A stretch of 62,933 nt of DNA, the filler included, from Calcarisporiella thermophila CBS 279.70 (lineage: Eukaryota; Fungi; Calcarisporiellomycota): NCBI RefSeq assembly GCF_041956535.1. It is 5 parts of 5 records of this genome, joined end to end, with 100 filler letters (N's around TTAATTAATTAA, not from the genome) between each part and the next. Parts side by side here need not be neighbours in the genome. Positions count along the whole stretch, not along the records: positions 1 to 27,930 come from NW_027192194.1; positions 28,031 to 44,543 come from NW_027192199.1; 3 more parts are not named here. One strand, written 5' to 3'. The translations under genes and the position numbers were made by a program. Positions 1 through 62,933 of the stretch are shown here, piece after piece. The notes beneath the pieces were generated by a model. That model saw only the letters and a program-made list of their open reading frames with translations. It was not told where the DNA came from and did not search any database. Numbering within the stretch: position 1 is the stretch's first letter; each line of letters starts with the position of its first letter.

Positions 1-25
1 CAACAATCACAATATTTCGGCCTTT

Positions 26-111
26 GGGCGTTTGGTGTAGTGGTATCACATCTGCTTTGCAATGAAGTGCAAGTTTGCAGAAGGCCGTGGGTTCAATCCC
101 CACAGCGTCCA
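26..111 (+). tRNA. tRNA-Ala(UGC) with ~14-nt intron (62-75)
   Basis: Acceptor GGGCGTT/AGCGTCC-A with the G3:U70 Ala determinant; anticodon stem TCTGC/GCAGA, TGC at 58-60; T-arm GTGGGTTCAATCCCCAC; T-run terminator at 114+. Confidence 0.95.
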
Positions 112-420
112 TATTTTTTTTTTTCGTGTAATCATTCCATATATCTATCAAGACTTATAATTGTTGAACGCAATTTACGTCTATAAGGAAATAAAAGCTC
201 TATTATTGCCTCACAATACCAAAAATACTCGGAATAATAGAATTTTTAGTGCTATAGTGATACTACTGAACGCATTTTTTATAGTGCGTATATTTCCAAA
301 CAATAATATAAAGTATGACTGCTTGAGATAATAAAATTCTTTAATGAAAAGACTTTTAGAAAAAAATATAAGAAAACTCTAAATAAAACCACGCAAAGTC
401 GATCTGCTCTCACTTAAAAA

Positions 421-3400
421 TTATAATTCATCCTTCACGTGGGTCGGAAGAGTTGTTGTTTTGGTTGAGCTGGAATTTGATTGCTCTACAGTCGTCGACG
501 TTGGAGATGATGATGACGTTGACGACGACGAAGAAGTAGTACTTGCAGTAGATTTACTCATAGAAGCTTGATAGTTTGCCACTTTCTTCAATAGGCCAAG
601 CGCTCCACGCTCTAGTTCACTCGCCTTGGCCACTATTTCCCCAACCCACAATATAGGGTCCACGTTTTCTGCTAACTGCGATTGCTTCGAAATCTTCTCC
701 TCCAACCATGTAGCAGCCACCTTAGATTGTTCTCTTACTTTATCTAGTCTAGACTGGATATCCTTTTGCATATCTTCTGCAAGAGTGCTTTGGAGTTGGC
801 CAATGCGATCTATAGCATTGTTTGTGTCAGAAATCGCGCGCTTTAAACCCTCAATTGCTGTGGGTCGCTGCTCCACCTCTTCTTTGCGACGTTGAATTGG
901 ATGGTGCAAAGCCTGCAGACGCTGCCACCGTTCAGTGAACTGCTGAACTGTTGCATGTTCCCCATCTCCATATAACCACTCCGAAGCCTCTTCAAGCTGC
1001 TTCTTCAAAGTAGCTCTTTCCTCTTCCGTACTAATTCGTGAAACGAGCTGATGGGAGAGGAAATCTTGTGCCGTGTAGACAAAGGCTTCGAGACGGTTAC
1101 GAGATTCTTCACGCATGCGACGATTCAAGTCTTCAGTGTCCATTTCACGAAGGCGTTTGCTGGCAGCATTCTTTATATCAGTGGGCATAGGAGGGATCCC
1201 TTGGAGAACTACGCTGACATTGAGCGGTAACGTTTCAATTTTATGCTTCTTATTGGAAGATTCCGAGGCATTGGTTTCCGAGTTAGTGGCATTGGATTCT
1301 CCTTGCTTCTAACGATTAAAATAAAAAAATATTTTAAGCATACTATTGTATTTTTTTTTAAAAAAAAAACAAGATTAATGTCATTTAGTACTTTTTCCTC
1401 GTTAGATGGTGTCTCCTCCAATTTTTCGCTCTCTGTTTCACTAGTCTGATTGTTTCCGCTCAAAAGGGATTTCACTTTATCCACGAGAGTTGATCGGTCT
1501 TCCACTTCAATTGAAGCGACTGCATCAGTGACCGTAACTAGTCCAGAGCCAGTTAGTTCCAATGTAACTTTCACCTTGGGTCGGTCTAGAATAGCCGTTT
1601 CATTGAATTTTTGAAGCACGTTAGCGAGACCGCTAATACGTGCTTGGGCGATGTCCGTTGTAGGAAAGTCTCTACATTAAAAAAAAAGTAAAATTCGATG
1701 TTAAAGTAGCACAAATAAACAGAAGAGTATTGTCTTACTTCATTGTATCTTCTGATAGCTCAGTATATTTTACATCAATATCAAAGTCGCCAGTGCGCTT
1801 GAAAGTAACTATTTTTTTGGCGTCTAGTGCAGCATGGCCAGGGAAGAGGGTTGTGTGAGAAACCTTCGACTCTAATTCATGACATAAATATTTATCAGAA
1901 TCTAAAACTCTAGGGATGTTAGAATATAAATAGCAAAACCTTGGCTATTTTCTTTGGGTTCTGACTTGTATCGAACTTCAATAGGGAAGAGATGTATATC
2001 TTTGATACGGAATTCTTTTACTCTATATTGTCGGCTGAGACCTGCAGCACGGAGAGCGGCACCTAAGAAAAGCGAAAAACAATTGGTAAAGATACTTGAC
2101 TTAAATAATATAATTCTAATTACCAAGGACAGCTGCCTCATCCTGGTTAACATTCTTTGCAATCCTATCTCTACCGATAACGCAAGGAAAAGGTACCAAT
2201 AAATCCTATGTTCATTAAAAGAGATATAATGGTACTTACTTGCCAACAGCTTCCTTCAAGATATTTTGAATAGCTGGGATACGTATACCTCCACCAACTA
2301 AGACTAGGGATTTCACGGATGACAAGTCAACATTTGCATTTTTCAGAGCGATATTGATTGGGTCCATGACGCGCTTAAGTAAATCTTTCGATAAGCGCTC
2401 CAAATCGGCACGAGTCACCTTCATACGAAAATCACGGTCTTCATGCAAACCCTCAATCTGCCGTATTAAAATAGAAGACGAAATTTACTTTTGTCTCGAT
2501 CCAATATATGTTTTAGATGGATAATAAACCTACCGAAGCCATCATTTCAGTGTTCGCGCTCAAAATTTCTTTTACTCGAGTTGCTTCCTTTTTTAATTTT
2601 GCGATTGCTCTAGGATTTTCAAATACGCTTTTTTCCAATTTTCCCTTATTAACGCGGTCGAATTCTTCTCCTATAAAGCGTAGCATTCTTTCATCGAAAC
2701 TGCCTCCTCCGAGTGTGCGGTCATATCCAACGCCTCGAACTTCGATCTCCGTTACGGTTTTATTGTATTTACCAATATCACGAACACTAACAGTGCGAAA
2801 TCCGACAAGACTTGCTACAGTACTACCTGCACCCATGTCATAAAAGATATGATACTCGGGCTCAGATGAAAAACTACGAGACATGGCATAATTCAGAGCA
2901 ACTAATTCGGGGTATAATAGAATTAAATGGATGATCCAATAATTTTGATTCAAAAAAAAAATAGTCTACCTGCTGTCTCATCATGGATCAGACTTAATAC
3001 GTTTAATTCTGCTAATTCAGCTGCGTCCAGAATTGCTTGGCGTTCAAATTGGTTAAAAAACGGAGGCACTGTAATGACTGCATCGCGAATTGTTTCTTGG
3101 GCAGTAGCTTCAGCCTGTTCTCTAGCATGTGAAAATTGCATTGCAACAAGCTCTTCGACTGTGAATATTTCATTTCCCTGCTTAAATGCAATTGTATTGC
3201 GATCAGTTTTAATCATTTCAGGTGTAAAGGCAGAGCGATAGGACTGAGCATGTGCGTCATCGAAATGCCGCCCAAGTATACGTTTTAGATGTGGAAATGT
3301 ACTTTCCGGGAACCGAGATGCCTACGTGGATTGAGAATTGAATTATTAATTCAGGTAAATTTCTCATAAAAATACTTCGAAGCAAAATAATATTGTTACA

Positions 3401-3637
3401 TACCAGGTTCAAGGAATCAGACCCATATATCCGCTCTCTTCCGCGCAGTGTCACAATAGAAGCCGTTTTCCGTTTCGAGTCACGATTCAATGCAACATCG
3501 AAATTCGGTTTTACCAACCCGACTTTAAACCACTCGGTACCATAGTCGATGGAAAGCACAGCTGCCTCAGCCAAAAAAATTGCGGTAAGCGCAAAGGCTG
3601 CCACCAGTAGTAGCCTATAAGCGCCTAGACCTCGCAT
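421..3637 (-). CDS. LHS1: ER lumenal Hsp70-family nucleotide exchange factor (Lhs1/HYOU1/Grp170), multi-exon
   Basis: Signal peptide, SIDYGTEWFKV, VITVPPFFNQFERQAILDAA, FYDMGAGST, LVGGGIRIPAIQ, C-terminal KDEL; GT-AG introns between the ORF segments. Confidence 0.95.
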
Positions 3638-4187
3638 TTTATACAATCTATTTTTTTGTGATTCGCCTATAAATGCGATGGATAACAGAGAAAAAAGTGG
3701 AGATCTTTCGTATTAAATCCTTCAAAATTCGGTTATGTGGTTCATCTTTATTGGCCTTCAATAACTGCGCCACAATGCTTTTCTACTAAATATCAATTGA
3801 TATATTTAAAAGAAAATTTAAATACTATTAAATAGCCATAGACTGTGAAATACGAAAGTCGCATTTTTTCAATGTTGAGACTGTAGTAAATTGCGACGAG
3901 TTTCGAAATTTAACCGAATTCAATGGACATTTTTAACTTTACAAAATTTATACCTTGTCATTTTCAAAATGGCATGCGTAGTTTTCGGTCGACCTGGATA
4001 ATCTAATAATCCATTGTTATCTTACTAAATGGTTTGCAGAAAATTTCTTTATCTGGTGAATAAAGGCTATCAAATTTGGACTATATCAAAATTTAGAATT
4101 GCTGGAACTAAGAAAATTGCATTTATGAAGTAAGAGTATCAGCGATATTTTACATGAGGATGATCCATCGACTCGTACATAAGGATA

Positions 4188-4821
4188 TCATTCAAAAAAT
4201 GGCAAACCGCGAACAAATCTATCAACTGCCACACGGAACAATTCGCACCCAATATTCAGACTTTCTCCCGACTGGACACGCTGAAGTGGATTTTTTGTCA
4301 CGAATTCCACATATGGGCCTTGGTAGAATTGTCGCAATACACCACGCATTGAAAGAGTGGAAGGATCTGTCATCATGACAAATTTGAGTCCGCTAGGTGT
4401 TTCGTAGTAATGAAGACGATATTTTGAAGTGCGGTAGGAAATAAAACCATCATTGCCCTGACTACTCAACAAAATTTATCATTAAAAAAAATCATATGAT
4501 ATGTCCATATTAATTCATGAATTACTCTGGAGATAGCTTCTTAACCAAGTTGCGTAAGCTAAACACTACTCCGTATACCAGTTTTGCCTGTTCCTCTATG
4601 GACATCGAACCTCCTATCCCCGAGCTTTCAACTTGTGACTCCAGAGTGTCTGTTCCAACGCGCGAGGAGCCAGATGATGAAACTGTCCGCTGATGCTGCG
4701 AAGTAGCTGCGGTTACCGACACCGAAGACTTTGGATCTACATGTTGCTTAGAATGTGACCATGCATGATGGTATATGCATTGGCAATGCCGGTCAAAAAT
4801 ATAAAGATTATATATTGTCAT
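4188..4821 (-). CDS. BET5: TRAPP complex subunit Bet5/TRAPPC1 (sybindin family), 2 exons
   Basis: MTIYNLYIFDRHCQCIY, AKLVYGVVFSLRNLVKKL, YRTSKYRLHYYETPSGLKFVMMTDP, YVEFVTKNPL. Confidence 0.93.
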
Positions 4822-6660
4822 TGGATTGGCGAGAATAATTTTAAACAAGGTCATAGGTAATCGCGTCGTGCGACAAATTTCAGTGGCTTGATACGTGGCG
4901 CAGTGAATGTTGGATTTCTCATTATAATACTTGATTTTAATGACGAAATTTTGAGAAGATTTGATCGTGAAAAACATATAATTTCTTTATATTTAATCTT
5001 TTCAGTTTAAGCTGTGTGAAGTATCATATTCATCCTTCTGAATAATTATCTATTTTATTATTTCAAATTAGTATAAATCATTAGCATATTCATATTAAGA
5101 AAATGAATTAATTCCATATGAATTATGTGCAATCACAATTATAGTGATCGCATATATACGTGTTTTTATCTACAAAGAATAGAGTACCATTTACTATCTA
5201 AGTTGTTTTCTAGCTAGTAGCTTTTTCAGCGCTACTATTTCTAGCGATTCGACGTTAATATTTCGTACCGCAATTCGGAAAACCTAAAGCTCTTTCTACT
5301 GGAAATCTAAACCCATTTGACAAAATCCGACAAACAAATGTTATAGTTCTCTCTCCTACTCGCTAGAGCTAATTTTGTTAAGAAACTACAAATCCCGATG
5401 ATTAATACAAAATCTTGAGACCATACCCACCATGAATGTGCTTCAGATAACATTAATAGGCGAAATTCGGAACTGAGGGCTTTGACATCATGTAGCAAGA
5501 GATGGGTATCTGAAAATGTTGATTTATGCCCCTTTATTCCGACGGCTTTGTGAATAATCCTTAAAAATCGTGTCACAAAAGAAAATATGTCGGGTTGTCG
5601 TATATAATCGAAGAATTTACTGGGATTAGCTGTAAAATTGTGACTTGGATCTATCAATTGAGATAAGTTAAAAATATTCTTAACAACTTTGACAAAAAGG
5701 AGATTTTATTTCCAAAATAAAACACTATAAATATAAACCTTCTATAAAAAAATTCATGACATAGATATACTCGTCGCCTTTTTTCAAATTTTAATAAGCC
5801 AACCGAGTTAGAAAGGTAATGTATAATGTGTTTGTTTTATACAGTTGAAGATTTCACAGTAGCACACGGTTTTCGTATTCCTAAAATAACATAACAGTAC
5901 CAAGAAATATGATACAAACAAACTTGTCCTGTACCTTTTGTTGCCGCAAGGCATAATGAGATGTAACATTTCGCTTGTTCCAAGAGGTTTATTATAAGGT
6001 TCTGTTTAACTTACTAAAAAATCTCCAAATAAAGCGAGAATTAACAAGACTTACTATAACTAAATCCCAAAAGATCGTGTCCAGGGTTCAATTGTGAAAA
6101 CTGTGATGTAATCCTCTTTTCAGTGTAAGCAACCGCAAAACTGTGCCTGCCATATCTATATTGGAATTATCCAGCTTGCTCGTGTTTGTCTAACTTCAGC
6201 GGCAATTCCGAAAAATTTTTAAATTGCATTTCACAATCGGGGTTTTATTTTATTTTAAAAAATGGGAATTGTGCCTTTGCTTAGGGTTTCCTAGTTTGGA
6301 ATTCCACTATTGATTTGGATGTCAATCGCAGTTTGGATTCCAGATTTTTGAAAAAAAAAAAGAGGATCGAAAAGTTGGATTCTTTACAAGAGATCAATTT
6401 TGTACTTGCACGGGCCACGGTCTATGTACAATTAGGTACACTTCGGGATCTGCGTGACATTGTAAATCAGATTGTGTCACTTCCAAGGCATTATTCCCAT
6501 GAGAGATATTTTTAAAAAGGAATGCGCTATACTACAAAGATTAAAAAGTCCACGCTTAACAAGGGAACCGCACAATATGTAAAAACAGGATCCTGGTCAC
6601 GGAAGGGGTATCATGGCGGGATGACTATTTCATGATAGCCTCAGTTAAGTGCCAAAAGGT

Positions 6661-6667
6661 TATAAAA
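6661..6667 (+). promoter_or_regulatory. TATA box of the Met-rich peptide gene
   Basis: TATAAAA about 100 bp upstream of the ATG at 6765. Confidence 0.5.
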
Positions 6668-6764
6668 GAAGCTCGAAATGCAACCGATTTTTCACCATTA
6701 ACACAAACTCAAAAAGCATTTTATTTACACACACTCCTCCCTACTCAATCTTAATTCAACAAGA

Positions 6765-7061
6765 ATGAAGGCTACTCTTATCAATCTTGCTCTCTTGGCG
6801 ACCCTCGCTATCGGTGCATTTGCCCAGCCCGTAAGGACCACTAATGAAGTAGAGGTTGCCGACCACCAAGAGGAAGCTCCCGAATATGAGGCCTACGAAG
6901 CCACTGATGACGCAGTTGACGGAGCTGAGGGAGAAGATCTCGAGAAGCGCACAATGATGGGTATGGGAATGATGAAAATGCCCATGATGGGTATGCCTAT
7001 GATGGGAATGGGCATGCCTATGATGGGTATGATGGGCAAGATGAAGAAGAAGCATCATTAA
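6765..7061 (+). CDS. Secreted prepro-peptide: signal peptide, acidic pro-region, Kex2 KR site, 36-aa Met/Gly/Pro-rich cationic peptide
   Basis: MKATLINLALLATLAIGAFA signal, D/E-rich spacer, EKR, then TMMGMGMMKMPMMGMPMMGMGMPMMGMMGKMKKKHH; upstream TATA box. Confidence 0.85.
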   Translation: MKATLINLALLATLAIGAFAQPVRTTNEVEVADHQEEAPEYEAYEATDDAVDGAEGEDLEKRTMMGMGMMKMPMMGMPMMGMGMPMMGMMGKMKKKHH

Positions 7062-7511
7062 AGCCTTGATGCCGGATCATATTTAGAGCAATTGCTATAT
7101 TTTCATGCATTTAAATTTATTTCCATCCATTCTAGTGTGTACTCTTGCATTAAGTAGAAAAACCAATATATAATCACTTGTATTCGTCCCTACCAATAAA
7201 GTCCATCCTTAGATACTTTAAATATAAAGCTAGGCCATCATGGGTATTTTAAGAATAAAAAAATTAGCAAAATTAATTATATTGAATATGAATTCGAAAA
7301 CAAATACATTAATAACGATAGTATATACTTCATGGCTACCTTGCATTAAATATACTAATTTTAAGTAATGAAGTAAAATAAGACATAAAGTTGAATCACC
7401 AGTAATCAACTTGGATCACATAACACAAATTATTGAGGTATAAAGGAGACTATCATCGATTGATTGTGAGCATATTTCGATCGTGAATATATTCCTGATC
7501 CAAGTGCTAAT

Positions 7512-8812
7512 CTAAAAATGATGAGCTTCATTGTTCGAACTTACGAATCGTGGCTGTATCGAACCAACTGTACTCAATGGTGGACCACTGAAAGCGGCCG
7601 CGTTCGCATTTCTTGGACTATTGTTGCACTGGATACTATTGAATGGCGGAGCAACTGAACTTTGCTCTGACTTAATAGCACACTCTTCTTCCCTAAAGGA
7701 TCCAAACTCATTTTTATGCCGGAACATCCATCCAACGAATGAGATTATAACACAAAGGGCCAATATCGCGATGTTCCAAATAAAACCGAGGACATCAATG
7801 TACTGACCGACATCGGTAGGGATGCCTGGCATAGTTAGACGAACTGAGGGAAGTGCAAAGAGGAGGGTAGATGGTACAGCTACATCTCCAAGGCTTGCCT
7901 AATGCAATAAAAAAAAACCATAATACGCTGGATGTTAGATTTGAGGGAAAAAAATCAATGATCACAAACTCACTTTACGCCCATATAGGAAGATCTGATA
8001 GGAAACCGAAGCAGTTAAGAGGGTAATTAGCCACATCAATACAACAACAAAGATGCTGAAACCCTTTACAAATGTTGTTTGCTCGACTTTGAATTTTATC
8101 AAATACAGGTATCGCAAAGCTTCAGTATCGATCTCGGACCCAGTGTCTAAATCCTCCGGATTGGAAATCACCTCAATACCAAACCGGTTTGACTGCATCA
8201 CGCTCTTGATATCAAAATCAATTGGCACCAATGAAGTAGTATGGTTATTAAGTATACTCGCAAACATTAGAAATCCCACCTCCCATTTATCAAAGGGGTA
8301 TAGTGCAGCATCCCCCTCATCGAAACTTAACTCAATGTCCTTACTATTGATGTACGTTGTTGAATTAAGCGGAATCGTTGTCCCATCTACAGATAGGCTT
8401 GCTCCAGAGTAGGGCGAATCTGGTGTATACAAATCTCCTGAGAGTAGAGCATTCACCTTCATCTTAAGAATGCTTTTATCTAGGTCGACATAGTGCACTT
8501 TGAAGGACACATCTATGCCAAGTGATTTGGTGAATTCAGGGTTGCTTTCTTTTTCCGCTGATGAGTGCTGATATGTCTCCAGGTTATTCTCACTTTCGTT
8601 TTTGAAGGCAAAGAAGGTTCCAACAACTGTGACTGAAATATTTTCGAAATCAGAGAGGATGTAATGGGAAATCAAGGATTGAGAGGATAGTTACCAAATA
8701 AAGCGATTAGCAGGAAGATAGGAATACTTTTGCGCATCCAAAAAGGAATTTGACGAATCGGCCGCGTCTGCGATCGATTCCTGAACACCTTACTCAAAAG
8801 TACAAGATTCAT
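7512..8812 (-). CDS. DUF4436-family membrane protein, 3 exons
   Basis: N-terminal TM, YPFDKW motif, C-terminal TMs with LFALPSVRLTMPGIP...DVLGFIWN; introns at about 8652-8694 and 7899-7972. Confidence 0.75.
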
Positions 8813-11032
8813 ATTTAAAAATTACGCTGGTGAAGGGTAGTTGGAGGTGGGAAAATGGGAAGGCGTGTAGGGAAACAAAAAAATCCAAGGGATATGCAGA
8901 TAATGCAATTAAAGGTTATGCCAGATACCCTGCTGGCGTTTTATGGAATTGCTTGTATTAATGGTGGAGTAGGGAAGGTTTTGATTTAAAATACAAACTT
9001 ATCTTAAGAATAGAGTAAAGAATAGATACAAATATTTTTTCAAAGAATGTTTGCTGAATCATTTTTTCACTTGTAGCGAAGTCAAATAGCAGGTTATATA
9101 CACCTAGAAATTTCAAATACTCGTTAATTATCGAGCCACTTACCTGTGATACCTCGGGGGAAGCCGAGCTATTCAATTTTTCCGGAGCTCCGTGATGTGA
9201 TAAACAGACCAGTAAGTTTTAAAAGCTTGCTCATATTAATTCGTATTTTGTATATCCGAATACCAACACTGCCATAATGCTCTATTGGGTAATATAAGTC
9301 CATATTCAGATAGAATATGTAAATTGTGTTAAACCCTCCTTGTTGTCTATCTCTTATGTAGCAATTGTAATGTATAAAATATATATCAGATACTGCATGG
9401 TTTTCTAAACTATCACCATGTTGTTAGTTACATAGGAGCTTCTAACACTTGATAATGAGTGTACAAGCGGAATATAAACACACGAGGCTTTGAACTTATG
9501 ATATAAGCTCCTCATATTTTTATTGGATAATACGAAAACTTTACTGCCTCTAACTATGGCGGAGAGAAACGATTTACACGTCAGAAGCGAGCTATATTAT
9601 ACTACTTATTTATATGGATGTACAATTGGCTTACATATTAGCACCCGAATAACAATAAAAATTGAACGCCTCAGCATTTAACTTTATTTGGGAATAGAAA
9701 AACAATTCGCCAGCTTCGCTGAGAGTTCTTAGTGAATTTATTGGAGGTTCTTAAAGATCTTTCAAATGCAATAGTAAATACATACTACTACGAAACCTTC
9801 ACTTAAGAAGATTTCCCTACAAAAGCTACCTGGTACATGATCTTTCTAGATCCATGTCAATGGTTTTCAAACTAGTCCGTTTAATTAAAACTCTGGCTAA
9901 GTTTTTTGTACGCATGTTTTGTATTAATAAATACTTAGGTCCAGTTCTTTTTAATCTATGGATGCATGATCTTATGATATGTTGCTTATTTAAAATGAGT
10001 TAAACGTGGGAGAGGAAATCAACGTTTTCATACACTAGGAATGATAAGTAAATTCGGTGTTCGTATTAGGTAGGAAGGAATCCAATTTTCGGCAATTTCT
10101 TAATGCCATCAGTCATTCATCATGGTTACGAAACTTGCCTTATAAACTCTATACTCCAGATCATGATATCGTATGGAAGCATTGAAACTTATTAGCTTTG
10201 CCCTGCGTTTCCTCGTAATGCCTAAATCTAGCTGCTCATAATTCTGGAATGGTGTACTCAGACTTGTCCAAGATCTGCTGAATACTGCGACGCGCGTTGT
10301 AACAGTGTAAACACCGTTTAGACAACGGTTTATCTGATGTTTTCCTATTTAAATATATTGCTTAACATCCATGATAATACATAGTTATCAATCAAATTAC
10401 TGGAGAGGGCATCGATTAGTTTAAATTCATGCTAAGGCGATAAACGCTTAAATTATTGTTCTGATATGGATATCTAATTATTAGCAAAATATGTTGAGGC
10501 GCAGCAATATTTACTTTTAAATATTTGTTTCCGAAGCTTCAGGAGAGCGCGCTATTTTTCTTTCTTATTTCTTCTCTTTTTTATCTCTCTGCTTCCTTTT
10601 TTTTTTACGAAGGGTCGCTAGTAAGGGTGAGTGTACGCTCCCACACTTTCTCTTCATTAAGCATATGATGAAAATACTCCAAAAATTTTCATGATAGGAA
10701 TTGCCGTCAGATAAATACTTTTGTATTTAATGACGAGGCAAGGTTCTCTGATGCTTATTGAAAAATTGAGAATTGTGGACTGTTATCTATTTGTTAGGAC
10801 AGTTATTAATCCTCCCTTTTTTTGTGCTTTTTGTAGATATTTTTGATAACGGTCCAGGAGGTATGATACTATGTTTTCATCTGAGTAGAAATAAAGATAT
10901 CAGATATTCTATTATCTTACAACAATGATCACTTTAATGCTGTATACATTATAAAAAATTAATAAGAATATGAAAATAATAGTTCCATAAAGCGGGTATA
11001 AAAATAAGAAATCTATACAACACATTCAAACA

Positions 11033-12138
11033 TTATTGTTTATGCAACGGCATGCTCATGGATTGTTTAATACACTCTAGTGAACAAAGCCGCCATCGGA
11101 CCGGAAAGCGAGTTCGGCCTTCACTGTTACTGTTGCTTATTTCATTCGGCAAACTCTCCCATGTTAGTCGTTGTAAACCAGAATGATAAAGGCTTCGTCC
11201 ACAACAAGAACATCGCACGAGTCCCTTACAGACAACATCCACGAGGTGGAGTGGCAAAAGCCTTGCCAAATGGTCCATACCTCCAGCACTTTCACAATCC
11301 GCAAAGTCAGAATGATTCTGACAGTAAAAGTGGGGTGAACCACGTAGGCACTCTCCTAGGAGCTGTGCACATGAATCTCTCAAACTCAACATCCATCTCT
11401 CCTCCAATTTCATATCAGTCCTCACAGGCTCTATGATTGGATTCTCTTCTAACCAGAGTCGCCTAAGCCTACGCCTTGCCAATAGCTCAACGGGTAATTC
11501 CTCAAGTGCATTCCCAGTAAGATCAACGATCTCCAATCGTGGCAATCTGCCAAGTGCTTGTGGTAATGATCGAAGTTGATTACGATGCAGATAAAGTTCA
11601 CGTAGATGGATTAATTGACCGATGAGTGGAGATATGTCAGTGAGTTGATTATTCCCAAGATGTAGCTCTTCGAGATGAACCAGATCAAAGAGGGAGGAAG
11701 GCAAAGAGGTAAGCTTATTTCCAGTTAGTTGCAGGATTCTGAGCGTTTGAAGGCGGGATGTTGCAGCTGGAAGCACACTCTAAAAATTTTGAGCCAATGT
11801 TAGTAGAGGGAATACTGGTCAAGATTGAATTAAAGGCTCACTAGATTTGTTATTCGTGCAGTCTCGAGAACGAGCACAGGTCGTTCCGTTCTAATAGTCT
11901 CAGTTACTATTTCAGACTTTTCATCCTTTTTTCCATCAGGAAATCGGGTGAGCGTGTAACCAAGTCCAGAAGATGGCATGTGCCATAGCAAAACCCTTTG
12001 ATCTCTCCGTTCCTTGCGCTTTTTTAATGCATCAGTATCTGATGGTAATAATGGACTAGTTCGTGATCTGGGTAGGCTATGGCTATTCGAAGTTCCGCTG
12101 AATATGTGAGGGAGACTATGCCGCCTCTCTAGCGTCAT
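11033..12138 (-). CDS. Leucine-rich repeat protein with C-terminal Cys cluster, 2 exons
   Basis: Repeated LxxLxLxxNxL motifs (LQLTGNKL, LHLGNNQL, LYLHRNQL, VDLTGNAL); CSCC and CSLEC near the C-terminus. Confidence 0.85.
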
Positions 12139-12561
12139 TGGTTTAGTGTAATTATTTTCTACAAACGGCTAAATATACCTATTTTTCGGAAAACTCCAGG
12201 GTCAACAAAGAAACGATAAAAGCGTCACTTGAGGCGCAGCTATTTCTCTGTTTGCAATCATAGGAGAAATTATATTCACTGCCGTCATATTTCTAATGTT
12301 AATGAAACCAAACGTAAAATCAAGCAAGTATTTTAACAGCATTAATATATGAAAACCCAAATGCTTCATATGAGAATAACTATAGCTTGATTAGAATTAT
12401 AATACACTTGATAATAGACATATATTTTGTTGAAAATTATAAATACGAGCTTGAAAACTCAAGACAGCCATAGTGTAGTGAAAAATCATGCATATTAAAT
12501 CCGAAAAATATCAAGTATAACGAAATGTTATATAAAGTGGATCAAAATTATTAAAAAATGA

Positions 12562-12635
12562 TGTTCTCGTCCGGGTTCGAACCGGAGACCTTCCGCGTGT
12601 GAAGCGGATGTGATAACCAACTACACCACGAAAAC
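12562..12635 (-). tRNA. tRNA-Val(CAC)
   Basis: Reverse complement GTTTTCGTGGTGTAGTTGGTTATCACATCCGCTTCACACGCGGAAGGTCTCCGGTTCGAACCCGGACGAGAACA folds as a full cloverleaf. Confidence 0.96.
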
Positions 12636-12700
12636 TCACTTGAAAATTTTTTTACAAATTTTCTTTTTAAATGAATTTTTCAAAAGCAGTCACAAAATGA

Positions 12701-12757
12701 ATTTTTTTCATGTCTACATTTATCCATTACACGGATAAATGTAGACATGAGAAAAAT
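12701..12757. repeat. Inverted repeat: 18-bp perfect arms, 7-nt loop, extending to ~25 bp
   Basis: TCATGTCTACATTTATCC-attacac-GGATAAATGTAGACATGA. Confidence 0.9.
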
Positions 12758-13845
12758 ATCACTTGTTGATACATTCACTTTACTGCTCTTAAAATCTTTG
12801 CTGTTTTATTCACAGATAAAGTTGCTGTAATTTATTTAATATTTTTACAAGTTACAAAAGTGCCAAAATTGTTTTCAAAAACTGCCAACCTTTATCTTTT
12901 CAAATGTCTTGAGAATGCAACACTGGTAAAGATTATCATCTTTTGCTTGAATCAAAAATTGAAATAAACACGAAAGAGACTAACGAACCCTATTATGTTT
13001 GATCAGCATAAAGCTCGAAGCTGAAATCTTATGAAGAGTTTGAAATGCTGAACCTCCGTAGCGTGTTAATTTTAAGTTTGTTTTTTAATTGCCGCCGAAT
13101 GAGCTACCATCTATGAGGATTTGACGGAGGCAACCTAAGCACTTTGGAACGCGTTATCGTAAGAACTTTTGAGTAGATAAGAAATGGCATCACAATAGTC
13201 AATGTCGTTGGCAAACACTATAGTTAGTCTCATTAAATTCGAAACCTTAAACAATACGTTATATGAGGGCTTTTAAGGGATAGATCTGTCCCAGCTCAAG
13301 CTAATTCTATACTGTCCTGCACAGTTCTCTCAGGCCTCTACCATGTGAGAAGCATTGATAGATTCCTTTGATAGCTAAGCTATGTAGTGTGATCTAGAAA
13401 TTTTCTCCCCTGTGAAATTGAGAGAACAGCGAAATACATAATAAGTTTGGAGATATTTGGAATTCACTATCTAATCAAAGCGGGATCAAGACCTAGGGCC
13501 CTATGCCCGTGAGCTTTGCAAAATTTCAGTAGAACCATGCATAAAATTTCTCATCGTACCACCAGAAGAGTCATTTATCGAGCCAGAATATTGAATGGGC
13601 TTATAGAAACAAGTATATTGAGGAGGTTTCGATCCAAGTATATTCACACGCATGCACTCCACCTCATGAAAGAAAAAGAGAGTACCCCTTCCTTCCCTAG
13701 CGTGTTAATTTTCCTCATATCGATGTCGTACAAAATGTGGTTGCCTAAGGGCCATTTTCATATAAATAGATGGCAGCTATCTTTTCAATCCTAACGTTCG
13801 ATTCTAATTTCAGATCGTTATTAAGACTTTGTTTCTCAAGCTACT

Positions 13846-14496
13846 ATGGTCATTCATTGCACTAATATTAAACATCAGCTGATCCAAAATTTCGATCGCC
13901 CTTTGAAGGCGCGGTCCCCCACCTTCTGGCCCATTCCTGACGCAAATGCTGACAATTTTAATGAAAATTCGAAAAATGAAAGGCTCGAGGTATCTGAAAT
14001 ATTTCACGGAGAGCTGACTACACTAGCAAATTGGATGTTAGCACTGAAGCCTGGCCCATGTACGACGGGAGGTTGGCGTGCAAGTGCTACAGCGCCTCAG
14101 TGGTTGATGGACCGATTGAATCGATATTCAGATAAGAGACAAAATTATGTGCACGCTTGTTGGGAAGGATCGGATGCTGCAGAAATGCGATGTCGTTATG
14201 GGGCTTTAGTCTATGAAGATGGAAACGCTGAGGTGATATGCTCACATCCGGGTCACCATACGATCATCGATGAAACTTGGAGAATAGCGCATAGTGGTGA
14301 GCGTCAGCCAACTTGGGTAATAACGGGTCCTGCCGTCGCCGGATGCTGTACATGGGCCGGGGCAAAGGACGGAAAATTTGTACGTCATATCGCTGAGGAG
14401 GATATCGGACACTATGTGGAGGGGTTGAAGTGTGATACCACAAAAATAGCCTGGTTTGGGTTAATACAAGGATCCAAAACAGGCGACTTGAATTAG
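13846..14496 (+). CDS. Intronless orphan protein (216 aa) with a possible CNF1/BLF1-like Cys-His motif
   Basis: Long ORF in an AT-rich region with TATAAATA near 13761; motif VITGPAVAGCCTWAGAKDGKFVRH. Confidence 0.6.
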   Translation: MVIHCTNIKHQLIQNFDRPLKARSPTFWPIPDANADNFNENSKNERLEVSEIFHGELTTLANWMLALKPGPCTTGGWRASATAPQWLMDRLNRYSDKRQNYVHACWEGSDAAEMRCRYGALVYEDGNAEVICSHPGHHTIIDETWRIAHSGERQPTWVITGPAVAGCCTWAGAKDGKFVRHIAEEDIGHYVEGLKCDTTKIAWFGLIQGSKTGDLN

Positions 14497-14909
14497 ATTT
14501 AAAGGATGGCCTAGATAATTGATTGTTTATAGGTTTGCCAATAATTTAAATTACTTTTCATTTCTAAATATACAACACCGTTTTAAACTGTTCTAGGTCC
14601 ACTGGTTATTATTGACTATATCAATCTAGTTTCGAAACTCCGGCTTTCTTTCCTAAGTATGTCTTGTCCTATTTAAGATGAAGAAATAAAGCATACAAGC
14701 AAAGGAATTCCATATTGATTAGCTAGAGTGTGATTACAATGGACCCAGTGGTCTTAGAATTGGATTCAAATCTATATTTAAAATAGAGAAATAAATTTGA
14801 CATGAGAATAATGGCGAAAAAAAAAAAGAAAGACAATAAAGAAAAATTAAAAGAAACAGCTCTCCAGATCACAACATGGAACGACCCCCCTTATGTCTGG
14901 ATTATGCAG

Positions 14910-15484
14910 TTAAATATTCTTCTTTCTCCAGCTCCTCTGTGAATGTGTCTAATACGTGCCCACATAGATCCATTAGGTCGCGGAGTCCTTGCTCTAGTGC
15001 CTCTAATGCAGGATGAGGTTCTAGAAGTGGGTGAGTAAAGAGAGGTGACAAAAGAAAAACGATATTATACGCATACCTTTTGTTTGAATGCGAATGTGTA
15101 TCTTATTACTTGAGGGATGAGGAACTGAATAACCACAATAGCTCACATTCGGGCTGAATAAAAATTTGAAAAACGCATTAGCACGCTGGCTTCAATAGAA
15201 TTCTGAAATCATCATACTTTTTCATTATCATATAGCGCAGGGAATTTCCAAGAGTGTGATCCTCATCATTTAAAGCAACTGTGATGTTGTGTTCATCCTC
15301 GCTTGATATCTATTCCAATGCAAAGAAGAAAAGCAAAATTAACTACAGAGGGAGAGTAGACAAACAATTCTAGTTGATATATAAAATTTACCACGGTAAC
15401 CTTTGGGATATCCTCCACATCGACCGTTTGCACAGTCTCTTCAGTAGCCTCCTCTTCCATAGCTTGCGCGGGTTTCTCGGTCAT
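14910..15484 (-). CDS. RPC19: RNA polymerase I/III subunit AC19 (RPC19/POLR1D), multi-exon
   Basis: Spliced translation gives [43 protein letters not shown] and ALEALEQGLRDLMDLC. Confidence 0.92.
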
Positions 15485-15653
15485 TTTCCAAGATCGATTC
15501 TTAATTTTTATTATCAATATTCAATATTGCCTCGGTAGCCAAAGTCATCTATTCTGACCGTGACTTTTATTTTTTTTTGTAAAAAGGCGCAGCAAGAGAC
15601 TGCTTTACCTTGACCAATTTTTGCAATGGATTTTAATATTGCGAGGTGAAGAA

Positions 15654-16637
15654 ATGGATCCTCAAAGAGAAGATGAATATGACTCCGAAGAAGATGAAGA
15701 TTACGTGCCCGAAAGTATGTAATTATGTACACTTCATCCGTTAGCAAATGCATTTCTCAATTCCGATTTTATAGATGAGAGTGAATCAGAGAATGAACCA
15801 ACTGGCCATTCCGACCATGATCAGCCTGAGGTCCCTGAGGAAAGCGAAGCAGGGGTGAAGCGGACGAGATCGAAAGGATTGGTACAGGAAGAAACGGAAG
15901 AAATCTCCATAAAAAAGCAAAAGTATTTATTAGATAATGCTATTCGTTGAGCCAGGCTTCTTTCACCTAATTCGTTTCATTCTTGAAGGCCAAGTGACGA
16001 GAATGAAGAGGAGAGAAAAAAGCGACTTGACGCGCTATGGAACGAAATGAAAACAACCCCTACCGTATCTTCTTCGCCTTCGACCAATTCCGTGGCTTCT
16101 CAGTCGCCTAATGTAAACACAGTAGTTGAAGAATATGAATTTGCAGGGGAAAAGTTCAAGTAAGTCATCTCGCGGCGTGCCAAATTCTCGCGTCGCCTAA
16201 TGCTGAAACCCATTTCTAATAGAGTAACGAAAGAATTGCCCAAAGACTCGAAGGAGGCCCCCTCTAGCTCTGCCCAAGACAAAGCTTCCAGCAAGCCATC
16301 GTCGAAGCCTAGAGGTGGCAGACCAGCGCGTGCTCCCTCAAAGCTGGCTGCTCTTTCTGCAAAATATGCAAACAAGCCCAAGAAATTGAACACGCTTGAA
16401 AAGAGTAAATTGGACTGGAAGAATTTCGTAGACTCAGAAGGGATCGAGCATGAACTAAAACAACATAATAAGGACGGGTAAGCCATGTGCTTATATGAAT
16501 TTGTCTTGATTAAGATTCTAATTTTGCACTTCCCCCATTTCTCCTTCAGATATCTGGAAAAGGTGGACTTTTTGAATCGTACTGATCAGCGACTCGAGGA
16601 GGAGTTACGGTCGCTTCGGCAAAAGTCAAAGAAATGA
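15654..16637 (+). CDS. SWC5: SWR1 complex subunit Swc5 / CFDP1 (BCNT-C domain), multi-exon
   Basis: Acidic N-terminus DEYDSEEDEDYVP; EEYEFAGEK; KLNTLEKSKLDW...HNKDGYLEKVDFLNR. Confidence 0.9.
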
Positions 16638-17141
16638 ATAAAAAGAAATTGTATTATAGTCCCATTAAGCAGTGTCGGTTAAAACTTCCCTTTCATAGAT
16701 CCACTCTTCCTGCACGCTAATATAGTTTTTCCCTGCCACACGCTACCCACTCAAGCTATCACTATTCAAAGTCCCAGGCCTTCCCGAGATAAAGGCGCAT
16801 TTCATTCCATAATTTTATCCCGACTAGCTTGATCAGAGATCCTATCTTGTATTGCGGTGTATGAGAGATAGCCCTAAAGGTTATGGTGTGAAATCGGGGT
16901 TTTTTCACGAGCGAGAATTCAGAAATACAAGGAAGGAGATGGAAATTAGAAGAGTGGTGATTGGCCTCAGACAGAATGCCAAAATTGAACGATTTTTTGC
17001 CGCCATCTGAGGTGACCGTCATCCCATCACAAGATCGGTAAGATTTTGGGGCAGAGAATATTAGCCAAGAGAAAATTATTAGATATCTCGTCTTCGCTGA
17101 AAAACTGACATCAGTGGGCCATTGATCTTGGATCGTTTATC

Positions 17142-19798
17142 ATGCGATTATATCGCCTACGCCCTTTCAACCTCTTTATTCTTCTTCTATTTCCTTTTCT
17201 TGCTCAGTGCCGGACGCTTCTCGTTGATCTACTCTCCACCGATCCCCGATTTGGGGCCTTTTTAAGTGCCCTACAGCGAACACGCCTCATCCCTACCCTC
17301 AACTCCATTCCGATCTGCACGCTCCTGGCTCCGACCAATGCGGCCTTTATGAATCGCTCCTCTCCCACACGGGAGGAACTTCTTTACCATCTTTTGAAGG
17401 TTGATTGGCGGGAGGATGAACTGAAGGATGGGATGATAGTTGAGACCCTTCTGGTGAGAGAAGGGTATTTGCCCAACGGGGAAGGCCAGCGAGCGAGGGT
17501 CACAAGGGGAGAAAAGCTGGAAATAGGAGGCGTAGAATTGGTAGGGGGGAACTGGAACGCAGATAATGGGATTATTCACATTGTAGATCGTTTATTATCA
17601 CCGCCGGTTGACGCAGGTACTCTATGATACCGTGTTAGAGCATGTGTCTATGCATGGGCATGTGCATCTGAGTGCGAGGAACGGTGACTGATCTTTTTCT
17701 TGTTCTGCCTTTCCTTTTAAAGTCAAAACAATAGAAGCGATACCCGAACTATCTCACTTTATCGATTTCTTGAGCAATTCTGGGCTGGTTCAACGGCTGA
17801 CAGCGGCGCACCCTTTTACCATATTTGCACCGGTCAATCAGGGCTTCGGGCAGTTTGACGACATCCAGCTCAACTACCTGAAGAGTGAGTATGGAAAGGA
17901 GGATACGCAGCAGATTGTCGGCCATCATGTCCATGACGGAGTGCTGTATACGGCCGATATTGCCAATGGCGAAAGTCAACGTATGAGGATTCTATTCTGC
18001 ATATCCTGTGTAATGCGGGCTAACGCAACCCTCCCCCTTCCCCCCTTTGTGTATTAGTCTCCACGCTTCAGGGGGGTTCCCTTTCGGTCCACCGAGAGGG
18101 GGACCTCATCTCCGTTGGAAACGGCCAGGTGCAAACCCGTGATGTCCTCATCTCGAATGGCGTCATCCACGTGGTTTCGCAAGCTGCACCGCCGGAGCTC
18201 CAGTGGACGCCGCGCAAGTATCTCTTGGGCCTAAAAGCGGCGAAGTTCGTCAGCTATCTGGATCAGGCTGGCCTTGGTGCCTACATGGATAACAAGAGTG
18301 CCTATTATACCTTCCTTGCACCGCCGGACACTTTCCTCGGGGTCACGGACCCATTCCTGAGGGTCAATGACACGAAAGAGTTCGAGCAGATGCTGAGATA
18401 TCACATCCTCGAGGGGAGGGTGGAGCTGGAGCAGCTGCCCGAGGGCAAACTCGTAGAGACCCAGCTGGAGAGTGGGATGCTGCTGGGGGAGAGGCAGCGC
18501 GCGCGCATAAGCACCCTAGGCGGAACGCTCCGCGTGAACAATGTGGATGTGTTGAGTGCTCCAGGTATTTTCGGCGCTTGTCTACTAGCGCTGGCGATTT
18601 TTTTTGGTTTTTTCGTCAGCTAGGCTTTCACCCCGTTGCTAAACGCATCCTGTTCTTCCCTTGTCTAGTCCGAGTGGGAAATTGCTTGATATACACCGTG
18701 TCGCGCGCCCTCCGCCCTCCGCAAGACGCGGTGATCACCGCGCAGAACGACTATCGCCTTTCGACCTTTATGTCGCTAGTGAATACCTCTCAGCTCGAGG
18801 ACACCCTGCGATCCACCCCGGGGGTGACCCTGTTTTTGCCGGTAAACGAGGCGTTCTCACGGCTCGGCCTGGTCGGGGACTATCTCGAGATGCCCTCTGC
18901 TCGGAACGAGCTGCATTCGGTTTTGGAGTTCCACGCGGCCAAACAGGTCATGTACTACAACCGGATTCCCGAGGGCAACATACTGCTTCGCACGCTTGCC
19001 GGCCACAAGTTGAGGATAGAGCGGGGCGCGGACGGGACGATCGACGTCAGTGGGGGCGCCAAGCCCGCGGAGGGGCAGCCGGGGCAACACGGCAAGGCCA
19101 GTGGCCGCGTGATTGAGCAGGACGTGTTGCTCTCGAGCGGGGTGATGCACGTGATTGACGAGGTGGTGCTCCCGCCGTCTCTGGAGCTCACGCCCCGTGC
19201 GCTGCTGACCGCGGCCGGAACCACCCGGTTCGTGAAGCTGCTGGAGGACGCGAATTTGACGGCGGTGTTGGACGACACCTCGCCCGACCAGCAGCAGTAC
19301 ACGCTGCTTGTGCCTACGGACGATGCCTTCCGGCGCGCCAATATCACGGTGGGGTCGGTGATTGGCGGGGAGCAGGCGGAAAAGGTGCTGAGGTTACACT
19401 TGGTGCCTAGGGCACTGGATGACGTGCTGGTGGACCGGACGCACGTGCCGACGCTGCTCTCGGAGAGTGCACGGCTGGAGGTGCGGGAGGTCGCGAGGGA
19501 CCAGTTTGAGGTTCGCGTGTCCAAGCCGCAGCTGGCCGCGGCCGACGCCGCACAACGCGGGCAGGATGCGGAGGGCGTGGCCCGAGTGGTGAAGGCCGGG
19601 AGGACAAGGCAAGGCGGGGGGGTGTTGGTGTTGGACAGCGTGCTCTTCCCTGACGTACCCTATCAGCCCGGCGTCATTCCCCCGTGGGCGATTGGGCTTG
19701 TGGGAGGTCTGACGGGACTTGGTGCAGTGGGTGGCGCGGGATACTGGGGCTGGCAGTGGTGGAGACGGAGCCGGCTTGGGTATGAAACACTGGCCTAG
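17142..19798 (+). CDS. Multi-FAS1 (fasciclin) type I membrane protein, 4 exons
   Basis: Signal peptide; repeated H1 motifs (TLLAPTNAAF, TIFAPVNQGF, TFLAPPD, TLFLPVNEAF, TLLVPTDDAF) and H2 motifs (NGIIHIVD, NGVIHVV, GVMHVIDEV); C-terminal TM. Confidence 0.92.
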
Positions 19799-21255
19799 CG
19801 TATGGATTCCGTTGGGGATGCTCGCTGTTCTGTTTGTACTTGTTTGTCTTTTGCACGCACCCTTGTAGACTATGGAGCCGCGCCCGCGCTCGCAGGTGCG
19901 CGTGCGCTGGCGCGGGATCCGGCTGCGGAGGCGCCAACCCGCCTCTCAATATATAAACCTATTTAAGCTGCCGCATTGCAAAGTGACAGAAGTTTAAATT
20001 TAGCTTTGGGTCTGCACTCGCAATTAAGGTTAAGGATCCTGTGAGACGGGCGGCGTGGTTTCATTTGGCCGCCGGCTCACCAATCTCCGGCCGCGGTTGC
20101 GCAAGGATGGAGGACGAGGCCGGGGGATAAGCAGGGGATCGCAGGTGGGAGGCCCGGCGAGCGCGCACCAGCCAACTCGCCACCACACCATAGACGCCGG
20201 CCCGTTTTCAGGTGAAAATCTCCGGCTTGTCCCCTCAAGGCCGCTTCAGACCGTCTGAAGGCCGTGAGATAGGCGCGGATCTTGCGCCGGATTGGCCCTG
20301 TCAGGTGCTAATTGATACGGTCTCAGATTAACGTTAAGACATTTTTCTTAAAAAATGTTAGCACCGAGGTTTCATCCGTATANNNNNNNNNNNNNNNNNN
20401 NNNNNNNNNNNNNNNNNNNNNNNNNNNNNNNNNNNNNNNNNNNNNNNNNNNNNNNNNNNNNNNNNNNNNNNNNNNNNNNNNNNNNNNNNNNNNNNNNNNN
20501 NNNNNNNNNNNNNNNNNNNNNNNNNNNNNNNNNNNNNNNNNNNNNNNNNNNNNNNNNNNNNNNNNNNNNNNNNNNNNNNNNNNNNNNNNNNNNNNNNNNN
20601 NNNNNNNNNNNNNNNNNNNNNNNNNNNNNNNNNNNNNNNNNNNNNNNNNNNNNNNNNNNNNNNNNNNNNNNNNNNNNNNNNNNNNNNNNNNNNNNNNNNN
20701 NNNNNNNNNNNNNNNNNNNNNNNNNNNNNNNNNNNNNNNNNNNNNNNNNNNNNNNNNNNNNNNNNNNNNNNNNNNNNNNNNNNNNNNNNNNNNNNNNNNN
20801 NNNNNNNNNNNNNNNNNNNNNNNNNNNNNNNNNNNNNNNNNNNNNNNNNNNNNNNNNNNNNNNNNNNNNNNNNNNNNNNNNNNNNNNNNNNNNNNNNNNN
20901 NNNNNNNNNNNNNNNNNNNNNNNNNNNNNNNNNNNNNNNNNNNNNNNNNNNNNNNNNNNNNNNNNNNNNNNNNNNNNNNNNNNNNNNNNNNNNNNNNNNN
21001 NNNNNNNNNNNNNNNNNNNNNNNNNNNNNNNNNNNNNNNNNNNNNNNNNNNNNNNACAAAGCAAGCAACCCTGTCGCACAGCAACCATTTCCCACTTTAA
21101 TTTTTTCCAATTTTTTATTTCTGAAAATTTTCCCTCTTAGCCTTCTAGCCCTGCTGCTCTCCCTCTGATTTTGCATCTCCCGCCATTTTCCCTAGCTTGC
21201 GCCCCCCCATCTTCGCCTGCTCGCCAGCCTCCCCCCCTCAATCCTCGCCATCACG

Positions 21256-22519
21256 ATGCTAGAGACATACTTCGGCCACATCAAGACCACTCAGGATGCC
21301 CTGCTGATCTTCGAAGCATGCCGCATGGGCATGCTGCCGCGCGCCCAGAAGAGACTTTCGGAGAAGGAGCGGGGCGCCGTGCGCTCCGGAGCGGTGTTCG
21401 TGTGGGATGAAAAAGAAGCATCCATGCGTCGCTGGACGGATGTAAGTGATGAATCATGGAGCGATGTGCTGCGGCTCCTCTCCTTCCCCCCCCCCCCACC
21501 CTTTCTGAGGCATGATCATGGATTTTCTCTCCCTTCCCCCACGGCCCCCTGGACTCCCCCTCTCAATGGACTCGCTCCTCTAACGCACTTGTTACCTGCT
21601 GTAGGGAAGGCACTGGTCGCCCAGCCGGGTCAGCGGAAACTTCCTTTCGTACCGCGAGCTGGAGGCCAAGCGACGAGACACTGAGGACAACAGCATCTGC
21701 CCCGCACGCCCCACCTTTGCCTTCAAGGCCGACGGCCTTATCAAGCAGTCTTACAGCGTTAACACCGTGGACAACCGCCGCCTCCACCTGATATGCTACT
21801 ACTCTCGCAAAGATGTTCTGAACCATCGCCTACCGGTCCCAACAAAGGACGAGAGACTGAGCAGCATCACCGTGCCGGTGGGATACTATCTGGATTCCAC
21901 GGGGGCGGCCCCGTCCGATCAACCCGCCGCGCAGCAACCGGATCTTCCGCCGCAGCAGTCGCCGCCCCACAGGAGATCCTCGATGCCCTACCCCTCGCAA
22001 GCTTTCGCACCCCCCAACGAACCCCAGCCACATCCGCCGCTGCTTCACCACCATCCGCATCCGCATCCGCATCCGCATCCACTCCACCAGCCACCGCAAC
22101 CATTTCAGCATCCACCCCAGCATTTGCATCCTCAAGGAAGACCTCTGGTAGTGTCTCAATCCGCGCCAGCTCACGCAAACCCCCATTCCTATCACCCTAC
22201 CCCCGCCACTCCTCCCCAAATGACCCTGAGCCCCTCCTCTAGCTCAGAGGACGACGAGCGGAACGGAGGCCTGTACGCCCTGAGCGCCGCGTCCGAGATG
22301 CTGTCCCACGCAAGCGTCCCGCCGCTAAGCAACACCAACGGCAACCTCGGCCTTCCCACGAACACCAACGTCTCTGGCGCCATCCCTCTGCCGAGTGACC
22401 CAGTGGGATATGGGCATCCCAGAATACTCCCTCCCCCCCAGGATATCCCCTGGAGCAAGGCCAAAAACTCGGAGGATGCGCGACAACTCAACTTGATTTA
22501 TTCGGAACTAAGGCTATGA
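21256..22519 (+). CDS. Gti1/Pac2 (WOPR) family transcription regulator, 2 exons
   Basis: ETYFGHIKTTQDALLIFEAC, VFVWDEKEASMRRWTD|GRHWSPSR, GLIKQSYS, HLICYYSR; intron about 21442-21605; His-Pro low-complexity tail. Confidence 0.93.
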
Positions 22520-24723
22520 TCGTGTATTTCTTGTTCGAGTTGCCTCGTCTTTTTCTTCTTCTTCTTCTTCTTGAATGTAATATTTGCTCTTCTGTTTCTC
22601 TATCTGCTTCTTTAAAAGTATGTAATTAATGATGGTAAATTCTTCATCTTTTTATATTTTTACAATTCCTCCAGCTTGGCTGGTTTTTTTTATTCTACGC
22701 AATTTTCTCTTGTGTTTACCTGTCTGTTAAGTAGTAATGATATATTTCTAAAAGTACTCGAATAAACAATTCTCTGTGAAAACCATGCCAAATACTTGGG
22801 CATATCAATTTCTAGTCTTATTTTTATCTTTCTTTCTGTGGATCGGCCCAATCCTTGAGCCAGGTGATGTCAGTGGCCTTTAAGAGATGCGTACTGATTT
22901 CTATCCTCCGATTGCATTTCGCTTTTAGCCCACCGCCACTCAACCGGTTATGGAGCAATCCGAGGAAAACGAGAGCAGGATCGGTAAGAGAAAAATGCCC
23001 AAGTAGGTAGCTCTATTTTTTGCTCATGCAACTCAAATACTAATCGGATGAATCGCCTGCATGGGCCGTGAGAATTGGAATGAAAATTACTAAATATAAC
23101 CACATTCTCTTGCGCATATTGCCCGATCAACTGGATGCTTGCGCATCGCGTGCTGAGACCGGCCTATTTTCCTCCTCGATGCTTATTTGGAAAGCCAGCT
23201 TGAAATTTAAGGCTGCTCTGGAATAAGCGTCGGGCCGAGTTAGCCTCCAAGCTATTTTGGAGTCAATTGAAAGGATTGAAAGGATTTGGTTTGGTGTATC
23301 AACCGCGAAAAAAAAAACAGGGCGATGGGACCATATCAATCACCAAGGGGCTGACTCGATAGCATGGAATGTTTGGAAGATAGGCAAGGAGATTTACAGG
23401 TGTTCTTCACCTGTGACCCTGCGTTGTTTGCGCTTTGCCTTGACTAACACCCAGACAAGACTGTAAAATTTTATTGCATCTCACTTTTTTTTTCTATTTT
23501 ACTTTACTCTTAGTTGCCACCCCGATCTCTACAATCGAGTCGATGCAAATGGACTGCTTAATCTCAAATGCACCATACTATTCGAGGAAAAAATGGTGAG
23601 CAGGCCTTATGAATAGGTAGATATCGAGCGATACCTTAAAACAAAGCCGTACTAACCTCTCTACCTCGTGGGAATCTAGTGAAATGCTGGTGGTGGTTTA
23701 ATGATAACAAGATATGGGCTTTGTTTTTGAAAGGAAATTCAATAATGAAAGTGAAAGGAAGAGCCTATCTCAGCAATGAGATAATAACAGCACTATTCTT
23801 GGCTATCTAGCACAACTAAATGACTGCTTGAGAGGTGCGGGGAGAGTGGGGAAAAACAAATATATCGAATATCTGGAAGTTAACTTGGATCTTCTATCTA
23901 CGGCCCTAGTTCAATGCGGCACATTCGAGATTAAAAAGTGAATCTTAGGTCTAGAGCGCCCAGAACTTAGGGTAGGTAACTTGAGTCAATCTAAATTATC
24001 TTATCAAGGGCTTTTGGTAGAGTAAATCATATGAAGTGTCACTGATTATATACTCGATAATTCAAGCAATGATTACTTTAAGTAAAACTTTACAAAACGA
24101 GAATAATTGGGCGATCAAATCAATGAGCATGCCCATTTCCATACGGTATACTTTGCCAACCCCTTTATCCCTCCTCCATTCGTAAAACCAAGCAAGTTTC
24201 CTCGTCTCCACCTGAACTGACCTTTCTATCTATTTAACCTTATAACCTACTTTCTAGTGAGGGATGCCATAGCTCTCTACTGAAAAAAGACTGGCTATAT
24301 TATGCAGGGTACCCTTTTACACCAGAATCACTTAGGTTCCGCCCAAAACCTACCGAAAATGATTTATCCCGTTTCTATCTTGTAAAACGGTCGATACCGT
24401 ATCCTGTGCTATTGCCACTCTAGGTCGCGCTACGAGGTAGATTTTAAGTCTCAGAGTACCTTGTAAAAACGTTGTTCCATTTTACCATTTACAGATGACG
24501 CCAATTGATTTTGGAACCACCTAAAGGCGCTATTTCAGAAAATAACCATAATAGTCATTCTATTTGGGTACGTGTTCAAGAAAATGACCCATTACACGAA
24601 AATAGCCAAGAAAAGCTGCATAGTGTGAAATAGCATTGAGTCCAGTTGTGTATGTACATGAAATAATAAAGAGGAGAAAAAAGGAAAGGAAGGATAAAGG
24701 AAATAGAGTAAACAAGTGAGATA

Positions 24724-25172
24724 TTTTTTTTTTTGTTTAGGAAGATCTTTATTAAAAACTATCCTTTTTAGTTCTTAATAAAGGACATTGATAGACATCA
24801 GAAAACAAGAAATACATGGGGGATGTATAGAGAGTGTGCACATCTTTCCTATTTTTCAAGAAAAGTGGTATACGAAAGAGGGAAGGAGAAAAAAAAAATT
24901 AGAATATGGGTGGCAGGGTATTCAACATAGTCGTATCGGAGTTAAGTATTTTGGTTGAAGAATATTTCGTCTTCTTGGACTTGTATCCAACTTCCCTTAC
25001 ACCAAAGCTCTTGGAAAACTTCTTTTTTATCCTTTATGGACGCTGACCACCATTTGGACCTCACGATTTTTTGTATCTCGTGTCCTAGTTGATCAGCGAG
25101 CGCTATTTCGCTTGGTTGGGCGTTGCCCATTATCATCGATAATCTGGATCGATAGATGATCTATATCGCTGC
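24724..25172 (-). mobile_element. 5'-truncated non-LTR retrotransposon, family A (ORF2 C-terminus, 3' UTR, polyA)
   Basis: PolyT 24724-24734; ORF end IVRSKWWSASIKDKKEVFQELWCKGSW is near-identical to 25930-26120. Confidence 0.85.
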
Positions 25173-25204
25173 AGATTAGATTCTCCTGAGTAAAAATGAG
25201 GTGA

Positions 25205-25400
25205 TTTTTTTCCTCTAAGGGCACGAAAATTTGCATCCTGTGGTTTATTTAATATATATGACAAATGTGAGACATGCTTCCGAACAAGATTATTAAGTAC
25301 TAGAAAACACGGGATATAATTTAAAGAGTTCCGTGCTTGGAAAAGTCGGATTAGGTGTTCTTTGCTTCCTCGAAATTGAAGGCTACCTCCTAGTTGTCAT
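25205..25400 (-). mobile_element. Short degenerate 3' fragment of non-LTR family D
   Basis: GGTGTTCTTTGCTTCCTCGAAATTGAAGGCTACC (about 25354) matches about 26924; T7 run at 25205 and AATAAA on the minus strand at about 25244. Confidence 0.55.
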
Positions 25401-25416
25401 CCACTGAGTAAAAGTG

Positions 25417-25468
25417 TTTTTTTTTTTTTGATCAATTAATGGAAACTTTTATTTAATTTCCATATAGT
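25417..25468 (-). mobile_element. 3' tail matching the SINE at 57208-57549 (remainder in gap)
   Basis: Reverse complement TATATGGAAATTAAATAAAAGTTTCCATTAATTGATC(A)n versus TATATGGAAATTAAATAAAAGTTTCCATTGATTGATC(A)n at 57504-57549. Confidence 0.8.
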
Positions 25469-25929
25469 NNNNNNNNNNNNNNNNNNNNNNNNNNNNNNNN
25501 NNNNNNNNNNNNNNNNNNNNNNNNNNNNNNNNNNNNNNNNNNNNNNNNNNNNNNNNNNNNNNNNNNNNNNNNNNNNNNNNNNNNNNNNNNNNNNNNNNNN
25601 NNNNNNNNNNNNNNNNNNNNNNNNNNNNNNNNNNNNNNNNNNNNNNNNNNNNNNNNNNNNNNNNNNNNNNNNNNNNNNNNNNNNNNNNNNNNNNNNNNNN
25701 NNNNNNNNNNNNNNNNNNNNNNNNNNNNNNNNNNNNNNNNNNNNNNNNNNNNNNNNNNNNNNNNNNNNNNNNNNNNNNNNNNNNNNNNNNNNNNNNNNNN
25801 NNNNNNNNNNNNNNNNNNNNNNNNNNNNNNNNNNNNNNNNNNNNNNNNNNNNNNNNNNNNNNNNNNNNNNNNNNNNNNNNNNNNNNNNNNNNNNNNNNNN
25901 NNNNNNNNNNNNNNNNNNNNNNNNNNNNN

Positions 25930-26640
25930 GTATCCAACTTCCTTTACACCAAAGCTCTTGGAAATCTTCTTTCTTATCCTTTATGGACGCTGACCACCAT
26001 TTGGATCTCACGATTTTTTGCATTTCGTGTCCTAGTCGTTCAGCGAGCGTTATTTCGCTTGGTTGGGCGTTATCCATTATTATCGATAATCTTGATCGAT
26101 AGATGATCCAGATTGCTACATCATGGACCGTTGATACTACTTCCCGTTGGTAGCCCATGGTTTTGTAGTCTGTTCCAAATAGTCTGTCTTCCTTGGTTGA
26201 TTCGTGGGCTCTCACTCCAAGAATGCGGCAGACGTAACCGTCTACCGTTTGCCATAACTGACTTATGGCCGGGCATTCCAGGTAGGCATGGCTAATGGTT
26301 TCCATTGCGTTGGTTGTGCATCGCTTGCAAATATTAGGTTCTCCTGTCCACTTACTAGTGATGATGTTTGTCACCAATCTGTGTTTCATGAGTCTCCATC
26401 TTAGTGTCATATGCTTGGGTTCGCTCGGCCGCTTTTTCCAGTACATCCAAAGTTACCTCTCAACTGATGGAATCACTTGAGGTCTCTTTCCATTTCGGAG
26501 TGATATTCTCTCCTTTGCTTGTCTTGTAGAGCCTCCCGATTTTTGTACGGAAGTTTTTGATCTTTGTGCCAGCTAGAACACATTTACCCAGCGGGAACGT
26601 GCATGGTCCTTCAATCTGTGGTTTACCCTGTAGCAGGGTC
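25930..26640 (-). mobile_element. 5'-truncated L1/Tx1-like non-LTR retrotransposon, family A (zf-RVT region), degenerate
   Basis: LRWRLMKHRLVTN...CKRC...ETISHAYLECP...LW is the CCHC zf-RVT domain; stop/frameshift near 26455; ends about 82 bp upstream of tRNA-Arg. Confidence 0.9.
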
Positions 26641-26722
26641 TAATAAAAAAAAACACGCCCAAAAATTTCAAAAAAAATTAAACATAAGTAGGTTAGACTT
26701 ACGAACATCACGTGAGCAAATT

Positions 26723-26795
26723 GGGTGTATGGCCAAATGGATAAGGCGCCTGACTACGAATCAGGAGATTCCAGGTTCGACCCCTGGTACGCTCG
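26723..26795 (+). tRNA. tRNA-Arg(ACG)
   Basis: GGGTGTATGGCCAAATGGATAAGGCGCCTGACTACGAATCAGGAGATTCCAGGTTCGACCCCTGGTACGCTCG; T6 terminator. Confidence 0.96.
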
Positions 26796-26845
26796 AAGTC
26801 TTTTTTGTCAATTATGACCCTATTTAGTCTGTAGCTAATGGCACT

Positions 26846-27330
26846 CTAGTCATTTCTAATTTTGCAATAAAATATTTTTTGATATCGCGTCCTTGAAAGA
26901 TCTATGCTTGAAACGTTGGTCTTGGTGTTCATTGCTTTCTCGAAATTGAAAGCTACCAACTGGTCATCGTTGATTTTGACTGGCAAGCTCTTTACCCATA
27001 TCTGCATGAATCTTTCTACACCTTTATTCCTCTGTGCCAGTATCCACTGTCCATTGATCACAAGAAATAGATCGGATTGAAAGAAACTTTCGAATGCAAT
27101 ATCATTATGCTCTTAGTTACCATAACGATTGCAATCCTCGTCTTGTATACGTTTTAGTCCATAATATCTTGTAGGAGAGTTTTTGCTGGTTCTTGCCTTG
27201 TGTCTCATCGAAACATCCGAATAGTCGGTCGTATCTTTGGATTTGTGGCCGGGTTCTATCTAGGAACCTCTGCTGGAGTCTATAGGACCGTCTCCAAAAA
27301 TCGCCGAATCTTTTGCAATAGAATATATCG
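26846..27330 (-). mobile_element. Degenerate non-LTR retrotransposon ORF2 C-terminus, family D
   Basis: Frameshifted translation IFYCKRFGDFW...YDRLFG...TRIAIVM...INGQWILAQ..ERFMQIWVK parallels family A HAYLEC..LW...EDRLFG...SRLSIIM...VRSKWWSA..DFQELWCK. Confidence 0.65.
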
Positions 27331-27354
27331 AAAGCTAGAAAAAAAGGTGGATTA

Positions 27355-27785
27355 TCTTTATACCCCCGTCTTTATTGTTTAAGAAGACTCTAGAATACAA
27401 TCGTTACATTATTAAAAGTAATAAAATGAGAGAAAAGCTAGAAATTAACGCGATATTGCAATTCGGGATAAGTTGATCATAACGAATTTTCTCCTCAAAT
27501 GGGTAGATGAGTAATAAAAACTCAACTAACTGTGGGTATTAGGGAACAACTTGGTAAGATATATGAAGAGAGAGTTATGAAGAAAGAGAAGGGGTAGTAG
27601 TAGGGACTACTTCGTCAATCCAGTTCTAGAGCCGCTCTATTAGCTCCTTCTTTCACAGCGCCCATTTTACACCACCTGCTTCGAAACTGTTCAATTTGTC
27701 GCTTTTTTCGGGCTCTTGTTAGTTCGGCTCCTATAGCCTCCTCAATATCCAACTTGGCCCGATTGATGATAGTTTCGGATGAGTA
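27355..27785 (-). mobile_element. 5'-truncated non-LTR retrotransposon, family B
   Basis: IINRAKLDIEEAIGAELTRARK...QIEQFRSRWCK and the 3' UTR are homologous to 58575-59021 and 59040-59430. Confidence 0.9.
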
Positions 27786-27795
27786 AAGATGGTCC

Positions 27796-27930
27796 TTTTT
27801 TTTTTGATCAATCAACGGAAACTTTATTAGTTTCCGTAGCTTACAAGAGTTTAATGATTACAATGAAATAAGAAAGGGGGGAATAAAGGGTAAATTAGAT
27901 GTATATAGTGATCGGGTATTTGGTGAAAGA
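27796..27930 (-). mobile_element. 3' end of retroelement family C (runs into gap)
   Basis: PolyT followed by GATCAATCAACGGAAACTTTATTAGTTTCCGTAGCTTACAA, the reverse complement of 57138-57189. Confidence 0.8.
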
Positions 27931-28030
27931 NNNNNNNNNNNNNNNNNNNNNNNNNNNNNNNNNNNNNNNNNNNNTTAATTAATTAANNNNNNNNNNNNNN
28001 NNNNNNNNNNNNNNNNNNNNNNNNNNNNNN
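27931..28030. other. Artificial contig linker N-TTAATTAATTAA-N (also 44544-44643, 57037-57136, 59903-60002)
   Basis: Identical 100-bp N-padded six-frame stop cassette occurs four times; true gap sizes are unknown. Confidence 0.95.
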
Positions 28031-28044
28031 ATTATCAGAAATAG

Positions 28045-28117
28045 GCTTCTATGGCTCAGCTGGCAGAGCGTCTGCCTAGTAAGCAGAAGGTCCTGAGTTC
28101 GATTCTCAGTGGAAGCA
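28045..28117 (+). tRNA. tRNA-Thr(AGU)
   Basis: GCTTCTATGGCTCAGCTGGCAGAGCGTCTGCCTAGTAAGCAGAAGGTCCTGAGTTCGATTCTCAGTGGAAGCA. Confidence 0.96.
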
Positions 28118-28881
28118 TCTTCATTTTCTTTTTCAATTGCTTTTGTACCACAAGTTCGAATATCAAAAACGAATTACATACACTAGAATATGAAATATTA
28201 TTAGTGATTTTATCAAACAATGATATGATAGGGTTAATATACTGATTATGTTTGACTAAAATTATATTTATATTGTAACACATATCCAACTCCTGGATCT
28301 ATTGCTCTTACAGAGAACCTATAAGAAAGCGTTTCTTTTTCAAACATTCAGTAAATATGTACGGGTCCATACTATTCCATTTTAACCAAAATGTTGCCGA
28401 AGAATGAATCCGGTGTTGCCAGAGCTGGACTATCTAGGAGTTTATTTACAATGAGACTCTAAGTATTCAAGTTAGAGGTGACTATAATACGAAAAATAAG
28501 ACCAAGACGCTTGTGTCGCCTCAGTGCAGCCCCAATAAAACAAAGACTCAACTTATTTTGTTAAGTTTGATCTATCATTTAGCAATGGATTTACCCAGAG
28601 AATAATGCGATTATTGTAACAAATGCATCATTTCGAACACTGTTTTCTCCTCATCATCTTTTAAATCTACTCATCATTCTAGTATCCTTAGGAAGAAATG
28701 CATTAACAGCATTCAGACACTCACTGATGATCAAACAATCCTTCTAGGATTTGTAAAAAAATAAAATAAAATAAAATAAAAAAATTTGGAGACAATTTCT
28801 AATTTTTGAGTAGGAAATCAAAAAAAGAGAGCTCGTAGATGTTCAGACGAAACAAAAAGGGCTTTCTTCCTGGAGTCGTGT

Positions 28882-29852
28882 CTATTTACGGTGGCACCAG
28901 TATACATCAATTTGAAATGGGTAGAGTAATTTCCCATCTTCATTATATTCCAAGTCTGATGCCTCGTCTATGATGCGGCGAGATTCACGCAGCACTTCCT
29001 CAAGCTTATCTTGAGGAAGACAAGAAATGTAACTGCGGCTGCGAATGCCCTGAATTATATTTTCAGGTGTGTAGGGGATTTTGGTATGATAGGCAGCATA
29101 CTGTAATGGAGAAAAGATCTCCGTAATCTCGGGGGACGAAAATACCTGTTTCCAGGTGTTTCTAAAATTTTGAGGGACTCCGATTGAAAATTGTTGATAG
29201 TAGCTAAGGGAAAAATAAAATAATGAGTCGAAGTATGCGGAACATGGTCGATATTCTACGTTATTTGGTGGAGGGCCATGAGAGCTATCCAGATTAATGG
29301 CAACTTACTCTCTAAGCTTCTTAACCCAGCTTATCGATCTATCCCTATTCATAATAAAACATTAACATTGTTCGCACTATCCGAACAATTGAAGAAGTCA
29401 GTTATGTATATTTACTCCACGTTCCAAATCAAGCCAAGTCCCCCTCCTGGCTTAAGTACTCTACGAATTTCCTTTAACGCTTGCTCGTCGTCAAACCAAT
29501 GAAATGCTTGGGCCACAAAAACAGCATCAACCTCTTCATTGCCTAGAGGGATCTCCCAAGCTGTCCCTTCTTTCACCTCTACTTCTGGAAGCGTCTTCCG
29601 AAGAATGTCGCGCATGGATGGAACCGGCTCAACGGCAGTGATGCAGAGGTTACGCTCAGCAAGAGCACGAGTGAACTTACCTGTGCCTGCACCGAGGTCA
29701 AGGACTCTAGCCTGTGGGGAGATGTCAAATTCCTTCAAAAGCCGGTCCACAGCGGCTGGAAAGTAAGTGGGACGAGCCGCTTCATAGTCAGCCACATGTT
29801 TTTCGAAGCCTTCGAGGGCAACCGTATTCACTTTCGATTTAATCTCAACCAT
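28882..29852 (-). CDS. Class I SAM-dependent methyltransferase (Methyltransf_11-like), 3 exons
   Basis: YEAARPTY, VLDLGAGTGKFT, AVEP, AQAFHWFD, RVLKPGGGLGLIWN; downstream exons end YWCHRK*. Confidence 0.9.
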
Positions 29853-30663
29853 TGTATTAAGGTTCTGGGAATAGATATGATTGACTTTAAATGCAGCGAG
29901 TCTATTGATTCCAGGTCGATAAGTAATGCGACAGATGATTGATAAACCCTTCATTAACAAATTAGAATTTTTCGCCACTTCAGAGGTTCAAGCAGATTAT
30001 GGAAAAGCTGAAGTTATTACTAACTTTTTGTTAGCCTGGATGAGTAGGAATGTACAACTAAAATAACTATTAGGGGAGAGAGGGCTATGAAAGTTATTTT
30101 CGAGAATTGTGTCCTTATGCCTAGAACAAGGGGGGCTATTAGTCACTTTTGCGCAAGGATTTAGATCACTTGATTGTACAAATAGCAATTCCAAAAAAAG
30201 ACGATATAACTGCGTCAAAACCGGATTCTCAAGAAGAGGGAACTCTAAACACCGATACACTGCATTCACCTCTTCTTCCTATATTTTTTTTCTCTCTATC
30301 TGTGTTCAACTCTATGGAGCATACGGCGAGAGCCGAGTGTAAGTGACATTGCTCTGTGTTATTAGGATCAAGGTAGCTACCGTTTTAACAATGAGCTAAC
30401 TAGAGGCTCCAGCCCAAGGGACATAGCCGATACTATATTGAATTCTCCACCGAAGGTACACTTGATTTTCAATAGCACTGCATTAGTCTTTCTCCGTGAT
30501 AGTACATGCTTGTCGCGCAAGGAAGTGCAGTTTTAGCTGGTGATATATTGGGTGACATCTATTGTCCTGTATTTGGATTAAGTTTGGCAGTATTATACAC
30601 GAACACACACAGCCGATTTATATTAGAGTACGATTAAATGCGATGTAAGAAAATATAGTACAG

Positions 30664-31191
30664 CTAACCATTATTGACCCCAACCACTTTTTTTAATGAG
30701 CGGGCCATCTCCTCCTTAGCTAATTGGAGCATGTTTTCCTTGCTCTTGAGAGCATCCTTGCGGATTGCCTCAAGCTCGAGTTGTATGGCCCCTCGCTGCT
30801 CAGAAGCTAGACACATATCCACTCGGATGGCTAATCTGTCTACCGTTGCAATTATCCTATCGAATCTCTCAGTGATTGATTCTGTGGTGGATTCATAGGC
30901 GGTCATGAGCTGGTCGGTGGTTCGAGGGCCCATCAAGCCAGCTGCCTGCTCCACTTCCGAGAAGAGGAGTGACTGTTTCTTATTAGAATGATTAGAGGTT
31001 GTAGTAGGAGAGGTGGAGGAATTGAGCTCAGACTCGAAATCTTCCTTGAAGTCAGTGAGCATGTGCTTAATGTGAGAAATGCAAGCCATGACTTCATCAA
31101 ACCGCTGTGATTGCTCAGGAGTAAGGTTGCAGTCGTTGGATGCTCTGGAAGGCGGTAGTGGTGATGTTGGGGTTACTGTTGTGGATGACAT
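30664..31191 (-). CDS. Hypothetical helical/coiled-coil protein
   Basis: 175-aa ORF with heptad-like segments; no family recognised. Confidence 0.6.
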   Translation of the reverse strand: MSSTTVTPTSPLPPSRASNDCNLTPEQSQRFDEVMACISHIKHMLTDFKEDFESELNSSTSPTTTSNHSNKKQSLLFSEVEQAAGLMGPRTTDQLMTAYESTTESITERFDRIIATVDRLAIRVDMCLASEQRGAIQLELEAIRKDALKSKENMLQLAKEEMARSLKKVVGVNNG

Positions 31192-34075
31192 GATGTCGGG
31201 TCTGATTATTCTAGTGCCTCAGCCGATGGAGACAATACAAGGAAATGAGCTGGAAAAAAAATGGGCAATTGTAATTAATTTGAGAGAAAAAGCAAAAATA
31301 TAAGCGATGGAGATTGTTTGACCACGTGCGATTGAGAGCGATGGGGAAGAAAACAGGGCGCAAAGATAAGGACAAGCTGAAGGGAAAATCTTATGGATCA
31401 ATTCTCGAAGGCCAGTCTTATATTGAAAGGTTTATTGGAAAAAAGAAAATTTACGGGAAAATGATTGTCAGTAGCACTCCCTTGGGGATTCGTTACACAC
31501 GCGACTAAAATTTTTCCCTTTTTGACTCGGTGTCTCCGGGCGGTCACAATCCTTCCAACACATGCACTCAGCTGCTCTTGACTGGAAATTATTTGAGCCT
31601 TTTGGCTGCATTTGCCAACGGCGGCTGTGCGAGAGTGAGCTAAATTAGAAGTGAGCTGCGCATGAATTCTCTCTTCCTGGAAGTCCAGCGGTGCTCCTCG
31701 TCATTGCGTATTGCCCAACCTTATGCCCGCGCTCTCTAGCTTATCACGTCTATCCATGCCGCATAGCCTGCCCTCTGCACTCCTGGCGAGGTGGCTAGTG
31801 CCAAGGTTAGCGAGGTCTTGGGTGCAGGTCGAGTAGGCTATCCCATGTGAATATGGATCATAAGAGTTTAACCGGGTTCACCCCGCTTTCTTCCCCCATC
31901 CAAAGTGGCTGGCACCATGATTGCGGAGCCGAACAGTCAGTGGCTCTATGGTGCCTGGCGCAGCTGGATAAGAGTTTACTAGAATTTAGTGCGAGACTTC
32001 TGAAGAGAAAACTTCGCACACACTAATTTCCGGGGAGTGAAATCGCTCTCACTCAGCTGAGATCGAGGGGAGCAACCAGGCTTCAATAAACAATGTCAGC
32101 GACGGCTAATTTTTTTCCCTTACCCAAATTGTAGCCAGTCGATTGTAGAGATGGCACTTGGAATGGCTTTAAACGGAACTACTCTTCTGATCCAGATCAG
32201 ACTTGCACATTCACATTGCGATCAGTGGATGTGACGCAATGGTAGATAATCCAATGGAAATGGTGCCCCCATACCTCTATTATGTTGACCAATGGAGATT
32301 CAGGTTACCCTTTCGGGTATCCTGGCAGAATCCCATAGTAACTTCGGTAAAAGATTTACACTCCTCTCCCGTTTGGGACAAGGGGCGCACTGGCCGTTTT
32401 GGGCATGAACGATTCTCCTTAGTGCCTCGAACTACTGCTGAGGGCCCGTTTCTACTAGGGTGATCGATACTCGATGATCATATGCACTGCTTTTTACTTT
32501 ATCTATTGCGTCATGATTGTACAGAAAGTGGATAGGATGGAGAGGAACGTTCGAACGAATTGAGTAAAGTGGTTCGAGAAGCTCTAGAAAGGAACCTCTT
32601 CCTTCAATAGGGCAATTCAATATATCTCCTTGTTGATAAATAAATTTGTTTGCAACAAGCTTGAATCGAGTGTTATCGATTACAAAGCTTAATCCTTGAT
32701 TTTGGCATAGATCAAGTAAGTTGACGAGTTTTAAGCCTCTTGGGCAAATATTTTAAGATATCGCTGTCCACTTGTCCCTGAAAGGTAAACGAATACTTTT
32801 GAGATTGAGGAATGCTAGTAAAATACACTTGAGAGGTTACGAATCATAGAATGAACATGAAATGGTTTTAATCCGTGCGGGTACCTAGTTATTAGGAGGA
32901 TTAGGAGTAAAGGGCAACTCCATTTCTCTGTTATCATTGCATTAATTTACTATGGAATCTTGATAAAATTATTCAAATACATCTAAATAATTCCAACGAC
33001 TCAATGTAAATATACCACTTCTACTAGAGAAAATGAAACAAATAATTAGAGTAAATGAAAGTGAGACCAATAGCGCAAATGAACATGGCACTCTATTTCA
33101 TAATATCATATTAAGAGCATCCGCCATTTTCAGCAAACACTTTGCCTTGACACTAATGTATTTTTTATTACTTCGAAGCACAGCTTTCATAAATACTTTT
33201 GTGACGTAATAATTTATTCAAATTATTTGTAGATATAATAAGAAATCAGCCCTCAACAAACAAGAAATTGATGCACTGAGTTCTATTCTCAGTTTTCACC
33301 AGAGTTAAGAATTCACTAATCTGATTCTTAAAATTCTGTGGGGTTAGGAAACTTTATTAAATTCTAGAATAGGGCATACTACTATAGCTACTGACTCCTC
33401 TTGAGAAAGGCCAGTTGAATTTAATTTTAGATTTTGCAAAAAAATAAAACAAGCTAATTTGGAATAGCCATGAATTAGAAAGTCAATATCGACGAAGTTG
33501 AACTCCTATTTAAAGAATGAAATAGAGTGATTCCTTAGAGAGCACCATGAAAGTCACCAATGCAAATCAGATAGGCACTGTAACTTCAAGACCTAGTTAG
33601 CTACCATGGCAATAAGTGTGTATTTTTTATATTGGATTTCATTTATTTCTTGAAATCAACAAAAAAAAAGTTATATGTTAGTAAGAAAAGGAGTTGTGAT
33701 AAAGATTTACTATTATACAAGCAATGATACATCAGAATGCTATTGAACAGCAAATCTTTATATACTTCGGAATATATGACAAATTATACTGACAATTGAG
33801 GAGCTAGGATAAAATAGGGTATCGTGTGCGGAACCGGATATTTCCAACCGAAGTTATTGAATCAATATAATTTAGTTTTCCAATCTGGTGTCATTGTAAG
33901 ATAACCCGTTTATAACACAGAATAATACCGCTCAAAATTCTATATTATAGCACATTATCATACTGTATTATTTAATAGAGCAATATCCAGAGATAATTTA
34001 TATAATAATGGGGATACATTTTAAAAAATTATATAGCAATTTTGGATGACTATTTGGCAAAGGTGTATGCATAGG

Positions 34076-34405
34076 TTAACCCGAAACTCTCATAATCATG
34101 AAAATCATAAAGCCAATGAAAATGGGAACGAAAATGATCAAACATATCAGGCTAATTTTCATATATTTCCTATGACATTTTGGACAAAATATTCGGGTCC
34201 CATAGTGTTTCCGATGAGATTTCTTTCTGTGGTGCATACATACCATTCGGTCGCAATTACAGCATTTGTCTATAGCTATATTAGGACATGACAGCTCCAC
34301 TTGACAACGCTGCACAGTCACGGTCCACCCCTGAGAGTACTGTGGAGCATAGTATAAGGATGATGGATGGTTCATTTTACCCCAAGGTTCCAAGATATTT
34401 AGCAT
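34076..34405 (-). CDS. Small Cys/His-rich (Zn-finger-like) protein with C-terminal TM helix
   Basis: C-x5-C-x7-C-x2-C-x4-C-x2-H...C-x2-C followed by a hydrophobic ISLICLIIFVPIFIGFMIFMIM segment. Confidence 0.6.
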   Translation of the reverse strand: MLNILEPWGKMNHPSSLYYAPQYSQGWTVTVQRCQVELSCPNIAIDKCCNCDRMVCMHHRKKSHRKHYGTRIFCPKCHRKYMKISLICLIIFVPIFIGFMIFMIMRVSG

Positions 34406-36954
34406 TAGCAGCAGGTTAAATACTGCTAGAGCGGCGGAGTTAATAATAATATTTAATGCGTAGAAGCATTGTATAGCGTTGAATATAAGGCAAATTTAGA
34501 GTTGAAATCTCAGACACAATCTTAGAATAAGAGCGAGAGGTAAGACTTTTTCTTAATAAAGATTTTTTTGTTCTACTTGTCTGAGCGTGACCGTTGGTAA
34601 TTACAAGCATCCATTAGTACTCAGATTCGACGTTCAACGTTCCGCAGTTCTCGGTAACAATGCTGTGTTTTGGGGTGAATGGTTACAAAAAGAACACAAA
34701 ATTTTCAGCTTGGTAATATCAATCACAAAAATCATACTGGTTACCCTAAGCCGATAGAACACTTTCTAGATGAAAGAATGCCAGGCGTAAATTAGAGCTT
34801 GTATCCATATACTCTTAAATAACTCTATGAAAATATTTTTTTTGTGCCTAATCCAAATCTCTGAAACTCTTTTGACAATATAAATGGTTACAAGGGGGAT
34901 GACACAAGTTATTTGACTAGTTAATATTAATGAATTACTAAGCTTCGAATTGTACTCTAACATATTGATGTATGATAATAGCGTCATTTTCTTTCCTGTT
35001 AGTATTCCTTTGAGCAATTGTAAAACAGGTTAAAACCTTCATGCATATTTTTTCCTTAACATCCTTTCTGAATGAAATTTGAACTGCCGTATTTATGTAT
35101 GCTATTGAGAGTAGTCCAAATAGCTTAAAATATATAAAGTGGATAGATTCATGTATTTCTTACTTTGAATTATTTTCATATAATAAAACTTTCAAAATTT
35201 TAATTGCCGTACTTTTCATTTCGCAAGATCTACTGTAAACTTCCAGAAAAATTATATATATTTTCACCGTCAACAAAGTCGGATGCTCGTTGATTACAGA
35301 GATACTTCTAATTTAAATGTCTATGCATTTTATGGTGCAGATTTTGTACCAAACTCATCAAACTTATCAAATTATACACAGCTACATCCCCTTTAGGTTA
35401 GTTTAGGTACGACGTGCTTTGATATATTGTAAAGCCAAAAAAAATTAATGGTTCCCAATTGAGTTTGATAATAAATAGTGCCCGCTTATCTGATAAATAT
35501 CCCCTGCTCTACCAATATCAAGAAGGGATCAAAGGGATGTAGTATGCCAAGCATCAATGACAATAATAGTTTAATGGAGAAATAGAGCAATGCATGGCCC
35601 TTGTTTGGAGTAGATTCTGAGTTTATATCTCAACAATTACATCATCAATCACCCGCAGCAATTGTAGAACAATGCACAATAGTGGAAGGGAGAAAGTCTT
35701 CAATATCGTAGCGTTGAGGCAGAGGAAGCTGTCAATGAACTGGTAGCATAATCAAGATCATCTCCAGCCCTTTAAATGAGTTCCACTCTTATTAACATGC
35801 TATTTATCTTAAAATTACCATTAGGTCTTCATTTGTTACATAGTATTATATTGTGAAATACTCTCGATTTTTTAATGTGCTGTAAATATCTGTGGCTTTT
35901 GGGCTTGATGAAAAACCTGCAAGAGGGATTTTAATCAAGTTTTAAAACTTTGCGATTTCAGGAAAAGAAGGGATGGATCGTATATAAAAGCCCAATTGAT
36001 ACACTTAGTAAGCAAACTTTCAGAATAGCATTCCGACCGGCTTACACGTCCATATAAATGCTTTATGCATAAGTTTAATTCATCGAGAACGGTTTCCGGT
36101 GTGTCTTGTTTCAATTTGCAATTTAATTGCAAAACCTTGCGAACACAGACCAAGCACGAATCTGGTCTCTGTTAACTGAGTTGTAAATGGTGTTTTAGAT
36201 TTCCCCTCAGTTTCTTACCCAACCCTTCCACTGATCGTCGCTGCATTATGCCACTCCTAGTACGCTAACTAAACTACCTCATCTGAGACTTTCAATACGT
36301 TATGATTAGAAAGGGTCATCAGGAAGAGTAGCCTCGTTGATTTTGGTCTCAGTATACTAGGTGTACAGACGAAGAGATAGAAGAGGCGAGATGATAGCTT
36401 GCATGATTCTTCAAAGTACAATTGGTCAAATTTTCAACTGAAGGCCAAATAAGAAGGAATGACGTTTACCAATTGATATTTCTCTTTATTCCTCTGCATC
36501 CAATTGAGACAATCATTATATTGCGCTTCACCATAACAATTCGTGGCTGGCAGAATCAAAATACTTGAGAACCAGCTTCTTCCGTATATTTCTCTGATAG
36601 AAACGAGGTATCAAACCAACTGTGCATTACTAGGACTAAAAGTCTTTAGAAGCGGTTTCCAATAACCAGCTTGAATTTCATTGGGAAATCCGATATCGAA
36701 CAGTGTGAAAATTAGATCGTCAATTAAAATGATTGAACCTACTTTGGGTGGCGAAACTTCGATATTAAATCTAGCATATTTTGTTTGGTGTAACAAATCG
36801 AGCAACTCAGTCTAAAACCTCAGTAACCTATTGTGCGAACATATATAATAGTTAGATTCTCATTCTCCTACCCGTAGCTTCCACATCCATTATTTTCTAT
36901 TTTCTTTTTCATCGTTTCCCCTAAGGTTCAATACCTTCTCCCATTCTTTAAATC

Positions 36955-37815
36955 ATGGCCGCTTTTGATCGATTCTATATTGGAATCCTTGCCTCTGTCA
37001 TTACATCGTGTCTTGTGAATATTCGCATATTTATCGCTAGATACAGACTCTTCTACACTAAGGCGGGGATCGCCCATTTCCTCTCCAATATTTTTGCGAT
37101 GGTTGCTGCCATGAACTTGGCCGTGAACGAGTCTATTCATAACGATTCATGCACTTTGGAACTAGGGTTTGGATGCGCTTTGGTACATGCCTCTAAGCTA
37201 TTAAACCATCTCATTCTCTTTTGGCGCTGCCATGTTGTCACCAATCAACACCCTTTCACGAAATACGCCTTCTACATGCTGGTTCTGTGCAAAATGGGCG
37301 CTGTCTCGACCCATTGTGCTATAATGCAACCCTTCTATGATAGTGTAGCCCGCCTCTGCCTTGACAAGTTAGAGCCTATATCCACGCTTCTCACTTTCGT
37401 TCTCGACATGGTCGCTGATTTCTCACTGACTACATTGTTCATGGTCAAAATTTACGACCAAATCTGTCAGAGCAACCGCTACACTTGTGGCCCCGCGTCG
37501 AAGATGCAACGACTCTTCCATGAATACGTTTTTGAAGCAGTCCCGATGCTATGTCTCTCCATGTGCCTCAACGGCATTATCATATCCAACATACTTGCAG
37601 AATACACTCTGATTGTCATATACTCCGATCTTATCGTACAACTGCGTCTCACAAATGATTTGCTTGTTCTCAACCGCCTAGCAGATATTTCCTCCTCTAA
37701 TGGACAAACATCCAATTACAGCCAAGATCACTCCTCGTACCGAAAATCCCACCTACAAGACTCTCTCTCGTGTTCAGATACTTCACGCCCCCCTGTCTTC
37801 TCTCAGTGTCCTTAA
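36955..37815 (+). CDS. Multi-pass (7TM, GPCR-like) membrane protein
   Basis: About seven hydrophobic segments, extracellular Cys residues, Ser-rich C-tail; TATA near 36843. Confidence 0.75.
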   Translation: MAAFDRFYIGILASVITSCLVNIRIFIARYRLFYTKAGIAHFLSNIFAMVAAMNLAVNESIHNDSCTLELGFGCALVHASKLLNHLILFWRCHVVTNQHPFTKYAFYMLVLCKMGAVSTHCAIMQPFYDSVARLCLDKLEPISTLLTFVLDMVADFSLTTLFMVKIYDQICQSNRYTCGPASKMQRLFHEYVFEAVPMLCLSMCLNGIIISNILAEYTLIVIYSDLIVQLRLTNDLLVLNRLADISSSNGQTSNYSQDHSSYRKSHLQDSLSCSDTSRPPVFSQCP

Positions 37816-40249
37816 TTGAATTTCTTGAAGTTACTCTGGTAGATCTGCCAATCTACCTCTCTGTAAATGTTATTTTCTCTCTATGTATATTTTTATATGC
37901 TTCAACAGCAACAACACCATGTTTTTTGTTTATTTTGAACCCATTCAGACTTATTCCAAAGTTAATATAGTTTGTTACTAATAATAATAACCACTATTTA
38001 CTTGAGTAATTTGCATTTATACGCTGAGTAGGTAGCTCTCTATTCTGTTTCACATTGTAGGGAAATCATAGAAAGTAAAGAGCGGAGCTCGATATTTTAA
38101 ATATGACATATAATTCATAGAATGATGGACACATTGATAACTGTGTATATTTTAAGCATTGTTTGAACTTGATAGAGTCATTGCTTGCTAATTGATTTAA
38201 CCCTATAAAATTAGATTTATATATATTATATATATTATTTGGGATAATTTCTTCGACTGGACGACTTGAAATGATAGAGATATCGATATTTTATGCATGA
38301 TCCTCATTTTGAATAAGCCAGTCGATGAATGGTACCTTTACACCCGTCGTGGCTGAAAATCGCTTTACTGATACGCTGGAATCCGCTATTAATGATCCTA
38401 ATTTGATCGTCTGAAAATGCAAGATCTTCCTCATATAGAACGGGCAATTTTTTGATAAGCGACGAAGTTAGGAAAATAGCAATTGAGGTTTGGTAGAACT
38501 TGTACGCGGTGTAATATTGATAACAATGACGAAGAGGTGAAGACGGTACAATGGTTAATTACCCTACAGATTAGGGGCAATTTGAAGCCTGGATTATCTT
38601 TTGAAAAATGAAATGGTCTGCAGAACAGAGAGTTGACAAATTAATTGAGAATATAATCAAGAGGAATTTTTTCTATTCTGTGCCTATTATTAATGAAAAT
38701 AGGAGTGACTCTGTAGAGCCAAGCCTTCAGATATTTCATTAATCACTCAGCCCTGACGTGTCAATGAACGGACAATGCCACCTGTAATGAAAACAGGTTA
38801 GTATTAAAATACAATATTGCATGGGAGGGGTGATGTACTTCGAGATAACTCTCGAACCCCTCCTCATGAGAAACATCATTTGATCAGGTACATTAGCCAG
38901 GGTACTCCTTAAGTTTATTATGAGGTTTGAGATCAGGCATTACTTCTTAAGCCAAGAATAATTAACTACTATTTTGTTTCTTTTTCTTCCTTCCATGGGT
39001 GAATTTGATTATTTTATTGTCTTTTGTGATCCAAACTCATGTTGGACGTATAAGCTGCCAAATCGTGTGAAGTCAAATGACGCTTAGGCAACGCTCGGTA
39101 AAAAATGGTACCAACAGGCATATTATCGAGCTTATACGCTCTCACAATCTACTAGTCTCTTATTAGATAATCGAGTTCATAAATCGCTGTGCTTAATTAT
39201 TGGGCTACTTTCATCCTCAGGAATATATTCATCATTCCTCTCTTGTGGGCACAGCATTGCTAACGAGACAGCAAATAATATTGATATTCGAATACATTGT
39301 TGGGTTTATATTAAAATTCCATTGCACTTTTAAGTTTGATGAATTAGGTTTTCTGTAACCTCTTCCTACGAACAAATTAATGAGCATTTATTCAAGCTGA
39401 TGCGTAAGATTGAGTATAAAGTCCCTTTTGAGCTCAAGAAATATCAAATACAATAATTGAAGCTTCAAATTTAAGCCACCATGGGCATGCATTCAAACTA
39501 CACTTTGCATACACTAGCAAACCTTTGTAAAACATCAATCATTTGAAAATAGTACATGGCTAACTATTAAAAGGTCGTACAAACATTTTAACCTATATTA
39601 GATTTATTAATATCTAATCGAAGCATGGAGCAGGGTCGTGTAATGTACTAAGTGAGTGTACCAATTATTAATGTTAGTTAGACCGAAACGTAACCAGGGA
39701 CACCCGGAGTGCAACACAGAGGGCGACAGTGGTTTCTTTAGTGCAAGCTAACCCTTCTTCTTAATTATGTATTGCACTCTCAAAATGAGTGAATTCAAAT
39801 GCGGATTGTTCTTTCTTTTCTAGATCTTCGTTTTTCGTTTAATAATTAGGCAGTACCATTGATCAGGCACCTTTTTCATTGTGCAGCCTACACCCATCGT
39901 GGCTGACCTTGATTACATTTTTTTAACCAGGAAAAAATTTTGGGTGTGTGGCATTTAGGAGACGCAATTGTGTTGCAATTCCTAAAACGATAAATCTTTT
40001 CTCACATTCTGTTGGGGATATATTGACGGATAAGCGATATTGAAGGAAAAGTTGACAAGTTGGAGAAGGATTGGATTGATTTTATAAATGATGTTTATTT
40101 GCACTCTGTTGGTCTTGTTTCAGTTCTCTGTAAGGCACTTATAGATCATATCGAAATAAAAAGGTATATAAAGACATGCAAATGCCCACTCTTACAACGA
40201 AAGTCAGTTTACAATCATTTTTATGTTTATCCTTTGAACCAACAACATA

Positions 40250-42380
40250 ATGCATACTACATTCCTTTTTACACTCCTTATTCTGGCTACAATGTGCAAG
40301 TCTCGGCCTATAGCGCAGCGAGAGGCCCCCAGTATATTGAATGTCGGCAAAACACAAGAAGGGCTAGAGAAAGTTCTTCAACCTATGTGTTTTGAGATAA
40401 ACTCATACTTGGATCCGGAATCTCGCAAAAGTTGGCCTTGCGAGCCATTGACATTTGAAAATGCGGCTATAACAGAAAGAGAATTTACTCGCCGTCAACA
40501 AAAAGATAACGCGACAGATATCAGCAATCAAATACAAGTCCAGTTTAAGTGCAACGAGGTGCCAGACAAGCAATGCAATAAAGCAAAAAAAGAATTTGAA
40601 CTCGCTGGCCAAATCTTATCAGCTTCGATCAAGTTCTCGCAACCCATCTTGATTGACGCACAGTACCTCTCCTTCTCTAAAGCTGATCCCACAAAGAACG
40701 GATTCCTTGGGTTCGCAGGACCAACACGTGCTCACCCAGTAAAAGATGATGATGGAGTGGTTAGGTTATATCCACAAGCGCTTGTTAAAGAGAGGAATCT
40801 CAATGGGACGGATTTTTCGCAGTCTGACATTACAGCTTATTTTAATGCCGATATCCCCTTAAGCTTCATAGATGAGGATCAAACGAAGCCTCAAAATAAG
40901 ACTGCATTTTTAGAAGTGGTTAGTATTACAGAAAAGATTTACCTTTTTTATCCTTCAACTTATTGATTTATTGATATAGGTTGTTCATGAACTTGTTCAT
41001 GGTCTTGGATTCGGTTCTTCTTGGAACAACAATATTGCCCCAGGGCAAAAGTTTTTAACTCCTCAGATTATATTTACAAAATCCCCTAATCAATCGATTT
41101 CGGTCAGTGGATTTATGGAATCGATTTTTGACCGCTTCCTGGTAACCCTTCCCGAGAATGAACGTCTAACTGAAATCACCAAACAATTGAACCAATTCAA
41201 CGACGGAAATCCAGTGACCGTTCAAAATGAAGCAGAATTTCAGACTATGTTTTTTAAAAGTCCTCAGGCAGCCATAGCTGAAAAGATGATGAATAAAGCG
41301 ACTGGCGGTCAAAGTGGTCAAGGAATTGCTTTTGTACCTTCCCAAGATACTGGAGTGAATCAGGTTTTGCTGGAGACTTCCCTCAACCCATACACATTTG
41401 GCTCAAGCATCTCGCATGTCGACAAAAAAACTCACCTCAACACCCACGATAGTTTAATGAAGCATAACGCTGACCTTGGCAAGTCTTTTGAACAAACCAT
41501 CCGCGAGTTTGGGAACCCTGTTGGACCAGAGTTGACTTCTATACTCAAAACAATGGGGTATAAAGTTGAGCCAGCCAGTAAGGAAGAAGTTCTCTTACTA
41601 ATAGAAAAAGCGAGACAGTTTTCTGCAAATATTCCCAGTGATGGACCTAATCCTAGTGTTAATGACGATGCGAGTCCGGATGCTACTGAGAGTTCAGATA
41701 CTAGCCCCAGTGTTAGTGAAAGAGGCGGTGGGAACCCAAATGCTAGCGAAAGTTCTGTCGCAATTCCGAGCATTAGACCAAAAGTTAGCACTGATCCTAG
41801 GGTTACCGAATTTGCCGGTGAAAGTACCAGCGTTAGAGCAATAGCCAGTGCAAGTACTAGCGTAAAACCGACAACTATTCTAAGTCCTTCCGTTAGTTCG
41901 ATTAGGGCTAGTACTAGGGTAAACTCAATAGCCAGCACTAGTGTTGGAGCGATCGGTGATGCAAAACCTAGCGTAGGACCGGTAGCTAATGCAAAATCTA
42001 GAGTTAGACCGATAATTGATACTAGTCCTAGTGCTAGATCAATTATTGGGGCAAGTACTAGCGTAAGATCAATTGCAAGTCCCAGTGTTGGAGCAATCGG
42101 AGGCGTTAAACCTAGCACAAGGCCGGTAGCAAGTGCGAGACCAAGTGTTAGTCCGATAAAGGGTGCTAGTCCTAATGTCAGAGCGGTTGGTGGAACTAAA
42201 CCTGACGTAAAACCGGAAGCTGATACAAGACCAGGTGTTAGTCCGATAAAAGTCGCTAATTCCAATGTCAGAGCGATTGGTGGAACCAAACCTAACGTAA
42301 GGCCGGTAGTTGGTGCAGTACCTCACGTTAGACCGAACACTGGTGTTAATCCCAATGTTGGGCCGATACCCGAGGTTTAA
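40250..42380 (+). CDS. Secreted HExxH zinc-metalloprotease-like protein with repetitive C-terminal tail, 2 exons (intron 40919-40979)
   Basis: Signal peptide; LGFAGP, LYPQALVK, ITAYFNA; spliced VVHELVHGLGF; GSSISHVD; SLM. Confidence 0.85.
41640..42377 (+). repeat. Degenerate 30-bp (10-aa) tandem repeat inside the protease CDS
   Basis: SPNVRAVGGT KPDVKPEADT RPGVSPIKVA NSNVRAIGGT KPNVRPVVGA VPHVRPNTGV NPNVGPIPEV. Confidence 0.85.
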
Positions 42381-42530
42381 CTAAAAGCTAGGCAATTGCC
42401 AGTGTTAATGCACTATGACCCAATATTCACAAGAATTATTATGCTGAAGTTATGCTGCTGGCCAGATATCAGCTAAGGAAATAAAAGATACTTACCGAAA
42501 ATCACTATTTATTTGCAATTATTTTACATG

Positions 42531-42620
42531 AACTATATTTTTTAGAAATAAAATTTATTTCTAAAAAATATAGTTATCAGACTCTATTTCTACATTAAAT
42601 GTAGAAATAGCGTCTGATAA
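42531..42620. repeat. Two abutting palindromes (22-bp perfect arms; 23-bp arms with 1 mismatch), each with a 1-nt centre
   Basis: AACTATATTTTTTAGAAATAAA-a-TTTATTTCTAAAAAATATAGTT and TTATCAGACTCTATTTCTACATT-a-AATGTAGAAATAGCGTCTGATAA. Confidence 0.92.
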
Positions 42621-45565
42621 AATTGCCCGAAGAATGCTTAAAGATTCAGCTTTATTCTCTTTCTTAGATATTTTTCACTACTTGTTACCAAATATATAAG
42701 TATTTATCGAGTGTAAATATATATCAGTATCTATTTAAATTTTCAAATATTGTATTAAAGAGTGGTAAGTTATTATAAAAAGATGGTTCTGATTGTAAAA
42801 TTCGCAGTAATACAGAAGATTCTACATAAATTGACTAGACCTGCTGCAAATAAATCACCTACGCATCTCCATGTTCTCTTCCCATCGTCAATTGTTACTT
42901 CTATAGCTGTTTTTGTATACTATCCGTTCGACATAAGCTTAGCCAATTTTAACCTCAACCTCTCTGAAATACTTTTCAAATAAACAAAAGTTTGCTACGT
43001 TACACCATATCAGCGTCCACTAACATCTCCTTTCATCATTGCATCCTGCCCACGCCAACTGCTTTGGAACTGATTGATTTCTTGTTGCTATTGTGACTTA
43101 TAAAATATTGGTTTTATATGCTTCTTCTATTTAGAAGTTTTTGTTACTAGTGGTTAAAGACTTTGCGAAGAAGTGTATAGATTTAATAAAAACAGCAGAT
43201 TAGTGTTAATAATAATAATATCATGAGAGCAGAAGAAAATGTTCGATAAAATTTGATTTGGTGTTTATATATAGGAAATCGAGAAAATCAAAATAGATGT
43301 TTTCACGAGTAGCAAGATATGCATTATTTTTAGAGAATCTAATCCATGAAAAAGATTTAACCAATAAAACAATATACAACCTCTGGTCCTAAAGAAGTTT
43401 TATTTGGCTCGTAGTGGCGCGGTTATGACTGTCTGTATGAAATACTGACATTCCCATAATAGCAATGTCGTGTGCTAGAGAAGGGATATGTTGTAAGTTA
43501 GGATAAATAGGCGAATAGTAGCGGTTTCACGGATAGTAGTTTGTTGCAATTTAATATTCCGTAGCGAGACTTTGGTTCAGCCTTCGGATTATATTTTTTG
43601 TGTTTACTTTACGTAACTTAGTTATTTTAAGTGTATATATAGTCTTTAGATCTTAGTCTTTCTAAGAACAAGAAGTAGCTAGAACATTATTAGTTTCTTT
43701 ATATTTTTTTTGATCAATTATTAGATTCTTTGTATTTTCAATCTCTTTTCGAATATCTCCTTAAACTATCTTGAGAACACGAAAGTAGATGTTAGTTGGA
43801 AACAGGAAATGTGTGGTAGAAGGGAATTATCTCAACTATCTGAGCGCTATCTCAAGTAGCCTGCTTATTCGTATGCAGATCCGTACTTAAAGAAAGGAGA
43901 TGTCGAGAACTTGGTATATGAAAATAGAACTCTAAATCCTTGCTTTATTACATAAAAGTTATCACCCTTTTTATAATATTGCTAGATAAAACTATGACTC
44001 ATAACAAATAGTCAAAGAATAGCTCAATATTCAATAAAACCAAGAAAATCCTCAATAAAACTAAAATATGCATCTTTGAAAGATATCGAATCCCAAAACG
44101 CCGTCACAAGCTTGTCCACGTTACTTTATTCTCGTCGTTACAATAATATGTTATGAACCGTGGTGGACTTAACCAATGAGAATCACCTAGCGAGAAGGAA
44201 ATCTAATCTTTTATTTCAAATCTAATCTTTTCATCTAATTTTTGGAAATCCAATTCTTTAATTTGAGCGTTACCTTTGTTCTACCCTATTCACTTTATGA
44301 CAAATATTACGTGATATGTGAAATGTTTCTCTTGTTATACCATTCTATCTATTCTACTATTTCCATCTATCTGTTTTCTTATTCTTATATAAGGCTTAAC
44401 CTTTTAATTCTAATTAATAACAAGTTCCTATCAAGTTTGAGATTTTCGGTGCTATTTCTCCACATTTCCTAAATTCCACATAAAAAATAATGTTACGGGC
44501 GAAAGGAGGTTTGTGTGGAGGGGTGTCCGGATCTTTATAAAAANNNNNNNNNNNNNNNNNNNNNNNNNNNNNNNNNNNNNNNNNNNNTTAATTAATTAAN
44601 NNNNNNNNNNNNNNNNNNNNNNNNNNNNNNNNNNNNNNNNNNNAGAGAACCTTGGGCTCTCGCCCAAAGGGAATTATCATCTCGGAAATTTCTCGAAAGG
44701 AGATTTGGCGAAGAGCATTCCATTATATACGGGGAAATAGCGACTTGAGTGGGCTTTTAAATGATATAGCTGTTTTATACAGTATATTGGAATTGTTTAT
44801 GAAATACCGCTAGAAGTTCTTTACTACGAACCAAATTACACCTAACCCATTTAGATAGCCTGTATTCTAAATAACCGCTCCAACTATGCGCCCCCTCACT
44901 CTTTCGAGAAGATTCCATCGACTTAATTTTGCCAAAATAAGAGTTGTTAATAATCTGTTCTCTAAGTATTTACATAAAGTTGGAGTTTAAAATATTGCAT
45001 GAATTTACAATTTGAATCTTTTTATTTAACTATTTGTCATCTCTGATACCAGAGTCAATAATGGAACTATTTTATGGATTTCAATTTTGATTATTATCTC
45101 TCTCTGTATTTTATTAGATATATCATGGTATTTATACAATATATGTATTGTGCATTCTATATAAATGAATATGAACATACAGCCAGTATATATAAAGTTT
45201 AATAGACCATGGCGCTAACCTTTGTTGTACATTAATCAAAGGCCATCCTAACATTCACTTAGAAAGTTTGAACGGATAGTCATCCAAGAAAATAAAGGAA
45301 AAAAAAAGAATAGCAATAGTAACTGGAATAGTTCAAACCTCAAGGAGCACCAAAGCCCCTAACACTACGAAAAAGCATAGGTAAATTCAAAACTGTGAAA
45401 CGAGATATTGAGAAAAGTTTCGAATTGCAACTGTTCACTCCCTTAATACAACTTAGCCTTATAAATAGTATAATAGGAAATGAAATTATTTGTTTGCAAG
45501 CAATCTAGTTTAATAGTTATAGTATTTCAGCCCTATTTTGAGTAGCAGGATTTTTATTTATTGGA

Positions 45566-45877
45566 CTAATCTAGACAGACAGACTGCGAATTATATTGAA
45601 TGTCGCCCAAATTGCCCCAGCCCTCCTTGTCGACATGGATACAATTTGAGCAGTCACCGTTTCGACACAAACTGTGAGCAGCATTGCCTTGCGCTTTAAC
45701 CGACCACAAATTATGACGCCAGTACTCTGGGATTGGGGAACATTGACAGTTCGAGAACGGAAGCGTTTCACAGCGACCTTGGAAGTTTTTTCTGTTACAA
45801 GCAAGTAAAGACGCGTTGCTCTGAACTGATAAAAGGGAGACAGCTAAGAACAGCAGATAGAACAACTTTGCAGCCAT
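45566..45877 (-). CDS. Small secreted Cys-rich beta-gamma-crystallin-like protein
   Basis: Signal peptide; Greek-key-like CNRKNFQGRC...WRHNLWSVK; 8 Cys. Confidence 0.75.
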   Translation of the reverse strand: MAAKLFYLLFLAVSLLSVQSNASLLACNRKNFQGRCETLPFSNCQCSPIPEYWRHNLWSVKAQGNAAHSLCRNGDCSNCIHVDKEGWGNLGDIQYNSQSVCLD

Positions 45878-48634
45878 TAGGTTATAGGTTATATTGAGGA
45901 CTCCAATACTTAAATTGTGATGGATTTACAAAAAGTTAAGGGAAGCAAGAAAAAAGATGATTTTGAAATTAGCCCACGCTAGTTAATCTACAGGAGAGAT
46001 TCGTAATTAAAGCGATTTCGCATCTCTCAGATGGCATGCTTTATAACGTTTGGAAAAATGGCGGACTTTTGATTCAGTAGTATAGCATATTCAATGAATA
46101 AGAAGATTAGTTCGAAGCCAGATTCGTCCAATTAAACATTGTCCAGAAACAGCTGATCCATCGAATCTTACTTAGAGTTGTATTAACGAGGCACTATGTC
46201 CTTTTTTTGCTCGTCCCACCATATCTGATTAGATGACTCATACATGCACAAGCGGTATAGATATACTATATCATAGAATTTCGAAGAGTGCTATAAATAA
46301 AGTATTATATGTAATAGCGAACATCATTAATAGGTGAAATTAGGGTTTCATCTATCGGCAAATCAAAGATGTGGCGGGTTTCCTCAAGTGCTTATTGTTT
46401 TCAATGCGAGATTCGCACGCACCACGCTCTAAATGCGAGATTACACGATAATATACATTGAAGGGTGTGCAAGCTTAATTCATTGAAATCATAGAAAAAT
46501 AATAAGGGCATATCTAATGATAATGTGGATGAAAATCTACAAGAAAAAAAGCTACCCATATTCTCTCAGTTACAGTAAAAAGTCTTCATACAGGAAACAA
46601 ACTTCCACTACGCACTTTGGTTTGACTCTAAACTAAATAAAAAAAAGCGACTAGAATCCTTTATGGCTGGAAAATGCAACACGAGATGGGTATGAAATGT
46701 GGTAACACCACCAAACTCCAACCCATTTTATCTAATATTTATATATCTTTAATAATGTTTATTTTCTCCTATATAATATACTTACTATACGCGTATTCAA
46801 TTATGTATTATGTGATTTTGAAATCTCACCATAATCTTCGATTTTTTTGTCTACAACTCTCTTGGTATTTTAGAAATGAATCAGATACTTAACAATCGAC
46901 TGAATTAATACGTGAACCAAATGGAATAGTTTCGAGAACCTGGTAGAAGATGAAGAATCTGAAAAGCAGAAAAAATGGATATTTCACGAGAGCCGTTAAA
47001 AGCAGAAACCGCTCCATATGATGTATAAATTATCAAAATGTAGCAAATGTTTTAGTTGTTTCATGTAATAAATCCGATAGTGTAGTAATAATAGCAAATA
47101 TCCAATTAAGAGTAAAAAACAAAGAGAGAAGAAACAAAAAAAAAAAAACTGGCGAGATGTAATGGATCAAGAAAGATTTGAAATAGGAGAAAAAAGAGCA
47201 TAATGTTTCTAGTAGACTAAGTTTCACGATTCAATATACTTTAAATTTCGATTATTTCCGGAAGACCTCCATCTTCAATTTCAGTAGAGGTAAATTTCAG
47301 GGATATTCTGTATCCACGGTACTTTACTGGAAGATACTATATTCAAACAGATAGTCAGGTTGCAAATATCTTCAGGATTTCTAAATCATAAGTTGTCTAA
47401 AAATAGCACATGGAAAAAACATCAACCATGGTGTGAGGCTGCATACCATCGCGAGAGTAGTTTTGGCATACTATAGGAGAGTTGATGCTGAGTTTTCAGG
47501 ATATATTATCGACTTGGAATACTCGACTGGTAGCGAGTGGGCCAAGAAGAGAAAACTCACATCTTATTATTGAAACACTTGTATATTTCCCACTCTCTCA
47601 GGAGATATTCGAAAATAGGCAAAAATTGCAAAAATGACGGCACTATTGCCCATATATGTTCGAGCAACTCGTTGTTAATGGGAAAATTGGACCATTTTAC
47701 CACCCACTAGTTCAAGAATTTCACCGGCTGAGATCAATCCATTTTTCATTGCATAATAACATTTTGGAAACTCCGTGGAATTAGCTTCGTGACATTGCCC
47801 CCATTGGTCGGAGAGGGGCCGACTCGATGGCCATACTGAGATTTGGTCGATAAATAGTTATTTTGTTGCAGTGTATTTATGACAGGGGACATTACCTAAT
47901 GAGAGTGCTCTTTTTGTGGCATATGAAAATGACGCCTTGATTGTTTATATACTAAATTTGATTACTTTGGTCATGCTAATGAACAAGTACAATTTGGTTT
48001 ATTGATGCTATTACTCCTATTATTCTCTTGCGATATTTATTTAGGTTACTGAAGGCGTCTAGCAATCGCAGAATACTCCTGCAATAGTTCAAGCATTTCA
48101 AAAAGCGTGTGAGGATGTTTTATAAGCCCCATAGCCACTCAATTCATTGGAGTGTTGTCCAGTATGATAGATTTGGTTCCACGCAGGTTTTACAAAGTAA
48201 ATCAGATCAGAATTGTGGCATCGCACTGTATCGAGCGGAGATTCAATGTGCAGGGGTATTGGAAATGGCTGCGATACAGGGACGAGTCGCATTCCCCTTG
48301 AAAACCACGAGAAAGTTTGGTGTGTGGCAGAGAATGGCGAAAACGAAACTTCCATTCGGTCCACCAATGAACCTCACTAAATGCGGAGGACAAACCAGCC
48401 TTCCCAAAAATGGGAATGAATCCGGGCTAGATGCGATGCATTTGGGGCCATTTTTTCGGTTCAGTGCCGGCCAAAGCATCCAAGTGCAAGCCCTGAATGC
48501 GAAGTACCAACCCTAAGCCGGTGGTCACTTCCAGGCTTGAACCCAAATCCCGAGTATAAATGCGCGCTCATTTGCCCAACCGACCCACAGGCTGCTCGCC
48601 GATTTCCCCTGGCTCAATCCGCTGTAAAATCACT

Positions 48635-48958
48635 ATGAAACTCCTGGCCATTGTTTGCTGCGTGCTCTCGCTCACCATAGTCAACGCCGATTTGATTATG
48701 GACAAGGGCTTGATTTACCCGGAACAAACCGTCAAATCTGACGCTAATGCCTTTCCAAACAACTGTGCCAATGTGAATGATGCCTCAGGCTACGGATATC
48801 ACTTTAGAGCCGCTGCGCCTGGCGAATCGTGCTGGTTCTACGAAAACGATACCTGTCAAGATGGCACTGGATTCGCCTGTGCTGATCACGCGGGATGGAG
48901 CTCTTTCCCGTACCGCAACACTATTCGATCTATCCGGTGTAAATGGGGAAGCTGCTAG
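48635..48958 (+). CDS. Small secreted Cys-rich beta-gamma-crystallin-like protein
   Basis: MKLLAIVCCVLSLTIVNA signal; CWFYENDTCQDG...IRSIRC; TATAAA at about 48555. Confidence 0.72.
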   Translation: MKLLAIVCCVLSLTIVNADLIMDKGLIYPEQTVKSDANAFPNNCANVNDASGYGYHFRAAAPGESCWFYENDTCQDGTGFACADHAGWSSFPYRNTIRSIRCKWGSC

Positions 48959-49219
48959 CGATTTTATGTAACAGTCCCCTGCGCGGGCAAAGTAAAACTA
49001 GGAAAAAATATGAATTCAGCCTTTAATAAAATTACGCATGGTGGATGAAATCCTCTTGCATAAGGGAAATATGAGATTTTGGTCGGCATACTCGTAAATT
49101 TGCACTTCCGAACACTATTAAACTCTGCCTTAGGAAATCTTTATTCAATTGAACAAGCCACGGATTCGAATCATGAAACTAGAATGCTCGTGAAGGTTAA
49201 CATGATTTTTTCCACCTAA

Positions 49220-49390
49220 TTGCAAAAAAACACTCGAGTTGGCTACAAGGTCAGATTGGATGATCTGTGGGAAAAGGTGAATATCGTCTGGGAGTCACTC
49301 ACTCAGGAGGATTGTTTGAAGTTGATCCGCACGATGCCGGAACGGATCCAAGCCGTTATTAAGGCAAAAGGAGGATATACTAAGTGGTAG
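49220..49390 (+). mobile_element. Tc1/mariner transposase C-terminal remnant
   Basis: LDDLWEKVNIVWESLTQEDCLKLIRTMPERIQAVIKAKGGYTKW* matches the typical Tc1 C-terminus. Confidence 0.85.
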
Positions 49391-51311
49391 TCGGAGAGCA
49401 CTTTATTTATACAAATTATCGAGTATTCATTATAATGCCCATGTAAAGAAAGAGAATAAAAGGTTGGCACCATGTAAAATCTCTATATCTGGATTTAAAA
49501 AATTTCCCGAAATATATTAATATTTCACTTGAAGAGAATTAGTAAAGGGTATTCAGTTGTATATGTAATGGTAACGGCGTAAATGAGCTTTTCAAATATT
49601 TAATAGTTTTTTATACGGTCGTTGTTTGTAAAGAAATATTTAGGTAAAAGAAAAAATTTTTAGGTGCCCCAAAAATTTCCGGAGATACTTTATTTTATCA
49701 GGGTAAATCGTGGTTTTGTTTATGTTTTCTAACAGGTTTCCTTATGATGTTTTTTTGTAGGGATGCGTAGGTTGGATTCATAGTGGGCGAGTATTCTATG
49801 TGGTTGATAAGGAACAAATTTATACGCTATCATAGATGTAAAAACAAAGGAGTATGTTGTAGTATGAATTAAAAAGCCAGTTAGTAACTGATTTTTCTGA
49901 AAATTTAGTCTATTACCACGAATTTTAACTTGACATTTGATTAAAATTCACTTGCTTTATCAATCATATTCAGAAAAATCAGGGATATGATGAAAGCAAA
50001 TAGTGGTTATAAAAGATGGTGAAATAATTTTTTGATTTTATATTGTACTGGGCATCATAGCGAAATTTCGATAATTGAAATTTCATTTTTATTGTATAAC
50101 TCATGACATAAAAGGTATTTTGCAAGTCCATGTAGATCGATGGTTGTGATATGGATAGCTGTGGTTGATTTTCGTAGCGCAACATAGTATAGCTTGATTT
50201 GAGGATATTAAGGGAAAGTGATATGAAAAATATAGATTATTCGATCACATTCCGAGGGCAGTTTATATATAGGTTGTGATCTATCTCACTTGAGTTCTTT
50301 GGTGTGTTTGAGTTGTGTTATCCCTTCTGCCTGTCTTCTTTCCTTTTTATCAGTATATTCTTANNNNNNNNNNNNNNNNNNNNNNNNNNNNNNNNNNNNN
50401 NNNNNNNNNNNNNNNNNNNNNNNNNNNNNNNNNNNNNNNNNNNNNNNNNNNNNNNNNNNNNNNNNNNNNNNNNNNNNNNNNNNNNNNNNNNNNNNNNNNN
50501 NNNNNNNNNNNNNNNNNNNNNNNNNNNNNNNNNNNNNNNNNNNNNNNNNNNNNNNNNNNNNNNNNNNNNNNNNNNNNNNNNNNNNNNNNNNNNNNNNNNN
50601 NNNNNNNNNNNNNNNNNNNNNNNNNNNNNNNNNNNNNNNNNNNNNNNNNNNNNNNNNNNNNNNNNNNNNNNNNNNNNNNNNNNNNNNNNNNNNNNNNNNN
50701 NNNNNNNNNNNNNNNNNNNNNNNNNNNNNNNNNNNNNNNNNNNNNNNNNNNNNNNNNNNNNNNNNNNNNNNNNNNNNNNNNNNNNNNNNNNNNNNNNNNN
50801 NNNNNNNNNNNNNNNNNNNNNNNNNNNNNNNNNNNNNNNNNNNNNNNNNNNNNNNNNNNNNNNNNNNNNNNNNNNNNNNNNNNNNNNNNNNNNNNNNNNN
50901 NNNNNNNNNNNNNNNNNNNNNNNNNNNNNNNNNNNNNNNNNNNNNNNNNNNNNNNNNNNNNNNNNNNNNNNNNNNNNNNNNNNNNNNNNNNNNNNNNNNN
51001 NNNNNNNNNNNNNNNNNNNNNNNNNNNNNNNNNNNNNNNNNNNNNNNNNNNNNNNNNNNNNNNNNNNNNNNNNNNNNNNNNNNNNNNNNNNNNNNNNNNN
51101 NNNNNNNNNNNNNNNNNNNNNNNNNNNNNNNNNNNNNNNNNNNNNNNNNNNNNNNNNNNNNNNNNNACTTGAGTTCTTTGGTGTGTTTGAGTTGTGTTAT
51201 CCCTTCTGCCTGTCTTCTTTCCTTTTTATTCAGTATATTCTTATTAAAATCCAATACATTGTAATTTGTAATTCTTGAGCTGCACCAGAATGACCAAGAT
51301 AACTGCAATCA

Positions 51312-53995
51312 TCAGAGCCTATTTTCATATACAACCCAATTCGAGCCCATCAGGAGAGGGAGATCTGCACGCGATATAAGGGTAACTGAGTGGCCACGGA
51401 CAAGGCACCTTTCTGTCATCCAAGTATTGCTTGTCGTGATATACAGATAGTGGACACCTTCAGGCAGAGTCTTATCAAGTTCGAGCTTCAGAGATGCGAA
51501 ATTTGGAAACCGCGGAGTTTTTTCTTTAGTCAGGCAAAGAGACATATAGTATTCGATAATTGACATATTATTCCTCGTACATGTATTCTTCGTTTTCTTG
51601 ATGAGTCGTTTTTTGAGATCAGTGACTTTGGACCTGTGTTCGTTGTATGGTGACAAGGATATTTGGATAAAGTATAGTTCGCAGTCTGTCGAATATGCCA
51701 GTAGGTCTGCGACCGAGTGTCCCTTTCCAGAATCATTAGAGTCCCCGGTTCCAAGGCCGGTATGGCATTCAAAGTCGAAGTCTGTTCGATTGTTTGAGTG
51801 AGGGTAATATTCCAAATTTTATCTTGTGGTTCTCCCATGAGAGTTCTGCTATTAAAGCGGATATCGATGCGCTTTTGCGGCCTGAAGGTCAAAGTAATCA
51901 GGAGCGCAAATGCTCGCCATTTGAGAGCTGGATCCGCCAACTAACGTGAATTAGAATTTGTAAACACACAAGCATAAAAAATATAAAAACAATTTAGTGA
52001 GCCTACCAATAAATCAATAGATGGTTGATACGATTCCGCCATATACTGGACGAAGGCCCTGATCACGGGAGGACAGACATATACCCAGACTCCTGCTTGT
52101 GATCTAGGGACAAACAAACCGGTGATTTTCCATTGCGACGGTGGTTCCCCCAGTGACATATTTGTAGCAACTGCTGCCGCGTAGTCATGAATTTTTCGCC
52201 GTGCTAAGAGGTCCATTTTCTCTGCACGTTCAAGAGTTTTCCTGATTTTGCTCCTGTAAAACTCGGTAGCTCGATCGTAAAACCCGCCGGTGTCATCACG
52301 GATATTACTGAGAGGAGTGTCCAAACGCGTATGCCAGGCTTCACACCAAAAAAATATCATCCGCGGGACAAGTCCGGAATGATATCGAATCTGATTGGCA
52401 TCAACAACTAAGAAATAGTTAAACATGAAGCGAGGCAATTTCTGCAGACACCATCCGAAGCTAAACCATACCTTCCGGAAGTCGTTTAAAATGCTGTTGG
52501 CATTTCATTATGGAACTGAATTCATGTCATAGGATGGAATGTCAATCATAATCGTCTGTGCATCGGCATTCCGGAATTCTTCATATGGAACAAAAGAAGA
52601 GGAAATGGCATAAAGCCAAAATCCCGAACGCTAGAAGCAGAAACATACATACTGCATTAATAATAATTAAGATACATCCTTTACGAAAGACTTACCAGCT
52701 TGTTTTTGGTAAAGAGATTCAACACTTTGTTATTCACGTATTTGGGAGAGCACCTGGCATTCCATTCATCGACGGCAACGAGAACCGGATAACTGCAAAA
52801 ATTAAGATACAGTATGAGCAAAGTAATCATTCTGTGGAATCAATAGAGATGGACTCACTCAAGCTGTGCACTAAGAAAAACATCACAAATCACCTCCAGA
52901 GTTCTAATTGGATTCTTGTTGATGCAGTTATTAATACAATCATACAGAGATAGATTTTGACTTTGCTCTTCGTTGATGCCAAAATATCGAGATATGGGCT
53001 CATTAACAGTTTTATCGGTCTTGATTTTCTCAAGTTTATCTTTTTCAGCCTTCAAAAAATTCATCAAAATAGTTTTAGCAGCGGCTGCCTGTGAAAGTTG
53101 ACCTAGTTTTCCCGCTGAACAATAAACATAAAGATACAAGTTAATTTTTGTTAGCGATCAATGAAAATAAATTGATGACTTACCTCGTGGAATGTATAAA
53201 ACAAGCCATCCTGAAGCCCGGCAAAAGTTAACGACATGATAAAGAACATATGATTTGCCGGCACCAGCAGATCCCCCTAAACAAATGATGGATGGCTAGC
53301 ATCAGCAGGTATTCAGAAAAAGGAGATAATTCCTCCACCAGATTACTCACTGATAACCTTGCCAACATTGCCAAACCATCCTAACTTGTCAAATACACCC
53401 CTCAAATCCTTGAAAAATTCTAATTGAGCGAGAGCACAATTCCGGATGAGAAATGGCATCTGGATTACATTCAAAGTTGATGGGTCAACATGAGGATAAT
53501 TATCACGCAACATCATCTCATGAAAAACTCCCGTTGGTGCGCCATCCGGCATCAAGGAAGTGTCAAGTAAAATGATGTGATTAACATGTTCCCGTGTGTG
53601 CTGTGTCTGTCAATCCATATAAAGAAATATAATTATTAGTCTTCAATTATTATTGTGCAAATTAATGGCAAAAGCATATCCACCGTGTCATTAATATCGA
53701 GCAAGCTGAAAGGTACCCTGTCTGTGTCCAGATGTGGAAAAGGTTCATCTTCAAAATGATCAGTTTTGAAATCGGTATCATCCTCAGATTTCTCATCATT
53801 CGCGCGGAAACCGGTATGGGAAGGACCAGCCAGAGAATTACTGTTAATCGTATCCTGGGTAGCATCACTAAATATGGAACTTTTGCTACTTTCACCATCT
53901 TCGATACCGGATGTATCAACTTCCGAACGGAGTTTTTTTGTTACTTGTTTTCTTTCGCCTTTAAGGAATCCCTTTCGCTTCTGCAAGCCCGACAT
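51312..53995 (-). pseudogene. Crinkler-like P-loop NTPase (DAP3-like) plus restriction-endonuclease-fold gene, multi-exon, two apparent frameshifts
   Basis: Walker A GSAGAGKS-YVLYHVVNFCRASGWLVLYIP; Walker B VLVAVDEWN; REase-like GHSVADLLAYS...YFIQISLS; frameshifts near 52525 and 51722. Confidence 0.7.
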
Positions 53996-54078
53996 AGTAT
54001 TCATATTATCGATGTACCAATCTTCAGTTTATGATACACATTTTATGTTTAAATACCCAACAAACGATTCGAGCATGC

Positions 54079-54111
54079 AAATGGCGCGAATATTTAATAT
54101 TCGCGCCATTT
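54079..54111. repeat. Perfect palindrome, 16-bp arms, 1-nt centre
   Basis: AAATGGCGCGAATATT-t-AATATTCGCGCCATTT. Confidence 0.92.
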
Positions 54112-54306
54112 AAAGTTTAAAAGAATTGGAACCGCATTTGAGGTCACCAAAATATTTGTGACGTCATACAGGGCGCCGAAAAATGGGTTTCCACAAAAAA
54201 TTCAGACGGGATCAAAAATATAGAAATAAGAATTATGAGATTTGACTGTACCAGACTATTTAGATATAAATCTCCAGAATTATAGCAGTCTTTGAGGGCC
54301 AATAAC

Positions 54307-54535
54307 TTAGGTGAATTTTGAATCTCTATTTGACACGATGCACTTGGGTATCCCGTGCAGCGGAAATAACTTGCACAAATAGAGTTGAGCGAGTTGGGAT
54401 GCTGAGACGGTTCCGTTGATTGCGAAGAAGTGCGCGCGTTTGGTCAACCGATCTACTACTACCCATATTGCGTCGTGACCACCAGGCGTCTGCGGCAGCT
54501 TTGTAATGTAATCCATTGAGACTTCTTGCCATCTC
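54307..54535 (-). mobile_element. Ty3/gypsy integrase fragment
   Basis: SMDYITKLP...DAIWVVVDRLTKRAHF...HGIPKCIVSNRDSKFT (rve core). Confidence 0.9.
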
Positions 54536-56545
54536 TGCGTTGGTTCATAGGGAAAAATGTCCGATTCATTTTTAATTCCAGAAAATCGGCAACGTGTCTT
54601 AGAAAAAATTTTTGAAAAATTTTCTGTGGCTTATTAATTTGCTCGAGTCCAAAATCAGAGCGGTACGTCACCAAATAACTATTTTTCTGAAAATCTGTGC
54701 ATATTAAATTGGATAAATGGTAGTACTAAGTGTAGAAAGTCTTGGGGGAAAGATTTAGAGAGGAGCTTTATTTTATCTTTTTCATTTCTCGATCAGGGAG
54801 TTTGGCTACTTTCTATCCGATTTCATAACTATTATGCGGATAGGCTCATAGGGTAAACATGTCCGAAAAATTTCTTTATCAAAAAAATTGGGAAACTTGA
54901 TTACCGTGTGTAGTATTTAGGTACTCTATCGCATTCGAGCTCTAGCACGGCAATTCAATTCATCAGAAAATTACGGAATCATTTTCAGCACATTGAGGAG
55001 ATTCCAACATCTAGTATCTCTAATATTTGAACATTATGTTGTAGAAGAGGGCCCACATTTGTTTTTTGTGAATGGCAGAGCATGCAATATATAAAGAATG
55101 ATCGATGATTTTTAAGATGATGAATCAGAAGCCAGAGAAAGAGAGAAAAGTATTATTAATACACTCTTCAACTGTTTCATTGTCTGCCCGTGAATGCTTT
55201 GCCATTAAAGAGCACAAGTAAAAGAATACTGAATTATTGCATAAGGCTACTAAGACTCATAGGTATAAAATGCCATGCATCACCAATCGATCTATCAAAG
55301 TTGAAGGTTAGGTTAATTTTTCTATGCAATTATTAACAAAGTAAACGGATATAAGCACTACTGTGACGGCAGAGGGGTAACTCTGACGTCAATAAGTTCC
55401 ATACAAAAGGCTTCGTCTTCATATCTACATATATTTAAAATACAATACTTCAACATATTCCCGGTAAATAATGCAGTAGCAATTTGCAAATTCTTAATTA
55501 AATTCAACAAAATTATAAACTAAACATTGCAGAGTATAGAGTTTGACCCTAATATGTCTTTACTTTCGTTTTACCATACTTTCATCCAATATTAATCTAA
55601 AGGTAATACTATATATGCAGCGTCAATTCGTTGAAAAAGCATTTCCTCGTCAATGGTAAAGCGTTTTTGCACTAGCAATGGGTAATAGAGACCGAGTTGA
55701 CCTAAGTTTGAGTCCATAATCTCATATCTATCACCATTTTCATTCTAAGAATAAACTCCTTTTTTTTAATTATTCAAACTAAGCAGAAGCATATGCTTAC
55801 TATCTTTTCGTTCTTCATATTCAATTCTACTTAATCAATCCACAGCATTATTGTTCAAATAGGAGTTTCCACGTTTTTCACGGATCAAACAAAAAAATTA
55901 TATTTGATCAGTGAAAAACTCACGCTGAGAACTCTATATTTTTATTACAGATTTCGTGTTTTACAATAGATACAATTACGGTTAGAAGCTTTGGCTCGCC
56001 ATATTAAATTATTCTTCAATCAGATCATATCTTTATAATTAACTCTAACCTACATAAAAATTATTTACTATAAAATTCCACCATTTTTATTTCATATAGA
56101 GTAATACAATTATTAATAGGCACTTTAAGAAACAATTTTCTCATAGCATCTTTAGTATCATTCAAAACATTCACTTGGTTTCGAAGCGGAAGATTGGATC
56201 AATGTTATCTTTCGATGACACCGCGACTACGAGATCCTTAATTAGACCAGTGGGCAAGTCGTAAACCTAACAAAGATCATCGAGGTAACAACAACAAAGG
56301 TGACTACTTCAAACTTAACTTTAAGTCATGTGATGAGTTATTCTGTATTGCGCCACATTTCCCATGGTGATATTCCGATCAATTATTGTTCTGTTACACT
56401 TAATCTTTGCACTGCACTGCCATGATATAAAAACCTTATTCTTTGCCCCTTCCTGTGACCCTTAGAGAGCGTATGTATAAAATTTACATGACAACTTAGC
56501 ATTTATATTTTCACCACACTTATATAATACACACATCACACGCGA

Positions 56546-57036
56546 ATGGCAGAGGCATACAGGCAATTTTTCAATAGGCTCTATGAGTCACAACCAGGCT
56601 CCAATGCGGATCAATGCTACGCCGGTAGCGAAGACGGCGAAGAAGCAAAGTCTGCCAACCCGTATAATAACCACGGGATATGCATAGCTTGCAAAGGCCA
56701 CTGTAGAGGAACTGAAAGAGAGTGTAGGGTTAAAAGGGAACGGCTAATCTACACATCTTTCGTACGAGCTTGTGAAGTTCTAGAGAGACACGATCCGGGT
56801 TGGCCGTTGAGACCTGTGGCGATAATGTCTCAGAGACCTGTCGCTACAAACGTTAAATCTGTCGAGGCTGTACCCAACTCCGAATGGGTATACAGAAGTG
56901 AACTTCCAGTTGGATCATTTGAAGAAAGAACCTTGTGCGGCTTCGCGGGGCGATGTAGCAAGGCAGAAATCGCTAACGAGTGCGACGACGATATGAAGAG
57001 ACGGATTAGTGATATTGAGAGGGGGAATGGTACTGT
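56546..57036 (+). CDS. Hypothetical protein, 3' end lost in gap
   Basis: Open frame of more than 160 codons after an AT-rich leader; contains CIACKGHC. Confidence 0.4.
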
Positions 57037-57136
57037 NNNNNNNNNNNNNNNNNNNNNNNNNNNNNNNNNNNNNNNNNNNNTTAATTAATTAANNNNNNNN
57101 NNNNNNNNNNNNNNNNNNNNNNNNNNNNNNNNNNNN

Positions 57137-57189
57137 ATTGTAAGCTACGGAAACTAATAAAAGTCTCCGTTGATTGATCAAAAAAAAAA
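57137..57189 (+). mobile_element. 3' end and polyA of retroelement family C
   Basis: TTGTAAGCTACGGAAACTAATAAAAGTCTCCGTTGATTGATC(A)10, matching 27796-27848. Confidence 0.8.
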
Positions 57190-57207
57190 TATTCGAGAGC
57201 TCCACTA

Positions 57208-57549
57208 GGGGAGGGGGAGGGTTAGTGTAGTGGACTATCCCTCGGATGCCGATGAGAACGGCGTGGGTTCGAATCCCACTTCCCCCACCAGCACTTACCC
57301 TTAGTTTGTGGCTGCTATCCACTTGATCAGAAGCTGAGTCTTGATTATTGAAAAGATCGCCCTTACGATAAGTACAAAAGATTACATCGGTTTCACGTAC
57401 ATGCTATTCACGACAACTGCGATACATGCATATCGATTGAAAGTCTATCGATCAAGGACCTATATCTTGTTATGTTAAGTCCATTGACATTAACTTCATG
57501 TAATATATGGAAATTAAATAAAAGTTTCCATTGATTGATCAAAAAAAAA
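57208..57549 (+). mobile_element. Complete tRNA-derived SINE (342 bp) with 18-bp TSD
   Basis: A-box TAGTGTAGTGG, B-box GGTTCGAATCC, GGGGGAG/TTCCCCC-A-CCA stem, family-C-like hairpin tail and polyA; TATTCGAGAGCTCCACTA at 57190-57207 and 57550-57567. Confidence 0.88.
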
Positions 57550-57567
57550 TATTCGAGAGCTCCACTA

Positions 57568-59021
57568 CCAAGCTCAAACGCAAAGGAGGGTTCTGGTTTA
57601 ATCAGTTCCAAACGTGGCGTACGCTCGGAGGTAGCCCAGTAGCATCACCAAACTGGACTGCGACTGAGGTCTTGTCCCTACTTCTCTACAAGTGCCAGTT
57701 AATCACAGACGAGGGCCGACAGATGGAGGAGCCAAAACCCCCAACACCGCCATACCTCCTCAATGAGACACTAACTTTCGTACGCTGGGGAGGACAAATC
57801 GAGTGCAGATCGCTCCATAATCAGGTTTTATTTGACAGGAATATTGGAAGGCAATCGGAAATGGAGCGTAGATACTCTGCGCTCCCTACTGAAAAGCTAA
57901 GGAACGTGTGCCACCGCCGATACTGCAGCCGTTCTCTTGGATGGGAGCTCCGTTACCTCAACTTACCCCCGAGCTTAGTTGCAAAGGTCACGGAGTGTAC
58001 CGATATACCGCAACAACACCCTCACCCCCGTTTCCCACTTTATCACTGCCACCTGGCCGGCAGGCCTGTCGTAGAATAGTCCACCCGACAAGGACGTCAC
58101 TTCCGGCGCAACGGCTCTCTAGAGCCGAACATATTGGTGCCTCAATCCTGGCCAGAGGCTGGATCTACACCCGAGGATTGGAAGAAAATCTGGACTTCCG
58201 TCCACAAACGACTCACCCTCCCAAAACACCGTGCGTTACGCTGGCGGATTCCTGTGGAACGAGTGATCACTAACTCGACATTTCCTGGTCACGATCCGAA
58301 GTGCACCCGATGTAACGCCTCGAGAGACACAATTCGTCATACTTTCTTCGAATGTCTTGAACTCACACCAGTATGGCAATGGGCGGAGAGGTGCATCGTC
58401 ACCATCACAGGCCCCCAGAATACTCCGGTGCTGACTGCTCGCAACTTCATACTAGGAGACCTCACGGAATCCTCGAGAACAGCGAGACACGTAGCCCGAA
58501 TTACTTTTGACTCGGTGTTGTGGCAAATCCACCGAGATCGGATCGCCTTTCATTTCGAAAGCACCCGAGCCTCACCCGAAATAATCATCAACCGGGCCAA
58601 ACTAGATATTGAGGAAGTGATAGGAGCCGAACTAATCCGAGCACGTAAAAACCGGCAAATCGAACAGTTTCGAAGAAGGTGGTGCAAGCTGGGTGCGGTT
58701 AGAGAAGGAGCGATCGGGGCGGTACTGATACTGGGATAACGCAGTAACCCCTACCTTATCCCCCTCTTATCCTCTGCTTCTATTTGTTTACTACCCACCC
58801 CATTTCTCCTGTTATCCTTTGATATCCACAGTTAGTTGAGTTTCACCACTCCCTTACCTATTTGAGCTGAAATTCGATATGACCAACATGTCCTTTCGAT
58901 CTACGATATCATCCAAAGCTTTAGCTCCGGCTTCCCTTTCACTTTATTGCTTATAATAATGTAACAATTGTATTTTAGAGTCTTCCTATACAATAAAGAC
59001 TCGGCATTGATAAAAAAAAAA
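57568..59021 (+). mobile_element. 5'-truncated L1/Tx1-like non-LTR retrotransposon, family B
   Basis: ORF2 C-terminal half with one in-frame stop (58077-58079); zf-RVT LRWRI...CTRC...DTIRHTFFEC; 3' UTR; polyA 59012-59021. Confidence 0.92.
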
Positions 59022-59039
59022 GGTGTTCGAGAGCACAAG

Positions 59040-59722
59040 CTCTAGAATACAATCGTTACATTATTAAAATTAATAAAATGAGAGAAAAGCTGAATGTTAG
59101 CGCGGTATTGCAATTTGGGATAATTTGATCATGACAAATTTTCTCCTCAAATGGGTAGATGAGAAATAAAGCTCAACTAACTGTGGGTATTAGGGAACGG
59201 CTTGATAGGTGATATGGAGAGAGAGATATGAAGAAAGAAAAGGGCTAGTAGTGGGGGCTACTGCGTCAGTCCAGTTCTAGAGCCGCTCTATTAGCTCCTA
59301 CTTTCACCGCACCCATTTTACACCACCTGCTTCGGAACTGTTCAATTTGTCGCTTTATTCGGGCCCTTGTTAATTCGGCTCCTATAGCCTCCTCAATATC
59401 CAGCTTGGCCCGATTGATGATGGTTTCGGAGAGGCTCGAGTGTTTTCAAAATGAAAGGCAATGCGATCCCGATGGATTTGCCATAACACCGAATCGAAGA
59501 TGATTTGAGTCGCTTGTCTTACTGTCCTCGGGGCTTCAGGTAGGTCGCCAAGTACGAGATTCCTGGGGTTCAGCACCTGAGTGTTTAGGTGGCCTGAGAT
59601 GGTGTTGATACACCTCTCCGCCCAATGCCACACTGATGTGAGTTCGGGACATTCGAAGAAGGTATGACGGATGGTATCCCTCGGAGCGTTACAGCGGGTA
59701 CATTTCGGGTCATGACCGGAGA
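59040..59722 (-). mobile_element. Family B non-LTR copy, 5'-truncated and missing its extreme 3' end
   Basis: GHDPKCTRCNAPRDTIRHTFFECP...WQIHRDRIAFHFE; UTR similar to 27390-27620. Confidence 0.9.
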
Positions 59723-59724
59723 GC

Positions 59725-59902
59725 TTTTTTTTTACAGGATCTTTATTGAAAAGTATCCTTTTTAGTAATAAAATGACTTGACAGTTCTCCGAAATAAGGA
59801 ATACATGTACGTAATGGTAGAGCGTGTGAATAACATCCTATTTTTCAAGGACGGTATTATACAAGAAAGAAAGGAATATAAACAAACAAAAAAAAAGGAA
59901 AA
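59725..59902 (-). mobile_element. 3' UTR and polyA of a family A-related element (runs into gap)
   Basis: PolyT then GATCTTTATTGAAAAGTATCCTTTTTAG...CCTATTTTTCAAG, homologous to 24735-24860. Confidence 0.8.
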
Positions 59903-61213
59903 NNNNNNNNNNNNNNNNNNNNNNNNNNNNNNNNNNNNNNNNNNNNTTAATTAATTAANNNNNNNNNNNNNNNNNNNNNNNNNNNNNNNNNNNNNNNNNN
60001 NNTATTGGAACAGCTTGACAAGAGAAAAGTAAACGCAAACGGAGTTATTTGGCCTCACATTGTAAATATCATTGCTTTTGCAAATATGTTAGATTTATTA
60101 TTTTGTGATACGTGGAACATTTTTTTCCAATTTTTTTTTTTGTAGATGATATATTTTTTTCAAATTTTCAATAAACATCGTATTTTCATTACTATAATAT
60201 TCACTTTAACATAACAGAAAAGATAGTATGATGACACTTGATAATTTTAAGAATAGATAATCTAAGGTATACCTGAATATACCATACCTAACTATATTTT
60301 TTGAAGAATGAATTTTTTATCCTATAAATTTTGCAGTATTTTCAATACAGGTGCTAAATGAAAATATTTTACATGCACATACGATGTAAAAATATTTCGT
60401 AAGTTATAATGCGATTTACTTGAGTCGACGAAGAATCACGGAAAGCTTGAGCCGTTACTTATATAATAAATGAGGAAATATAGGGATAGCGGCAAAAAGC
60501 TATATAAAATATTTTTTTAACGACTCGCAATGTTTTACGTCTAGTTTTTTGTGTAGTATTAGGAAATATCTCACGCCATATTTGTTATAGATCGTGTCTT
60601 AAAATATTTGTCTTAACATTGGATTATTACCGTTATCAAAGTCTATAATGGGTATATGAAAGTAAAAGTTCACGGAAAAAGGAATCGCCACCTCCGATTG
60701 CGGACTTTATGACTAACTTGGCATTTTGTCATTCAAAGCTTTCCAACCCTGAGATAAGTCACTGAACTATTCCTAATTTGGTTCGATGCAATTAATCCCA
60801 ACCATTGCAATAATTCGATCGATCCCAGCTTGTTAATTTCATTACGGAATAATTGTTGAGGGGTTGTACGGGAAAAGATTATCCATGGAAAACTCAGTGC
60901 GTTTCCAGTTGGAGAGTTACAACCATGACTCCCCCATGAATTTTTGCGTATCGCATTTTGATCAGATGTCATATAACTGACAACCCGAGTGCTTGACAAG
61001 CTTCGAATATTTCTAGGAGAGCAAAATCGTTTAACCTTCACGGAGAAAACTTTTGGTTTGTATGCCCCACTTCTCTACTACTCTCGCAAAACTAAATGCC
61101 GAACGAACAATTATAAAGTGTCTCTTTCTCTGACGTGAAAGGGTTTTCTACAATATTCTATACTTTATCCCTTATATCTCTTTATCTCTTGAAGTAACTG
61201 ATACACAATCAAT

Positions 61214-62933
61214 ATGCCTGTCGCTGAAGTACTCTCAACTCAGCTTGAAGCATCATCTGAGATGAAAGGAATTGAAAATATAGTGCGAGTTGTGCAGAAT
61301 AATGCAAAAGTCATCCCCAATAAACCCTATATCATGTATGGAAGTGAAAATGGGGAATACACAAACTACACATTCAAGCAGTTTGACAATGTCACCACCT
61401 CCGAGGCTCTCTACTGGTCGTCAAAGCTGAACACACCAGAGGGGTCAGCACGTAAGGTCGTGGCTCTGCTTCTTACAAGCTCACACTACATCCCTATCAT
61501 CGTAATTGCACTTGCCAAGCTGAATATAGTCCCGTTGTTGTTGAGCGTTCGCAATTCTCCAGAGGCAATCAGGCATCTCGCTAAAGAGGCAGGTGCGTTT
61601 GCGTTGATCCATGACGTTACCACGGAACCACTAGCAAAGACAGCGATGCAGAAGGATGTCAGCATCGACATTCAGGCGATGCATTATCCCGATTTGACCA
61701 AGGAGGTATTAGATCAAGAGGTGGATGGTGCAGGGGTAGTTAAAAATGACCAAAGGTAATCGCCGTCGATTTGGCGTGATGAGAATGAGAATACTAATAT
61801 ATGGAATCGTTTTCTATGTTTTCATAGATACCACGATGATTTTATCATTCTACATAGTTCTGGAAGCACCGCATTCCCAAAACTTATTACACAGAGTCAT
61901 CGCTATGTACTTTTGAATGGTACTGCATTAAAATCATCATATAAGACAACTGTCAATAATAACGATATTTATCTGTGTATTGCGCCTCTTTTCCATACCA
62001 TGGGTATGATGTCAACAATGGGTCATGGCCTTAGCCAAGGAACAACGATAGCACTCTTACTGGCGAAATCATTTCCAGCAAGACCTGAGGATGTATTCAA
62101 TAGTTTAGAAAAATCGGCCGCCGACTTTTTCATCACCACTCCAAGTATTCTCGAGCAACTGATCAAGCTTATTGAATCGGATTCCACTCGGTATAGCTGG
62201 GATACGCTCAGGAAACTTAAGTATCTTGCATATGGCGGCTCAGCATGTCCAAAGGAGTTGGGTGACAAAATTGCAGCCAAGGGTGTAAATCTGGTGAGTG
62301 CATATGGCTCCACGGAAACGGGCATGCTTATGTACGGTGATTTTGCTGATGTGAAGAATTGGTCTGGAATGAAACTCCACCCATCGGTGCACGTTAAGTG
62401 GGTCGAAGTGCCGAATGGAGAAAAGGGCGAATATGAACTTGTAGTCCTTTCCAGTAGTCCCCATTCTGCAGACAAAATTGCAAATCTCCCTGGAGAAAAT
62501 TATGCTACCCGCGACGTTTTCATTGAGCGCGATGGTTGGATGTATTTCCAATACCGTTTGGATGATACTTTGGTTCATGTCAATGGTGAAAAGACGAACC
62601 CACTTCCTATTGAGGAGAGCCTGCGCTCTCATCCGCTGATTGAGAATGCCTGTGTTGTTGGTGCGGGGCGATTCTGCACTGCCGCACTTATACAGTTGCA
62701 CGCTGAAGAGGCTGAAAGGTTACCGCTTAAGCAGGTTCTGGAGCAAGTGAAGCTGGCTATCCATCATGCAAACCGCGCTGCCCCACAGCATTCCCAAGTG
62801 GTGGATGAGATGGTCTACATCCTCCCACTGCGTGGTAAAAGCCTATGCACTGCCGATAAAGGTAGCATCAAACGCAGGGTGATCGAGAAGGAATTTGCAA
62901 AAGAAATCGACGAGTTGTATGCCTCATTCCTTG
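61214..62933 (+). CDS. NRPS-like adenylate-forming enzyme (A domain; probably A-T-R reductase), truncated by the window end; intron 61756-61827
   Basis: LLSVRNSPEAI, ILHSSGSTAFPK, PLFH, YGSTETG, TRDVF, RLDDTLVHVNGEKTNPLPIE, TADKGSIKR. Confidence 0.9.

Follow-up and report, generated by a model that had tools for sequence, protein, structure and literature searches.

The window, a 62,933-nt stretch of DNA of Calcarisporiella thermophila CBS 279.70 joined from five records, contained a stack of seven retroelement pieces at 24724-27930. All seven were on the minus strand and lay head-to-tail on both sides of a tRNA-Arg gene. Families A, C and D were represented by 3' ends of L1/Tx1-type LINEs; the stack also held a tail, B, that could not be classified and the tail of a SINE derived from a tRNA. 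The order reported by the sequence-only reading was confirmed by sequence comparisons as A1, D1, SINE tail, N-gap, A2, tRNA-Arg, D2, C1 and B1, with two labels exchanged: our C is its B (27357-27779) and our B is its C (27796-27930). On the left side, A1 (24724-25173) was a 5'-truncated copy of family A with an ORF2 C-terminus containing one stop, a 3' UTR, a tail hairpin (z −3.9) and poly(A) at 24724-24734. D1 (~25206-25401) was a short remnant of family D that kept the last ORF2 codons and UTR, and 11 of its 12 C-terminal residues agreed with P0039, the D-family ORF2 end. Its 3' end was tentative, with a 7-nt A run and no hairpin (fold z +1.06). The SINE 3' tail (25417-25468) was identical at 45 of 46 nt to the tail of a full SINE at 57504-57549. 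The remainder of this SINE would sit in the sized assembly gap of 461 N (25469-25929), which conceals both the head of the SINE and the tail of A2. A2 (25930-26639), the tRNA-proximal 5'-truncated copy of family A, was delimited by translation and tblastn and carried Pfam zf-RVT (E 1.3e-8). Homology extended to 26621 by tblastn and the open frame to 26639, with one stop and a shift of frame interrupting it near 26455. A1 and A2 were 91% identical over 191 nt. Identity to a third copy was about the same for both (90% over 29 aa for A1, 94% over 63 aa for A2) and thus gave no sign of copies ageing outward.

On the right side of tRNA-Arg, D2 (~26880-27330) was a decayed family D ORF2 C-terminus in three frames, which like D1 matched P0039 (tblastn E 1e-26). 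Its 3' end was undefined, 5-85 nt from the tRNA-Arg 3' end, and had no tail hairpin. C1 (27357-27779), a 5'-truncated copy of family C, matched the RT-bearing gene model P0008 and was 90.6% identical over 392 nt to C'', a copy in a second stack described below. B1 (27796-27930) was a 3' tail cut by the contig end, and its last ~55 nt were common to the SINE. The assignment of the pieces to non-LTR elements was upheld for A, C and D by the zf-RVT, P0039 and P0008 matches, but not for B, in which no coding sequence was seen. The reported absence of such elements from 1-24 kb was also borne out, since searches with 167 LINE proteins and with an ORF2 profile were empty there. LINE remnants suspected at 51.3-52.5 kb gained no support from the ORF2 profile. 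A weak LINE signal alone was obtained at 56.5-57.0 kb (domain E 0.01, restricted search).

tRNA-Arg(ACG) was located at 26722-26796 and tRNA-Thr(AGT) at 28045-28117, both on the plus strand as previously read, by ARAGORN and Rfam (61.5 bits for tRNA-Arg). tRNA-Arg had a T6 terminator-like run at 26801-26806 and no encoded CCA. A retroposed tRNA-Arg was rejected because CCA was lacking and the upstream flank and terminator were retained, and a 3' transduction of the tRNA block was rejected because its far end had no A run. The upstream flank (26640-26721) was 82 nt long and AT-rich. A2 ended 82-101 nt upstream of the gene, counted from the open frame (26639) or the homology (26621), in agreement with the earlier distance of about 82 bp. 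The 5' end of A2 pointed at tRNA-Arg, so that the one evaluable stack head had its 5' end facing a tRNA 5' end (1/1). The other three of the four stack heads ran off contig ends (27930, 57137 and 59902). The chance of this geometry was ~0.3% per stack head at the tRNA density of the window, a figure that ignores the selection of the coincidence by the scan. A further gene missed earlier, tRNA-Val (12562-12635, minus strand), had no LINE match upstream with the 167 protein queries and the ORF2 profile. The tRNA genes with upstream DNA in the window were therefore two (Arg and Val), of which Val was empty; the upstream DNA of tRNA-Ala and tRNA-Thr was missing, apart from 14 nt for tRNA-Thr.

The right-hand pieces had been read as adjacent to tRNA-Thr. 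This adjacency failed, because the linker at 27931-28030 (N44-TTAATTAATTAA-N44) joins different records and implies no genomic adjacency. Among the window proteins, the 2 of 10 found by look-up placed the left side on a 1,346,566-bp record and the right side on a 932,508-bp record. In addition, the record of the C' gene model in the second stack was 2,766 bp, exactly the span between two such linkers. tRNA-Thr itself was a real gene with 14 nt of upstream DNA present. With its link lost, the argument from two tRNA-bound stacks fell, and the evidence for tRNA guidance was reduced to one locus. The proposed age gradient towards tRNA-Thr was likewise baseless, and its most decayed copy, D2, was in fact the piece nearest tRNA-Arg on the downstream side. 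The claim that every element directs its 5' end towards a downstream tRNA stood for the left side of tRNA-Arg but not for the pieces assigned to tRNA-Thr on the other record. Of the seven pieces, the three downstream of tRNA-Arg had their tails, not their 5' ends, on the side of that gene.

The short spacers between the pieces were compared. The flank after the A1 poly(A) (S0, 24699-24723) carried the motif GAGTAAA on the plus strand, and the same target motif was present in S1 (25174-25205) and S2 (25402-25416). It also appeared in S4 (27780-27795), on the other side of tRNA-Arg, and S3 (27331-27356) showed a weak match (p 0.03-0.55 against other spacers). The local match of S1 and S2 had p 0.001-0.002 against random 25-mers of the window, and that of S1 and S4 had p 0.002-0.003. 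GAGTAAA occurred at 4 of the 5 visible post-poly(A) junctions of this stack, against 18 occurrences in all when both strands of the 60,644 non-N nt were counted. The second stack repeated another core, TTCGAGAGC, whose 3 occurrences in the window were all within that stack. The spacer types of the two stacks did not match each other (p at least 0.13). A third short spacer was found in gene model P0014 on another record, which reads SINE/B tail, spacer, family A and then family C. The sequences used by the same families thus differ from site to site. What is new here is that the spacers after poly(A) repeat one target per stack and differ between stacks. Because spacers were shared within a stack and different between stacks, insertion would be fixed by site and not by a family-specific sequence, and this suggests an anchor outside the elements. 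The distance from poly(A) to the core was 11, 10, 4 and 8 nt in the tRNA-Arg stack and 2, 2 and 4 nt in the second stack. Such variable distances are more in keeping with nicking inside a window than with priming from an A tract already in place.

Two observations on the spacers did not fit this pattern. GAGTAAA was absent at the A2 junction, and the tRNA-proximal junction was unlike the repeated spacer (p 0.2-0.8 against S0, S1, S2 and S4). This counts against a fixed-site model, which predicts that junction as the parent of the spacers. A resemblance of the spacers to the 5' boundary of tRNA-Arg (p ~0.02 for two spacers) was unconvincing among 55 pairs compared. In addition, the S4 motif to the right of tRNA-Arg is unexplained by a single upstream target. 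It would be expected if the whole stack derived from one ancestral target, through a loose endonuclease preference or an old D-spacer-tRNA tandem duplication, with tRNA-Arg brought into the pile by rearrangement and not acting as a guide. D1 and D2 aligned over 82 columns and diverged ~30 nt into the UTR, and D2 had no recognisable tail, which was consistent with such a duplication; many Tx1-clade elements are also described as sequence-specific (PMC4494074). However, the 5' ends of D1 and D2 differed, and unrelated spacers beside the same families at 57-59 kb and in P0014 indicated no family-wide target sequence. The duplication version would still require an anchor for repeated insertion, and we regard this origin as improbable.

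The second stack (57137-59902) had been overlooked by the sequence-only reading. Its orientation was mixed, with three plus-strand and two minus-strand pieces. On the plus strand, the B2 tail with poly(A) (57137-57189) was 96% identical to B1 over 52 nt, and it was followed by a complete tRNA-derived SINE of 342 nt (57208-57549) with an A box at 57223, a B box at 57267 and a hairpin tail. Identical 18-bp direct repeats flanked the SINE (57190-57207 and 57550-57567). C' (57561-59021) was a 1.46-kb 5'-truncated family C copy with one stop, zf-RVT and poly(A) at 59012-59021, and it showed 95% aa identity to P0002 from residue 40. The target core followed at 59022-59034. On the minus strand, the inverted family C copy C'' (59040-59718) carried zf-RVT and lacked the last ~35 nt and poly(A), and an A-like 3' tail (59725-59902), 72% identical to the A1 tail over 174 nt, was cut by the contig end. 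The first 7 nt of C' as aligned were also part of the SINE direct repeat, so the SINE was inserted after C', at its 5' side. No tRNA gene was found on this contig by ARAGORN or Rfam, and a search for intron-containing or hidden tRNAs returned the SINE head alone. As a further novelty, this stack, with its complete SINE and 18-bp duplication, has both orientations at one target core.

The SINE showed the features of the SINE2 type: an A/B-box head, short non-coding sequence, poly(A), a target-site duplication and a second copy of the tail. Its head was tRNA-like and CCA-ended, with a relaxed ARAGORN match and an Rfam tRNA-clan match of 25.9 bits (E 0.19) under the gathering score, and the SINE had no T4 run. 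Its tail was common to B, itself without coding sequence seen, and held a single compensatory pair, no more than expected from shuffles (417 of 500). Tail hairpins were significant in 5 of 10 tails folded, those of C, D and the A-like tail not being among them, and their covariation did not go beyond shuffles. An exact-pattern scan gave 0 matches of the SINE/B tail in metagenome contigs. A narrow phrase search of the literature, supplements excluded, surfaced no paper that contained two of three fungal-SINE phrases. The intact SINE, tRNA-derived and flanked by its duplicated target site, is a modest finding in its own right.

Both stacks bore on whether the elements simply nested in each other. 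One chance or AT-biased landing near tRNA-Arg could have been followed by copies primed in the poly(A) tails, with the tRNA gene as a bystander. The repeat of poly(A), spacer and element is exactly as such nesting predicts, since the same downstream bases duplicate each time, and so is the lack of an age gradient. Zorro3 of Candida albicans is described as inserting at poly-A tracts with no tRNA-gene association (PMC1965478, in the text available). However, the spacer starts shifted 2-7 nt into non-A sequence, and the plus- and minus-strand elements of the second stack met at one core boundary, where the 3' flank of C' offered no poly(A) for nesting and the inverted pair had no A tract usable by C'. 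Moreover, of the 15 A/T runs of at least 10 nt in the window, those outside both stacks had no adjacent LINE match, and Zorro3 is described without target-site duplications (PMC3956500, in the part available). We consider nesting of this kind unlikely.

The class of the LINEs was examined with P0008 of family C, which carried RVT_1 and zf-RVT. Its best solved match was human LINE-1 ORF2p (E 2e-16), with R2 at E 2e-8. An L1-type RT followed by zf-RVT, the L1/Tx1 arrangement, was found, with zf-RVT in A2, C' and C''. 5' truncation, poly(A) and target-site duplication were also found, the sole perfect duplication being the 18 bp of the SINE and the others degenerate. Most of the pieces had poly(A); family D had no clear tail. 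A family-wide target sequence, as used to define the Tx1 clade in the strict sense, was not found, as the same families had differing spacers between stacks. The window copies were truncated and lacked APE, whereas metagenomic relatives placed in the same clade of the tree did carry it; the ORF1 of one relative (L002) had a sub-threshold zinc knuckle only (E 0.06). In an RT tree of 43 of 147 eligible rows, without a labelled Tx1 reference, the two fungal-host RTs paired (99/97). The clade around them consisted of unnamed sequences and was separate from plant L1 and from the fish and mussel rows. Related metagenome loci were confirmed in 4 of 82 stretches (38-56% identity). None of these four carried a tRNA, but their contigs were nearly all element and only two included an ORF1 start with upstream DNA (259 and 524 nt), which makes them uninformative on tRNA proximity. 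Related loci were found in 0 of 25 viral contigs. The nearest Atlas cluster was mostly Mucoromycota, and the third-nearest bore a locus tag that we take to be that of Microbotryum.

Grem-LINE1 of Mucorales and Umbelopsidales offers a comparison: it too belongs to the L1 clade, comes from early-diverging fungi, has RVT and zf-RVT domains and forms clusters that all point away from an anchor. The stack might be the outer edge of a similar pericentromeric or heterochromatic LINE field, with tRNA-Arg at its boundary and a centromere core beyond the contig end. All seven pieces pointed away from the contig end at 27930, as Grem-LINE1 is reported to be oriented away from centromere cores and from scaffold ends too (bioRxiv 10.1101/706580). 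Two more family C gene models lay on the same 1.35-Mb record, and the Mucoromycota affinity was in the same direction. However, the Grem-LINE1 fields, anchored on a centromere core, are described as 15-75 kb long, gene-free and with full-length elements, whereas the pile here was 3.2 kb of short stubs with repeated spacers at a tRNA gene, and an ordinary gene lay only ~2 kb away. In addition, at least 6 records contained family C models, and the second stack pointed towards both its ends. No tRNA was found mentioned in the available portion of the Grem-LINE1 paper (bioRxiv 10.1101/706580). A pericentric edge is thus a doubtful explanation.

Repeated fixed-site insertion by several L1/Tx1-type families and a SINE is supported by the spacers, repeated within and specific to each stack, and by the further stack in P0014. 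The best explanation, to which we give a probability of roughly 0.55, is repeated insertion at one spot, likely set by the Pol III machinery on the neighbouring tRNA gene in the manner of TRE5. The proposal that several families share Pol III-guided integration was thus strengthened on the side of fixed-site insertion (the spacers and P0014) but weakened on the side of the tRNA, where two loci became one. By analogy with TRE5-A, a LINE particle would be tethered to TFIIIB/TFIIIC and would nick the DNA within a few-base window 5' of the tRNA gene. From established L1 biology, the APE endonuclease would nick the target, reverse transcription would be target-primed and 10-20 bp of the site would be duplicated per event, and the SINE would use the LINE machinery via the shared 3' hairpin tail. 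New insertions would displace older copies outward, as suggested by TRE5-A. The three pieces to the right of tRNA-Arg would have a second anchor past the contig end at 27930, and not tRNA-Thr.

TRE5 elements are reported to lie in opposite orientation to the tRNA gene, with tandems at occupied tRNA genes (PMC5911963; PMC5391098), and the genomic distances of TRE5-A to tRNA genes are given as 37-90 bp (PMC5006619). TRE5-A/B/C of Dictyostelium discoideum and NLTR-B of Polysphondylium pallidum are described with the same L1-type RT with a zinc-finger C-terminus, the same direction of the 5' end towards the tRNA 5' end and tandems at occupied genes. A 3' hairpin was reported as necessary for TRE5-A transposition, and hairpin tails were present here too. 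However, the distance of 82-101 nt was at or past the edge of the TRE5-A range and far from its reported mode of 47±3. The host here is a fungus, the site is used by at least three diverged LINE families together with a tRNA-derived SINE, and no ORF1 was seen from this genome. Elements facing both ways, as in the second stack, are unlike TRE5 unless two anchors are assumed.

Dewa, of the Tx1 clade, targets the spacers of tRNA arrays. Other members (Tx1L, Keno, Kibi, Koshi and Tx1-Mar/SINEU) are reported to form tandems sandwiching a target-site duplication, likewise with a SINE sharing the target of its LINE (PMC4494074). In contrast, Tx1-clade elements are described from animals with specificity by endonuclease sequence preference, and the target sequence here varied between sites. 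Zorro3 is also a fungal L1-clade element with target-primed reverse transcription and a poly(A) end; it differs in its poly-A targets, against the 18-bp duplication and the 12-30-nt non-A spacers here.

In literature searches, supplements excluded, tRNA-gene-targeting non-LTR elements were described for social amoebae only and none were found for fungal LINEs. A 2018 review of Pol III targeting gives, in its sections 11-12, solely dictyostelid non-LTR examples and calls fungal LINE target specificity unresolved (PMC5911963). It is possible, though we hold it with less than even confidence, that a fungal L1/Tx1-type lineage, with several long-diverged families and its own SINE, homes to a fixed position upstream of Pol III genes via host transcription factors and not via DNA sequence; the habit may be old and shared with basidiomycete relatives. 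If true, it would amount to an origin in fungi of the targeting of tRNA genes by non-LTR elements. Either LINEs would have come upon the tRNA safe harbour a second time, or the habit would be an ancient one, and there would be a LINE/SINE pair with a mappable targeting determinant. Should the pile be due to nesting or to a pericentric edge, it would be no more than a common accumulation of dead transposons.

A fungal case would also account for assembly breaks just upstream of tRNA genes. For two of the ten piece ends of the window, a tRNA gene followed after 24 and 14 nt (p ~3e-5, post hoc), and three others terminated within element tails. Such a pattern would arise if assembly were interrupted by repeats lying upstream of tRNA genes. 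These two breaks were nearer to the tRNA than 82 nt and could reflect AT-rich drop-out.

The window is fungal, and a gene model identical to one of its elements is assigned by its source to Calcarisporiella thermophila. Self-comparison and translation resolved 24724–27930 into seven retroelement pieces, all on the minus strand, as had been described in the sequence-only reading. The A2 piece contained a zf-RVT domain and shared 91% identity with A1, the other copy of this L1/Tx1-type LINE family, across 191 nt. Both D1 and D2 matched the C-terminus of P0039, a gene model of another ORF2 family. The longest model of the C1 family was P0008 (712 aa), which carried RVT_1 and zf-RVT domains and for which human LINE-1 ORF2p was a better match than R2. 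B was a 135-nt tail in which no coding sequence was seen, and its final ~55 nt were common to the SINE. The piece at 25417–25468 was the tail of the same SINE as the complete copy at 57208–57549. An RT tree was built from 43 of the 147 eligible rows (104 were left out), with no Tx1 or TRE reference among the rows. The host's two RTs paired at 99/97 in this tree, and the pair lay within a clade of unnamed sequences, separate from the plant and animal rows. The third-nearest Atlas cluster to P0008 had a locus tag that we take to be from Microbotryum; feature similarity is not phylogeny. With 167 LINE proteins as queries alongside an ORF2 profile, matches in the window were confined to 24.9–27.8 kb and 57.4–59.8 kb, except for one marginal profile match at 56.5 kb, and the claimed lack of such elements in 0–24 kb was upheld. 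On the plus strand, 56528–57036 possibly holds a decayed part of a LINE ORF2, the part immediately preceding the RT; the profile match was weak (domain E 0.01 when the search was restricted). No tRNA lay upstream of this stretch, which was next to the end of a contig. Two broken ORFs at 51320–52504 (minus strand) matched nothing in Pfam, and the ORF2 profile lent them no support.

Four tRNA genes were found in the window, each by both ARAGORN and Rfam. These were tRNA-Ala/Leu (25–112; Ala with an apparent 14-nt intron, called Leu by an intron-free ARAGORN run), tRNA-Val (12562–12635), tRNA-Arg (26722–26796) and tRNA-Thr (28045–28117). Since A2 homology reached 26621 and its open frame reached 26639, the A2 5′ end was placed 82–101 nt from tRNA-Arg in the opposite orientation, in agreement with the earlier figure of about 82 bp. 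No LINE match was obtained upstream of tRNA-Val with the LINE protein queries and the ORF2 profile. An inverted repeat with perfect 16-bp arms and a loop of 7 nt was seen by eye at 12700–12760, ~70–110 nt upstream of tRNA-Val; it is possibly a small mobile remnant or a site bound by protein, and it lies about as far from its tRNA as the start of the tRNA-Arg stack does from tRNA-Arg. Identical 100-nt linkers were located at 27931–28030, 44544–44643, 57037–57136 and 59903–60002. Exact look-up of 10 window proteins gave two matches, on either side of the first linker: the left protein belonged to a 1,346,566-bp record and the right protein to a 932,508-bp record. The gene model of C′, a plus-strand C copy, was on a 2,766-bp record, which is exactly the length enclosed by the linkers at 57136 and 59903. 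The linkers join separate records, as was seen for the two tested; adjacencies across them are therefore not trustworthy, and the window is a five-piece composite. D2, C1 and B1 could thus not be assigned to tRNA-Thr, and the caveat that this link crossed a linker proved decisive. The age gradient proposed from D lying farthest from tRNA-Thr became void. D2 in fact ended within 5–85 nt downstream of tRNA-Arg. The pile itself and the tRNA-Arg link stood. The observation was thus partly confirmed: the LINE/SINE pile is real and multi-family, its insertion is probably site-fixed, and the tRNA-Thr link was false.

Short spacers (S0–S4, S4 being right of tRNA-Arg) lay by the poly(A) ends of the tRNA-Arg stack. 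Four of its five junctions repeated GAGTAAA (plus strand), in each case following an A run, which belonged to A1, D1 (tentative), the SINE or B1; the background was 18 occurrences on both strands of 60,644 non-N nt. Spacer pairs S1–S2 and S1–S4 gave p values of 0.001–0.003, and S0–S1 gave about 0.01. A second stack at 57137–59902 had another core, TTCGAGAGC, with all three window occurrences inside that stack, and no match was seen between the two spacer types (p at least 0.13). In P0014, a gene model on a 1,249,440-bp record, a SINE/B tail was followed by a few unrelated codons, family A and then family C, and P0029 apparently passes from C to D, on a weak match (E 7e-4). Together with the spacer types, these models indicated that the same families stack at several places. 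We infer that what is duplicated in each stack is a sequence local to it. A family-wide target sequence was ruled out, since spacer types differed between stacks with the same families, and self-nesting or an outside anchor is needed.

The poly(A)-to-core distance varied, being 11, 10, 4 and 8 nt in the tRNA-Arg stack and 2, 2 and 4 nt in the second stack. This variation, read as a nick window, favours an anchor but is not proof. Self-nesting into poly(A) is an unlikely explanation of the pile, because the distance was not constant, although small deletions next to homopolymers could imitate such variation. In the second stack, C′ (plus), C″ and the A-like tail (both minus) shared one core boundary, while the 3′ flank of C′ had no A tract to prime in. 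This combination argued against nesting, and the boundary shared in both orientations favours an anchor, again short of proof. The complete tRNA-derived SINE (57208–57549, plus strand) was 342 nt long, with A and B boxes, a CCA-ended head and no T4 run. Its head gave a sub-threshold match to the Rfam tRNA clan, and its hairpin tail was built around an AATAAA loop. Identical 18-bp repeats flanked it as a target-site duplication, which contained 7 nt reading as the first residues of C′; the SINE thus arrived later than C′, on its 5′ side. This arrival favours an anchor without proving it, and it fits nesting behind the B2 tail just as well. In L003, a full-length relative carrying ORF1 and ORF2 was apparently preceded, at 1–90, by an endonuclease-region fragment of a related element, by eye, which appears to be nesting in another organism.

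Judged from the window, from metagenomic relatives and from gene models in the protein collection, the pile works like TRE5 with a probability of about 0.55. TRE5 is described as inserting 44–54 bp upstream in the opposite orientation, with an ORF1 that binds TFIIIB (PMC5911963). A2 at tRNA-Arg had its 5′ end opposite to the tRNA as in TRE5, whereas its distance differed from those 44–54 bp; genomic distances of 37–90 bp are given for TRE5-A (PMC5006619). Tandems arise at occupied tRNA genes (PMC5391098), and isolated B boxes can serve as targets (PMC3159450). At the tRNA density of the window, the tRNA-Arg geometry would arise by chance in about 0.3% of cases per stack head, a figure that does not allow for selection by the scan. 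Window pieces started 24 nt (Ala) and 14 nt (Thr) upstream of a tRNA gene, giving 2/10 ends (p about 3e-5, post hoc). Both results speak for the tRNA as anchor. Against it, just one stack head was visible, the tRNA-proximal junction was without the repeated motif, and the motif was found again beyond tRNA-Arg. A1 and A2 showed no age difference, and the contig breaks at 14 and 24 nt were closer than 82 nt, which also count against it. The empty tRNA-Val does so too but is not fatal, because TRE5-A occupies only some of its reachable tRNA genes (98 occupied; a tagged element reached 334, or 83%; PMC5391098). Among the metagenomic relatives, tRNA was found in 0/4 contigs, all of which were element-only.

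That the tRNA-Arg stack is the edge of a pericentric LINE field was considered quite improbable; Grem-LINE1 clusters are described as directed away from centromere cores (bioRxiv 10.1101/706580). A single target sequence plus rearrangement was given the least credence; Tx1-clade elements are reported to form tandems around a duplication, through sequence specificity (PMC4494074). Zorro3 is presented as going to poly-A, without tRNA association (PMC1965478, PMC3956500), and PMC5203782 held nothing further on targets. The four non-LTR entries of one review table were all dictyostelid (PMC5911963). A literature search of few subscription journals and without supplements gave no description of a tRNA-targeted fungal LINE.

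A protein that is probably secreted had degenerate internal repeats in its C-terminus, which is rich in Pro, Ser and Val (41800–42360, plus strand). The region at 49200–49390 (plus strand) presumably reads as the C-terminus of a Tc1/mariner transposase. A 77-nt near-identical repeat (50288–50363 and 51167–51243) flanked an 803-N gap and likely reflects overlapping contigs or the collapse of a tandem repeat.
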